From Salisapilia sapeloensis CBS 127946 (lineage: Eukaryota; Protista; Oomycota), in contig JAADVB010000113.1 of assembly GCA_023334545.1 (NCBI GenBank), positions 1-56,342 of the forward strand: 56,342 bases of DNA, written 5' to 3'. The translations under genes were made by a program, and so were the position numbers. Shown piece by piece: positions 1-56,342 of the stretch (within the stretch, counting starts at the first letter, position 1; each line of letters starts with the position of its first letter). The notes below the pieces were generated by a model. That model worked only from the letters and a program-made list of their open reading frames with translations. It was not told the origin of the DNA and did no database searches.

Positions 1-241
1 CTCCGAGAGGCTTGGAGCTCTGACCAAAGCCACGCAGGTCCGGCACGATGAGCCGGTAGAGCGGGGACAATGCCTGGATCTGGTGACGCCAGCCGAACCA
101 GAAATCGGGCCAACCGTGGACCAGGACGACCGGCTGCGCATCCTTCGGGCCTACTTCGACGTAATGGAGGTTAATTCCATTGCCAACCTCAACACTCTTG
201 TGCTCGTCCCAGGACTTCCAAATCTTTTCGTCGACGACCAT
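1..241 (-). CDS. Epoxide hydrolase-like alpha/beta hydrolase, N-terminal part (runs off the left edge)
   Basis: Manual translation from ATG at 241: MVVDEKIWKSWDEHKSVEVGNGINLHYVEVGPKDAQPVVLVHGWPDFWFGWRHQIQALSPLYRLIVPDLRGFGQSSKPLG. Contains the HGWP oxyanion motif and PDLRGFG, typical of soluble epoxide hydrolases. Not in the ORF track. Confidence 0.9.
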   Translation of the reverse strand, partial: MVVDEKIWKSWDEHKSVEVGNGINLHYVEVGPKDAQPVVLVHGWPDFWFGWRHQIQALSPLYRLIVPDLRGFGQSSKPLG

Positions 242-2189
242 GCTTGTAGAACTTGCGATGTAGATAACTTTTTCGCAAATGAGACTGATGGCTTTGAGCC
301 CACTCTCGTTTACGTATCGTTTTTTTCGTAAAAGTGGCTACATCGTGACGTTGTACTCGGCGTCAACTTCAATTTTGATAGCGTCAGCATGGGTTTGCGT
401 CTATCTGCGAAAATCTTTCTTGCCAGCCTACATTAATTTGACCGTATCTATTGGAACGTGGTGTATTCTTAAGATGTCTTCCAGTCTATAAATGGAAAAT
501 AAGATTCGATTGCAATTGGTGTAGTAAATGCTTTGGGTCATGTTTTTAACAAATTTGATATTGCAATTCGCATATCGGAGCTTCAGTGAGATCAGTTTGA
601 GATAAAGGTTATAGACATGTGCCTTATCCGCGTACAACTAGTCTGCGTTCACTTGTTATCATTGACAATTATATACATCGAAGTGCCTGGTCGGCAAATT
701 TATAGGAAATTTTCGTCATCATGTACAATTTGCTGTAAATGCTTCATCGTGAAGCGAGCTTATGATATAAAAGTACTGTCAAGGTATAAATGTGGCAGTC
801 GTGTGCAGTTATCTGTGGCTTATTCATTTTTTTGCCTGCGGTACGTAGTTAAAGTGGCGAGAATGGATCGCGGGCCATTCTGTTGATCAAGCGCACCAGC
901 TCATGAGGCGCACAAATTAGCTGCTTTGTTCTACAAAAGTGAGTGAAAACACATGAGCATTGATAGGTGGGATAGTTTTCACGCGTAAATCGGAAAGAGT
1001 TCCTATGTCAAGCAAGAGGCACGTGATGCTAAAGGACTGGAAATTTAGCCTTTTCACATGTATCTTACAAAGTACAGTATCCTGCGTGTCGATTCATTTC
1101 AGGATCTCCATACACCATATGTTAGGTTGGATTTTATTTCGAGACATGCAAGTGCGGCTATTGATATTGGCTGCTTCCATCGATAAGCACGCTCGTTTCC
1201 CTTATAGGCTAAACTTTTATTATTTCTTAAAACTTGGAACACTGGAGCGTGAAAGCTAGCACAAGCTAAAGCTTGAGAATACCACTCCGAAGTGGGTCGT
1301 CATGTTGGTCTTAACAAATTAAACGTTTACGTCAAACGCGAACATAGCTCAGGCGGACACTTGGCATCTCTATGTCGTTCCGAGAGCTCATGAGACAAGG
1401 ATACGAACATCAGTCATCCTGAACTTTGAGTCGATTGTCGGAACGGCATAATCTTGCACAATCTATTGCAAATGTCTTCGTCAGTAATTTATAATTTACT
1501 GCTAGTTTTTCATCATTCATCAATGTTTTCTTACTGCCATCGTTGCCTCGTGAATGCTATTCATACATACCATCGCACTAAGCGATACGTGGTAGAGTGC
1601 TTACAGTTTATTTGGAACGAGTCTACACACAAATATAATCTAGTCCATTCTATTTGTCCGCCTTGCAAAGTGCCCTGAAAAAGATGACTCTTTTTTTAAT
1701 GCAGCTTAGCATACTATATACCACAGTCAATTCCGATGACGATATTTGACAAGTAGCAATAGCAGTAAAGGAATAAAAGGCCGGCATATTAAAATGTGGA
1801 AACCTACGCTACACAAACAACTTGCACTATTTGTGGAGCTTCACTTAGATGATAAGCAAGGCAAACCCAACCAATCCTTTGGCGCTGTATCAGCAGTGTT
1901 GCGCTTTCTTGTAAGCACAACAAGGTTCTAGCGTAGCACAAGAGAAGTGCTCTTCAAAAAGTAGAAACAGCAAAAGCCACGAAGATGTATTTGTGGCGAC
2001 TCCAAGTTAATTTGATACGCGAGAGGCCTATTTCAGCTATAACGTTGTACTATAAACTAGCAGCCTCTAGGTAGCACATACAGAAACTAAATGCTCAAGC
2101 TAATAAATCTATTGTAAAAACTGTCCTGCCTTAAAGAAGGTATGACATATTACAAACGAATATAGCATTCATAATGAAGCACCCACAGT

Positions 2190-2953
2190 TTACTCGCCAT
2201 TCTCGAGCGCATTTGCTTGCTCTTTTCTTCTTTTCTTCTTCTTTTTCTCATCGTTCACCTGCTTTGTAAACAGCAAGATAGCACAGTTCTCGCACACTCG
2301 TAGTTTGACAAGACATTGCTTGACCTCGCCCTCCTCTTTATATTTGAATGGAACTTCATAGCTATTGAGCCCTTGTTTGTCACCGCACTTCTTGTTTCCG
2401 CACACAAACTGACCTTTTCCATTCTTCACTTCCATCGCGGTGCGCCATCGGAGGCCGATGCGACCTGTGGATGCAGCCTCGGACAAGTCTGCCAATGCGT
2501 ACTCGCGAAAGAGTTTTTGATAGTATCGAACACTCATACGAGTAATCCAGTCGTGCTCCCCTTTCTTGCCATCCTCTTCCTCATCTCGAAGAAACTGAAA
2601 ATGAGAACGCAAGAGCTCCAAGTCACTTGCTGTAGATGCGGACATCTCCTCTCTATTTGGAGCCTTTTGTACTTGCATCAAGCGCTGGTGTCTATATGCG
2701 TGCTTATCAGCTTATATTTCTTTTCATTTACTTTTACAGCACTAAAGTATCCTTGTAAAGTGTTCGTTTGAATGCTATCATAAGGAGGACGCAATACGTC
2801 ACAAATGCATCTCAAAATTGACACTGTATAGATATAGGGAAATTTTGTAGTATGTACATACGCTTGGAAGAGCTGGGTATCGTCACTACCTTTCTCAGCT
2901 TGGTCGGACTGCGTTCGAGACCTCTTGCGGTCTGATCTCTTCGGTGTGCTCAT
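2190..2953 (-). CDS. FRA10AC1: FRA10AC1 homologue (spliceosome-associated), 2 exons
   Basis: Motifs YYQKLFREYALADLS, GLRWRT, GKGQFVCGNKKC, YEVPFKYKE and LVKLRVCENC. Model join(2862..2953, 2190..2691) with a GTATGT...ATAG intron at 2692-2861 keeps the frame (LFQA|HQRLMQVQK). Confidence 0.88.
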
Positions 2954-3894
2954 TTTGGTGTTTTGTGCTTTCAAGTCTGGTATGCAGCAGTTTCTATTGG
3001 ACAGTATATCAATGTTTTACACTGCTATCGATATTATGATCCATCCTCGAGGTTTCAAATGTACTTGCTTATGCTGGCATACTCCATAAATCCATTATAA
3101 CTTGTTCGCTACTGACATGATGGTGAGGCTAGTTTAAATGCTTCAGCGCTATGTTGTATTTGCGGTATCCAATCTCTATGATCCACCAGACTGAGATACT
3201 AGGGTAGGAAATAGATCGGAGATAGCATAGACCTTAACGGTACTACCATTCAAAGCTGTGTGATGTGCCTTGTCATACATTAGTTTCCTCTGAAAGGGTC
3301 TATGTAGGGACGCTCCATAAAGGACCCATGTGTGAATTTCCCTGTAAAGGATCTCCATAAAACGGCTCTCTGTCGTCGATGAGTCAAAGGCTTGTCTCTC
3401 GTGTGAGCTTTATTTCTGATCGGACGATGTTTAGCCGTCGGACATAACGATCTTCTGACAATTAAACGTGAAACCGAAGTTTGATCTGTTGTTCTTGTGC
3501 AAATGGCCAATTGTGTGCCTAAATCAACGCATACCGCCTCACTCGAACAAACTTGGGAGTTTAAGCAAGCGACAGCTATGATTTAAAAAGACGAATAAAG
3601 CTGAAAATAATTTGTTGCGACGGTACCAAAGTTGTACAGAAGGTGAAACTTCAGGAATTTCGAGGCCACGAGTATGCACTCACTCAAGCTTTCGCCTAAT
3701 GCTTTATGCACACTCACGTTTCTTGTTCAAAGCAATGTAATTCAATCAAGACGCAAGGTCCGACAAGAAATGCTGATCCCTCTTTTCTTTTCTTGCATCT
3801 CCGGTACTGTGCCGGTACATTTACCGCGATGTGCAAGATAATGCATATAGAGAATGGCCACACTTTTCGATCCAGCCGCAGCTCAGTTTTGACG

Positions 3895-5502
3895 ATGCGC
3901 TCCAGAGGTTCGGCCGTAAACGGCAATGGAGAAGTTCGGCCTCTAATGCAGTCGGATGAAGCGAATAGCTCGACCAAGAACCCTTTCCTATACACGACAC
4001 CTCTGTCATACTACGAGATCATTAAAATGACCATTATGTGCCTCTTGGGTGTGCCTCTGTGGCGAGTTATATTGCTTACGATCAATTTCCTTGTCATCGG
4101 CTTCGTTGGCTACACCTCCTTGATCGGATTCACACCCATTGACCCAGTAACCAAGAGACGTAACCCTCTCCCGACCTGGCGTGTCTGGGCTTCGTCTCCA
4201 GTCCCCATTCTCCTCCGTTTTGCCTTATTCATCATTGGCTTCTACTGGATCCCAGTGATCCGACCAGCTCATGGCAAGGCTGCCTCGAAGTTTTCAATGC
4301 TCTGCGGACGTTTTAACCACGAACAAGTGCAACCGCTGATCATCAGTAATCACGTCTCTTTTCTCGATGGCGTCTACTACGCAGCGACACTGGCGCCATC
4401 TATCGCTATGAAAGCAGAGATGGCTGAACTTCCGATCTTTGGTCGCATACTACAGCTGTGGTCACCTCTTCTAATCAATCGCTTTTCACCCGAAGGCCGC
4501 CATCAGGCACTTGAGGACATCCAAGACCATATTCGCAACCACGAGTTACCACCTCTCTTACTGTTTCCTGAAGGAACGACATCGAACCAACATTATTTGA
4601 CAAAATTTAAAGTCGGCGCTTTCACGGCTGGATCTCCAGTCTCGCCCATCGTCATCACGTACCCGAACAAGCATCATGACTTGAGCTGGGTGCCAGGTGT
4701 CAATACCTTGGGTATGCTTTTCCGAACACTATGTCAAGTGTACAATCGTATGGAAGTCCGGTGCTTGCCTCCATACTTTCCGTCTGAATTTGAAAAACAG
4801 CACCCGGCACAATTTGCTGAGAATGTGCGACAACAAATGGCGCAAGCACAGGGTATGCACTGCACGAACCACGCGTTTGAAGACGTCACGTTACTGTTCC
4901 AAGCAAAGGGAATTAACTATGCCAACAAATATCTCGTATCTTTAACGGATGTCGGAGAAATCCGGAGCTTGACGGCGTTAAGGAATGCAGAAATTGGTGC
5001 TCTCGTCAAGTACTTTCGAGAGCACGATACCGATGCTGACGGCAAGTTATCTCCTGCTGAACTAGCGAAGCTGTTTCCAGAAGAAAGTAAGGAAATGCTC
5101 ATTCGGTTGACAGAAGTCTTAGACACGAATGGAGATGGTAGTATCGATTTCAGGGAATTGTGTTATGCGCTACAGCACTTGAATACTGGAAGGCAAGAGT
5201 GTGCTGAAAGCATGATCAAGTTTGCTTTTGACCTCTTCGACCTGAATGGCGATGGCAACTTGGACATGGAAGAGTTGAGGCAGATGGTTGGTGCAAATGA
5301 AGTGCTGTTTGGCATGCAAGCAGCGCAAGTGGACGATATCCAGGCAAAGATAGAGAACAGGCAAGATGGGATGCAGTTTGAAGAATTTGAGCGTCTAGTC
5401 CAAGAACGACCGAGCTTGCTTGGATTCGCCAAGAGCAAGTTGGAGACATTAAAAGGTATCTCAACGTTAGAGGACACTGGTCATACAACGAAGATGGAGT
5501 AG
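3895..5502 (+). CDS. LPCAT: Lysophospholipid acyltransferase (LPCAT/LPEAT-type) with C-terminal EF-hands
   Basis: N-terminal hydrophobic segment, NHVSFLD (HxxxxD) and FPEGTTSN acyltransferase motifs, EF-hand loops DTDADGKLSPAEL, DTNGDGSIDFREL and DLNGDGNLDMEEL. Start uncertain (ATG 3895 preferred; the ORF is open from 3706). Confidence 0.9.
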   Translation: MRSRGSAVNGNGEVRPLMQSDEANSSTKNPFLYTTPLSYYEIIKMTIMCLLGVPLWRVILLTINFLVIGFVGYTSLIGFTPIDPVTKRRNPLPTWRVWASSPVPILLRFALFIIGFYWIPVIRPAHGKAASKFSMLCGRFNHEQVQPLIISNHVSFLDGVYYAATLAPSIAMKAEMAELPIFGRILQLWSPLLINRFSPEGRHQALEDIQDHIRNHELPPLLLFPEGTTSNQHYLTKFKVGAFTAGSPVSPIVITYPNKHHDLSWVPGVNTLGMLFRTLCQVYNRMEVRCLPPYFPSEFEKQHPAQFAENVRQQMAQAQGMHCTNHAFEDVTLLFQAKGINYANKYLVSLTDVGEIRSLTALRNAEIGALVKYFREHDTDADGKLSPAELAKLFPEESKEMLIRLTEVLDTNGDGSIDFRELCYALQHLNTGRQECAESMIKFAFDLFDLNGDGNLDMEELRQMVGANEVLFGMQAAQVDDIQAKIENRQDGMQFEEFERLVQERPSLLGFAKSKLETLKGISTLEDTGHTTKME

Positions 5503-5541
5503 AAAAGTGTCGTATTTGATTCAAAAGTTTATCGGTTGCTC

Positions 5542-6933
5542 CTATTTGAATTCGCAATTTTTGTATTCTCCCTCGACAACAGGTCTGGCCGTTTTCTTCG
5601 GCTTGTGGTATTCTGGCTGTTCGGTAGCTACTGGCGTATCCTCTTGTTCGTAGTTGTGAGGGGTTAAAGTGGGCGTTGAAGCGTAGGTTTGGCTCGGTTC
5701 TGGTGCTTCCACGATAGTTGGTCCATCAGTGGATACGGTAGAGTAGTTGTCACTTGACTCTGATGCTTTCGTGACGATGGGTTCGTCAGTGGATACGGTC
5801 GGATAGCTTTCACTTGTAGTTTCTGGCGTGTCTTTTTCTTCCGCTTCAAAGTCTGGTGTCTCGTAGTCTAGCGTTTCGACCGGCGAAGCATATTCGACGA
5901 TTTCCGTATCTGCCACAGGCGCTTGTCCTCCATTACGAACAGGATATCCATCGTTCCATAAAATCTGGAAGAGTTCAGGGAAGAAAACGCCTGCACCTTT
6001 GGACTCATTCTCAATCGATTGTGGGTGTTCGTATCCGTTGCCTTCATGCTTGCAGTCACTATCTCCCTGTGGCTTGATCCACATCTTGTAGTGGCAGTTG
6101 TCACCACCAATCTCCTGTGGCACGTCTCCGATGCCTGCTCCCTTATAGTTGCACCATTCGTCGTCATCACTCGGGCCATTCCCATTACGCGATGTATCAA
6201 AAATGCAGCCATATGCGGTGCCAGCGTCGTTCACAAACTTCTCGCAGAGTTCCTCTAACTCATCGTTGGTACGGTAGTTTGAAGTGTTGATCGTTATCCC
6301 TTTGACTTTACTCCCTGCTTCTGCCAGCAGTTTGAATTGCTCAACAACCTGTTGACGCTGTTCATCATCCTCCAGAGTCCAGTATCCGCAGTCCACATAA
6401 ATTTCAGCGTGCTCATTCTGAGAAAGTTTCTCGACTGCGGTGATCATGTTGTTGACGTAGTCTGCTTGAATACCACAGTCCGTATCCTTGCTCACATAGA
6501 GCCCGATCGCGTCCGGCTCGAAAATGTAGATCGGCTTTTGTTTTTCTGTAGCAGCAACGATCGTATCGATGAAGGAGCCATACTCGTCAGCATTTGTAAC
6601 CCGACTGCCCACTTGAGAGTGACCTGCTTGGCAATCCTTGTCAGGTAGACCATAGACGACGACAGTAGTTTTCTTATCACTGCCGTCACATGCCTCTTGG
6701 ATGTTTCGAGCAGTGTCTTCGTTAGAGCCATCTTCGTCGCGGTCGGTATACCAAGTAGCAATCCCGTACTTGTTAAGCCAATCCAACTTCTCAGCTAGCA
6801 TTGGATACGTCTTGCTTGCTTTCACATACGTCGGGGGAGGCAGCGTGCAGAAAGCAGAGTCGTGATACTCTGAAGCAAGTACTTCCGTAGCGATTAATGC
6901 CGCAGCAATAAGTCGGAATCGTCGGTAGACCAT
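5542..6933 (-). CDS. Secreted glycoside hydrolase family 6 (cellulase-like) with acidic Ser/Thr/Pro-rich C-terminal tail
   Basis: Signal peptide MVYRRFRLIAAALIATEVLA; GH6 motifs YGLPDKDC, IFEPDAIG, INTSNY, DTSRNG, WCN and WIKPQGDSD; low-complexity tail; no CBM1. Confidence 0.9.
   Translation of the reverse strand: MVYRRFRLIAAALIATEVLASEYHDSAFCTLPPPTYVKASKTYPMLAEKLDWLNKYGIATWYTDRDEDGSNEDTARNIQEACDGSDKKTTVVVYGLPDKDCQAGHSQVGSRVTNADEYGSFIDTIVAATEKQKPIYIFEPDAIGLYVSKDTDCGIQADYVNNMITAVEKLSQNEHAEIYVDCGYWTLEDDEQRQQVVEQFKLLAEAGSKVKGITINTSNYRTNDELEELCEKFVNDAGTAYGCIFDTSRNGNGPSDDDEWCNYKGAGIGDVPQEIGGDNCHYKMWIKPQGDSDCKHEGNGYEHPQSIENESKGAGVFFPELFQILWNDGYPVRNGGQAPVADTEIVEYASPVETLDYETPDFEAEEKDTPETTSESYPTVSTDEPIVTKASESSDNYSTVSTDGPTIVEAPEPSQTYASTPTLTPHNYEQEDTPVATEQPEYHKPKKTARPVVEGEYKNCEFK
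5701..5820. repeat. Two degenerate 60-bp tandem units inside the GH6 linker
   Basis: 5701-5760 and 5761-5820 align in register (shared core tcagtggatacggt and cacttg), encoding TTSESYPTVSTDEPIVTKAS and ESSDNYSTVSTDGPTIVEAP. Confidence 0.8.
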
Positions 6934-6967
6934 TATCGATGCAGATAGAGGCTTGGAGACTTGGAGG

Positions 6968-6983
6968 GAAATGTAGGAATGAA
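6968..6983 (-). promoter_or_regulatory. Oomycete INR+FPR core promoter upstream of GH6 gene 1
   Basis: Minus strand reads ttcattcctacatttc, matching YCATTYY-N(2-3)-AWTTY, about 35-50 nt before the ATG at 6933. Confidence 0.7.
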
Positions 6984-7360
6984 ATGAACGAGAGGAGTGC
7001 ATTCGAGGTGCTGGATTACTAAACTAAAGAAGCTAGCGGTTACATGTAAAACGTACGTCTACTGTACGACTGCGAGGTTACTTGACTTGGATCACTGATT
7101 TCTTTCTGTAAATATCTCATTTCTTTCAAAAGATCGAGCGTATCGTTCGAATGATATAAGTACGTGGCGACTTTTCAATCAAGCAACATGCACGCAAGGT
7201 ACACGAAATAGCTGTCAGAAACATATAGAGCCTAGAATGAATATTTGGGGCAGACGTAGCGAAAGACGTTGGCATGATAGCGACTGTTGTCCAATTTTTA
7301 TCCTTAAGAAGTAAGCCTGATCATCGATCGACAGCGACAATTCTTCTAGTGTAAAAGATC

Positions 7361-7802
7361 CTACGCCTGCTTGTTAGCAGTCGCCTCTCGCCTCGCTGCG
7401 TCTTGCAAAAGTTCCGTATCCACTTCTGCTCTCGGGAGCTGAATATACCGAATGGCACTACCTCGAAGGAAGCAGTTTTTCATGTTCATCTAAAGTTCAA
7501 GTCGATTTGTTTAATTAGTTAGGCCAGTCGAACTGTAGTATGTATGGGTGGAAGTGTACCAGCTGAGGGAACTTTTCTCCTTCGACGACCGAGACGTTGT
7601 TAAGCTTTACATTCAGGTACTGGTCGACGGATTGGAGCGTGCCCATCAAAGCAACATCGTTCTTGAGCTCAACAGCGACTTCTTTGCCCACGAGAGTCTT
7701 GAAAAAGGAGTAAAAGAGCTATTGCGTATACAAGGTGGTTTCGTGGAGAGATAATGAGTGAGTCGGATGCAGAACATGAGGCCCATAGCAGGATCGTACC
7801 AT
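7361..7802 (-). CDS. LSM2: U6 snRNA-associated Sm-like protein LSm2, 3 exons
   Basis: join(7800..7802, 7560..7718, 7361..7489) gives MLFYSFFKTLVGKEVAVELKNDVALMGTLQSVDQYLNVKLNNVSVVEGEKFPQLMNMKNCFLRGSAIRYIQLPRAEVDTELLQDAARREATANKQA*. GT-AG introns at 7719-7799 and 7490-7559. Missed by the ORF track. Confidence 0.95.
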
Positions 7803-9568
7803 TTTGTGTGTCTCTTGTTGTTTTCTTGGTCCGAGTTCATGAAAGTTTTTTGCTACGTACAACTTTCTTGCAACCTTGGTACTTTGCTGAAACATTGTGT
7901 TCATAGCAAGAAGTAAATGACAGAGCAGGAGCACATATGAAATAAATGACCAAATTGGGGTCCTAATTACTGAAGTAGAAGTACGAAGCGGTACCTATCA
8001 CTAGATTACCGGTAATACAATCCATTCGTATCCGAAGAAACTAGCAGCCCGCACATACACATAGCACTCAAGATGGTTTGCAGTGAGTTACCTGATGACA
8101 TTCCAGCGTCTAGGAGCGGCATGGGAATGGATGCGCGTGCTGCGTAGGAAGAACAGGTACCTGCGTCTAAAAAAATCGACACAAGGAAGGCATGCACACC
8201 GACGACTAAAGACAAGTTGACTTTCAGAGCTGAACTATCATTTGGTAGCATTTGACGCTTCTTTCCAAAACTAAAGCTAAATATTCCACTCCGATAGGAA
8301 AATATCATGCTCAACTACCCTCAAGGCTGGTATCTGAATCGGATATATGGCACTCTTTAATGCGATGGCATTGCACAAGTCACTTTGATTACTAAAACGT
8401 GGTAACCCGGCACCGAGGATACGTCACTTAATCATTTTATGAGCGCAACTCCGTACTACAGCGTTGATCTTGCGTTTGATGGAAGCTGTTGCCTTCTCGA
8501 GTATCCGTAATTTGTACGCAAGCCCGCTTTATTCCCGCTTTAGCTCAGAGACTCGATCAGTCAACGCAATCAGCAACTCCAAGTCTATGCAACGAGAATT
8601 CCGTCCGCGGCTTCTGACCTAGATGAAGTCCGGTAAGATGCTTACCCATACCATCCATTCTCTAAATTATTTGCTTAGAGCTATCTTCACATGCAGGCAA
8701 ATCAAGCTAAATTTCTACGAAGGCATATAGTGTGGAAATGCATTTAGCTGGGCTGTGAACGATGAATATTTTCCAAACGCTTCGCTAAAAATGGATCTGA
8801 CGATCTGCACACAGCAAACGAGACATACTCCTGCTTGAAGACAGTCACTGGATGTCGTCTCCTAATGCTACACGCTGAAAATAGATAGCTGAATGGCATG
8901 ACCCATTCACTAACTTTGCAATAGAGGTAGCCGTGTACTTGGCGCTGGGGAATTCAACAGCACCAACTATATTACTGAGCGCGCATATAACACGTTACTC
9001 TCATCTTGTCACTTGCTGCCGAAATCTGTACAATCAAAATATTGACGAAGTAGCATGGTTGATATCCAAATGTTCTTACTCTATCATCGGTTCAATTTTT
9101 AAGCACTTGCACGAGACAGAGCTCTCAAAGCTCCCTCTAGTGCCCAAATGCCCAACTAGCTACGATGCAATGTACCTATTAGCGACAGCTGGATTCTCGG
9201 TAACGGGTTCAATCACGGTGACGCAGACAGCTGGATTATCGGAATTGACATCAACTACGTTGATGTGGGATTAAGGTCGATCTTAGACAGGAACGTTCAA
9301 GGCGAATACGAATGTAAGATTGAAGATGATCCATGAGTATTTGAGTGGACAATGCACCAAGCGAGTGGAAGTCTTAACCTTCGAATGAAGTATAGTAAAT
9401 TGCGCGTCGGAATGACCATCTTCCCGCACGGCTTATAGAGAAGCTGCCTCAAAGCAATATGGGATCAGACTTCAGGGAGCGATGCTGACGACTGTACTAC
9501 TTTAATGCAACTCGTGTCGACATCGCTCCTCTTTGAGACTTCGGAGCTCACCAAGACTTCATGTCAAT

Positions 9569-9584
9569 CTCATTCTCCAATTTG
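9569..9584 (+). promoter_or_regulatory. Oomycete INR+FPR core promoter upstream of GH6 gene 2
   Basis: ctcattctccaatttg, a close match to the consensus, about 45-60 nt before the ATG at 9627. Confidence 0.75.
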
Positions 9585-9626
9585 CGCTGCACCAAGTACA
9601 TCTGAAAACCTTCATCCAACCGAACT

Positions 9627-10736
9627 ATGCTACGAGAGTTCAAGACTGCATTAATCGCCATGGCTGCCCTGGGTCTGTCTGTTGTTTCTGGTCAATCCTT
9701 TTGCTCTGTCACGCCAAGATCGTACACCGAAGCGATGTCCCAACACCCAGAAATGGCTGAGGCTCTGAAAGCCGTTGCTTCGCAAGGTATTGCGACATGG
9801 TACACTGATGACGGTGACTACACGTCCGTTGTCCACGAGCTCATCAGTGGATGCTACGATACATCTCAGCGAGTCACTATTATCGTCTACGGACTACCGA
9901 ACAAGGATTGTGATGCTAGCTTCTCGAACAACGGCAGCAACCAAAACAAGGGAGACTACTTGAATTACATTCGCCAGCTAGTGGACGCTGTCGGAAACCG
10001 ACCGGTTTTGTACGTTTTCGAACCTGATGCAGTTGGGTTGCTTGCTGACGCGCCGTGCGCACAACAGAACAACTACGAAGAAAACATGGCCGCCGGTATC
10101 GAGCTCTTGGCGTCCAACCCGAACGCCGACATTTACACGGATGTCGGATACTGGACACTTACAGGAAACGACCAAACAGACCGCGTCGCGAAGGTTGTCA
10201 AGAAGCTATCAGACGCTTCCAACGGCAAAGTGAAAGGTGTCACGCTGAACACGTCCAACTACCGTCCGAATGCGGAGATGTCAGCCTATTGCGCGAACTT
10301 TAAGGCGTCCTACGCGAAAGCTGGTGGAAACGGAAACAGTGTTGGCTGCATTGTAGACTCCTCCCGGAATTTCAATGACAACCCAACCAGTACTGAATGG
10401 TGCAATGCCAACTTTGGTGGCATCGGTCGTCCACCCACTTCCAACACTGGAATTGAACACATCGATTTCCTCTTCTATGGCAAGATTCCGGGTGAAAGTG
10501 ACGGCGAGTGCAATGGTCAAAGCGCAGACAGTATGATTGGACCCGGTGCAGGACAGTTCTTCCCAGAGCACTTCAAGTTGCTGTGGAACAACGGGTACTT
10601 TGTCAGCCAAGGTCAATCGCAGATCTATTCGACTCTGTCCGGCGCCTTGAACAACGCCTCTACTCCTTCATTGGAGCAAATGAACGCTGTGCCTGAGACA
10701 GCGCCTTCACCGATGGCCACTCCTAGGTATTACTAG
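9627..10736 (+). CDS. Secreted glycoside hydrolase family 6 (cellulase-like)
   Basis: Signal peptide MLREFKTALIAMAALGLSVVSG; motifs YGLPNKDC, VFEPDAVG, LNTSNY, DSSRN, WCN and KIPGESDG; short Pro/Ala/Thr tail; no CBM1. Confidence 0.93.
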   Translation: MLREFKTALIAMAALGLSVVSGQSFCSVTPRSYTEAMSQHPEMAEALKAVASQGIATWYTDDGDYTSVVHELISGCYDTSQRVTIIVYGLPNKDCDASFSNNGSNQNKGDYLNYIRQLVDAVGNRPVLYVFEPDAVGLLADAPCAQQNNYEENMAAGIELLASNPNADIYTDVGYWTLTGNDQTDRVAKVVKKLSDASNGKVKGVTLNTSNYRPNAEMSAYCANFKASYAKAGGNGNSVGCIVDSSRNFNDNPTSTEWCNANFGGIGRPPTSNTGIEHIDFLFYGKIPGESDGECNGQSADSMIGPGAGQFFPEHFKLLWNNGYFVSQGQSQIYSTLSGALNNASTPSLEQMNAVPETAPSPMATPRYY

Positions 10737-12481
10737 ATGGCACTTGCGAAACCTGAGTTGTGAAGAATGCGTAACATTGGTGAAAAATCAAAGTTTTGAA
10801 CAAATTCGATATGTGTCTTGCAGTCGCTTTATAGGAGAAAGATCTAGAAAACTTGACATGCATAGGCATAATTTCAGCGATAGTGATCTTCATAGAAAAC
10901 AGTAATCTTTAATCATGATGAGTAGATGATGCCGTCGATAAGCGTCATGCATGTCTTGCAGCCAGCTGGTATGCTAGAAGTTGAAGCGCTATCGTTGATG
11001 CAGCTGCCAAGTTTGAAGTCTCCATTGGAATAAGCAAGCATAACGATATGAAACGTCAGATGTGGCTGCTGCGGCCTAATCGATCAATCCAATGTTTATG
11101 CATTTAGCGATGACAGCATAATCCGGTGGGAGACGTTGCATTTTACATCCTTATTATCTCCGGCACGCTTTTAAGACAGCGAAATGAGATGCTTTGGTTA
11201 ACGCGTACTATCCTTTTGAATTTCGCGCCAAACTTGCAATAATAAAGATTTGTGGTAATCCACTAGCAATGGAAATGCGACATACTTTTCGACGATGTCT
11301 ACATCACTCCAGTTCTAGATATCCCGAACAATTTCTGCGTGCGCTTTTCCAAATCTCGGTGCACTATTCACCCATTGAGAATCTGGTCATGCGGTAATCG
11401 TGGGAATGTCGATCTTCTAGTATCAGCTGTTGGAAGCCATGTGCGTGAATAGCTCCGTATGTTAGAGGATAGCTCCGACGACATCGCATCTTTTTATAGT
11501 TAACCCGTCAGTAATCTAGCAAGTCATCACTAAAACTGGACGAGCAGCGATAGTATGCTTGTCACGTGTCTATGGATTTCATACGTCCAGATCTATTTTA
11601 GTTGGCGCTGGACGAGCAGTAGCGAAGCATAAAAGCAAGAGCCAGATACGAGGTGTACAGTGACACACTCACCTATCCGATATAGTGATTGGCAGCAAAG
11701 ATAAGATGGCATCGGAGGTGGCTCTGGACCAATTAAAAATCAAACACCCCAACCATGCTCGCACTCTATCCAAAATGACAAAGAAAGGCGACCCAGTATT
11801 ATCTTCACTATCGTATGCACTGCTTCGGTTCCGTTGGGCCATTTCCATAGCTAAGCGAAATTTGTCTTCATACAGCCTGATGTAGTTCACTGAGACCTCG
11901 ATAGATACGGATCTCGTCTAGACCACTATATTCATTCGTCTTCTGCTTACACCTAGTGCCATACACCCACGTCAGGCATGCAACGTCGATCGTGTACAAA
12001 AGGATCCGTCCTGCATCAATATCTGCATTTTTTATGCACTATGGTGCCATCATTTCAGCTAATAAACATGGTCTCTCAAGGCCCCCACGTATGCTACTTC
12101 ATCACGCCATTCACATTCAGGCGTCCACACTGTAGGCCTAGTTTATAGTCAATAGACAAAATGAGCCTCGCACAAATCGCGGTCTATTCGCCAAGTTCTG
12201 ATGGCGGCGCCAAAACTGGCTACATCCGTTTCGCTACGGTTTTTCATCTATTGAATAGCAATCTTTTGATCCGCGCGCTAAAGTGTGTCGAATTGAGTTT
12301 TGCCATGTTCGTGCGAGTAATGACAGGCGCCATTCTATGTTGTTAACATTGGTGAGCTAGCCCCTTCTTAGAAATATGTAAAACTGGTCGGACAAGAAGA
12401 CGATGACTTACCAGGAAGAAAACCTGATCGGATTTGATGAATGTTGTTGGGTTTTTTCTTCATCCAAGCTCGGTCTCACAA

Positions 12482-12497
12482 CCATTTCACAACTTTC
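12482..12497 (+). promoter_or_regulatory. INR+FPR-like core promoter upstream of the START-FYVE gene
   Basis: ccatttcacaactttc about 40-55 nt before the ATG at 12538; imperfect match. Confidence 0.5.
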
Positions 12498-12537
12498 GTT
12501 TGACTAAAGAGCGTCCTTATAACTCAAGAAATCGCCA

Positions 12538-13848
12538 ATGCAAAAGTATTTAGCCGACGGCCCATCGAGCATTGCGCTGCGACCAGAGTCCGAGGCGGTG
12601 CTGAAGGAAATGGCCGACGAGATTTTACAACAAACCATTTCAGATTTCGAAGAATTTCGAGAGAAAAGAAATCGAAATGTGGACACTGCGTATTGGAAAC
12701 CTGTCCAGCGAGTTGATCACTGGCAAATGTACCAAGATCGAAGAGCCATTCGTGAGTCTCCTCGCATGATCAAGACACCACGCGGTGGTTATTCAGTGAC
12801 TGATCCGAATCAATCGGTTCCTAAATTCCTCATCGTCGGTAAAGTGCCAGGAACGGTAGGTGATTTTCAATATGGAGATCTGACATGCCAGCCCGCGGAC
12901 TGGCACGCGCGAGCCATGTTTGTTGGAGACAACTTGGTGCATACGAAGATTTTGTGTACCCTAGAAGAGCCAACTCTTGAGAAGCCGTACCAAAGCTGTT
13001 TTATCATACGCTTGCTCATGGGCAACACCATCATTCCATTCGTCGACGTGAGGGATATCGTCATGATCTTTAGAATGGGAATGACGGAGGGAAAAGATGG
13101 TGAACAGATTGGCTACTTTATCGCACATTCGGTGGATATCCGTGAGACTTTGACAAACAACGGAGTCGTCCGAGCAAAGGGCTCGTTCTGCTACCTCCGA
13201 CGCCAGTTGGATGCCAACTTTGTCGAGCTGTACCATACTGGATATATGGCTACAATGGGATCTCTTCCGGAAATAGCATCCTCCAAAGCTGTTAGCATGT
13301 TTCTTGCAACGTCAGCGCTAGTCGGCGAGGCTGGTATATCCAGAAAGCTTCACTGGATGATGCAAAAATCTTTCCAGAACAAGTCTTCACGAAACGAACC
13401 CTCAAAGCAGGACTGTGCTGGCCGCTGTGGATCTGGAAAGTCTTGGATCAGTCATGGCATTTGCATTCTATGTCGCCAGCAGCTTTGTGGCCATTGCAAA
13501 GTGCGTCGTCGTATTATTCTTCATCTCGACCGAGATGCGCTGAAGGCTAAGAGTGTTTCATTTTGTAAGGGATGCGTCCTTGCTGCGCGTCGTGTTAGTG
13601 CAGATGTATGCATTCGCAAGGACTTGAAAGCATCGATAGGAACTTCAGCAGAGTTAACTATTGATAGTCTTGCTCTAGCTTCCAGCTCAGTATCGGATGT
13701 CAAATCGGATAACACAGAGAATGCCGTCACTCTGTCATTTGAAGAAGCTGAGTCATCTCCCAAATCCGGAGACCCCACAAACCACAAGAATTCAGATAAA
13801 AAGTTTGAAGATCGTACCTCAAGTGGGGATATCATAGCAACACTGTAA
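12538..13848 (+). CDS. Oomycete START-like domain plus degenerate FYVE-type zinc finger protein
   Basis: N-terminal helix-grip-like region (YWKPVQRVDHWQMY, IVGKVPGTVGD, GYFIAHSVD), then Cys cluster CAGRC...CILC...CGHC...FCKGC. This is the layout of an expanded oomycete family. Confidence 0.8.
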   Translation: MQKYLADGPSSIALRPESEAVLKEMADEILQQTISDFEEFREKRNRNVDTAYWKPVQRVDHWQMYQDRRAIRESPRMIKTPRGGYSVTDPNQSVPKFLIVGKVPGTVGDFQYGDLTCQPADWHARAMFVGDNLVHTKILCTLEEPTLEKPYQSCFIIRLLMGNTIIPFVDVRDIVMIFRMGMTEGKDGEQIGYFIAHSVDIRETLTNNGVVRAKGSFCYLRRQLDANFVELYHTGYMATMGSLPEIASSKAVSMFLATSALVGEAGISRKLHWMMQKSFQNKSSRNEPSKQDCAGRCGSGKSWISHGICILCRQQLCGHCKVRRRIILHLDRDALKAKSVSFCKGCVLAARRVSADVCIRKDLKASIGTSAELTIDSLALASSSVSDVKSDNTENAVTLSFEEAESSPKSGDPTNHKNSDKKFEDRTSSGDIIATL

Positions 13849-14508
13849 GCGAAGAGTGTTGCTGCGATTGCATTCCAACGGGTCGATTTCATTTGTGGTA
13901 ATGGGGTAAGAAGTGCATGCTTTAGACTTTTTGGTATGGGACATAATACATGGAGCCGACCTGTTCATTTTGAATTTGAAAAGAATATATTTCATAGTTT
14001 TGTTTGGAATGAACGCTTATCTATGCATAAAAATGGGAAGTGGAAACTTGGGCCAGATACTGATGCTAATACTGAAGCGGTATCTTTGTGTTGGTAGTAC
14101 ATGTAAGAGCTCATATAAGCGAAGCAATGGTGCAGAATGTATTTGTTCTTTCAATTCATAAGGTGGCAAGAGGTGCCTAGAAGCATGCTACGACGTGACG
14201 TTCGTTTAACTATAAAAAAAAGATCACTTTAACAGCGTTTTAACTGTATGCAGACTACTTGCAAGAGAGCACTGCAGAGGCTCATGGTACGGCGAGTACC
14301 AACAACAAGATAACAGATTTAATAGCCAATCTGGAAATACCTGAATGTTCAAGATATGTAGTTTATTTAAGGCGTTTATGTATGATGCCTCGGTTTTCGC
14401 TTTTAGATTGAAATGTGAGCTCACTGCTACATCCATGGAATCCGTTGCAAGCCATACCGTCGGAAGCAAGGCATTGGATTCTGGTCACAGGATGGTAATA
14501 AACACAGC

Positions 14509-14778
14509 TTAGTGAAGCCTTGCATGTGCATGGGCTAAGGCTTTGCTCAGGACGAGCCACCATCGCTCGGCCTTGGCACGTCGCTCATGTTCCTTCGTTG
14601 AAAATTCCGCACTTTCATCTTGGGTGACTTCTGTATCTTCATGTTCATCTTCTGCCAGGAATGTCGTCTCTAGCTTCATGTAACTGAGCCGGGCAGAGTG
14701 CTCATGTTGCTGCTTTTCAATCTTGGCTTTCATAAAGAAATGATGGCGACTTGGATTGGCAAACATACTGGCGTGCAT
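14509..14778 (-). CDS. Hypothetical small protein (89 aa)
   Basis: ATG-initiated ORF with an acidic middle and basic/aromatic end (KAERWWLVLSKAL), preceded by C/A-rich leader-like sequence. No family recognised. Confidence 0.4.
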   Translation of the reverse strand: MHASMFANPSRHHFFMKAKIEKQQHEHSARLSYMKLETTFLAEDEHEDTEVTQDESAEFSTKEHERRAKAERWWLVLSKALAHAHARLH

Positions 14779-15431
14779 CGTGCTGGGTAGTGTGTTTAAA
14801 GGCGACTCGTGCTGTTGAAAGCTAGTTGGAAATTGAAGCGTCCTGTGTATCTGTGGTCTGCAGAACGAATGTTTATCATAATAACAAAATGATTGTAATC
14901 CCTGTCCAGTCCACGTCTAATGACTTAGCAGGTGTCTATTGATCCAAGTAAATAGTTCGAAACTTGCGTGTGTTCGACAGAATGCATGCCTGTGTGATGC
15001 TCTGCTCATAAAATGGCTGTAGCGCATCCTCTAGTACTCTCTTGGGCATCCAAAGCAAAGCAAGTTTCAGTCGCTCTACAACCATTCCATGTAGCATGGA
15101 GTAGGACCAACACTCACATAGATACAACCGCTGCTCGTCACATCGTTGTGTTGAAGTCTGCCGCACGGAATGTATCTTGGAAACTTCTTCACGGATAAGT
15201 CTCCTGTCGCCAATCAATTCGGTAGTCGGCGGTGCCAAACGTACAAGACAATCAAAATACTTAGATTACAGTGTGTGTGCCGGAAGCATCTAAACACGAG
15301 AATGAGAAGCCCTTGTCATAGCAGATCTTGGGTCGATTCATTGACTACCCGTGGTAACGTGGAGTTCATTTCCGATTCGGATAGCCACTAACCAAGCGAC
15401 CTGCAGTCTACAGCATACAACTAGCTTAGAG

Positions 15432-15716
15432 ATGAAGCCTGATATCTCCACTATCAACTACGCCCGGGACCAAGCTTTTCGAAAGGCCAGAGACCGAAAG
15501 AGGCGTGGCGAACAACACGATATCGCCGGCGAAAAGAAGAAAGCGGAAGGACGCAAGGAGAATCAACCTGGCAAGTTTAACGCGGGAAGCCACGACAGAA
15601 ACGATAAAGACGAAAAGGAAGCTGTCAAGAGCAACGACGAGACCATAGCATCCCGAGGTAAAGCCGGTGCAGCTCAGACCAAGGATAAATCACAGCGTGA
15701 ATGTAGTTGTATGTAA
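15432..15716 (+). CDS. Hypothetical small highly charged protein (94 aa)
   Basis: ATG at 15432: MKPDISTINYARDQAFRKARDRKRRGEQ... Strongly K/E/D/R-rich, with no real gene on the opposite strand to explain it as a shadow. Possible GTATGT donor at the 3' end. Confidence 0.4.
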   Translation: MKPDISTINYARDQAFRKARDRKRRGEQHDIAGEKKKAEGRKENQPGKFNAGSHDRNDKDEKEAVKSNDETIASRGKAGAAQTKDKSQRECSCM

Positions 15717-16184
15717 GAGACACACTGGCGTAAAAGTGGTTGCGCAGAAAGAGCAACAAGCTGCAAAGAGATGCATTAGGGAGCTTTAACTTCCAAAACA
15801 ATCATCCGATTGTCTTCTTTGAAGCTTGAAGCATTCACGTTGTTCCAGCTTTAGTCAATCTGATGGTTCAAAGGTTCAGGCAAAAACAGTGGAAACTTTG
15901 AGTACCCCCACATCATTACTAGTCATAATTTTGAGTATATACACATCTTCCTTCTACAAAAGTTGCCTTCCCAACGTGATCTCTAGCCAAATGTAGTTCT
16001 GAGCGCCAACTTTACCTAAAGCTCATCGAAACCACCACTCGTACAAGACTGACCGAATTAGATGAACGTAGTCACATTGGTACGATTCAAAAAGAGAAGC
16101 AAGTAATTTCAACCAGAGTTATGCATTGAAAATAAATCTATGTATGTCAACTTTATAACGCGTACTCTTTCCACTTCGAGGTTA

Positions 16185-19100
16185 TCACATGCGTACATGC
16201 GTATCAGTCATATCGAGCTGAAAAGACCCGTCTTCGTTCTGGTAATGCACGAGCGATTCTAAATTCCTTGTCGACCTCCTCTCCGTCGGCCCATCCTCTT
16301 CCTTTATCGTGCAGTACACCTTTCCGTCTTCCCCAATCTCAGCTTCTGTCTGCTCGTCAATCTTGTCATCTGCATTCGACACTAGGAAGGATACAAACGT
16401 CGAGTCATTATCCTCTCGTCGCTCTTCCTCTGTCGATACAGCAACAGGCACCTCGACATGGTTCACGCTAGGTCCCGCGACGCGCTTCAAGTCCGTCATA
16501 AGCTTATTGAAACTAGACGCAAAGCCTGCACCTCCTCGTAAGAAGTGGTACAGCTCCGACCTCGCCAGCGTGTAACTCTTGTCCAATCCGATCTCCATGT
16601 CGTTCAGCACGAGTGGGAAGATCGGTTTCCCCTTATCTTCTGCAAACGCAAGTTGGTCTCGCACGAGCTCACTGCCTTGAGTGTTCTTTGAGATGAGAAC
16701 GAGGAAGGCACTACAGTGCGTAATCGCTTCCTTGGCTGCTCGAATCCGGTCCTCAAAGCTCTCTTCCCCGGTCCGACTCCGATCGCCAAAGCAAAGGACG
16801 TTATTTTGCCTCAGCTCATCATACACTTGCGATACAAAGTCGACGTGATAGTCGCCATGACTAAGAAAGACGAAGGATTTATTATTCCCGTCTTCTCCGA
16901 CGGAAAAAGAGTGGAAGAGCTTGGCAAAGCCCTTCACTTGCGGAATCGACGTTGAAGAGCCTTTATGCATCTTCCCTCGACGTTTCGTGCTTCTGCTTTT
17001 CTCCACCTCGTCTCGCACTCCGTCCAAGAGCAGTCGGAACTGAGACTGATACGCATCTCCATCGTACTCGTACTCGACCTTGCGTCCTTCCTTGAGCACG
17101 TTCGTGATGGCACTTTCGAAAGGAATGATCTGGCGAGTGTACAAGTACACTTGCAGGTCTTCATTTAAACGCGCGTGCTCCGTCGAGACAGCTAGGATAG
17201 GCGTACCGACTTGCTTGGCGAGCGCAAGTTCCTTGAGACACCAGTCCGACTTGGTGTAGTCCTCTGTCAGAATGCACAGGACGACTGCAGCACTGGAGAC
17301 ACCTCTCGCGATCTCCTCTCTCCACACGGCACCACCACCGATACCACTCGGATCCATCAAGTCCAGCCACGTCGTGACGTTCGCATTCTCCAAGCTCCTC
17401 CGCAGCTTGCACGCAAACTCGGCGTGTGAGTGCGTGTAGCTGATCATGACATCTCGCTGCCCCGCCGCCTTTTTCACTTCAAACAGCAGTCGCGTGTTGC
17501 TTGTACAGTCTAACGGCCGTTCTCCCTCCTGGTTCATCCGCATGAGGTCACCTCCACAAGCCAGGACAGCCTTGGCGGCACCTTCGTTCTCGTTGCGAAC
17601 AGCAATGTGCAATGCCGTGTCTCCCGTCTGCGGCATCTGGTAGTTCACGTCTGCACCTGCTTGGACAAGGAGCGACAGGAGCTTGTCGCTCGCGTCGGAA
17701 CAGTAAGCAGCACACACGACTGGAGTCATCTTGTCTGCGTCCGGCAAGTCGACTCGCCCCCCTTTCGAGATCAAGACCTGGAGAATGTCGGCGCGATTCA
17801 AACGTGCTGCCCAGTGCACTGGCGTCCGCCCTCGCATGTCCTGGAAGTCAACGTCTGCACCTGCTTCCAACAGCAGCTCAACGCTTTCGAATGCACCGCC
17901 GATGACGCCCCAATGCAGAGGCGTCCGGCGATTCATACCGACGTAACCGTGCTCTCCAAGACAGTTCACGTTCGTCTTTCGACGCAAAAACTTGCGGACG
18001 CCAGACACGTCGTTATCGGCACTTGCAGCGTGGAAAGGAGTGAGCGCAACATCTCCTCCCCACTCTTCTAGCTCCCGTGCGACGGCATAGTTGCCTCGGA
18101 GGTACGCTAGCTGGAGTGCGGACAGAGTGTTTTCATGTCCTGGATCTGGGATCACAAGGTGCTTGGCGCCTCGATGCAAGAGGAGACGGACGACCTCTGG
18201 GTGCTCTGCCATAAACAAAGGCGGCACGCGTTCGTTGCGCTTATTCGATCGAGCGCGTGGGTCCACCTCTGCTCCATGGTCGAGCAGCCACTCGGCAGCC
18301 TTGAGCTGTCCCGTGGCGACGGCACAGTGCAAAGGCGAGACGAGCGTCGTCTTAAAGGTGGATGCGCCTGCCATGTCCTCATCGTCATCTCCAGGACGCG
18401 AGACGAAGCAGTTGGCAAAGCTCCAGAACAAATCGCCTGTACTAAAGCGCATGCGAGAGAACTTGTCTAGTGCGTCGACACGGAATCCTCTCGACAAGAG
18501 TAGTTCCATGGCCTCGATGTTGCCCTGATAGGCAGCTACATGCATTGGATTCTTCTTGGAAGCTCCGACGATGCCAAAGTACAGCTTCGGCTCGGCGTAC
18601 CATGTCGATGGGAAGCCTCTCGTGTCCAATCCACTGGTGTGCGCTAGATCCAACGCCTTTTGCATCTCCCGCAAGTCTCCTAGTCTCGTGGCGCTGTAGA
18701 GTTTCTTCCGGATCGTCTGCCGCAGGACATCTCCTTTGCTCAGCAACGGATCGACGCCTCGGTCCATAACGTGATGCCGGACGTCTCCCGTCTGGTCTCC
18801 TTCTTGAAACGCACCTAGCTGCATTTTTACATGCTCTCGGAAACGAGCAAAGAGGACGAGCTCTGCAAAGACGCTAAAGTAGCACAGGACGGCGACGATG
18901 GCGAAGATAAAGACGGACGCGTTGTCGCAGTGGAAGGCGCCGCCGTTGAAGAACATGTAGAAGAAGAAGACAGCGATGAGAACGAGGTACGTGCATGTGA
19001 TCGCGGCGAAGACTTCACATGCCTGGAAAAAGAGCGTGCGTTTGATCTTGTGTCGATTGCCGGTTGGGTCGACTAGCTGTGTGCGCTTAAACGGTTCCAG

Positions 19101-19676
19101 CGCACGTAGGCCGGATGCAGGCAGAGCGAGGAGAATGACTAGCGGGATCGAGTGATAGACGAGAGCCGAGAAGCCGATCATATTGGCACATGCACTCGCT
19201 CGGAAGGTGTATACGTCGGACGGGTTGTCCAGTACGAAGCCATCTAGACCGTCCTTCCTCAGTCCAACGCCTTCGACTTGGACCGTATAGTAGACGAGTA
19301 CGCCGGCCACCATGACGAGTGCGAGCCAGAAGGCGAGTCGAAGCAGTCGTTTGGCAAAGAAGGAGTTTTTATAGGCAGCGTAGCTAAGAAAGTAACGAGG
19401 TATGGGCGGCTCTTTTCCTAGGAGCTCTTCTCGCATCGAACTAGTGTCTTTCTTGCCCAGTCCGAGAGGTACGGTACGAGGCGTTTGGTCTCGCCCACCA
19501 TGGGTCTGTCTCTGTATAGAAGCGTCGGCCGAGATGAGGTTTGTCTGGTGCTGAATCACGTCAATCGGGACGTCCGACCTCGTGCTCGTGCTCGAGAGCG
19601 ACTGGTCGAGTTGGGGTCGACTGCCATCCGATTCGTACCGTACGAAGTGCGTTTGTACGTTGCGACCGTTCTCCAT
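16185..19676 (-). CDS. Four-transmembrane, ankyrin-repeat, tandem TIR-domain protein
   Basis: Four hydrophobic helices (LAFWLALVMVAGVLVYYTV; IGFSALVYHSIPLVILLALPA; VFAAITCTYLVLIAVFFFYMFF; VFIFAIVAVLCYFSVFAELVLF). About 9 ankyrin repeats (NPMHVAA, SPLHCAV, TPFHAAS, TPLHWGV, TPVHWAA, TALHIAV). TIR1 DVMISY...WLD...WCLKEL; TIR2 FVFLSH...LVRDQL...KPIFPL. Intronless; ATG at 19676. Confidence 0.9.
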   Translation of the reverse strand: MENGRNVQTHFVRYESDGSRPQLDQSLSSTSTRSDVPIDVIQHQTNLISADASIQRQTHGGRDQTPRTVPLGLGKKDTSSMREELLGKEPPIPRYFLSYAAYKNSFFAKRLLRLAFWLALVMVAGVLVYYTVQVEGVGLRKDGLDGFVLDNPSDVYTFRASACANMIGFSALVYHSIPLVILLALPASGLRALEPFKRTQLVDPTGNRHKIKRTLFFQACEVFAAITCTYLVLIAVFFFYMFFNGGAFHCDNASVFIFAIVAVLCYFSVFAELVLFARFREHVKMQLGAFQEGDQTGDVRHHVMDRGVDPLLSKGDVLRQTIRKKLYSATRLGDLREMQKALDLAHTSGLDTRGFPSTWYAEPKLYFGIVGASKKNPMHVAAYQGNIEAMELLLSRGFRVDALDKFSRMRFSTGDLFWSFANCFVSRPGDDDEDMAGASTFKTTLVSPLHCAVATGQLKAAEWLLDHGAEVDPRARSNKRNERVPPLFMAEHPEVVRLLLHRGAKHLVIPDPGHENTLSALQLAYLRGNYAVARELEEWGGDVALTPFHAASADNDVSGVRKFLRRKTNVNCLGEHGYVGMNRRTPLHWGVIGGAFESVELLLEAGADVDFQDMRGRTPVHWAARLNRADILQVLISKGGRVDLPDADKMTPVVCAAYCSDASDKLLSLLVQAGADVNYQMPQTGDTALHIAVRNENEGAAKAVLACGGDLMRMNQEGERPLDCTSNTRLLFEVKKAAGQRDVMISYTHSHAEFACKLRRSLENANVTTWLDLMDPSGIGGGAVWREEIARGVSSAAVVLCILTEDYTKSDWCLKELALAKQVGTPILAVSTEHARLNEDLQVYLYTRQIIPFESAITNVLKEGRKVEYEYDGDAYQSQFRLLLDGVRDEVEKSRSTKRRGKMHKGSSTSIPQVKGFAKLFHSFSVGEDGNNKSFVFLSHGDYHVDFVSQVYDELRQNNVLCFGDRSRTGEESFEDRIRAAKEAITHCSAFLVLISKNTQGSELVRDQLAFAEDKGKPIFPLVLNDMEIGLDKSYTLARSELYHFLRGGAGFASSFNKLMTDLKRVAGPSVNHVEVPVAVSTEEERREDNDSTFVSFLVSNADDKIDEQTEAEIGEDGKVYCTIKEEDGPTERRSTRNLESLVHYQNEDGSFQLDMTDTHVRM

Positions 19677-21398
19677 GCTCGCTCGGATGACGGAATGAAG
19701 CACCCGAGGACGTGTGCGCTAGTGGAAGCCTATAAAATTATGCAAGTAGATCGAGTCGTCACCTAACTCGGGAGTCGATAGCAGATGGTAGGAAGAATCC
19801 ACTTGCTACTTGTACCAAGAGAGTACAAATGAGTACGAACGACTTTTCCAACACGCTGCAGCGGATGGACGTGGCGAGTATAATCTGGGTTGGAAGTTTT
19901 TATGTGTTGGAGATACGAGGTCGAAGATGGAAGGAAGAGCGGTTGAATTTTTAAAAGTGTTCTATATCTAGATGAGAGGCAGTGTCTCCACCTAGCCTCG
20001 CGCGTGGTACAGTACGTAGGTGGGATTCGGTCGTTTGTGATGGTGTAGATCCTCACCGTGCTATGTAACTGTTTGCAGGAGAGGAAGGCGGTGTATCGAG
20101 TTAGTAGTAGCTGCTGACGCAATTAGCGACCTTTGTCTAGTGGCATATCAAGTCTCAGATCGAGTTCATGATTCTTCCAGGTGCACTGCATGATCACAGT
20201 GGGAGTAGGAAGTATCCATTGGCAAATCCAATGGTAACTGTAGAAACTTCCTTGTGTGAAGAGCCTGTTTAGCTCTGGAAAAGTCCATTAGCTACGACCA
20301 TAGACACAGGTTAGATATGCGTTACATCTCATCGAAATGGTCTTCCCTACGAGTCCCAGTAGTCGTCTCCGTGGCTGGGGTGAGTGCGACACCTGAATGA
20401 CGATTGCAACCATTAATCCGTTATCTAGGTGCAGGTGGTAGCCCGATTGTAAATCGCGAAAGCTACTTGTTCTAAATCGCAGCCGACGATGGGTTGCATC
20501 GGGCGACGGAGATTTTGATGGGTTCTCCATCGACAATAAAAAGCGTCCACTTGGCGTTGCTTCTCTCTTGCTTATAAAAATGGATAACTTTTATCTCGGT
20601 GTATGGAAACATGGAATGAAGTGCTCTCATACCACGATTGTTACGAGGGCATGTCAAATGCAAATTGGAACTCCGAGATACCAGAATTCTGAGCTTCGTA
20701 AAGATCACCGTGTGACCGAGTATTTTGTTTCCACTTCTAAAGCGCAATGGATAGTTTGACGAGTTGTAAATGCCTTTGGTGGAGCCATTCATGGATACGT
20801 CGACGCAGTTGTACACTGGATACAAGCACCTTTGGTCTTGTTTTTATCTGCTTAGGTGGACAGTAGTGTATCCGTAGATTGCATGCAAGGCTGCTCTCTA
20901 ACTCAACAGTGTTTAAAGCTCATATAATGTCTTTCATGGGATCTTTTTCGTATACTAGTTTCTGGCATGTACGTCGACGATCAAGTATCGAACCTGTGCT
21001 TCCGTACCACCACAAGCTTAAATGCAGGATTAAAATTCGCTGTGCACTTGAACCCACTGTATCATCAGAACAAACATCCTCTCACACATCACTTCAAGTG
21101 CAAATCACTACCAACGTACTTGATTTTGTCAGCAATCACATTAAGTCGTGCTTCCTTCCGACCCTATTAACTGTCCATCATGCTACTCCCAATCGAGACC
21201 ATCGACCACCTCTTACTCGTCCATAATCCAAATTCGACTCTACTCTTCCTACGTTCAAGATAAAACGAAATCAAGTGCAACGCAATCGATATTCTTGTCA
21301 ATCAAAACTGAGATTCTCGTGTGTATTGTGCTCCCAAGTGCACCAAACCAAACAGGAAAAAACTTGTCTTTCTACGTGATGTCATGCAATTGAACGTC

Positions 21399-23111
21399 TT
21401 ACAGTTCCAACTCTTTCGAGTATCGCTGATGGTCGTCGTATTCATTGATCGACATCTCCGACTCGGACATGCTGACGGTCGAAAACTGGCGGATGCCCTG
21501 GTGGGATCCGATCATGTCCTCCGTCTCGCGCTGGCCGTTCGGACCGTCATAGGCCTTGGGATCGATGATGTCAAATTCGCTCTGATTCGTGCTCGCAGAT
21601 GTGCCTGTCAAGTCCCCACTCTGAAGCACCGACATGCTCTGCACTGACGCGTTGCTCTCCAAGTCACCACTGAAGCTCATGCCTTCATCCATACGTGGGT
21701 TCTGAGACGCGCGACTGTCATGACGCGCGTACTCGTTCGCGGCAAAGGTCGAGTATCGGCCATCAATGTCCTCATCCACAAATGCCTGCTGTCCACCCGT
21801 CGCGGCTGGGGCAGGAGCCATGTTGCCACCGTACTGTTGGCTCGTCTGGGCAGGTTGGCTGTAGTAGTCATTATGGTACTGGTCGCCATCGGATCCATTG
21901 TAGACGATATTGGTCATCCGGTCGCCATCAAACTCGACAACCGTCGAGTTCAGATTGTTTGTGGAAACCGAGTTCTGGGGACGAGTGTCTGGATATCCTA
22001 GCATGGAGTTCTGTTGCGGCTGCGGAGCTCCGTTAGATGCTCCCTGGACATTTGCTCCGTAGCCATTGTACGCGTTCGTGTCATAGCCACCGTATTGGTT
22101 CGATTGGTAATCAGTGTTTGACTGTGCCGTGCTGGCGACACTCGGGGTAGCATCGTGCAAATAGCCAGCATCCTTTTGACCATAGTTGTTCGTCGCCATG
22201 GCAGGGTTACGAGGAGAGTTGGGCGTCTTCATGTCGAGCGAGTCTTCATCCTCTCGACGCTTCTTGACACGGTATCCGATGAACAAGGCAACGAGAAGGA
22301 CAGCACAAACTGCTGCAGCAATAACAACAATGTTCAAGTAAGCAGGCGTTTCCGATGACTTGGCTTCGCCGTTCGTGACCATCTTGTTGCTACCGGAAGA
22401 TGACTCGCTGGATCCATCATCACCATAGTTGGTGCTGCTGCTGGTAGGGGAAGCCCATGCAGAAGCATCGTCCGTAGATGTTGCTGGAGCGGTGGTGGTT
22501 GGAGATGGCGTATCGTCCTCCGCTGGTGGTGGAGCCGTCGTCGTCGGGGATGGACTGGTCGTGGCCGGAGCTTCCGTCGTTGCTGGCGGTTCCGTCGGCT
22601 TTTCGGCAGAAGCGCTATCGTCCGAGACGTCGGAGCCTTCGTCCGAGTCTTTCTTTGTGGGGCTAGAGCCCTTAGAGGAAGAGGAGTCTTTCTTTCCAGT
22701 GGAGGAGGACGACGAGTCCTTTTCAGACGAGGACGATGAATCCTTTTTTTTAGACGGAATGGAGGGCTTCTTGGCATCCTCGGAGGATGAGCCATCGTCA
22801 AGTGATCCCGTCTCCTTCTCAGAGGAAGAGTCGGACGTCTTGGATGAGGTAGTTTTGGAAGGTGTCTCCGACGAATCTTCGCTACAGTCGGCGACAGGGT
22901 CATCGAACGGGCACTTACCATTGTTCTTGGAGTAGCACACGAACACGCTGCTCTGTTTGTATACGCAAGGGGGACAGTTTCCACTCTTGAGTTCACATTT
23001 GATTCCGCCACCTGCGAGACACGTACCGGACTCACAAATATCACTGGCAGCCTGCGACGGCTGGATCATCATGGCGAGCGCCATGAAGGCAAGCGCGCCT
23101 ACCTTAAACAT
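21399..23111 (-). CDS. Single-pass membrane protein: signal peptide, 8-Cys domain, Ser/Thr/Pro/Asp mucin-like stalk, TM helix, long disordered cytoplasmic tail
   Basis: MFKVGALAFMALAMMIQPSQA signal; CESGTC...KC...GNCPPC...VC...KCP...DC; S/T/P/D stalk; TM IVVIAAAVCAVLLVALFIGY followed by the RVKKRR stop-transfer; tail ends YSKELEL. Confidence 0.88.
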   Translation of the reverse strand: MFKVGALAFMALAMMIQPSQAASDICESGTCLAGGGIKCELKSGNCPPCVYKQSSVFVCYSKNNGKCPFDDPVADCSEDSSETPSKTTSSKTSDSSSEKETGSLDDGSSSEDAKKPSIPSKKKDSSSSSEKDSSSSSTGKKDSSSSKGSSPTKKDSDEGSDVSDDSASAEKPTEPPATTEAPATTSPSPTTTAPPPAEDDTPSPTTTAPATSTDDASAWASPTSSSTNYGDDGSSESSSGSNKMVTNGEAKSSETPAYLNIVVIAAAVCAVLLVALFIGYRVKKRREDEDSLDMKTPNSPRNPAMATNNYGQKDAGYLHDATPSVASTAQSNTDYQSNQYGGYDTNAYNGYGANVQGASNGAPQPQQNSMLGYPDTRPQNSVSTNNLNSTVVEFDGDRMTNIVYNGSDGDQYHNDYYSQPAQTSQQYGGNMAPAPAATGGQQAFVDEDIDGRYSTFAANEYARHDSRASQNPRMDEGMSFSGDLESNASVQSMSVLQSGDLTGTSASTNQSEFDIIDPKAYDGPNGQRETEDMIGSHQGIRQFSTVSMSESEMSINEYDDHQRYSKELEL

Positions 23112-24212
23112 TCTTCCACTAGAGTGTTTTAAATACAAGGAAGGGCGGATAATGTCGTGAACTAACTGCGGTTGGAGCGGTATGGCCAGCGCACAGCGAT
23201 TTATTTACCGAGTGGCATAAAACGAAAGAATTTAGACCGAGCAAGGGAGCGAGTAACGGAGACTTTGTCAATCGGTCGTTACGTTGTGCTGGTCGACGAC
23301 AAAGTAGCGACGGAGTATGCCAATAGACGGAGAGGAAGCAGGAATCGAATGTTCTGAAAGGCAAATGGTGGTTGCCAGGTTTAAGGGTTCATGCGTCGGA
23401 TCGACGAGATGACTGTATGTTATGGGCTTTTGCTATACGTAGTCTCGGTATAGCTCTCGTTCATTTGTACCTGATCAGCTGAGATCTGATTAACGAGAGA
23501 GGTAGGTTGTTCACGCTACTAGGGTTGAAGCTAGTACGTGAGCGCATTGCTTGCCGTCATCTTCATGCAGAGTAGATGTATACTATCGAGAGCGTTTTCC
23601 TTTCGAAAGATAGGATCCAGTTTACTTTCTGCATGTTGAGATGGACCATGAGTGTAGCTTCAATCGAATGACACTTCGTCTGTACACGAGCACTGTATCT
23701 CTTGTCCATCGCTGTAAGCTTTGAATCGTATGCAAATTGTTCGGACGAAAGACACGTATTTCTCATCGCGTTGAAAGGTTACTTGGCGCCCACAGTAGCA
23801 AGCAAAAGTTTCAAGACAGTTACGATGAGACGTCTAGGATGCACATGCATCTGCGACTGTATATGCTGGCGTAAGACAGACAATCTTTACGGCGTACGTG
23901 AGAAACCGATGCCATGCGATCTTTCTAAATTTGACCCGATTTCTTCTCTACTCTAGCTACCTCCACTGTCTTTAAATCCAACAAGTTGCAACAGTTAAAT
24001 TAAATTATTATATATTGTAGCTATTTAGACAGAATATACAGCTCATTTGGCTCGTAGTAACCTCTTCCTTGGCACATACGACCTATCCAGAGCAGCGTAT
24101 CTCAAGTTTTCCTCTACTATCACGCAGCCACCTTTGTAAATTTTACAGCAATAGTCGGAGTCGACAGCATAACAGACACGCGATGGAGACGATGGATCGA
24201 TTAAGACGTTCA

Positions 24213-25298
24213 TTAAATGTTATATTCAAGAGAATCATTTGAATATCTGTCGGACGGTACGGCCGACTCGATCATTTCCTGTACATGGTCTAATCGCTCT
24301 TGCTGTAAACTTTCACATCGAACGACCGTATCCGTGATGAGCGTTAATATCTCGGCATGCAGCTCTTCCTGCTCACGACACCAGAGCTCCAGCTCCTCCG
24401 CGACGGTCGTCGTCCCGGACGAATTAGACGATACGGATCCAGAAGCCTTTATCTCCGCATCGGTGCTAGCTTCTTCCTCAAAGGGGGAGAACATGAGACG
24501 GGAAGGAGCCGACTGGTACATCTTCGCGTCGTGTCCGCCATAATGCGGTTGAGTGGACTTTGCGTGTGCCCTGGACGACGAAGGTGGGGAAGTCGGCGCG
24601 GCTGAAGGAGGTCGGAAACTAAACGTAATCGGTCGCTGCAGACGACCGATTTTATCTGCAATGTCAGCAAAGGCCCAGTCATGGACGTTGGTGCCATTCA
24701 CTGAGAAGAGTTCATCGCCCAACCGGCAGGATGTCAACCCCGAGACGATCCCATCGACCTGCTGTAACACGGCTATCTGTGCTCCGACGCCGGTCTTACT
24801 ATGAAGGCGACGCAGGGAGATGCCGCATTCGCCACTGATCCACGTAGCCGAGTACTCTTGTGTAGGTATTACCGTCGTACTGCTCCTGATGCGGCTCATA
24901 CTACGAGAGAACTGATGGAGAGTATTTGTTTGCTGCTTTGGTGTGTTGTGATGACGTCGGCCCATGGATCTTAAGGACGACGTCTTCTCTGCTTTCTTGG
25001 AGAAAGTATACGAAGAGCGCGAAGCCTCCGTCTCGGTCTCTCTCGTGAAGTAAACTGAAGGCTCACGAGAGGTGATGTACCTGCTAGGCTGTGGTGTGTA
25101 CTCTTCCAGTTCATCGGGAGAGTCTTGTCGAGACGATGAGAGGTCTTTATAATGGCGGCTGGAAGACTCGACGCTCGTCCGGAGCTTACGAAGCTCTGAG
25201 ATGAGTTCCGGCAGGTTACGTGCGACTACTTCTTCTGTATCTGCATTAAAAGTGGTTGCAGTTCTAGTCCCATCGTCGAGGAAAGCCTGACTAGCCAT
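24213..25298 (-). CDS. PDZ-like domain protein with C-terminal coiled coil
   Basis: WISGECGISL...GAQIAV...CRLGDELFSVNGTNV...DIADKI...RPITFSFR resembles a PDZ fold (GDxIxxVNG); flanked by Ser-rich disorder and a helical C-terminus. Confidence 0.78.
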   Translation of the reverse strand: MASQAFLDDGTRTATTFNADTEEVVARNLPELISELRKLRTSVESSSRHYKDLSSSRQDSPDELEEYTPQPSRYITSREPSVYFTRETETEASRSSYTFSKKAEKTSSLRSMGRRHHNTPKQQTNTLHQFSRSMSRIRSSTTVIPTQEYSATWISGECGISLRRLHSKTGVGAQIAVLQQVDGIVSGLTSCRLGDELFSVNGTNVHDWAFADIADKIGRLQRPITFSFRPPSAAPTSPPSSSRAHAKSTQPHYGGHDAKMYQSAPSRLMFSPFEEEASTDAEIKASGSVSSNSSGTTTVAEELELWCREQEELHAEILTLITDTVVRCESLQQERLDHVQEMIESAVPSDRYSNDSLEYNI

Positions 25299-26640
25299 TG
25301 CCTCGTTCTACTTGTCACGAGCGTGATGGAAAAACGTACGATAGCAAGTTAATTCGTCGCTTACCAGTCTACTAGTCCGAAACGACGAATGATAGAAAAG
25401 TAACTGGGCACAAACACTACAAATGTCAGTTGGCGGAGTATATCGTCAAGATAGAGCCTGGTAAGCGCCCAGTGGGATCAGTCGTGGGCAGGACGGACTT
25501 GCGTGTGAACTAAGTCGAGGCGGGTGGTATCGTAGAAATGGTACAAAAGGGGCACGCTGAGAACGATGGGTCAAGTTCAAATAGGTGTGATGATTTGCAA
25601 TTTAATGAAGAGATAGCTTCAGCTTTCCCGAGTTGTTAATTGGAATCCTCGCAGGTAGCACAAGGATTGATGAGACCATCTCTGGAGCGATTAGACTACT
25701 GGATGTGGAGAACAGAAAAACGGAAGTGGCGTATGAGATGCAAGCTATGATCCAGTTCTCTCTTGCATGTGCTTAGCATCATCGATTAATTTCTAACGGT
25801 GCGTGATGACTGAAAGGATTGGTGGAGGCAGAAACTTGCAAGGCTCGCAATGGACGAACGGGCAGCCATCGTGCACTTGCAGTAGAACCCTACCGTATGT
25901 CCGCGCCGCAGCAAAGTGCTGTCATTCCGTCGAGGAAACTTCCGGTGTAACGACGCGAACATAAAGCTTACGTAGATCTGACGTGAAAATCTTCTGGACA
26001 TCTCGACTGCTCTGACAAATCTACGCTTTCTAAAAAGAAATTTTCTACTGCGAGTCGTTCTAAAAGGGTGCTTCCATGTTCTTCCGCGCTGGCCAGAAGC
26101 ACTTCCGACTAGATAAACTTGAACTTTTTGACTACAAGTGACTTCGCGAGGCGGCGAACTACCATATGAGCTTAAGCGTCATGTCTCGGCTTTGTCCTGA
26201 GATCGCGGCTCCATGTCCTTTTCCTTTCGCCAAGTGTCTTATCGGCATAGAGATTACATTCGCCAACTGGATTGGCTTTATCCATTGAGTTCCACAGAGC
26301 TTCTTAATCTAACTCTTATCATGTCGTACACCACTCGATGTCGGTTCGAATACGCGAAACGGAACTTTGCGACGCCCTCGTCTGCGCGATTTGTAGCATT
26401 GCAGTAGATTGTTGAGACCCGATCCGAGCAATTGTTTCCACGGATCATGTACGCATAAACAGTCAACTGGGCTGCGGCATACCTATCTTTCATGTCCATG
26501 CTCCCACGATAGGCATCTGGTGTCCGTAGGTATTTGGCATGTCTGCGTTTGACGCTTCCCATCCCTCACTTTTGCCGACGCTACACCCATCCAACTATCT
26601 GGTAGCGTGACATCACGTTTGAATAAACTATTCGTTGCAG

Positions 26641-26656
26641 ATCACTTTTCGATTTA
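26641..26656 (+). promoter_or_regulatory. INR+FPR-like core promoter upstream of the RWP-RK gene
   Basis: atcacttttcgattta (TCACTTT variant of INR plus ATTT) about 40-55 nt before the ATG at 26695. Confidence 0.55.
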
Positions 26657-26694
26657 AGACGTACACATCTAGCCTATACGTGGTACTGGAAGAC

Positions 26695-27639
26695 ATGGTC
26701 GCTGATATGCCATCCAAAAAGCGGATGCACGCCAACGAAGCTTTCAATGACAGCGTCATGCCAGCAACGAAGAAACTTCGCACGTCCAAAGGAAGTCGAC
26801 GAAAAAGCGCTGCATCCGGCAATGCGACTGCGTCAAGTCGTGTCACGCTCGAAGCACTCAAACCTCACTTTGAAAAACCGCTGGCAAAAGTAGCCCAAGA
26901 ATTCGGCATTTGCGTCACCTTGCTCAAGAAGATATGTCGCCGACACGGCATCTCGCGCTGGCCCCACCGCCAAATCACTGGTCTGCGCAAAAGTATTGCG
27001 TCGATGGAACATGCTATCGGATACTTCGAAGGTGCTCGCCGCGAGTCGTACGCCGAACAACTCAACAAGCAGCGACTCAAGCTTGCTGCTTTACTAGAAG
27101 ATCCGACCCAGTGTGAATCTCCGATCAAGGATGCATCCAATGGCACAGCTGCATCTGCCAGCTTTGATGCTCCAAGTCAATCGGACTCTCTCCCTGACTA
27201 CGTTGAACAGCCCAGTGCTCGATCTCATTGGTCGGAAGAGCACTACCCGGACCATCATTTCCAGTCGCAAGCACCATCGCAGTCCGTCCACCGATCGATG
27301 CCAACAGCCCTGCCGTCAATCCAATCCGAGTATCGATCGACCACCTCATATCCATCCCATTTGGTACATGAGCAGCATCCGAGATCGCTCCGGCCAGTAC
27401 AAACGCCGGCATTGGCCTCTGTATTGCCACGTGTGGCGTCCTCTCGACCACCGGCAACGTCCACTTTCGCTTCATCTATGTCTTTGGTGCATGGAAATGC
27501 TTTACCATCCGTAAGCTCCGTCCATGCGCATCACTCGGCTCCAATTCCAGCTCTCCAGATGAGGTCGCATCCGAGGTTACCACCGCTCTCGTCGCTCATC
27601 GATCAGCATTCGATAGCTGCTCGTAGTTCAGTTCGGTAG
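26695..27639 (+). CDS. RWP-RK domain transcription factor
   Basis: VTLEALKPHFEKPLAKVAQEFGICVTLLKKICRRHGISRWPHRQITGL is a canonical RWP-RK domain, with a basic NLS-like N-terminus and a P/S/H-rich C-terminus. Confidence 0.93.
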   Translation: MVADMPSKKRMHANEAFNDSVMPATKKLRTSKGSRRKSAASGNATASSRVTLEALKPHFEKPLAKVAQEFGICVTLLKKICRRHGISRWPHRQITGLRKSIASMEHAIGYFEGARRESYAEQLNKQRLKLAALLEDPTQCESPIKDASNGTAASASFDAPSQSDSLPDYVEQPSARSHWSEEHYPDHHFQSQAPSQSVHRSMPTALPSIQSEYRSTTSYPSHLVHEQHPRSLRPVQTPALASVLPRVASSRPPATSTFASSMSLVHGNALPSVSSVHAHHSAPIPALQMRSHPRLPPLSSLIDQHSIAARSSVR

Positions 27640-27803
27640 ACTACAAGCATTTAATTTGCATAGGTAGATCAAAAACAAGTACAAAAAATGATGTAAATAG
27701 GAAATGGAGCAAATTTATTGTGCTATCATCTACCCAAAGCGTTTCCACATTTCCATTTCCAAAAGTAAGGAAAATAGTTTATTTATAAAAACCTTCTGAA
27801 GGA

Positions 27804-30800
27804 ATGGAAGTCGTCGAGACGACACCAAAGAATCAGTGCGATGAGTCACTAGATCTTGCTGTCAAACCTTTGGATAGCGCGCTCGGTTTCACACAGCATG
27901 ATGAGACCGATCGTAACGACGTAGCGGAGCCTTCCCTTACGATCACCGTCGACAATGCTGACGTTAGTCGTCGAGACACACCAGACGGAAATGCAGAAGG
28001 CTGGGATATGCATCGCTTCATCCAGACGTGGGCAATTGATCCGGAGCTAGAGAAGTCGTTGCCATATCTGGCTCGAGCTAAACGAGCACCAGGAGAATCA
28101 GCGGCGGAAAAGTTTTTGCGTATAACTCAACTAAAGCTTCCAGAGTTACCGGGAGAAAATATCTCTACTGAAAGTGGAATTGCTTGCAGCGATGACTTTA
28201 GCCAGGAACAACAACTTAGTAAAGATACGAAAGACAAGTATTTCAGTGCGACGGCCAAGACCGAGTGCTATGCTATCTTTCGTAAGCTCGCAAAGCAAAG
28301 ATACCTGCCCAACTCGAATATTTCGCAGCACATCGCACAACGCCACGAGGAGCCAACGCCAGACGAAGGGATGAGCGACGATGGATCCACCGAAATTACA
28401 AAAGACCATGACAGCAAGACCGGACTGTTTGCACGACAATTTACGGCACGGCACAAGTTTTCGTCCTTGTGTCTGGAGAAAAACTTGCCTCCATGTCTCC
28501 GATTGATCATACGAAACTACTTTTCGCCCGAGATCAATCTATCTCACATGTCTATCGGCGATGACTTTGCCTGTATCTTGGCTGCATGTCTAGTAGATCT
28601 ACCTCTAGTCACATCACTAAACGTCCGCAATAATCGTCTCAAAGATGAAGGGCTGCAGTCGATTATCGATGTCGTAGTCAGCAAGAAAGACTTGTACCAT
28701 CTCGATTTGTCTGAGAACAAAGTAGACGGCGAAGCTTCTGCTTCTTTAGCTGCCTACCTCGGGTCTCCACTTTGCGCACTTCAAACACTCAAATTAAGCC
28801 ATGCTGACGTCGATGATGGTGAACTTGCAGCATTCACACAAGCTCTACATATTAACAAGTCGTTGCGGTCATTAGATCTATCTCATAACCTCATTGGCAC
28901 GAGTGAAAGTCTCAATGTTGTCCGACCATCTATCGTTACAGGTGGAGAAGCTCTCGCTACAATGCTGGCTGAGAACTATACACTCGTATCGTTAGACCTT
29001 TCCTGGAACTACATTCGACTTGGTAGTGCCGTCGAAATCGGTCGCTCCCTTGCGTATAACAATGGCCTTCGAGAACTAAATCTGGCGTACAATGCTTTTG
29101 GCGATACTGGTTCACAAGCAGTGGGTGAAGCCTTGCTGTCGAATCTTTGTCTCGAGAAACTCATCATGAATAATAACAATATTCCGACGCGTGCCGCATT
29201 AGCTCTTGCAAGCGGAATCAAACTCAGCGCAAAGCTCGTCTATATCGATCTAAGCGGTAACCCACTTGGTCAAGCTGGTGGGCGAGCATTATTGCACGCA
29301 GTCGCTTCCTGTACAGAGCGTCAAGTTCACGTTCTTATGGAAGGCTGTAACTTTGAAGCTCTAGACACAGAAGCATTTGACCCAACGGAGTCGACCGGGT
29401 CGTACGATTTAAACATGGCTGTGCCATACGAAAGAGCTGTCGCCTTGGAGCTACTGCATTTAGCAAACACGAGGCAAGGCTGTAAATTCCTTTCAATCGT
29501 ACATACTTCTACCGAAACGAAGGCGACACGGACGATAAAGGTTGAGCTACGAGACATTTCGGATCATAGTACCCAGCGCCGACTATTGAAGACAGCAGGC
29601 ATATTAACTCAATCAGAATATAACGAAGAGAAGATGAAGAGTATTAAAATGGATCGAGACTCTCTGGAAGATTTATTTCATGATTTGGATGAAGATGACT
29701 CTGGATGCATTGATAAAGCAGAACTTCGTCGTGGTTTGCAATCGCTCGGTTTGGACGTTCGGGACGATCAAATACCTCGTTTCATTGCCCAATATGACTT
29801 GGACAGCTCCGGTACAATTGAGCTGGAAGAGTTTATTGAGCTCATTAGCAGCCTTAATCTCGAGAGTGGAACCATTGTCCGTGAATGTGTCGACCTCGAG
29901 ACGAATCGGAGATTTGATATACCAACAGAAGGTCGGCTCCGAATTGACTTTGTTGACTTCCACGTCTCCACCGACGACGACAGTGCTCACTCTCAAACCG
30001 GTGTGGAACGACTAATTGAGAATATATCGACAAGTACGAACAAGACGCAGATGCTGGGCATGGCCAAGTCTGGTTTGTACTTTAAAATGTCAGAGGCGCA
30101 GCGACTACTGGAAAGTGTCTCGGATGTCTATGATCCAGTCCAAGCGGTCACTTTGCTACTCCCAAATATGGTCGATTCGAAAAACGCGTATCGACTGATT
30201 GAGCACAACTTGACATTCGGACAGCGCGTGCGTGTGCAGCATATCATGGGTTATGCTCTCCAACCTATTCTTGGTTTAAGTACCGGTCATTATAAGCTGG
30301 ATCTATCGAACGAATTTGATCGAATGACACTCAAAAAGCTCGTGGAGAACAGCAACCGGACTGCATTTTTACGTAAGAAAGAGAACAAGAAAGATACTAG
30401 CCAGCATTGTAACTTCCAGGGATTCCGCAATGAGACGCTGCATGGCAAGTCGATTGAGATCGAGCCCAAGTTACTGGACGGGTTGACCAAGTTTGGCATG
30501 ATTGAATTCGACTATGTGCAGTTCGGAAGAAGGCCTGGGCGACCAATTTCAAAGAAAAGGTTTGATCAAGTGCTTTATGAATGTCAATTCCATCGCATGC
30601 CAAGAGCCATGGGTCTCCGATCGGAAGAAGCTCTGAAACAAAATAAAGTACCGGTGTTAAAGAAACAAGGGACTTCTAGACGTAAAAGTGCGAGCGGACC
30701 TATCCGTAGACGACAGTCGACCGTAGCATTTCCAAAAGTACTCCGACATACTAAAGGCATATTTGAAGAATTGGACAAGATAAAATCTATCAAGAATTAT

Positions 30801-31655
30801 TGTGTATATCAGGACGGTTTAAAGTGTTCACTAGAGCTCGAGCCAGTAGATCCGGTCGATGCTGTCTTTAATAGCATGAAGAACGAAGGGTCTTCGGATT
30901 CATCGACGCCATCAACAGTATCGCCTCTGACGTCGCTTTCGACCGAGTCAAAGTCACTAACGCCAAATGTGAGCGTTCCTAGACCACGCTCTCGGTTGAC
31001 GACAGATCGCAACGACATCTCGAGAGATGGGAAAGAGGTTTGTACAGCTCGAAGGCTGCTTTTCAACTTGCAGTGGATACTTGCGACTCGTTGGATCAGC
31101 TCCCATCAAGCGCTGACGATTCTATCCAAGTGGCCACATGAGTTTCACGAAACACGAATCGAAGCCGTCTGCATCCTCTTCGACCGCATTGTAGACTTGT
31201 GGAACTTCAACGCAATTCTGTCCGCTCTCACAGACTTTGAGGCAGGTCAATGTTTCTATCGATTTGGATGGTTGAACATTTGGACGCCACTGATGCCAGA
31301 TAACTACTACGAGTTGTCGATGAATCAATATGAAGAACGGGAAGTTGCGAAAGCTCTCGTTCGACTTGCGATCGACGAGCCGGGTGAAAATTGGCAAGGT
31401 GAGACGTTTGGATGGACACGAGAGGAAAAGATTCCTGGATGGGAGCTGAATGTATCGTGGTTGAAAGACGGAGGGTTCCCGGAAAAAGGATATTTGTGCC
31501 TCGAGTACTACTCTGGCTCGGACAAAGGCTGTGGCCCAGTATGGCCGAGTCGGAAAGATCTCGCTTTGAATACACTAGCTGAACTACCTCCGGATAAAGA
31601 TGTGGAGGAAGCTCTTGTCGCCCATGTGGATGCATTGGGGATGAGTAAGAAGTAA
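27804..31655 (+). CDS. Large RNI-like leucine-rich-repeat protein with an EF-hand pair and DUF4476-like repeats
   Basis: About 9 LRRs (LNVRNNRLKDEG, LDLSENKV, LDLSHNLIG, LDLSWNYI, LNLAYNAFGDTG, IDLSGNPLGQAG); EF loops DEDDSGCIDKAEL and DLDSSGTIELEEF; two helical repeats ending LLPNMVD and LFDRIVD. Intronless, 1283 aa. Confidence 0.85.
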   Translation: MEVVETTPKNQCDESLDLAVKPLDSALGFTQHDETDRNDVAEPSLTITVDNADVSRRDTPDGNAEGWDMHRFIQTWAIDPELEKSLPYLARAKRAPGESAAEKFLRITQLKLPELPGENISTESGIACSDDFSQEQQLSKDTKDKYFSATAKTECYAIFRKLAKQRYLPNSNISQHIAQRHEEPTPDEGMSDDGSTEITKDHDSKTGLFARQFTARHKFSSLCLEKNLPPCLRLIIRNYFSPEINLSHMSIGDDFACILAACLVDLPLVTSLNVRNNRLKDEGLQSIIDVVVSKKDLYHLDLSENKVDGEASASLAAYLGSPLCALQTLKLSHADVDDGELAAFTQALHINKSLRSLDLSHNLIGTSESLNVVRPSIVTGGEALATMLAENYTLVSLDLSWNYIRLGSAVEIGRSLAYNNGLRELNLAYNAFGDTGSQAVGEALLSNLCLEKLIMNNNNIPTRAALALASGIKLSAKLVYIDLSGNPLGQAGGRALLHAVASCTERQVHVLMEGCNFEALDTEAFDPTESTGSYDLNMAVPYERAVALELLHLANTRQGCKFLSIVHTSTETKATRTIKVELRDISDHSTQRRLLKTAGILTQSEYNEEKMKSIKMDRDSLEDLFHDLDEDDSGCIDKAELRRGLQSLGLDVRDDQIPRFIAQYDLDSSGTIELEEFIELISSLNLESGTIVRECVDLETNRRFDIPTEGRLRIDFVDFHVSTDDDSAHSQTGVERLIENISTSTNKTQMLGMAKSGLYFKMSEAQRLLESVSDVYDPVQAVTLLLPNMVDSKNAYRLIEHNLTFGQRVRVQHIMGYALQPILGLSTGHYKLDLSNEFDRMTLKKLVENSNRTAFLRKKENKKDTSQHCNFQGFRNETLHGKSIEIEPKLLDGLTKFGMIEFDYVQFGRRPGRPISKKRFDQVLYECQFHRMPRAMGLRSEEALKQNKVPVLKKQGTSRRKSASGPIRRRQSTVAFPKVLRHTKGIFEELDKIKSIKNYCVYQDGLKCSLELEPVDPVDAVFNSMKNEGSSDSSTPSTVSPLTSLSTESKSLTPNVSVPRPRSRLTTDRNDISRDGKEVCTARRLLFNLQWILATRWISSHQALTILSKWPHEFHETRIEAVCILFDRIVDLWNFNAILSALTDFEAGQCFYRFGWLNIWTPLMPDNYYELSMNQYEEREVAKALVRLAIDEPGENWQGETFGWTREEKIPGWELNVSWLKDGGFPEKGYLCLEYYSGSDKGCGPVWPSRKDLALNTLAELPPDKDVEEALVAHVDALGMSKK

Positions 31656-31766
31656 AAGACACGAATGGATGGTATGTCGAAACTTCATTTGGATTTTTAT
31701 ATTTTACATCGTCCGCTCGACACGAACGTGCTACTTTTCATGAATAAAGTGAGTCCAAGCAGGCGT

Positions 31767-32233
31767 TTAGAGCTCCATGTCAAAGATGAGATCATCCGTC
31801 TTATCCGTGCTGTCGTCATTGGTGGCGTCCGGCGCATAATAATAGTTGTTTCCACCCTGGTAGTACGCTTCCGACTCGTCATCTTCGTCTTCGGATTGAG
31901 ATTCGTTAATGCCACGTCGGATAGATTCGAGGAATGAACACTCCGTGTCTTTGTCATTATTCGGCGTCTCCTCGATCACGTCTGCTTTCGTCAAGTCTTG
32001 CATCCATCCGTGATGGTGTTGCTGCAGGAAGGCACCAGCAGGCTGTACGGCCGCCCACCCCGTCGGCAGATTCGATGAAAGACCCATGCTGCACTTGTTC
32101 CCTTTGCTCGCAATTCGAAAATGGCCAGCGGACACCAAGCATCAAGTTGGCTCGTCACAGGTGGTTTCCGGCGTCTGGCGTACCTTGAACTTGTGACCGC
32201 CAGAACCGCGTGTTTCCGGCCATTCGTCGGCAT
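31767..32233 (-). CDS. Small intrinsically disordered acidic protein, 2 exons, ending DDLIFDMEL
   Basis: Exon 1 at 32184..32233 (MPTNGRKHAVLAVTSS), GTACGC donor at 32183, in-frame acceptors ending at 32089 or 32107, exon 2 to TAA at 31767. Joins ORF-track entries 31991..32233 and 31767..32138. Confidence 0.7.
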
Positions 32234-32521
32234 GTATCAGGCGAATCTCAGCAGATTTCCCATTCAACCTCTAAATCCTTTCTTTTCGCTATGAAACGGT
32301 GCTAGAAAGTCAAACATAAGCAGAGAGTGTAACCCATTTGATCTGATCAACGAGCGTTTTAGTATCTCGTACGTCCGAAGATTCAAGCAGATGCAGTGAC
32401 CAAGTTGAAATACGGCGAAGGGGCACTTGAAATAGGCTCTTGCCCATCATCTAACGTTCCTACACGTTCACTTTCAACTCTCTCGCACGTAGGTACAGGA
32501 TGAAAAAAATGTATTTCTAGT

Positions 32522-33610
32522 CTACTTGTTCGAGGCTCGTGCCGTCGCTTCAAGTGAAGGAGCGTTCGAGCAACAGACCCGAGGAGCTTCCATTGTCGCA
32601 GTTCCGCTTGAACTACGCACCAATTGCTGCTTGACGCGCGTCGGTCCGACGGCGTGCGCATTCTCCTTCAACGTCACCAACCCTCGTGGTTGGTCGGTGC
32701 CTGATATGTGTTGTTGCATCGCTTCATAGGCCAAGGGCAGCTTCACCCAGTGCGGCGGGTACTTGAATCGAGCGACGTCCAGAAGCAGCACCATGTCTTC
32801 TTTTGGATGGTATCCGCCGATGGGCGAAAAGTGTCCTTCCCCTGTCTGCCCCAAGGCCTTTCGACTGTAATTTAAGACAACGATCTTGTCTTCGGACGCA
32901 CAGCTATCCTTGACCATATCTCTAAATTCGTCTAGACTCAATTCACCTTTCGCTGCCTTGCGTTCGTCTGTCATGACACCATTGCAACGTGCTAAGCATA
33001 CGAACTCAGCTAAGCTGATCCCTCGCTCCTTTGCCACCGACAAGGAAGTACAGCAATCGAATAATTCTTCGCTAAACCAACGCCACGGACCTTTCCATAA
33101 CCGACCAGGGTCGATCTGCAACGCATTGAGACACATTGCTAGCGTCGCCAAGCCACAAAACGCAGGCTCGGCTTGGGTTGTAAACTGCTCTGCTAGAGGA
33201 AAGTAGATTTGCATGTACTCGTCTCTCAATGCTTCCTTAAAGAGACGCTTGCCAGCAGAACTGGAGAACGGGATGCACACTTGGGGGAGCGGACGTCGAT
33301 GGAACGTGTTTTCTAACGATAGTGCGCGCGTCATTCCCGTCAGCACGGGTGGCGTCGACACCTCTGGCGCACTGTCGACGTTGATAGCATTTACAGGCTT
33401 CTGAAGCAAATTCTGAAGCGCTTGAGCGTCTTCTTGGTCTTTAGCTCGTTGTCTCCGGCAGCCACACGGGAGATCCATCGGGAGAGTGCAGCCAATCGGT
33501 TCCATGCGAGGGGCTACGGCAGCAGACAACGGGGCTTGTTGGTGATAATCAAAGGGGGGTGCGCGGGCTCTTTGGCGTTTGGCACTAACGAAAGGGCGAA
33601 CTCGACGCAT
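32522..33610 (-). CDS. PCS: Phytochelatin synthase (papain-like catalytic domain only)
   Basis: TQAEPAFCGLATL (catalytic Cys), WKGPWRWFSE, GQTGEGHFSPIGGY (His), LLLDVARFKYPPHWV (Asp). ATG at 33610. Confidence 0.95.
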   Translation of the reverse strand: MRRVRPFVSAKRQRARAPPFDYHQQAPLSAAVAPRMEPIGCTLPMDLPCGCRRQRAKDQEDAQALQNLLQKPVNAINVDSAPEVSTPPVLTGMTRALSLENTFHRRPLPQVCIPFSSSAGKRLFKEALRDEYMQIYFPLAEQFTTQAEPAFCGLATLAMCLNALQIDPGRLWKGPWRWFSEELFDCCTSLSVAKERGISLAEFVCLARCNGVMTDERKAAKGELSLDEFRDMVKDSCASEDKIVVLNYSRKALGQTGEGHFSPIGGYHPKEDMVLLLDVARFKYPPHWVKLPLAYEAMQQHISGTDQPRGLVTLKENAHAVGPTRVKQQLVRSSSGTATMEAPRVCCSNAPSLEATARASNK

Positions 33611-34028
33611 TGCTATGCTTCTATACTGACTCTGGGTATGACTAGAAATTGAATAATAACCGGTATACAAGTCCGTTGGATTGTGCCATATGGGTCAGGG
33701 GTTGCTCGTAGCCCTGGGCGCTGGATTTGGCGTCCACCGACGAGGTTACCAACTTCTCTGTGATTGGTTCAGAGGCACGCGTTGCAATCCTGAATCGCCG
33801 CCGATGAGGTTTCTTGTTGGCTAGAGGCACTGCTCCGGCGTGTGCCCCAATGAAGACGCTGTTGTGAATACTCTGGCATGGAAAGCGATCTGTCTGATAA
33901 TTTGCTTCCAACTACAAGTCTGCAAGGTCAAGTACCTTTAGGTTGATTGTGCTAGTAAAAAAGTGCTTCAATGAGTTGATGTATAGATGTTATTCTTCCA
34001 TTACGTCTACGGTGTTGACTACTGTGAT

Positions 34029-35093
34029 CTACCCTTCAATGCCTACTCGACATCTTCGTTTTCCGTACTTGCTTCGAAGTTGCTTTTGAAGTGATAGCTT
34101 TAATTGAGAGAGCTTGGTTGCTTGTGACTTTCTCTTTGGCATCGCGATCGTCACGCCGTCACCTGTACTACCGTCCGTCCGACTTTTGCTTCCAATTCGC
34201 TGCTTGGCCGTGATTACAGCGTTTTGAAGCGTCACGACAATTCCATGTGTGTCTCCGAGATACTTGGAGGTAAAGTCTAGTCCTGTTTCGTACGAACTAA
34301 TACTCCGGTCGTACAGCTTTAGAAACTCTTGCTCGACACCAACGTTATGGTACGCGATGCCTAGCACTGCAATGCGATCTCGTTTAGATGAGTCCAAGTC
34401 CGTCTTGTCATGCCCGATGGTATTGTTACCACGGAACGGTTGCAGCTCTTCATGCAGACAGATCAAAGCAGATTGAGCATGGCTAAGAGCATTTTGATGC
34501 TTTCCGAGCTGAGATAATACTGCACAGAGATTCAGATGCGTGTCGGCTTTATTATATGCCTGGTCAAGCTTCGTTTCAATCGCCAGTGCGCTGTTTAAAT
34601 ACGTCAAAGCTTTATGTAATTGACCTTGACGACGATGCAAGCAAGCCAAGTTGTTCAGTGTCACTGCTCTTGCAGGCGGATGACGCTCCGTGAGTACCTG
34701 GGCTTTCTGTAAAAGTTCATATGCGACTCCGAATTCGTCTTGCTGGAGATAGGTCATTGCTAGCAGGTTGCACATATCGCCTACCGTCCGACAGGCTTGC
34801 CAAACTTCATTGCTGTCCGCGCCGAAAAAGTGCTGACGAAGAACTAAAGCTTTCTCCATCGTTTCTAATGCTTGAGGGTACTTGCCTTCCTGTTGCAGCT
34901 GAGTGCTCTTCGTATCTAGCCTTTGTAAAGCCACCAGCTCTTTCTGCCGATTCATGAGGTGACTATCTTCCTCGTCCCCGTCCTCATCTCCTAGATCCGT
35001 CGATACAGGATTTACATTGTGTTTTACGACATGCTCCTCTGCATCGATATCAGTGACCATCAAGTCGTCGGCGTTCGACTCGTCCATTGACAT
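34029..35093 (-). CDS. Tetratricopeptide-repeat protein (kinesin light chain-like TPRs)
   Basis: Repeated TPR helices (GKYPQALETMEKAL, TLNNLACLHRRQGQLHKALTYL, THLNLCAVLSQLGKHQNAL, AYHNVGVEQEFL) with an acidic N-terminus. Confidence 0.85.
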   Translation of the reverse strand: MSMDESNADDLMVTDIDAEEHVVKHNVNPVSTDLGDEDGDEEDSHLMNRQKELVALQRLDTKSTQLQQEGKYPQALETMEKALVLRQHFFGADSNEVWQACRTVGDMCNLLAMTYLQQDEFGVAYELLQKAQVLTERHPPARAVTLNNLACLHRRQGQLHKALTYLNSALAIETKLDQAYNKADTHLNLCAVLSQLGKHQNALSHAQSALICLHEELQPFRGNNTIGHDKTDLDSSKRDRIAVLGIAYHNVGVEQEFLKLYDRSISSYETGLDFTSKYLGDTHGIVVTLQNAVITAKQRIGSKSRTDGSTGDGVTIAMPKRKSQATKLSQLKLSLQKQLRSKYGKRRCRVGIEG

Positions 35094-35346
35094 TAAAAAT
35101 CAAATAGCGTTATACTGTCCTGACTGTAGTTACTACCGAAAGCCAAGTATATTGCCGATCTATTAATAGCTACACAAATTTATTGTATAAAGCATCTCGG
35201 AAGATCAAATATCCATCCGAATGGAGATCTAAATAACTTAAAGTACGATGCTTGACCGTCCTGATTAAATACAAATATTTATTTGCTGTCCTGTAAATCT
35301 AGCATGAAATAACGGACACCAATGCATCCAATGAGCTTCAGAAATA

Positions 35347-36075
35347 ATGACCGCGACTTCAGGTGACCCTCAGTTGCCTCAGCTTCTTAAATGCCCAATT
35401 CAGATAAACGGTACGGATGCTCCGAAGATTCTACTGTTCGAGTGTGACTGGGATGTCGGAATTGGAGGATCTGTATGGACAAGTGCGGAGCTATTGACTG
35501 CCTATCTGCAGTCCCAGCAAAGCAAGCTCGCTTCAAGCTTTAATGGCAAATGCATCGTGGAGCTCGGAAGCGGGACAGGATACGTTGGTCTTGCAGCAGC
35601 AACTTGCTTTACACCGAGTGTTACGTACTTGACTGACCTCAAGTCCCATCTCGACTGTCTCCATCGCAACGTGGAGCGGAATAAAGATACTTTCAACGGA
35701 CAATCAGACAGCTTGGTCAAAGTGAAGGAATTTGATTGGAGCGAGACTGAGCATCAGACAGCTTTACTCCAAGACGTAAAAGATACTGGTCGAAATCAAG
35801 TAGACGTCATCCTTGGAACGGACGTAGCGTATCTAGAAGAGCTACACGAACCTTTGCTGACAACACTTGACGCGCTTGCTTCTGAATCGAGTCTTATTCT
35901 TCTCGGATTCAACCGTGTCGATACGGACTGGAGATTCTTCCAACGCTTGCAGGACTTTGAGTTTGTCTACTACAAAGTACCCGATCGGTTGCTGCCATTC
36001 GAGTTTCAAGGGAAAGATTTTGCACTCTTTGAGATCCGAAGACAAAAGTCTTTTGCAAAGTTACCAAACGCATGA
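35347..36075 (+). CDS. METTL21/Methyltransf_16-like protein lysine methyltransferase
   Basis: GGSVWTSAELL, IVELGSGTGYVGL (SAM-binding motif I), LTDL and ILGTDVAY (DxxY). Confidence 0.9.
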   Translation: MTATSGDPQLPQLLKCPIQINGTDAPKILLFECDWDVGIGGSVWTSAELLTAYLQSQQSKLASSFNGKCIVELGSGTGYVGLAAATCFTPSVTYLTDLKSHLDCLHRNVERNKDTFNGQSDSLVKVKEFDWSETEHQTALLQDVKDTGRNQVDVILGTDVAYLEELHEPLLTTLDALASESSLILLGFNRVDTDWRFFQRLQDFEFVYYKVPDRLLPFEFQGKDFALFEIRRQKSFAKLPNA

Positions 36076-36696
36076 ATGTAATTAAATACTTTGAAAATCG
36101 ATAGAGAAGGTAGATTTGGTTCGCGCGTGTTACTGACATTGATATTCCGGACGAGCAAGGTAAATCAGGTCATGACTACTGCTTTTATGCTTCTCCTTTG
36201 TTTAGGACAGCCTGGTCATAGAACTCAAATATAAACTTTCGCTTGATGAAACATCACAAAAGTGAGAATCCACTACGTCGAATGCAAATACGCTAGAGAA
36301 TAAAGGATCAGTTTAATTAGAGATGTTGACTATGTACTAAAGTGTACAGAACGTAGCTGCAAAAAATTTACAACATTCATCGATGAACAGATCGTGGAAC
36401 GACATACGAGCCAACAAAAGAAAGTAACTCAACAAATAGAAAACATATTTTGTTGTAAAATAAAGAAGGGTGAGGTGGGATCAGATCGGTTATGCGGGTC
36501 TACGTAACAAGTTGTGTAGAGGGGACCCAGCTTCGACAGAATTTGTCCGATTGCACCGTTCATCATTTGGATAGACCTGGAAGGACTATCCACACCTAAC
36601 TCTAGCAATGCTGGCTGCGTTATTATTATCCATATATAATATTCTTAGTGGTTAATTTTGAATTTAGACACAAAAACACCATCCGGAACAACAAAA

Positions 36697-37866
36697 ATGT
36701 CCAAATCAAGTCCGAGCTTTGCATGGCTACTCAAGCTAAGTTTCGCTGCGTCCGGTATCGAGTACATCTCACCGGACCACTTGCGCAAATGCAAGACAAA
36801 CAAACTGTCAAAGCTGGAGGAGAGGCGCATGTGGAAAGCTCTTTTCGACCTTGTCAACATGGTTTTACTCGACTTCGACTATGACGTTAATGTCCTTCGA
36901 GTAGAGAATGCAGAGGACAAGCTATCTGTGGCCATTGAAAACGACCAAGAGCATACTTATAGGCAAGAAATTGTACGCTACTACATGTACAGATGGGGGT
37001 TTGCCTGTGAAGGTTTCTACAACCAGGATGCCAGCTCCTCTGATCACTTGGTGCTCGCATTTGGATGGCTACTTGCAACGTCCGACTTTTTCTCTCACCA
37101 GCAATCCAATATCATTAGATATATGGGTCACTCTGATGAGCCACTTCCTCCATATACGACGGATATTGTCGTTCCATCGGAAGTGCAACGTGCTTTAGCT
37201 CAAGCAGCGACAAACAGTATTAAAATGCCATCAAATCTGCCTACTTTGACAACTACAGAACAAGTGCATTTACTTCAAAGTACTTTCGGACATCTACAGC
37301 ATCAACTGAATCACTTATATACGTTACAAAGACAACATAAGATGCTGCAACAGTCCTACACGTCGTTTCTTTCGGACAAGGAGGCACTACCCCTCTTTCT
37401 ACAGCAACAGGTCGGGTCATTTGATGTCGATCGTCATCAGCGACTGTTGGAGCAGTTGATTGAACATCGTAGAGAAGAAAAGGTATTCTACAAGTGGATT
37501 AACTCGGTCCTTCTCTCCCACACGCCAACGGCACCTTCAACACAAGAGAAATGGAACGAGGATCCAAGGTACATACACCTCGAAAAGCAACGATCAAAAG
37601 TCAAAGATCTGATTAGTCGCTCGGAAGTGTCAAAGGAACTTGATAAAGGGAAAGTGGAGAAAGCATTGAGTCATCTTCAGCAAAAGATCGGCCTTCATCT
37701 GCATCGACTCTTTTTACTCCCAAAAGATCGACGTTACCTTTCGATCCAACCAAAGGCAATACAACGTCAACAGGAAGAATTCGTTGGCGAGAAACTTCGA
37801 CATGAGCTCCAACAAGTCATAGAAGAAATTACAAAAGAGTATGCGCAAGTGGAACTTTGTCCTTGA
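36697..37866 (+). CDS. TEDC1: Tubulin epsilon and delta complex protein 1-like
   Basis: LRKCK...MWKALFDL, WGF, SSDHLVLAFGWLL and EKVFYKWINSVL resemble recalled TEDC1 blocks (LRxAK...LWxLL, SRELLLALSWLL, VFWxWMxSV). ATG at 36697. Confidence 0.7.
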   Translation: MSKSSPSFAWLLKLSFAASGIEYISPDHLRKCKTNKLSKLEERRMWKALFDLVNMVLLDFDYDVNVLRVENAEDKLSVAIENDQEHTYRQEIVRYYMYRWGFACEGFYNQDASSSDHLVLAFGWLLATSDFFSHQQSNIIRYMGHSDEPLPPYTTDIVVPSEVQRALAQAATNSIKMPSNLPTLTTTEQVHLLQSTFGHLQHQLNHLYTLQRQHKMLQQSYTSFLSDKEALPLFLQQQVGSFDVDRHQRLLEQLIEHRREEKVFYKWINSVLLSHTPTAPSTQEKWNEDPRYIHLEKQRSKVKDLISRSEVSKELDKGKVEKALSHLQQKIGLHLHRLFLLPKDRRYLSIQPKAIQRQQEEFVGEKLRHELQQVIEEITKEYAQVELCP

Positions 37867-37871
37867 TCCAC

Positions 37872-39035
37872 TTATCTAACCTTCAACCGCTTCTTCTGCA
37901 ATCCGTCGTCTACGTCTTCCTCGGTCTCCTCCAACACTTTCAGTTCAATCGATCCAGCCGCCTTCTGTACTTTCTCCAGTTTCTCCCCATTCTTTCTCGC
38001 AAGTTGAATACCGTTCTCTCTTTCCAACGCATACAGCTGCAGGCCCTCCGTCGTGGCAACAGCAAGATCTGTGTTATCCAGGAACTTGACGCTTGCAACG
38101 TCCATTTCTTCTTCCTTTATCACCTCCATTTTGTTGTTGGTGATCTGTATCAATAGCAAAGACCGTGCATTCAACTTGACTGCCACGAGTCCGTCCACTA
38201 GGGTGGCCGACATGTCAGTAGCATCCAACTCGTGTTCAATGTCCATCGAATCCAAGAGCTGTCCGTTGGTGACGTTCCATAGCTTGATCGTCTTATCCAA
38301 CGATAGCGAGATAGCTAGATCACGATTGGCCGCAGTAGACAGGCTCACGACGTTCGCTACGGCCGCCGTATGTCCTAGGCAGTACGCTTGGATGATATCC
38401 GTTTGCGGAAAGTTGGACACTCGGATCTTTTCATCTCGGTCGGCTGTTAGTAAAAAGTGGTGGTAGCTGTCATACGCAACGTCTGTCAGCATGGATGTCG
38501 TGTGCCCCAAGAGCGACTTGAGATTGGACTCTTTCGCATCGTCCACCGACTTAAAGTTCGGGAATGGGAGCGCAATGGCTTCACCTGTTTTCTCACCGAC
38601 GACGATCACGAGCTTGACGGATTTGTCAGGTAGAGATACAGGAAGTACTTGGATGCAAGTAGCATTTCGAGGAAGATTTCTATGTAGCGTAGTGTCAATA
38701 GATGATACAATCGAGATGATAGGAGAGTCGTACCGTTGGCATCGTGGCGTCAATGCACCAGCCACAAATTCAAAGTGTTTTAAAATACGATTGTCCACCA
38801 TGACCAGAACATCTAATTTGCTTGCATCCGAAGTCTCGCAGTTGAAAGTAGTTGGGTGGAAGACAGTGAGCTTAGTGACCACTTGCCCTTGTTCGATCTC
38901 TTCTTCCGAAAGCAACGGAAATTGCCAATACTCGTCTTGCTCCATGTCGTATAGGAATAGGACATGGCTTCGGCATAGTGCTAGGATGCTCTGAGATGCT
39001 GCTAGCAGCGGTGACTGTCGCTTGGACGAACTCAT
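37872..39035 (-). CDS. WDR4: tRNA (guanine-N7)-methyltransferase non-catalytic WD40 subunit (WDR4/Trm82)
   Basis: GEKTGEA, LLGHTTSMLTDV, LLTADRDEKIRVSNFP and IQAYCLGHT are WDR4/Trm82 signatures. ATG at 39035. Confidence 0.92.
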   Translation of the reverse strand: MSSSKRQSPLLAASQSILALCRSHVLFLYDMEQDEYWQFPLLSEEEIEQGQVVTKLTVFHPTTFNCETSDASKLDVLVMVDNRILKHFEFVAGALTPRCQRYDSPIISIVSSIDTTLHRNLPRNATCIQVLPVSLPDKSVKLVIVVGEKTGEAIALPFPNFKSVDDAKESNLKSLLGHTTSMLTDVAYDSYHHFLLTADRDEKIRVSNFPQTDIIQAYCLGHTAAVANVVSLSTAANRDLAISLSLDKTIKLWNVTNGQLLDSMDIEHELDATDMSATLVDGLVAVKLNARSLLLIQITNNKMEVIKEEEMDVASVKFLDNTDLAVATTEGLQLYALERENGIQLARKNGEKLEKVQKAAGSIELKVLEETEEDVDDGLQKKRLKVR

Positions 39036-39119
39036 GGTCGTCCAGTAGATGCTGTGCGGTCTTCTGTCCAAAGATGAACCTCTAGCAACTGATATGATGC
39101 AATAATTGATCAAAATCGG

Positions 39120-39124
39120 CCAAT
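39120..39124 (+). promoter_or_regulatory. CCAAT box in the shared WDR4/DARS2 divergent promoter
   Basis: ggccaatt within a 262-bp head-to-head spacer; short motif, so it could be chance. Confidence 0.35.
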
Positions 39125-39297
39125 TTTGAATCCACCGTTTTTAATAGAGATTTTTTATAGTAAAGAAATAATAATAACTGCCAAATGTGATATTAAATTA
39201 GGGTACGTTTTTCCACGGTGAGAATCATTTGTGGGAGTTCTGACTGTAGCGCCACAAGCTCCTGACACCAAAATACCAAACGCGACTCGGACCCATA

Positions 39298-41472
39298 ATG
39301 CTGCGTTCAAGCCATCGGTAGGACCAAATTCATGCTTTCATTTTATATGTCGTGATACATGCAATATCTTCTAGTCATTTGCAATGCAGCTATGCTATAA
39401 ATATACTCCGACATGCTATATTTGGATAGATATTGGCATATAACGGCATTGTGCACGTCATGCGACCGCTTTATCACTGCTAGCATCAGGTACTGATAAT
39501 CCTTTTGCTGTCCGATAGAGTCGTACCATCTCTTCTACGTTCTTTTCAATGGAATAAAGCCAGACCCGCGTCAACGATTGCAACTGCGCTACGAACACAT
39601 AGTTGTGGAGAGCTTCGTGGGTCGGAACATACCGGTCAGAAGGTTCAGTTAGCTGGATGGGTTGATGCTATTCGTCCATTTGGACCTCTGTCATTCGTAA
39701 CGCTTCGTGACAGACATGGTATCGTCCAGCTAAAGCTTCAGAAGGATGAACTTGCTCATCTCGAAGACGAGATCAGTGCTTTGCGTCCTGAAGGTGTCAT
39801 CCAAGTCCAAGGCACTGTCCAGCCTCGACCAGACGACATGAAAAACGCTAATCAGTCCACTGGAGACATTGAAGTCATCGTATCATCCATCCAGCATTTG
39901 AACACACCTCCATCTGCGCTTCCACTCCAAGTCTCAAGCAACTCACCTCGGCCAAATGAAGACACCAACCTCCGTCATCGCTTCCTCTCTCTGCGTCGAT
40001 CTGAACTTCAAAAGAACCTAAAGCTCCGTTCCGATCTGATGCTTGCCTTACGTCAGTTCTTCATCGCTGAGCATGACTTTTTGGAAGTCGAGACACCTAC
40101 TCTATTCAAAAGCACACCGGAAGGAGCTCGAGAGTTCCTTGTACCGACTCGAGAACAAGGGCTTTTCTACGCCTTGACGCAAAGTCCGCAGCAGTACAAG
40201 CAGCTCTTGATGGTCGGTGGTGCGGACAGGTACTTTCAAGTTGCTCGATGCTACCGAGACGAAAGTGGTCGAGCGGATCGCCAGCCAGAGTTTACTCAGA
40301 TCGATGTTGAAATGTCGTTTGTAGAGCGACAGGACGTGATGGACGTGATGGAGTCGCTAGCGAAAAAGATGTGGGCAGTCGCTGGTCAATCGATCGCCAA
40401 TTTAGATTCTACCAACAAGGTCGTGCACATGACATTCGCTGAAGCCATGCAGCGCTTTGGTGTAGACAAACCTGATACTCGCTTTGGCATGGAGCTTGAG
40501 GATTTACATGGACTCGACCAGTCGGACTTTGTCCAAAAGTTCGGAGCAGACAAGTACGTACGAGGTATTAATGCAAAGACATTGGCAAGCCAAGGGTTCT
40601 CTCGAAAGGACATGGACTCTCTCCTACAGAGAGGATCGACTTCCTGTGATACAAAACTTTTTGGCGTAACCGTCGGACAGGATGGACAGTGGTCTTCGTC
40701 GCTAAAGAAGATGTTCAAGGAGGAAGAACAAGCGGCGGTGAATGGTTCGTTGAAAGGAGAAGAAGGAGATGTACTGCTACTAGCGATAGGATCAAACTAC
40801 AACAACGTGAGTGGCGTGTTAGGTCGAATGAGGACGCACGTTGCCAGTGTCATGTACGACCAAGGAAAGCTCCAGAAGGAACTCGATCCCACACATTTCC
40901 ACTTGTTGTGGATCATCGACTTCCCGCTCTTTGAGCTGGATAACGACGAGTACAACCCACAGAACCTGTACGACGACCATCGTCATACACTTTCCTCCAC
41001 CCACCACCCCTTCACTTGTCCTCACCCAGAAGACCTTGCTACTCTCGAATCACTCTTAGCACAAGACAAGGACCTCATGGACGATGACGAGACGATCGCA
41101 CAGCTCGTCCAGATCAAAGCTCAGCACTTTGACCTTGTCTGTAACGGGTGGGAACTTGGCGGTGGGTCCATGCGTATCCATAACGCTGAGCTCCAGACGT
41201 CTATCTTTGACCAGATCCTCCATCTCTCTCCTGCCCAAAAGCAGAGCTTCTCCCATCTCATCGAAGCACTCGGGTACGGTGCACCACCGCACGGTGGCAT
41301 GGCCATGGGACTAGACCGCGTCGTCGCTCTCTTGAGCCAGTCGAAGAGCTTGCGAGAGGTGATTGCATTCCCAAAGTCTGCAGCAGGGAGAGAGCTCATG
41401 ACGAACAGCCCTGGACCGGTGGAAGCAAGTCAATTGGCAGAGTATCATGTCCAAGTCCATGAAAAGAAATAA
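39298..41472 (+). CDS. DARS2: Mitochondrial (bacterial-type) aspartyl-tRNA synthetase, 2 exons
   Basis: RTHSCGELR, LRDRHG, STPEGAREFLVP, QSPQQYKQLLM, CYRDE...RQPEFTQIDVEMSF, ELGGGSMRI, GAPPHGGMAMGLDR. The ORF track starts at TTG; join(39298..39317, 39519..41472) restores an ATG and the presequence MLRSSHRVVPSLLRSFQW (intron GTAGGA...CTGAT...ATAG). Confidence 0.93.
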
Positions 41473-41514
41473 AAAGAGAGTGGTTTCCATTTCTAGCTGT
41501 GTACATGCAATTCA

Positions 41515-42207
41515 TTAAATCCATTCGTTTTTCATCCGGTTCTTGCCTTTTTTCACGCCAAGGAGAAGAGGCTGCTGGCCCTGTGGTTCAAACGGCACGG
41601 GGTCCGAATGAGACTTGGCACGCTTTACAGGCGTCTCGGGATGCAGGGCAAAGTCCAGATGACTCAACGCTTCCGTATACAATTGTGTCGCTCGATTTAA
41701 GTGACCGTATAACTCATCGTCATTCTCTTGATGGAGCGACCTTCGCTGCATCGGCATCGGCATCGGCATCGGTTTCTCTTCCGGCACTTCTGCGTCCAAA
41801 TCCTCGACGGAATGCACAGACTCGTCATCACCGACATCGTCGCCTTCATGTACATCCTCCTCTTCCGATGACTCAGACTCTTCGTCTGAGGCTTCTTCCT
41901 CCGGTTCTTCCACGAGCTCACCAGCTATACGTTTGGTCTGTGTCGCCAATAGCGTATCTCGACAATCTCGCTTCATCTCTGATAGCTGCTTGCGTAAGAA
42001 ACTGCCTTGCCTAATCTGTTTGTCTTTCACGGACGTGACCGCGTCAATTTCGCGTGACCGAGGTCGCTCTCGACGATGTGAGCTCGACGTCGGTCTATTC
42101 ATGGCTTCATCTCTCAGGTTGAGCTGCTTATTCTGCTTCGTAAAGAGCTTAAAGAGCCACGACGTGACCTTGTTATTGTTCCCATGACGCTGTTCGGACG
42201 TATACAT
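41515..42207 (-). CDS. Hypothetical protein with acidic low-complexity core
   Basis: 230-aa ATG ORF with coding-like composition, an E/D/S tract and MPMPMPM. No family recognised. Confidence 0.7.
   Translation of the reverse strand: MYTSEQRHGNNNKVTSWLFKLFTKQNKQLNLRDEAMNRPTSSSHRRERPRSREIDAVTSVKDKQIRQGSFLRKQLSEMKRDCRDTLLATQTKRIAGELVEEPEEEASDEESESSEEEDVHEGDDVGDDESVHSVEDLDAEVPEEKPMPMPMPMQRRSLHQENDDELYGHLNRATQLYTEALSHLDFALHPETPVKRAKSHSDPVPFEPQGQQPLLLGVKKGKNRMKNEWI
41748..41771. repeat. (GCATCG)4 hexanucleotide microsatellite encoding Pro-Met repeats
   Basis: Four perfect copies read directly; in frame within the 41515..42207 gene. Confidence 0.9.
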
Positions 42208-42811
42208 TTATAAAGAGCGTCGACAGCGCCTTGTACCGCTCGGCGGGGTTTAAACAGATGACCTAGGAGGGTGTGGGAGGGAGGGGGTGGATTCGGAAGT
42301 TGAATCGGATAGGCCACTTGCTAGTACAAGCGCTCGATCACCTTTTCTCGCGGTCGTAAGTAAGAAGAAAAAAGAGCGAGGGTGCGAGTGTCTTGGCGTC
42401 TGTATGCCAGGAAAAGTTGCACGAAAGTAACGTCGAGGTGGCCAATCGCACTTGTCGCTTGCTTCAAGGTCGAGATGCGTAGGAATGGATTTTGAGGAGC
42501 ACACATGCATGGATAGAACTGGATACGTAGCAGAAGATGGCGATGAATAACGGTACGTGTGGTAAGCAAGATGTGGTAGGGAAAGCAACGAGAGTTGAAG
42601 TACAGACGCGACTGAACAATTGGCGTCAAAGCGAATAAGATGCGAATGAAACTGGCCAAGAGAGTAGACTGCGACTGTGGTAGATCCGATACAAAGACAT
42701 CGCACATCTCGGGAGCAAAGACATTCTACCTCTATTTATACGGGACATACAAATACATTGTATAAAGACACCTAATATTGTAGTATTTCGAGGCCAACTT
42801 CAAAAATCGAC

Positions 42812-42826
42812 CTCATTTTCGAATTG
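42812..42826 (+). promoter_or_regulatory. INR+FPR-like core promoter upstream of CPOX
   Basis: ctcattttcgaattg about 20-35 nt before the ATG at 42845. Confidence 0.6.
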
Positions 42827-42844
42827 ACGAAGTACTCGAGAGCC

Positions 42845-44044
42845 ATGCACCGATTCGTGTCCGTCGCCAAGCGGTCAGCAGCCCTTTCATCCATCGCAGG
42901 CGCTTCCCTGCTCTACGCCAACCACGAGACGCACGCAGAAGCTCCGAAAACCATTCCTGCCCATGAATTCCTCTATCGTCCGCTGTCCAAGGATCCTACA
43001 CCAAAGGATAGCATCGAGCTCGATACGTCCGCACCAATGCGCAAGCGCATGGAAAGCATGGTGATGCGCGTTCAGGACGATATTTGCAACGGCATCGAAG
43101 CCATTGAGCAAGGAGCCAAGTTCCGTACGGACGAATATGAGCGTGAAAACAACGGTGGCATCGGCCGCACACGTGTGCTGCAGGATGGCAAGGTCTTTGA
43201 AAAGGCTGGCGTCGGCGTTTCCATCGTCCATGGTAACTTGCCTCCACGCGCATCAGAGCAGATGCGGAATCGTGGCCATGACATTCCGTCCGACCGAGAC
43301 CTTCCGTTCTACGCATGTGGCATCAGTCTCGTCATGCACCCGCACAACCCCATGGCACCGACCATCCACCTCAACTACCGTATCTTTGAAGTAGAAACAG
43401 GAAAAAATGAAGACGGAACGCCCAAGACGCAGCTCTGGTTCGGCGGAGGTGCCGATCTGACCCCGTCCTACCTTTTCCCGGAAGATGCTCGACACTTCCA
43501 TGGCGTCTACAAGACCATCATGGACAAGCATGACGAGACCTTGTATCCGCAGTTCAAGAAGAATTGTGATGACTACTTTTACATTCCTCACCGGAAAGAG
43601 CACCGAGGTATTGGTGGTTTCTTCTATGACGATTTGGAGGAAAATAATGAAAAGACCTTCGCGTGGGTACGTGAATGTGCCAACGCGATGCTCGACAGCT
43701 ACGTTCCAATCATCGAAAAGCGCAAGGACATGCCTTTCACACAGGCGCAGAAGGAGTGGCAGCAGATGCGACGGGGTCGATATGTTGAGTTTAACGTCAT
43801 GTACGACCGAGGCACCAAGTTTGGTCTGTACGCACCGTCTCCGCGTGTCGAGAGTATCCTCATGTCTTTACCATTGACGGCTCGATGGGAGTACATGCAT
43901 GTCCCGAAGAAGGGATCGTGGGAAGAAGAGACGCTCAAGGTGCTGCAGGAACCAGTCGAGTGGATGCAGGTACCGGAAACCGACTTGGGAAACATGTCCA
44001 CGTCGGAACTCATCAAGGAATTAGCTCGGCGTAGTGAACAATAG
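42845..44044 (+). CDS. CPOX: Oxygen-dependent coproporphyrinogen III oxidase (HemF type)
   Basis: VFEKAGVGVS, GISLVMHPHNPMAPTIHLNYR, WFGGGADLTPSY, HRKEHRGIGGFFYDD, RRGRYVEFNVMYDRGTKFGL and ESILMSLPLTARW. Confidence 0.97.
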   Translation: MHRFVSVAKRSAALSSIAGASLLYANHETHAEAPKTIPAHEFLYRPLSKDPTPKDSIELDTSAPMRKRMESMVMRVQDDICNGIEAIEQGAKFRTDEYERENNGGIGRTRVLQDGKVFEKAGVGVSIVHGNLPPRASEQMRNRGHDIPSDRDLPFYACGISLVMHPHNPMAPTIHLNYRIFEVETGKNEDGTPKTQLWFGGGADLTPSYLFPEDARHFHGVYKTIMDKHDETLYPQFKKNCDDYFYIPHRKEHRGIGGFFYDDLEENNEKTFAWVRECANAMLDSYVPIIEKRKDMPFTQAQKEWQQMRRGRYVEFNVMYDRGTKFGLYAPSPRVESILMSLPLTARWEYMHVPKKGSWEEETLKVLQEPVEWMQVPETDLGNMSTSELIKELARRSEQ

Positions 44045-44126
44045 ACGTACAAATGTCCTTTTTGATTCTATCTTTTTATCAGTTTTTTGAGAACAGCATG
44101 TACACGGGTTATACTCGTGTACTATT

Positions 44127-44597
44127 CTATGCTTCATCTTGCATGGAAGACTCATCTGCAATGTCGGCAGAAAAGCAGTCGATAGTGATAGATTCTAGGA
44201 AGCAGTCGGTGGCATTGATCAACGTTGGGGTGCTCAAGTCTGCTGGATGGAAGATGTCTGTTGGATCGATGCACGTGTCGACAGCTATCTCTTCCGGCGC
44301 TGAAGGAGAAGAGGTGGACGCTTTATTACTTGACCTACTGGTCTGGAGGTACTCTAGCACTCGACCTCGATACTTTTGACAATGGCTTTGGACTTGAGGA
44401 GACGTTTTTCCAACCATGGCAGCAATCTTCTGCCACGGTCCTTGCGGATACTCTTGTAGCGCGTCTAGAAACAAGTTGTGCTCAGCTGCTGACCAGTGGC
44501 TTGTACGACACAGGTGCTGTCGCTTCATCGGCAGTCGGATCACTCGTCCTTGGTTGTCGAATAGAATGTTGTTTGGACCATCGGGCTTAAACGGCAT
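44127..44597 (-). CDS. Myb-like (SHAQKY-class) DNA-binding protein
   Basis: WSAAEHNLFLDALQEYPQGPWQKIAAMVGKTSPQVQSHCQKY with an acidic C-terminus. Confidence 0.85.
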   Translation of the reverse strand: MPFKPDGPNNILFDNQGRVIRLPMKRQHLCRTSHWSAAEHNLFLDALQEYPQGPWQKIAAMVGKTSPQVQSHCQKYRGRVLEYLQTSRSSNKASTSSPSAPEEIAVDTCIDPTDIFHPADLSTPTLINATDCFLESITIDCFSADIADESSMQDEA

Positions 44598-46362
44598 ATT
44601 GGGAAGTGACGGAGAGTGTCGACTGTGACTGTTAGTCGACTGTCTCGTTTGAGAATAGGACCTTGCCAGGTACCTTTCGAACGGATGAGAGACTGTACGT
44701 TGTTTTCAAGTGGAACGTTGGAGCGGATACCTTACATCCGCATTCGACATATCGTGATGTCGAACGATAGCGCCGTTCATTGAGGCGGTACTGCATGCAT
44801 TTGCTAGGTTTCTCATACTTGTCGTCTAATAGGTGTCTGGATGTGCACAAGATTGTAGGTTCGCGGCGGATGATGCCATATTTACTTACATGATCATTTT
44901 CCCTTGATGTACCTTGGCTCCATCCCACTATTGACGCAAAATTGAAAATCATATCTCTGCGATCAATCGCAAAAGTAGTGAAAGATGGTCCGATGGGGTA
45001 TGCTCATCAAGTATCTATTGATTTACACTAGACCTACTCAGTTGGACTTCCTATCATTGCAGCGCATTGATAGATGGTCCGATGGAGACAATGAACTTTC
45101 GTATCTTGTTTTAGGTGCGGTTGGATCTAGAAAGTTCTCATGTAGCTTTATTGTAAAAGCAATATATATCCACGGTAACTTGATCGTGGAAGAGCAGATG
45201 CAGAATTTCTGTTTTGCTCTGTATAACGCCAGAGGCTGGTTTAAGTTTGTGACACCCAGCAGCTTTTTCTGTGATGATGGAGCAGGGTTCAGTCTGAGAA
45301 GTCATGCGTTCCAAAGATACAATGGATACGGATACTTGTAGAAGGTATGCGTACTGCTTACTTTGATGTACCTATGGCCTTTTGGTTTCACACCAAGCAT
45401 TAGAAGGATGCCAGAATTTTGCACTCCATACTATAGCCCCCATGTCGGCAGTCATCCTCGCCAGAAAGGTTCGACTTCGTCGAAACGTCGAAAGCAATTC
45501 GCAAGTACGAAGCGAGAAGTTATTCTATTTGAAAATCAACATTGCTCCACTGACATACATCGACCAAGATGATGTACCCTGAAACAGGACCAGTCATCAC
45601 GTGCAGTCAATCTAGCGACGATGGGGTCATATCCAGAGTTGTACTCGGATATAGTACCCCCAATGATTTGTGAAGAAATTCAATGTTTATATTTTTGGAA
45701 GATTGCTTTCAAGTACGGCTCTATGGTCAAGCCATCTGTGCACTGCCGTCTGTGGCTAATATTAAAGAAAACTCTTTTCAGTGTAGCAACACATACTAAG
45801 ATACTAAAGGCAGTCATTAAAAAGAATTTGCATCGAGTGTGCGTAAATCATAAGCAGGGATTTCAGAGTAGCTGTCTTCCTTTAATAGTTTCTGGTAGTG
45901 AAGCACACTGTGTTCACCAATGACTAGAAGCCTGGCATGACTCATCTCTTTCACTGACTACACAGTTGAACTAGTTATGCTTCACTTGTCTGACGCCATT
46001 GACAGAAGTTGCCATCGAGAGAGCCATGACCTTCGATTAATGTCTATGGGTGCAAGTAGCACATCATGCGGTGGGATGCATGCATACAACCCAAGCTTTT
46101 CATTCATCGTAAAATGGGTTGATCTCGTTATAAGAAAGAGTTCGCACAAGTCTGTCTTAAAATGCCCGGCAAGAGTAATTACTCGTTGTACATCGACTGT
46201 TGAAATCCATCCATCGAAGCTGAGTGCAAGCGTCCATTCGAAAGTCTCATCTTCCATTCGCTGTTTTGTACCGTCTGAACTAGGCCAGTTTCCAGTTCAG
46301 ATTGAGACTTCCAAAGCTTCCCAGTCTCATTTTCCTACTTTCCATCCCTTCTTTCATTCCTC

Positions 46363-47004
46363 ATGACGTTCAAGCTGCAGGGCCCGAACAGCATCCTATA
46401 TAACGAGGACAAAACCGTCTATCGGCTAGGGATGAAGCGTCCATCAGGTCTTTGGAGTGTAGAGCGACACGAACGCTTCCTTGACGCACTGGAATTGTAT
46501 CCTTATGGACCTTGGAAATCCATCGCCAAGTATTGTGACGTTAAGAGTTCTCAAGCCGAATCACATGCCCAAAAGCATCGGATAAATGTAGAAGAGCATC
46601 GCAGTGGGCTTAGTGGATCATCGGGCCGAGCACTTGCGATACGCGTCAAAAAGAGGCAGCAGCGTCGATCATCCTCTTTGCCAGAAAGGATAAATTCTCT
46701 CCCGTCCGTCGCGTCGGGCCATCATACTTGTAGCAAGGAATTGATATACGAATTATACTCGAATGTTCAAGACGAAGTATATCCATGCACCGGTATTGCT
46801 TCGGTGAGTGGATTTCGGATCAAAGATACGCTTTCGACGGATTGTGCTTCCAGACCTGTCCAAGTGTGGGAGCTCAAGCTACTGCAGCAGTTCATAGACG
46901 ATCTAGTGTGTCTACCGCAAAATCTTTGTGATCATCCTACGCAGACAGACGAAATGACCATGCTTGGAAATAGCGTGTTAGCTGATATGACATGGGGTAT
47001 ATAA
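46363..47004 (+). CDS. Myb-like (SHAQKY-class) DNA-binding protein, paralogue of 44127..44597
   Basis: WSVERHERFLDALELYPYGPWKSIAKYCDVKSSQAESHAQKH; INR-like tctcattttc at about 46325. Confidence 0.85.
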   Translation: MTFKLQGPNSILYNEDKTVYRLGMKRPSGLWSVERHERFLDALELYPYGPWKSIAKYCDVKSSQAESHAQKHRINVEEHRSGLSGSSGRALAIRVKKRQQRRSSSLPERINSLPSVASGHHTCSKELIYELYSNVQDEVYPCTGIASVSGFRIKDTLSTDCASRPVQVWELKLLQQFIDDLVCLPQNLCDHPTQTDEMTMLGNSVLADMTWGI

Positions 47005-47289
47005 TGCTGGTAACTACCGACTACATTGACGACAAGACTGTACTAAAGTGGAATGACCGAATACATGTTCAATCGGATTCAGTTCATTTCACCTCCATTT
47101 ACCCCTTCCATCGATTAATCCATTCAATAGCCTATAGTATAAATCTTTACTCGATTCATTTTGTCTGCAATCTCCTCCCATGCACGTGGGCACGTCTAGG
47201 AACAACTTTAGCTAGAGTGCTTCCTTGACTTATCTTTCATACTCTTTCTTAGTCTTTCATAAAAGATCTTAAAGTCGAAACGACTCATC

Positions 47290-48447
47290 ATGCGCTGGAT
47301 TAAGCGATGGACGCATGTACGTTCACCTGCCTTGGTTTGTCAGAACTTCTCCACGGCCCCTCCGACGTCTAGGCTCAATGTAGCTGTTGTAGGCTCTGGT
47401 CGGATGGGCCAACTTCGCATCCAAGGCCTTCAATCGAGCCCTCAATTTAATCTCGTCGCCGTCATCGACGCCTTTGATAACGATACGGAGGGTATATCTC
47501 CTCCACGCTTTCCGTCTTTAAAAGCTGCTTCTGACCACTTAAGTGACACTCCACTGGACGGAGTGTGGATCGCCACACCAACACCAACGCATCACGACAT
47601 CATCCGTGAATGCCTCGAATTAAAGCAAACTCACTCTTCCTTTCCACTCGTTTCCATTGGCGTTGAAAAGCCTGTCGGTATGAACTTGGAGGAAACGGAT
47701 ACGTGCTATGAACTTTGTGAAGCAAACGATATCGACCTCGTTTGTTCTTTCCAACGACGTTTCGATCCGAGTTACGTTCGGCTAAAAGAAAGCCACGAGC
47801 TCTCTCGTCGTAGTATCCAGAGCATCCACACAGTTTTTCGAGACCATCCGATGCCACCGATTGAGTTCCTAAAGACCGGTGGCGATCCGTTTCATGACTT
47901 GGCTGTCCACGACATTGATTTCGTCTGTGACTTGTTGAACGAGTATCCTCGGCAAGTGACAGCCTTTGGGACGACCAAGAGCAGGAGTCTACAGGAGGCA
48001 AATGTCATGGACAAGGCAAGTGTCTGGTTAGAGTTTGAAACGACAGGAGCTGTGTGTACGATGGACATTAGTCGGCATAGTGCTTACGGGTATGACCAAC
48101 GGATTGAAGTGTTCTATCAGGACGGAAGTATGGCACAGGTACAGAATCCAGCTGTGGATACGTACGTCGAATACGGACATCAGATCGCGAACTCAACGTT
48201 TGTCTACTCTTTTCCACAACGATTCGTACAAGCGTATGCGCTCGAGCTACAGCATTGGGGCAACGTGATGCACCAATTGGAGCGTAAAAAAGTCACGTGG
48301 AACGCTGCGAGGATGGCGACGGTCATTAGTGAAGCGTGCCGTCTCGCTGCCGTCCACAAGTCAAGTGTGGGACTGACGTACGATAAGACAAAGCAAGTGT
48401 CTCCGACGTCCGACCCCATTCTCGAATGTACGTATGAATTCAAATGA
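47290..48447 (+). CDS. Gfo/Idh/MocA oxidoreductase, myo-inositol 2-dehydrogenase-like
   Basis: VAVVGSGRMG (NAD binding), EKP, FQRRFDP, GGDPFHDLAVHDID and YGYDQRIEV; Arg-rich N-terminal extension ending NFST. Confidence 0.88.
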   Translation: MRWIKRWTHVRSPALVCQNFSTAPPTSRLNVAVVGSGRMGQLRIQGLQSSPQFNLVAVIDAFDNDTEGISPPRFPSLKAASDHLSDTPLDGVWIATPTPTHHDIIRECLELKQTHSSFPLVSIGVEKPVGMNLEETDTCYELCEANDIDLVCSFQRRFDPSYVRLKESHELSRRSIQSIHTVFRDHPMPPIEFLKTGGDPFHDLAVHDIDFVCDLLNEYPRQVTAFGTTKSRSLQEANVMDKASVWLEFETTGAVCTMDISRHSAYGYDQRIEVFYQDGSMAQVQNPAVDTYVEYGHQIANSTFVYSFPQRFVQAYALELQHWGNVMHQLERKKVTWNAARMATVISEACRLAAVHKSSVGLTYDKTKQVSPTSDPILECTYEFK

Positions 48448-48459
48448 TCAAGTTGAGAC

Positions 48460-49198
48460 TTATCCAGCACCACGCTGCTTCTCTCGTTTCACCGTCCGTT
48501 GCTTGGCTTTTTCTTTTCGTAGCTTGTCCTTTTGCAACAACTCCTTTTCACGAGCGACTTTCGAGTCGTGCTCTGACTTGAGCTTCTGACGACGCTGAGC
48601 TTGCGCCTCTTGGACACGCTGCTTATTGTCGTTGGATCCGAGACTCGACGCTAGTTGGGAGTCTGCTTGCTTCTTGTCCTTGATTTTCTCCACGAGGTTT
48701 CCATCGTCATCGACCTCAGACAGGGCACTGAATCCGTAGGAAGTAATGAGTTTCTCTCGCTGAGATAACTCTTCTCTCGACCTGTTGTGTGTTAGCTATA
48801 TGGTGGATGCGAGAGGTCGAAAGCACGTACAATTGACCGCGAGCTTTGGCTTTTTCCTTCTCCTGTGCGATGGCTTGCTCCACTTTTTCCTTTTCACGAT
48901 CTCGAGCTTCCTGTTCTTTACGCAGACTTTCCACCCGCTTTTTTTCTTCTGCTTCCACAGCACTTTGTTGCTGCTGGGACTGCAGAGATGTGACTTCCCT
49001 GACCATTTGCGTGGACTGGAGGACAGACGAGATGGTCTTTTCATCAGCTTCTGTGGCTGCAGAGAAGATTTCAATGAGACTCTCAATACGGTCCTCTAGT
49101 GGAGATTCTTCGTCATCGAGGATACTCATGCCGTACGCGACATACACGTCCGGATCGAGATCGAGCGCTTCGACCTTGCCTGTCACCCACTCTTCCAT
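48460..49198 (-). CDS. CCDC43: CCDC43-like coiled-coil protein, 2 exons
   Basis: join(48831..49198, 48460..48781) with a 49-nt GTACGT...CTAAC...CAG intron. WVTGKVEALDLDPDVYVAYGMSIL and EHDSKVAREKELLQKDKLRKEKAKQRTVKREK match the recalled CCDC43 pattern ([24 protein letters not shown]...KKRTQRGER). Confidence 0.85.
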
Positions 49199-49411
49199 CT
49201 GAGCAATTCGTGGTTTGTGTTTGGTGTTTGAAAAGTATCTCCAAAATGAATGTACTCATTGGCTATAGGTTTTGTGATGCTTTATTGATTCGTTGATATG
49301 CTCGCGACATTTAATTCGAAGGGCTATTTCGTAGGTTTTGGATGCTCAAGAAGCGATATAAATGCTCCAAGACAAGTTCAATGACGAAAGATGATAGCGC
49401 ATGAGATTTTG

Positions 49412-51287
49412 TTAATTCAAAGAATCGGAGCAGATACTACTCGTAGGTTTTAACTTTACCCATTTGCCTATGTTGATCTCGACGAAACCTTGGAGCACCA
49501 AGAGCTCATTCTCATGCGACGAACGAATGAGTCGAATAAGAATTTGAAGCCACCAAACGCTCATTGTTACATATCTACACCTTGCATATATGTAAGAAAA
49601 AATTGTGAAAGGAAATTTAAGCATTTTACCGGCTAATAAGCATGGACACGGGGCAGATTGAAATCTCCAATTCATGATGAGCCCATCCAGAGGCTTCATG
49701 CTCGAACCCCCCTTTATCGAACCAGACAAGATCGAGACATATTATCAAGCTCACTACAGCTCCAAGGAAGATAATATAAAAAGCAACAAAGTTGCTTATC
49801 ATAAGCTTTGCTTTCGTGCAGGGCAACAGCGCATCTAACGTGAACACCCATTGCTGCCACAATACATAGTTCAACATTGCCATGCAAACTGCAATGTTCC
49901 AGCCGCAGAGATAGTATAGGCACATTCCTATGACTAATTGCTGACCCCAGAGAAACAGGAACTTAAAGCTAGTAGCTAAACGATACAGTACCTTTCGGTG
50001 ATAACAACTGGCGCAACCGATCATAAAGGTACCAGACAGGATCAATGACGTGGTACATACAGCATTTGCCAAAGTTGGGTACGCTTGAACTACTTTTGGA
50101 ACCATAAAAGGTAATGTAGATATGATACCGAGCATCCCAACAGCATGAAACATGCGCACCCGTCGAGCGGTCGAGCACACATGGTTCATGATAAAGCTGT
50201 AAATAACAACACACATCACGTCTTCTTGAAAAAATAAACCTCGATCAGGTGCAAGTTTCATCGTCATTACGCGCATCTTACTTGCACGTTTGCCTATAGA
50301 CCGAAGTAAAATATTATCTACTACGGGTGCAACTGCATTTGTCCGATCAGTAGGTCGAATGACTGACGCCTTGACACTCTGTACCGGGTCATTTTGATTG
50401 ACTAACACTTGCATGCATGGACTAGCTAGCTCAAGTCGAATGCGACATCTGTACATGACAGAACGAATACCTGCATGGCTTGGAACAGGCTTCTTTTTGG
50501 TGAGTTTATACGTGCGATAAGTAACCCGAATAAACACTATTGCTATCGTTATCGTCGAATTGAACTGAATGTCTTTTGCAGTGATGTGTCCTCTTGGTAA
50601 AGTGAGTACATCTTCCATCGAATGGTCATGTACCCATCCGAAAAGCACTAGAACAGTCCATGAACACATACCCAACGTTCCCAAACCCAAGAAAAGGAAC
50701 GATGTTTTCTGCAATCGCTTCACGGTTTCGCTGAAGATTGTACACATCAATTCCACCCAAATGATGATGGCCAGTACACTTCTCGTACCACCCACATACC
50801 AAAAGAACGAAAGTGTCCAAGCCATGGAGATGGTGGTGAGAAAGATGACTTCGAAGCAGGAGCATAAAATCTTCACATATTCCCAGCACATTCCGAAGAC
50901 TACGAAGACGTAGATTGGTGCGGTGAGTACAAGACTAGTGGCAACTAAAATATTTTGCGTGTCAATTGGGAGTGGATCAAGGATGGCAACTAGCCGCAGA
51001 ATAATGCCAATGCAGCATACAGGAAATAAAATCTTGTGGCATCGTTTCAAGAGTTGATTGTACGCGGAAAGTAAGCGAGGGCATAAAACAATATCTTTCA
51101 CTCTTGTAAATGCATCAAAAGTCGGCAGTTCCTCGCTTTGTATGATCTCGTACACTGGTTTCAATGTAAGTGGTCCGCCCTCGAATATAGAGGGTAAGGC
51201 CTTTCTGCGTTGGTCGATACTCTTCTGTTGCTTGAATTCACTCTTCTTTCTCACTTGCTCTTTAGTTAGAATAGACTTGATCACCAT
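49412..51287 (-). CDS. Oomycete multipass membrane protein of unknown function with two internal modules, 2 exons
   Basis: About 12 hydrophobic segments in two similar blocks. GTAAAA donor at 49629, AG acceptors ending at 49581 or 49575, final exon (VTMSVWWLQILIRL...ELLVLQGFVE) to the stop at 49412. ATG at 51287. Confidence 0.78.
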
Positions 51288-51408
51288 ATTAAGTCCTATC
51301 GCACCTCTCGTAGCTAGATAAGGCAAAAGGTAGAATGTCTTAAAAGTCGGAACTGAATGACCTTGATAACAAAGTTGAAGCTAAAAATAAAATGAAAGTA
51401 TTCGGTAT

Positions 51409-53148
51409 CTATTTTGTCCGTTTGCTCTTCTCCTTCTCATACTCGGTAAAGTTCCCATCAAAGAAAGTCACTTTACCCTCATCTTCAAAGGCCAAAATGT
51501 GCGTACAATTGCGATCGAGGAACCACCGGTCGTGGGAAATGACCATGGCGACACCAGGAAACTCGGTCATCGCGTTCTCAAGACTGCGTAGCGTATCGAC
51601 ATCCAAATCGTTCGTCGGTTCATCCAATAGAATGACATTCGGACCTTCGAGCAGCATCTTGGCCAGATGCACTCGGTTGCGCTCGCCGCCACTGAGCGAC
51701 GCGATTCGCTTCTCTTGCATCGGACCACGCAAGTTGAAGCTGGCAATGTAAGCACGCGTATTGATTTTGTCTCCGTTGCGTTCCACGAACTCATTGTCGT
51801 TGGAGATTTCTTCATACACCGTCCGTTTTGCATTGAGCTCATCTCGGTTCTGACTGACAAAGCCTAGGGACACGGTCTTCCCCCACTTGATATGACCGTC
51901 GTCAGGCTCTTCCATGCCAGACAATATTCGGAACAAGGTCGTTTTACCACTCCCATTGCCACCGATGATGCCGACGACAGCATGTGGCGGTACTTCAAAA
52001 CTCAAATCCTTGAAAAGCCTTCGACCGTCGTCCAACGATTTGGAAAGTTTAGAAACTTGGAGCACACGTTCGCCGAGTCGAGGTCCGTTGGGAATGGAGA
52101 TCTGACCAGCCATGATTCGGTCAGACACGGTCTCGCCACTGGACTCGAGCTGCTTGAGTCGAGCGAGACGCGCCTTGTTCATCTTCTTACTGCCCTGATG
52201 CGTCTGGGACCACGCGAGCTCTTCGTTAATTTGCTTTTGACGAATCTGATCCGCCCGTCGTTGCATGTTGAACCGGTTTTGACGCTGTTGTAGCCATACC
52301 GAATAGTTGCCTTCGTACACGTACGTGTCGCCTCGATCAAGCTCAAGGACCCATCCGGCAACATTGTCAAGGAAGTATCGGTCGTGCGTAATGGACAGAA
52401 CGGTTCCCTTGTAATCCTGTAAGAACGTCTCAAGCCATCCGACGGACTCTGCATCGAGATGGTTCGTCGGTTCATCCAGCAACAAGATATCTGGTTTCTC
52501 AAGCAGTAATCGACAAAGGGCAACGCGACGTCGCTCTCCACCAGACAATGTATCCACGTCGGCGTCTTTTGGAGGAACGCGCAAAGCAGTCATTGCTTTT
52601 TCAACTTCGAAGTTCAAGTCCCAACAGTTTAGACGCTCGATCTTTTCCTGCAGCTCCGACTGCTCTTCGAGCAGCTTGTCAAAGTCCGCATCTGGTTCCC
52701 CCATCTGCATTGACACTGCGTCGAATTTTGCCAAAAGGTCTTGACTTTCCTTGAGCCCATCCATAATGTTACCGTGCACGTCTTTGGAACTGTCAAGCGT
52801 CGGCTCTTGGGCAAGGTAGCCCATCTTGAGACCAGGCTTCACCCACTTTTCACCATCAAAGTCTGTGATGTCACCAGATAAGATACGCAATAAAGTCGAC
52901 TTGCCACTTCCGTTTGCACCCAAAACACCGATCTTTGCGCCTCGCAAAAAGCCTAGACTTAGGTGCTGAAATAGCTTGCGACCACCGCTGATGGCGAAGC
53001 TCACGTCTTTCAAGTGGCACACGAAATCGCCTGGGACACCACCGCCCGGATTACTAGCAGCATTCTTCGTGGCAAAAGCCTGTATCAAATGAGGCTGCTG
53101 CTGCCAAAGCTGGCGCTGACGCGAAGCTCGAGTGCATGCAAGCAACAT
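51409..53148 (-). CDS. ettA: EttA-like ABC-F translational ATPase with putative mitochondrial presequence
   Basis: Two ABC domains (GANGSGKST/LSGGERRR/LLDEPTNHLD and GGNGSGKTT/LSGGERNR/LLDEPTNDLD), no TM helices, EttA-like GPRLG and HDRWFLDR...EGKV.FF.GNFTEYE. N-terminal extension MLLACTRASRQRQLW. Confidence 0.93.
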   Translation of the reverse strand: MLLACTRASRQRQLWQQQPHLIQAFATKNAASNPGGGVPGDFVCHLKDVSFAISGGRKLFQHLSLGFLRGAKIGVLGANGSGKSTLLRILSGDITDFDGEKWVKPGLKMGYLAQEPTLDSSKDVHGNIMDGLKESQDLLAKFDAVSMQMGEPDADFDKLLEEQSELQEKIERLNCWDLNFEVEKAMTALRVPPKDADVDTLSGGERRRVALCRLLLEKPDILLLDEPTNHLDAESVGWLETFLQDYKGTVLSITHDRYFLDNVAGWVLELDRGDTYVYEGNYSVWLQQRQNRFNMQRRADQIRQKQINEELAWSQTHQGSKKMNKARLARLKQLESSGETVSDRIMAGQISIPNGPRLGERVLQVSKLSKSLDDGRRLFKDLSFEVPPHAVVGIIGGNGSGKTTLFRILSGMEEPDDGHIKWGKTVSLGFVSQNRDELNAKRTVYEEISNDNEFVERNGDKINTRAYIASFNLRGPMQEKRIASLSGGERNRVHLAKMLLEGPNVILLDEPTNDLDVDTLRSLENAMTEFPGVAMVISHDRWFLDRNCTHILAFEDEGKVTFFDGNFTEYEKEKSKRTK

Positions 53149-53302
53149 GTCAGCTTCTCGAGTAGGATGTCGTGGCTGGTAGCACCTTTCTCCACATCAT
53201 GCCATCAAAGATGCGAATCAGATGTATCTTGAAGAGATTTAAAGGGGTATAATCTGATAATTGATTGGCAAGATATCAAACGGATGACTTTGCTTAATTC
53301 AA

Positions 53303-54447
53303 TTATGCTACTGCACTTAGAGGATTTACTTGGTCCTTTCCTTCCATCTTCTCTTCAAAAAGTTTCTCCACTTCTTCAATACGTGCTTTGAATCGCTTCC
53401 AGCTCTTTCGTGGCACTGGAAACATTGGTTTGTGAAGTTGTTCATGATTCCACCATCGTGCAACTACAATTTCTTTGCCTGAAGGTTTCCCACCGATGTC
53501 TTGAGAAATGAGCGTTGTCGTGAGCTGAATGACTAACTGAATACTTTCTTGCACACGTTCCTCTGGTTGATACGGATACAACTCGTCCTCTTCCACTGAT
53601 TGCACCACAACCATCGCGGACGGACGTCCGTCCATGTCTGGATCACTCGGTTTATACTCACAGAAGCAAATGACATTGATTTCGACCGTAAACCCGTCCG
53701 AGTTCTCCGTCACCATGCGGTTCTGGTGCAATGAACCCGACAGACTGTTGCCGGCGTTTTCACGTAATGCCATTTCCTCTAGCTGCGACGAAATGGAGAT
53801 GTCTAAATTCACAATTTGAAACATATTGCGATCGAAGACTTGCTTTACACTGTCTTCGTCGGTAAAGTGAACTGCCTTGCAACTGCTGTAGTCGTAGGAG
53901 CCAGACGGCAGGTCACGCTTTCTAGATTCGGACATCTCTAGACTCGGGTCGATGCCGTGAAATCGTTGCTTTATAGACTCACGACCACTGTGCATCATGT
54001 CAGGGAGTAAGGAATGGAGTAAATCGTAACGCTGTTGTGGGTCCTTTGTCAATCGAATTGCTTTTCCCAAGAAATAGACGCCACTGTCGCCCCCAAACGT
54101 ATCATTCAGGATGGATCGAGCTGCCGCCAAGGATTCGAAGTTGTGCTCTACACCATCACGCAATAGCATATTTGTACGGTGGGCATTCTCCAATGTATTC
54201 AATGCACTGCTTTGCACTACACGCTGCTTTTTTAAGTACTCGATTTGAGTTTGTAGTTCGCTCTCTTCTTCTTCCAGTCGACGTTTTTCTTCCTACCCAC
54301 CATTCAACAATCTTTATGCATGCCAATATAGTACAACAGAACTACTGATTAACACACCTTTCGAACGAGGTAGAGCGGCTTGCTTTGCTTTTTACGAGCC
54401 CGAGGAGGTCTCGAAGAGCTCGAGTCATTCGAGCTGTGCGTCGACAT
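53303..54447 (-). CDS. Oomycete bZIP-like basic/coiled-coil plus START-like (M96-family-like) protein, 2 exons
   Basis: join(54358..54447, 53303..54292) with a 65-nt GTGTGT...GTAG intron gives RARKKQSKPLYLVRK|EEKRRLEEEESELQTQIEYLK; downstream VQSVEEDELYPYQPEERV is a family-type motif. The start could be further upstream (frame open to 54735). Confidence 0.75.
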
Positions 54448-55602
54448 TGTCGGAATGTTGTTTGTTGTGTACCTAGTTTGGCTATTTTGAAGTTTATTCT
54501 GTTTATCGTGGATGGCTTTATAAGAAGTAAAAAGAGTGGTAGTCGATTTCCACATCACATTCAAAAGACTAGTAGATTTTTCAGATATCATCTGCACTTG
54601 CATCACGCTTTCCAGCGCTTCTGTCGCCTTTGGTACTGAATTTTTTCTATTAGTTGACTGTATAGCGTATGAGACATTTGGATATGTCCTCGATACACCT
54701 CTACATGTCCAAAAGCAAATGGTATTGTATGCCATCGTGCTGTGGCTTCTGAACGTGGTGCAACCGAATGTCCATTTTCAGTCTCTAATCATTGACAGCA
54801 TGCACAAGTCCACAGAGCTCAAGGAGACTAGAAATCAACCACTGAGCCAAGATCTACACAATTATGAATCGACTTTATTCCTGTGTCATCTACAGAGAGC
54901 GCGGGTGTAGTATCTCCAGGTTACCAGTCACAGCTGTCTACTTCAACAAACTGTTATGAATTGCCCGGTGTTTCCAAAGAAATAGACAAGTAGTTTATCG
55001 ACAGTAAGTCTCTAGCTTAAACGTAATAGTGTCGCAGTTGACACTGGCGAAATGTTCTGCTTAATACTTGATACGACCTTCATGGCGATTATCATCGCTG
55101 TATCCGTGCCATTCCCTTTACTTTTCTAGTCGTTTGTTTTGATTAAAAGCATTATAAACGATTTGCGAGGAGACTGATGGATATCTACAGTGTGCATGCG
55201 TTGTACTCAAAATTGAAACCAAATTTAAAGCCGTATACGCCACTGGGATGCTATGCAAGCACAATTCTAGGCATGTCAATGGTACCGAGACTACATGAGC
55301 TGTTCAGATGTGGTGAAGTGCTTTGGTAGACAAAGGGCTATCTTGATTGGCCTTTACATCCAACAGGCAAATGTATCCTTCCACTGATTGTAAAATTTGC
55401 ATTGAAACAACACTTGGATCCACTTGTGCATCCCATGCCGACGACGTAGAAAATCTTGACCGCTAGCGATCGATGAACCTAGAGCATATCAAAATTCCAG
55501 TGCAGAACAAGAATGGAGTAAAGAAACAGATAATCCTTAAGTTGTAGATGGAAAGATAATCATCAAGTGTATATATTCACGTTTGATTTGCATCACAAAT
55601 GG

Positions 55603-56085
55603 CTAAATATGGTCACTGTTGTTCGCGTATTCTTCTTCCTGGACACGTAGGAAGATTATAAACGCGAGGAAAAGCAGAACGTACAGTAACGTTTGGATGG
55701 TGGCAGAGTGAACTCGACACCATTGCTGGCATCGACGCCATCTTCCTGACCGAATGCGACCCCAGAAATCCTTACACAATCCCCCTGACGGCAGCTTGCT
55801 GTCTCCCTCGATGTGTATCTGAGTATGGGAGCGTGCGGCGCCATCCTGAAACCCACTCTTGCCCGTGATGGCTTGCTCCAACGCCCGATTCCGGACGGTT
55901 GTGAAATCTCCCGTAAGAAGTGGCGATCTACAGAGCGGACACGCATCGACACGGGCGAGACAAGCGTCAAGGCAAGATTGGCAGAAGCTGTGGCCGCAAC
56001 ATGTCGCTAATGTTGGAACGGCAAGCGTTTCTAGGCACACCGGACAAAGCCAATACTCCAACTCTCCAGCCGACGAGTCGCCCAT
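55603..56085 (-). CDS. C3HC4 RING-finger E3 ligase with C-terminal transmembrane helix
   Basis: CPVC...TCCGHSFCQSC...CPLC, then RNRALEQAI and TM TLLYVLLFLAFIIFL. The 3' end may include another exon (see findings). Confidence 0.88.
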   Translation of the reverse strand: MGDSSAGELEYWLCPVCLETLAVPTLATCCGHSFCQSCLDACLARVDACPLCRSPLLTGDFTTVRNRALEQAITGKSGFQDGAARSHTQIHIEGDSKLPSGGLCKDFWGRIRSGRWRRCQQWCRVHSATIQTLLYVLLFLAFIIFLRVQEEEYANNSDHI

Positions 56086-56258
56086 CTCTTCCTCTTTCAA
56101 TCAACTTTGGTACCCAAAACGATTAAACAGAAAACAGTCGTCTTATTCACTTTTGCATCCTACTCTTCATCTGTTTCTTTTTTCTCTTTCATACTTATCA
56201 CGGAAGGCCAAGACTCTCTCTACGGAAAGTCAATGCCCGAAACGAAACTCCAACGCCA

Positions 56259-56342
56259 TTACGTCCGGATACGGTCACCCAGATATGGCACGCGACTCGC
56301 CACCGCCAACGTCGTGCCCTTCACCTTCCCGTACGCGCTAGA
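56259..56342 (-). CDS. Possible C-terminal end of a gene entering from the right edge
   Basis: Open frame SSAYGKVKGTTLAVASRVPYLGDRIRT* with GC-rich coding-like codons followed by AT-rich spacer; only 27 codons visible. Confidence 0.45.
   Translation of the reverse strand, partial: SSAYGKVKGTTLAVASRVPYLGDRIRT

What the first reader, a model, noticed from the sequence alone, without database searches (positions are those of the whole stretch)
16185..19676. Membrane-anchored ankyrin-TIR-TIR protein: candidate oomycete immune or cell-death NADase receptor
One intronless ORF fuses 4 TM helices, about 9 ankyrin repeats and two TIR domains. TIR1 keeps DVMISY, WLD and WCLKEL, with the Glu (17229-17231) that is catalytic in SARM1, plant TNL and bacterial Thoeris/CBASS TIR NADases. 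Repeat sensor plus TIR effector plus membrane anchor is the logic of innate immune receptors, and I know of no characterised TIR signalling system in oomycetes. Hypothesis: ankyrin-sensed ligand drives TIR oligomerisation and NAD+ cleavage, giving signalling or cell death (antiviral, anti-mycoparasite or non-self recognition).
Basis: partly seen in the sequence, partly recalled or inferred. Interest (0 to 1): 0.8.

Follow-up and report, generated by a model that had tools for sequence, protein, structure and literature searches.

The report
Oomycete membrane-anchored ankyrin tandem-TIR protein
This is a real, expressed, intronless oomycete gene for a membrane protein with four membrane helices, about ten ankyrin repeats and two TIR domains (one enzyme-like, one with the key glutamate replaced); it belongs to an old, slowly evolving, uncharacterised oomycete family that looks like a regulated NAD-cleaving enzyme, not a fast-evolving pathogen sensor.

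Summary
A 1163-residue protein is encoded without introns on the minus strand (16185-19676). RNA contigs cover it in one colinear piece. It has a disordered N-terminus, an unclassified four-helix membrane module, about ten cytosolic ankyrin repeats and two TIR domains.

TIR1 keeps Ser746, Asp772, Ser810 and Glu816. These align with four active-site residues of the solved NADase Cat1 and do not vary across 118-119 of 121 aligned relatives. TIR2 has an equally fixed Gln1008 at the glutamate position.

The gene is the positional orthologue of a Pythium oligandrum gene. The family is found across oomycetes, with at least three old paralogue groups.

The immune-receptor reading is only partly supported. 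An NAD-cleaving TIR1 is plausible. But the ankyrin domain is strongly conserved (dN/dS about 0.02-0.05 among Phytophthora orthologues), unlike a diversifying sensor. The best model is a SARM1-like regulated membrane NADase or signal-nucleotide synthase with a pseudo-enzyme partner TIR. The "TRP channel" and "RxLR effector" database names for relatives are not supported.

A 2022 review mentions the family as uncharacterised ankyrin-TIR proteins. I found no functional study. This scan also noted the Glu/Gln pair and the membrane module on the same stretch.

The parts
16124..19943 (-). Transcript (outer limits of the RNA contigs): 5' leader about 240-267 nt, 3' UTR about 22-61 nt, no intron
   Evidence: single colinear contigs 16152-19943, 16124-19921 and 16163-19914 in three RNA-type runs, with no joints; no upstream ATG in the leader.
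16185..19676 (-). Coding sequence, 1163 aa plus the TGA stop
19392..19676 (-). N-terminal hydrophilic, poorly conserved region (residues 1-95). No signal peptide. Predicted cytosolic.
   Evidence: consensus identity 0-0.24; sequence; no hydrophobic segment before residue 106.
18777..19391 (-). Four-helix membrane module (residues 96-300). TM1 106-131, TM2 162-187, a basic cytosolic beta-hairpin loop 196-213, TM3 215-243, TM4 253-286, then the conserved juxtamembrane motif FARFREHxKMQLGAF. Invariant Cys163, Cys220 and Cys250.
   Evidence: No known fold or family match.
17472..18719 (-). Cytosolic ankyrin-repeat solenoid, about 9-11 repeats (residues about 320-735), with an insert of about 40 residues after repeat 1
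   Evidence: Ank, Ank_2, Ank_3, Ank_4, Ank_5; repeats read by eye; high conservation; dN/dS 0.016-0.045.
17067..17459 (-). TIR1 (residues about 740-870), catalytic-type, with pocket residues Ser746, Asp772, Ser810 and Glu816
   Evidence: TIR_2 at 743-835. Cat1 E 2e-6. Cat1 active-site residues; invariance. Z 15-16 to the Hydra TRR-2, RPV1/RUN1 and SARM1 TIR domains.
17229..17231 (-). Codon GAA of Glu816, aligned with the catalytic Glu74 of Cat1
   Evidence: Glu in 119 of 121 aligned family rows, the other two being gaps.
16962..17060 (-). Long conserved helix between the two TIRs (residues about 873-905, motif QFRLLLDGVRDE)
   Evidence: helix 149-181 of the model; near-invariant columns.
16467..16880 (-). 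TIR2 (residues about 933-1070), a TIR fold with Gln1008 in place of the catalytic Glu. Ser939, Asp965 and Ser1002 are largely kept.
   Evidence: second TIR_2 stretch, and ThsB_TIR at 25 bits; fold. Z 14-16 to SPARTA, MyD88, RPS4 and SARM1 TIRs. Gln in 118 of 121.
16653..16655 (-). Codon CAA of Gln1008, at the position of the catalytic Glu in TIR2
16188..16466 (-). Acidic, poorly conserved C-terminal tail (residues 1071-1163)
   Evidence: consensus identity 0.03-0.33; low pLDDT at the end of the model.

Best explanation
The gene encodes a conserved oomycete membrane protein. Its N-terminus and its whole ankyrin-TIR-TIR portion face the cytosol, held on a four-helix membrane module.

TIR1 is most likely an NAD(P)+-cleaving TIR enzyme (glycohydrolase or cyclase). 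TIR2 is a fixed pseudo-enzyme (Glu replaced by Gln) that probably acts as the obligatory partner or regulatory half of an asymmetric TIR pair.

The strongly conserved ankyrin solenoid probably keeps the enzyme off, or couples it to a conserved endogenous partner or metabolite. This is the role the ARM domain plays in SARM1.

On activation and clustering in the membrane, the enzyme would lower NAD+ locally or make an ADP-ribose-derived signal. The biological role could be stress, developmental or cell-death signalling, possibly downstream of other sensors. That role is not known.

Shown here: the gene model and its expression, the architecture, both TIR folds, conservation of the pocket residues, the Gln in TIR2, purifying selection, and orthology.

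Inferred: enzyme activity, topology, the regulatory roles of TIR2 and the ankyrin repeats, and the output.
For: Architecture and expression.

TIR1 as a catalytic-type TIR:
- Its only sequence match among solved structures is the NADase Cat1.
- Cat1 pocket residues S7, D33, S68 and E74 align with S746, D772, S810 and E816. Alanine mutants of D33, S68 and E74 were defective.
- These four residues are invariant in 118-119 of 121 family rows and in most divergent representatives.
- NCBIfam places TIR1 nearest to bacterial defence TIR enzymes: Thoeris III ThcB4 at 1e-8 and retron-TIR at 2e-7, both far below family cut-offs.
- Structural Z scores are 15-16 to SARM1, RUN1/RPV1 and SPARTA TIRs.

TIR2: Gln1008 is fixed in 118 of 121 rows.

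Conservation. TIR1 dN/dS is 0.002-0.019 and ankyrin dN/dS is 0.016-0.045. Consensus identity is 0.6-0.89 from the ankyrin region through TIR1.

Topology. The family-conserved basic cytosolic loop and juxtamembrane helix fit an N-in, C-in topology.

Orthology. The tree follows the species phylogeny within the query's clade, and microsynteny with P. oligandrum is conserved.
Against: There is no biochemical evidence for any member of the family.

The glutamate is necessary but not sufficient. From my own recollection, not tested here, animal TLR-type TIRs carry a similar SxWCxxE motif yet are reported to lack NADase activity. The single best structural match of TIR1 is a TLR-type TIR, Hydra TRR-2 (Z 16.3).

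The relative position of TIR1 and TIR2 in the model is not confident (pTM 0.52), so the intramolecular-pair idea is unsupported by structure.

dS is saturated in most comparisons, and domain-wide dN/dS can hide a few positively selected sites.

No downstream reader of a TIR product is known in oomycetes.
Confidence: 0.55

Rival explanations
1. The protein is an innate immune or non-self receptor. The ankyrin repeats bind a pathogen- or virus-derived ligand, which drives TIR oligomerisation, NAD+ loss and cell death.
For: Repeat domain plus TIR plus membrane anchor is the layout of many immune receptors. TIR1 looks catalytic. There are several paralogues per genome, with local tandem expansions: six clade-B copies in Globisporangium splendens, four of them on one contig. 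The best Swiss-Prot structural hit is Dictyostelium TirA at Foldseek E 7.5e-9, though the TM-score is only 0.29.
Against: The ankyrin domain is highly conserved across all paralogue groups and oomycete orders and is under strong purifying selection. Orthologues are near one-to-one, and the tree follows the species tree within the query's clade. The repeats are cytosolic, so they cannot see extracellular ligands. Conservation does not exclude a role as a conserved executor downstream of other sensors; that version merges with the best explanation.
Confidence: 0.15
2. The protein is a non-enzymatic scaffold. Both TIRs act only as protein-protein assembly modules, as in TLR/MyD88 signalling, and recruit other factors to a membrane.
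For: The best structural match of TIR1 is a TLR-type TIR, and TIR2 matches MyD88 and IL-1R-family TIRs with Z 14-15. TIR2 lacks the glutamate. Glu alone does not prove activity.
Against: Four small polar residues that line the NAD pocket in Cat1 are absolutely fixed in TIR1 across the family. That is what one expects of a catalytic pocket, not of an interface. By sequence, TIR1 groups with TIR_2 and bacterial enzyme-type TIRs: TIR_2 scores 101 bits against 30 bits for PF01582.
Confidence: 0.2
3. The protein is a TRP-type Ca2+ channel, as several database records name its relatives.
For: Source names such as 'Transient receptor potential Ca2 channel' on several orthologues. A TIGR00870 trp hit.
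Against: The trp hit scores 15.8 bits against a cut-off of 498.75 and covers a single ankyrin repeat (residues 376-402). There are four helices, not six, they lie N-terminal to the ankyrin repeats, and no ion-transport domain is detected. The membrane module has no significant fold match in the PDB (E no better than 0.1) and at best a borderline hit to one unnamed protein in AlphaFold DB (E 6e-3), with TM-scores at or below 0.5.
Confidence: 0.03
4. The protein is a secreted RxLR-type effector, as the Hyaloperonospora arabidopsidis orthologue is named in one source.
For: The source name of P0014. An RLLR string at residues 110-113.
Against: There is no signal peptide. The N-terminal 105 residues are hydrophilic, and RLLR lies at the cytosolic edge of TM1. 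The protein is a polytopic membrane protein conserved in saprotrophic and animal-pathogenic oomycetes.
Confidence: 0.01

Closest known systems
SARM1 (animal ARM-SAM-SAM-TIR NADase)
   Same: Both join a helical-repeat domain to a TIR with the conserved glutamate. Both are highly conserved orthologues, not diversifying families. Both are associated with a membrane. TIR1 superposes on SARM1 residues 561-700 with Z about 15.6 and 18-19% identity.
   Different: This protein has no SAM oligomerisation domains. It has ankyrin repeats instead of ARM repeats, a four-helix integral membrane module, and a second TIR with Gln. It is not a sequence-level orthologue: Pfam detects no ARM or SAM.
Cat1 and other bacterial TIR_2-type defence NADases (Thoeris ThsB/ThcB4, retron-TIR, SPARTA TIR-APAZ)
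   Same: These are the closest by sequence. Cat1 matches at E 2e-6 with the SDWC..EL motif and four pocket residues shared. NCBIfam gives partial hits to ThcB4 and retron-TIR. TIR2 superposes best on the SPARTA TIR (Z 15.9).
   Different: This is a eukaryotic, multi-domain membrane protein with no CARF, Argonaute or ThsA partner. All NCBIfam scores are far below family cut-offs.
Oomycete 'uncharacterized ankyrin repeat-TIR proteins' (Lapin et al. 2022, PMC9153377; UniProt 'TIR domain-containing protein' entries such as PITG_05763, PITG_11666, PITG_20820, SDRG_09247)
   Same: This is the family the gene belongs to. Identity is 44-62% over 85-99% of the length, with the same 4TM-Ank-TIR-TIR order.
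   Different: The window's copy sits on a long branch with at most 62% identity to any database member. I found no description in the literature of the membrane module, the fixed Glu/Gln tandem or the paralogue structure.
Toll-like receptors and IL-1 receptors
   Same: A membrane protein with a repeat domain and a cytosolic TIR. The top structural hit of TIR1 is the Hydra TRR-2 TIR (Z 16.3).
   Different: TLRs have an extracellular LRR or Ig sensor and a single membrane span. Here the repeats are cytosolic ankyrin repeats, there are four spans, and there are two TIRs.
Plant TIR-NLRs and TIR-only proteins (RUN1/RPV1, RPP1, RPS4)
   Same: They share the S-x-W-C-L-x-E-L alpha-C motif (from recollection) and match structurally at Z 14-15.7. 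The RPS4/RRS1 pairing of an active and an inactive TIR is a functional precedent for a Glu/Gln pair (established knowledge; analogy only).
   Different: This protein has no NB-ARC or LRR. The two TIRs are fused in one chain, and the protein is membrane-anchored.
Dictyostelium TirA
   Same: A protist TIR protein. It is the best Swiss-Prot structural hit to the tandem-TIR model (Foldseek E 7.5e-9).
   Different: The TM-score is only 0.29, and no shared architecture was shown. This is a lead only.

Membership tests
TIR domain superfamily (Pfam TIR_2 PF13676 / TIR PF01582) | Profile match above the curated cut-off | tested here: met
   TIR_2 scores 101.1 bits against a cut-off of 28, in two stretches. 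TIR scores 29.9 against 21.3.
TIR domain superfamily (Pfam TIR_2 PF13676 / TIR PF01582) | Flavodoxin-like alpha/beta TIR fold in both domains | tested here: met
   AlphaFold2 pLDDT 83. VIA-align Z 14-16.3 to solved TIR domains for model residues 16-165 and 206-347.
Catalytic TIR NADases (SARM1, plant, bacterial) | Catalytic glutamate in the alpha-C W-x-x-x-E motif | tested here: met
   In TIR1, Glu816 aligns with Cat1 Glu74 and is invariant. In TIR2 the feature is not met: Gln1008 is fixed in 118 of 121 rows.
Catalytic TIR NADases (SARM1, plant, bacterial) | Other residues lining the NAD pocket | tested here: met
   Cat1 S7, D33 and S68 align with S746, D772 and S810, all invariant. Cat1 H8, N9 and N10 are not conserved (Y, T and H here).
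Catalytic TIR NADases (SARM1, plant, bacterial) | Glutamate-dependent NAD(P)+ cleavage that depends on TIR self-association | not testable with these tools
   This needs enzyme assays. The model's inter-domain geometry is not confident (pTM 0.52).
SARM1 orthologues | ARM repeats plus tandem SAM domains before the TIR | tested here: not met
   Pfam finds only Ank-type and TIR-type families.
Toll-like receptors | Extracellular LRR ectodomain, a single membrane span and one cytosolic TIR | tested here: not met
   No LRR hit, four membrane helices, cytosolic ankyrin repeats and two TIRs.
TRP cation channels | Six-helix channel domain with a pore loop, and a family-level profile match | tested here: not met
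   TIGR00870 scores 15.8 bits against a cut-off of 498.75, on one ankyrin repeat only. There are four helices with no significant fold match in the PDB or AlphaFold DB.
Thoeris ThsB | ThsB_TIR profile match, plus a ThsA-type partner that reads the product | tested here: inconclusive
   PF08937 scores 25 bits against 21.2, on part of TIR2 only. NF058526 ThcB4 scores 34.5 against 220. I did not search for a partner.
RxLR effectors | N-terminal signal peptide followed by RxLR(-dEER) | tested here: not met
   The first 105 residues are hydrophilic. The only R-x-L-R string (110-113) lies at the edge of TM1.
Oomycete 4TM-Ank-TIR-TIR family | Full-length colinear similarity, including the 4TM module motifs and the Glu/Gln tandem | tested here: met
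   More than 120 oomycete proteins match at E reported as 0 down to 3e-254, with 44-62% identity. The module motifs are invariant. The gene falls in clade A of the tree and shares synteny with P. oligandrum.

The most novel reading that the evidence does not exclude
The protein is a self-contained signalling machine of a kind not yet described. TIR2 (Gln) supplies the missing half of TIR1's active site within one chain, or acts as an allosteric nucleotide sensor. The unclassified four-helix module does more than anchor: it oligomerises into a pore or transducer, gated by TIR assembly or by the TIR product. NAD+ cleavage would then be wired directly to ion flux or membrane permeabilisation in oomycetes.
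Probability: 0.12. Interest if true: 0.8.

Novelty: new variant of a known kind. Interest (0 to 1): 0.5.

Why it matters
TIR domains are now known as NAD-cleaving signal enzymes in animals, plants and bacteria. Nothing is known about them in oomycetes, a group that includes major crop and fish pathogens.

This family is present in every oomycete order sampled, in several conserved paralogues. Its catalytic-type pocket and its pseudo-enzyme partner domain are both fixed, and it is expressed.

If TIR1 is active, oomycetes have a conserved membrane-bound NAD+/ADP-ribose signalling or cell-death switch that could be studied and perhaps targeted. The fixed Glu/Gln tandem would also be a natural single-chain model of the asymmetric TIR pairs seen in plant resistosomes.

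The correction matters too. The conservation pattern argues against a classical diversifying immune receptor, and the database names 'TRP channel' and 'RxLR effector candidate' are misleading.

Tried and rejected
Classifying the membrane module. None of these gave a usable match:
- Foldseek against the PDB: best E 0.1, TM-score at or below 0.42, generic four-helix proteins such as TARP.
- Foldseek against AlphaFold DB clusters: best E 6e-3, TM 0.42/0.50, to an unnamed 186-aa protein.
- ESM Atlas features: scores at or below 0.79, in the noise range.

A paralogue in the window. tblastn found only the gene itself.

Foldseek with the two-domain TIR model. The top of the list was swamped by unrelated two-lobed alpha/beta proteins such as SIS domains. 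The VIA-align second look resolved this.

A possible '4TM-Ank-TIR-NADAR' fusion in Aphanomyces astaci (P0292). I rejected it as evidence for three reasons. It is a multi-exon model spanning 4.6 kb. Other strains' proteins lack NADAR. A separate NADAR gene lies next door.

A wider spread of the Ank-TIR-TIR cassette beyond oomycetes.
- One EukProt protein labelled Salpingoeca kvevrii, and one MMETSP transcript, carry a soluble version.
- The only relatives of the former are oomycete proteins.
- Transfer or contamination cannot be told apart.

Literature searches by locus tag (PITG_05763, PITG_11666, PITG_20820, SPRG_03838, PPTG_00186, PPTG_06082) found nothing.

Phrase searches found only the 2022 review.

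TIR2 alone has no sequence match among solved structures.


Full report
**1. Observation**

The window has a 1172-codon open frame at 16185..19703 on the minus strand. The first ATG is at 19674-19676 and the TGA stop at 16185-16187.

Three RNA-type public runs of the same organism each hold one colinear contig of 3.75-3.8 kb, from 16124/16152/16163 to 19914-19943. None has a joint, and the neighbouring genes lie on separate contigs. A DNA run is flat across the whole stretch. The runs are only guessed to be RNA, but the pattern is that of a transcript. The 267-nt leader has no upstream ATG. So the intronless gene model and its start are well supported, and the gene is expressed.

Pfam confirms ankyrin repeats (Ank E 5.7e-37, Ank_2 4.8e-35) and two TIR_2 stretches (E 7.4e-29). 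Hydropathy and an AlphaFold2 model (pLDDT 83, pTM 0.78) give four long membrane helices at residues 106-131, 162-187, 215-243 and 253-286. By eye there are about 9-11 ankyrin repeats between residues about 320 and 735.

**2. What family it belongs to**

A search of 5.8 billion proteins returned more than 120 full-length relatives with the same domain order. Identity is 44-62%. Every named hit is an oomycete: Globisporangium, Pythium, Phytophthora, downy mildews, Albugo, Saprolegnia, Achlya or Aphanomyces. No hit was identical, so this genome's proteins are not in that collection.

A FastTree tree shows three old groups in the peronosporalean lineages:
- clade A, about 1250 aa, which holds the query and an Albugo sequence;
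- clade B, about 1100 aa;
- clade C, about 1550 aa, with an insert between the two TIRs.

There are also two Saprolegniales groups. Within clade A the branching follows the species phylogeny. The query sits on a long branch between Albugo and Pythium.

The locus is syntenic with the clade-A gene of Pythium oligandrum. The LRR-EF-hand gene (57% identity), the PDZ-like gene and the mucin-like gene that flank it there also flank it here.

A profile search with the tandem TIR region against 1.84 billion representatives found 105 proteins below 1e-30. Hits that also carry the membrane module and have a name are all oomycete: Aphanomyces, Lagenidium, Globisporangium, Pythium and Saprolegnia.

Two soluble outliers carry a colinear Ank-TIR(Glu)-TIR(Gln) cassette without the membrane module. 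One is a EukProt protein labelled Salpingoeca kvevrii (PA domain plus ankyrin plus two TIRs; 30% identity over query residues 446-1038, E 7e-74). The other is an MMETSP transcript. The only relatives of the former are oomycete proteins. I cannot tell gene transfer from contamination.

**3. The TIR domains**

TIR1's only sequence match among solved structures is Cat1, a CRISPR-associated TIR NADase (E 2e-6). The Cat1 paper lists S7, H8, N9, N10, D33, S68 and E74 as lining the NADase site, and reports that alanine mutants of N10, D33, S68 and E74 are defective (PMC12162218).

In the alignment, S7, D33, S68 and E74 fall on Ser746, Asp772, Ser810 and Glu816. In a 121-row family alignment these positions are invariant, as are the surrounding motifs RDVMISY, TxWLD and WCLKELALAK (118-119 rows, the rest gaps). 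They also hold in most divergent representatives.

TIR2 has the same fold but carries Gln1008 at the glutamate position. This Gln is fixed in 118 of 121 rows. Ser939, Asp965 and Ser1002 are largely kept.

The AlphaFold2 model of the tandem (pLDDT 83) gives two TIR folds joined by a beta-hairpin and a long conserved helix. Its pTM of 0.52 means the mutual orientation is not reliable.

VIA-align gives these matches:
- TIR1: Z 16.3 to Hydra TRR-2, 15.7 to RPV1, 15.6 to human SARM1.
- TIR2: 15.9 to the SPARTA TIR, 14.9 to MyD88, and 14.5 to both RPS4 and SARM1.

So both are true TIR domains. TIR1 has a catalytic-type pocket and TIR2 is a conserved pseudo-enzyme. Structure alone does not separate enzyme-type from scaffold-type TIRs.

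**4. The membrane module**

The module is conserved across the family. Invariant features include Cys163, Cys220 and Cys250, a basic loop PASGLRxFEPFKR...KIKRT between TM2 and TM3 that the model folds as a beta-hairpin, and the juxtamembrane motif FARFREHxKMQLGAF.

The basic loop and the basic stretch after TM4 fit the positive-inside rule. That gives an N-in, C-in topology, which places the ankyrin repeats and the TIRs in the cytosol. This is inference.

No known fold or family matched. The 'TRP Ca2+ channel' name on several relatives rests on ankyrin similarity only. The trp profile scores 15.8 bits against a cut-off of 498.75, on a single repeat.

**5. Evolutionary mode**

Consensus identity is 0.6-0.84 through the ankyrin region and 0.82-0.89 in TIR1, across paralogues that predate the split of the oomycete orders.

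Among three intronless Phytophthora orthologues, Nei-Gojobori dN/dS values are:
- ankyrin region: 0.016-0.045;
- TIR1: 0.002-0.019;
- TIR2: 0.03-0.11;
- whole gene: 0.03-0.07.

dS is saturated in most pairs, so the ratios are rough. But dN itself is low: about 0.05 in the ankyrin region and 0.003-0.02 in TIR1. This is strong purifying selection on the presumed sensor domain. It is the opposite of what diversifying immune receptors show.

**6. Mechanism**

The best-supported reading is a conserved, membrane-anchored, regulated TIR enzyme. TIR1 cleaves NAD(P)+. TIR2 is a fixed non-catalytic partner or regulator. The ankyrin solenoid holds the enzyme off or couples it to a conserved endogenous partner or metabolite, as the ARM domain does in SARM1. 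I give this about 0.55.

Rivals:
- A purely scaffolding TIR protein (0.2). The glutamate is necessary, not sufficient. From memory, TLR-type TIRs with a similar motif lack NADase activity.
The ankyrin conservation weakens it. A role as a conserved cell-death executor downstream of other sensors is not excluded, and that version merges with the main model.
- A TRP-type channel (0.03) and an RxLR effector (0.01). Both fail their membership tests. The only R-x-L-R string lies at the edge of TM1, and there is no signal peptide.

**7. Novelty**

The family is annotated in databases as 'TIR domain-containing protein'. [quoted passage not shown] Searches by phrase and by locus tag found no functional study.

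I did not find any description of the four-helix module, the fixed Glu/Gln tandem, the paralogue structure or the purifying selection. Other first-stage notes of this scan on the same stretch had already flagged the Glu-to-Gln pair and the 4TM module. I tested and confirmed both. Another note reports a second TM-ANK-TIR gene elsewhere in this genome. I did not check it.

I rate this a new variant of a known kind: a TIR signalling enzyme in an undescribed architecture. Interest is about 0.5. It is a solid, testable lead in a lineage with no TIR biology, but it is neither a new principle nor the diversifying immune receptor that was proposed.

**Limits**
- The tree is FastTree only, and the query has a long branch.
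- dS is saturated.
- The RNA runs are coded and only guessed to be RNA.
- No coordinates of the models could be inspected for contacts.
- No biochemical evidence exists for any member of the family.

Noticed in passing
window 21399-31655, and L001 13970-23672: The genes next to the TIR gene are a mucin-like gene (21399-23138), a PDZ-like gene (24213-25298) and an LRR-EF-hand gene (27804-31655, 57% identical). All also neighbour the orthologous TIR gene in Pythium oligandrum, in rearranged order. A Lagenidium giganteum gene model (P0155, 2513 aa) even fuses the TIR gene with LRR and EF-hand domains. So this neighbourhood is conserved across genera.
   Followed up: partly
L005 387-5836 (Aphanomyces astaci): One A. 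astaci model (P0292) reads as 4TM-Ank-TIR-like-NADAR. It is probably a fusion of the TIR gene with an adjacent NADAR gene. Other strains lack the NADAR part, and a separate 185-aa NADAR gene lies next door. The NADAR part is most similar to bacterial proteins (about 60% identity).
   Followed up: partly
P0178 (EukProt, Salpingoeca kvevrii) and P0191 (MMETSP transcript): These are soluble proteins with the same Ank-TIR(Glu)-TIR(Gln) cassette but other N-terminal parts (a PA domain, and LRR_6). The only relatives of P0178 in the database are oomycete proteins. This is either horizontal transfer or contamination of the transcriptome.
   Followed up: partly
P0014 (Hyaloperonospora arabidopsidis orthologue); window residues 110-113 (nt 19338-19349): The orthologue is named 'RxLR effector candidate' in one source. 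The likely cause is the string RLLR at the cytosolic edge of TM1. There is no signal peptide, so the name looks like a pattern-match artefact.
   Followed up: yes
locus tags of Pythium, Phytophthora, Bremia, Plasmopara and Globisporangium relatives: Clade-A, clade-C and a further TIR-bearing family member lie within about 10-35 genes of each other in several genomes. Examples are Poli38472_010456/_010465/_010467, PINS_up005281/5289/5292 and F443_00230/00259/00262. The 56-kb window holds only one member.
   Followed up: partly
window 15346-15924 and 19987-20900: Separate short RNA contigs flank the gene. One covers 15346-15924, over a lysine-rich 121-codon frame at 15351-15716. One run supports a 63-nt GT..AG intron at 20015-20079 in the upstream neighbour, at low depth.
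   Followed up: no
P0193, P0198, P0217, P0234 and similar: These are large proteins of unknown taxon (Logan assemblies) with arrays of 3-7 TIR domains that all keep the glutamate (S..D..S-x-Y..E pattern). They are the next-nearest relatives of the tandem TIR profile outside the oomycete family.
   Followed up: no
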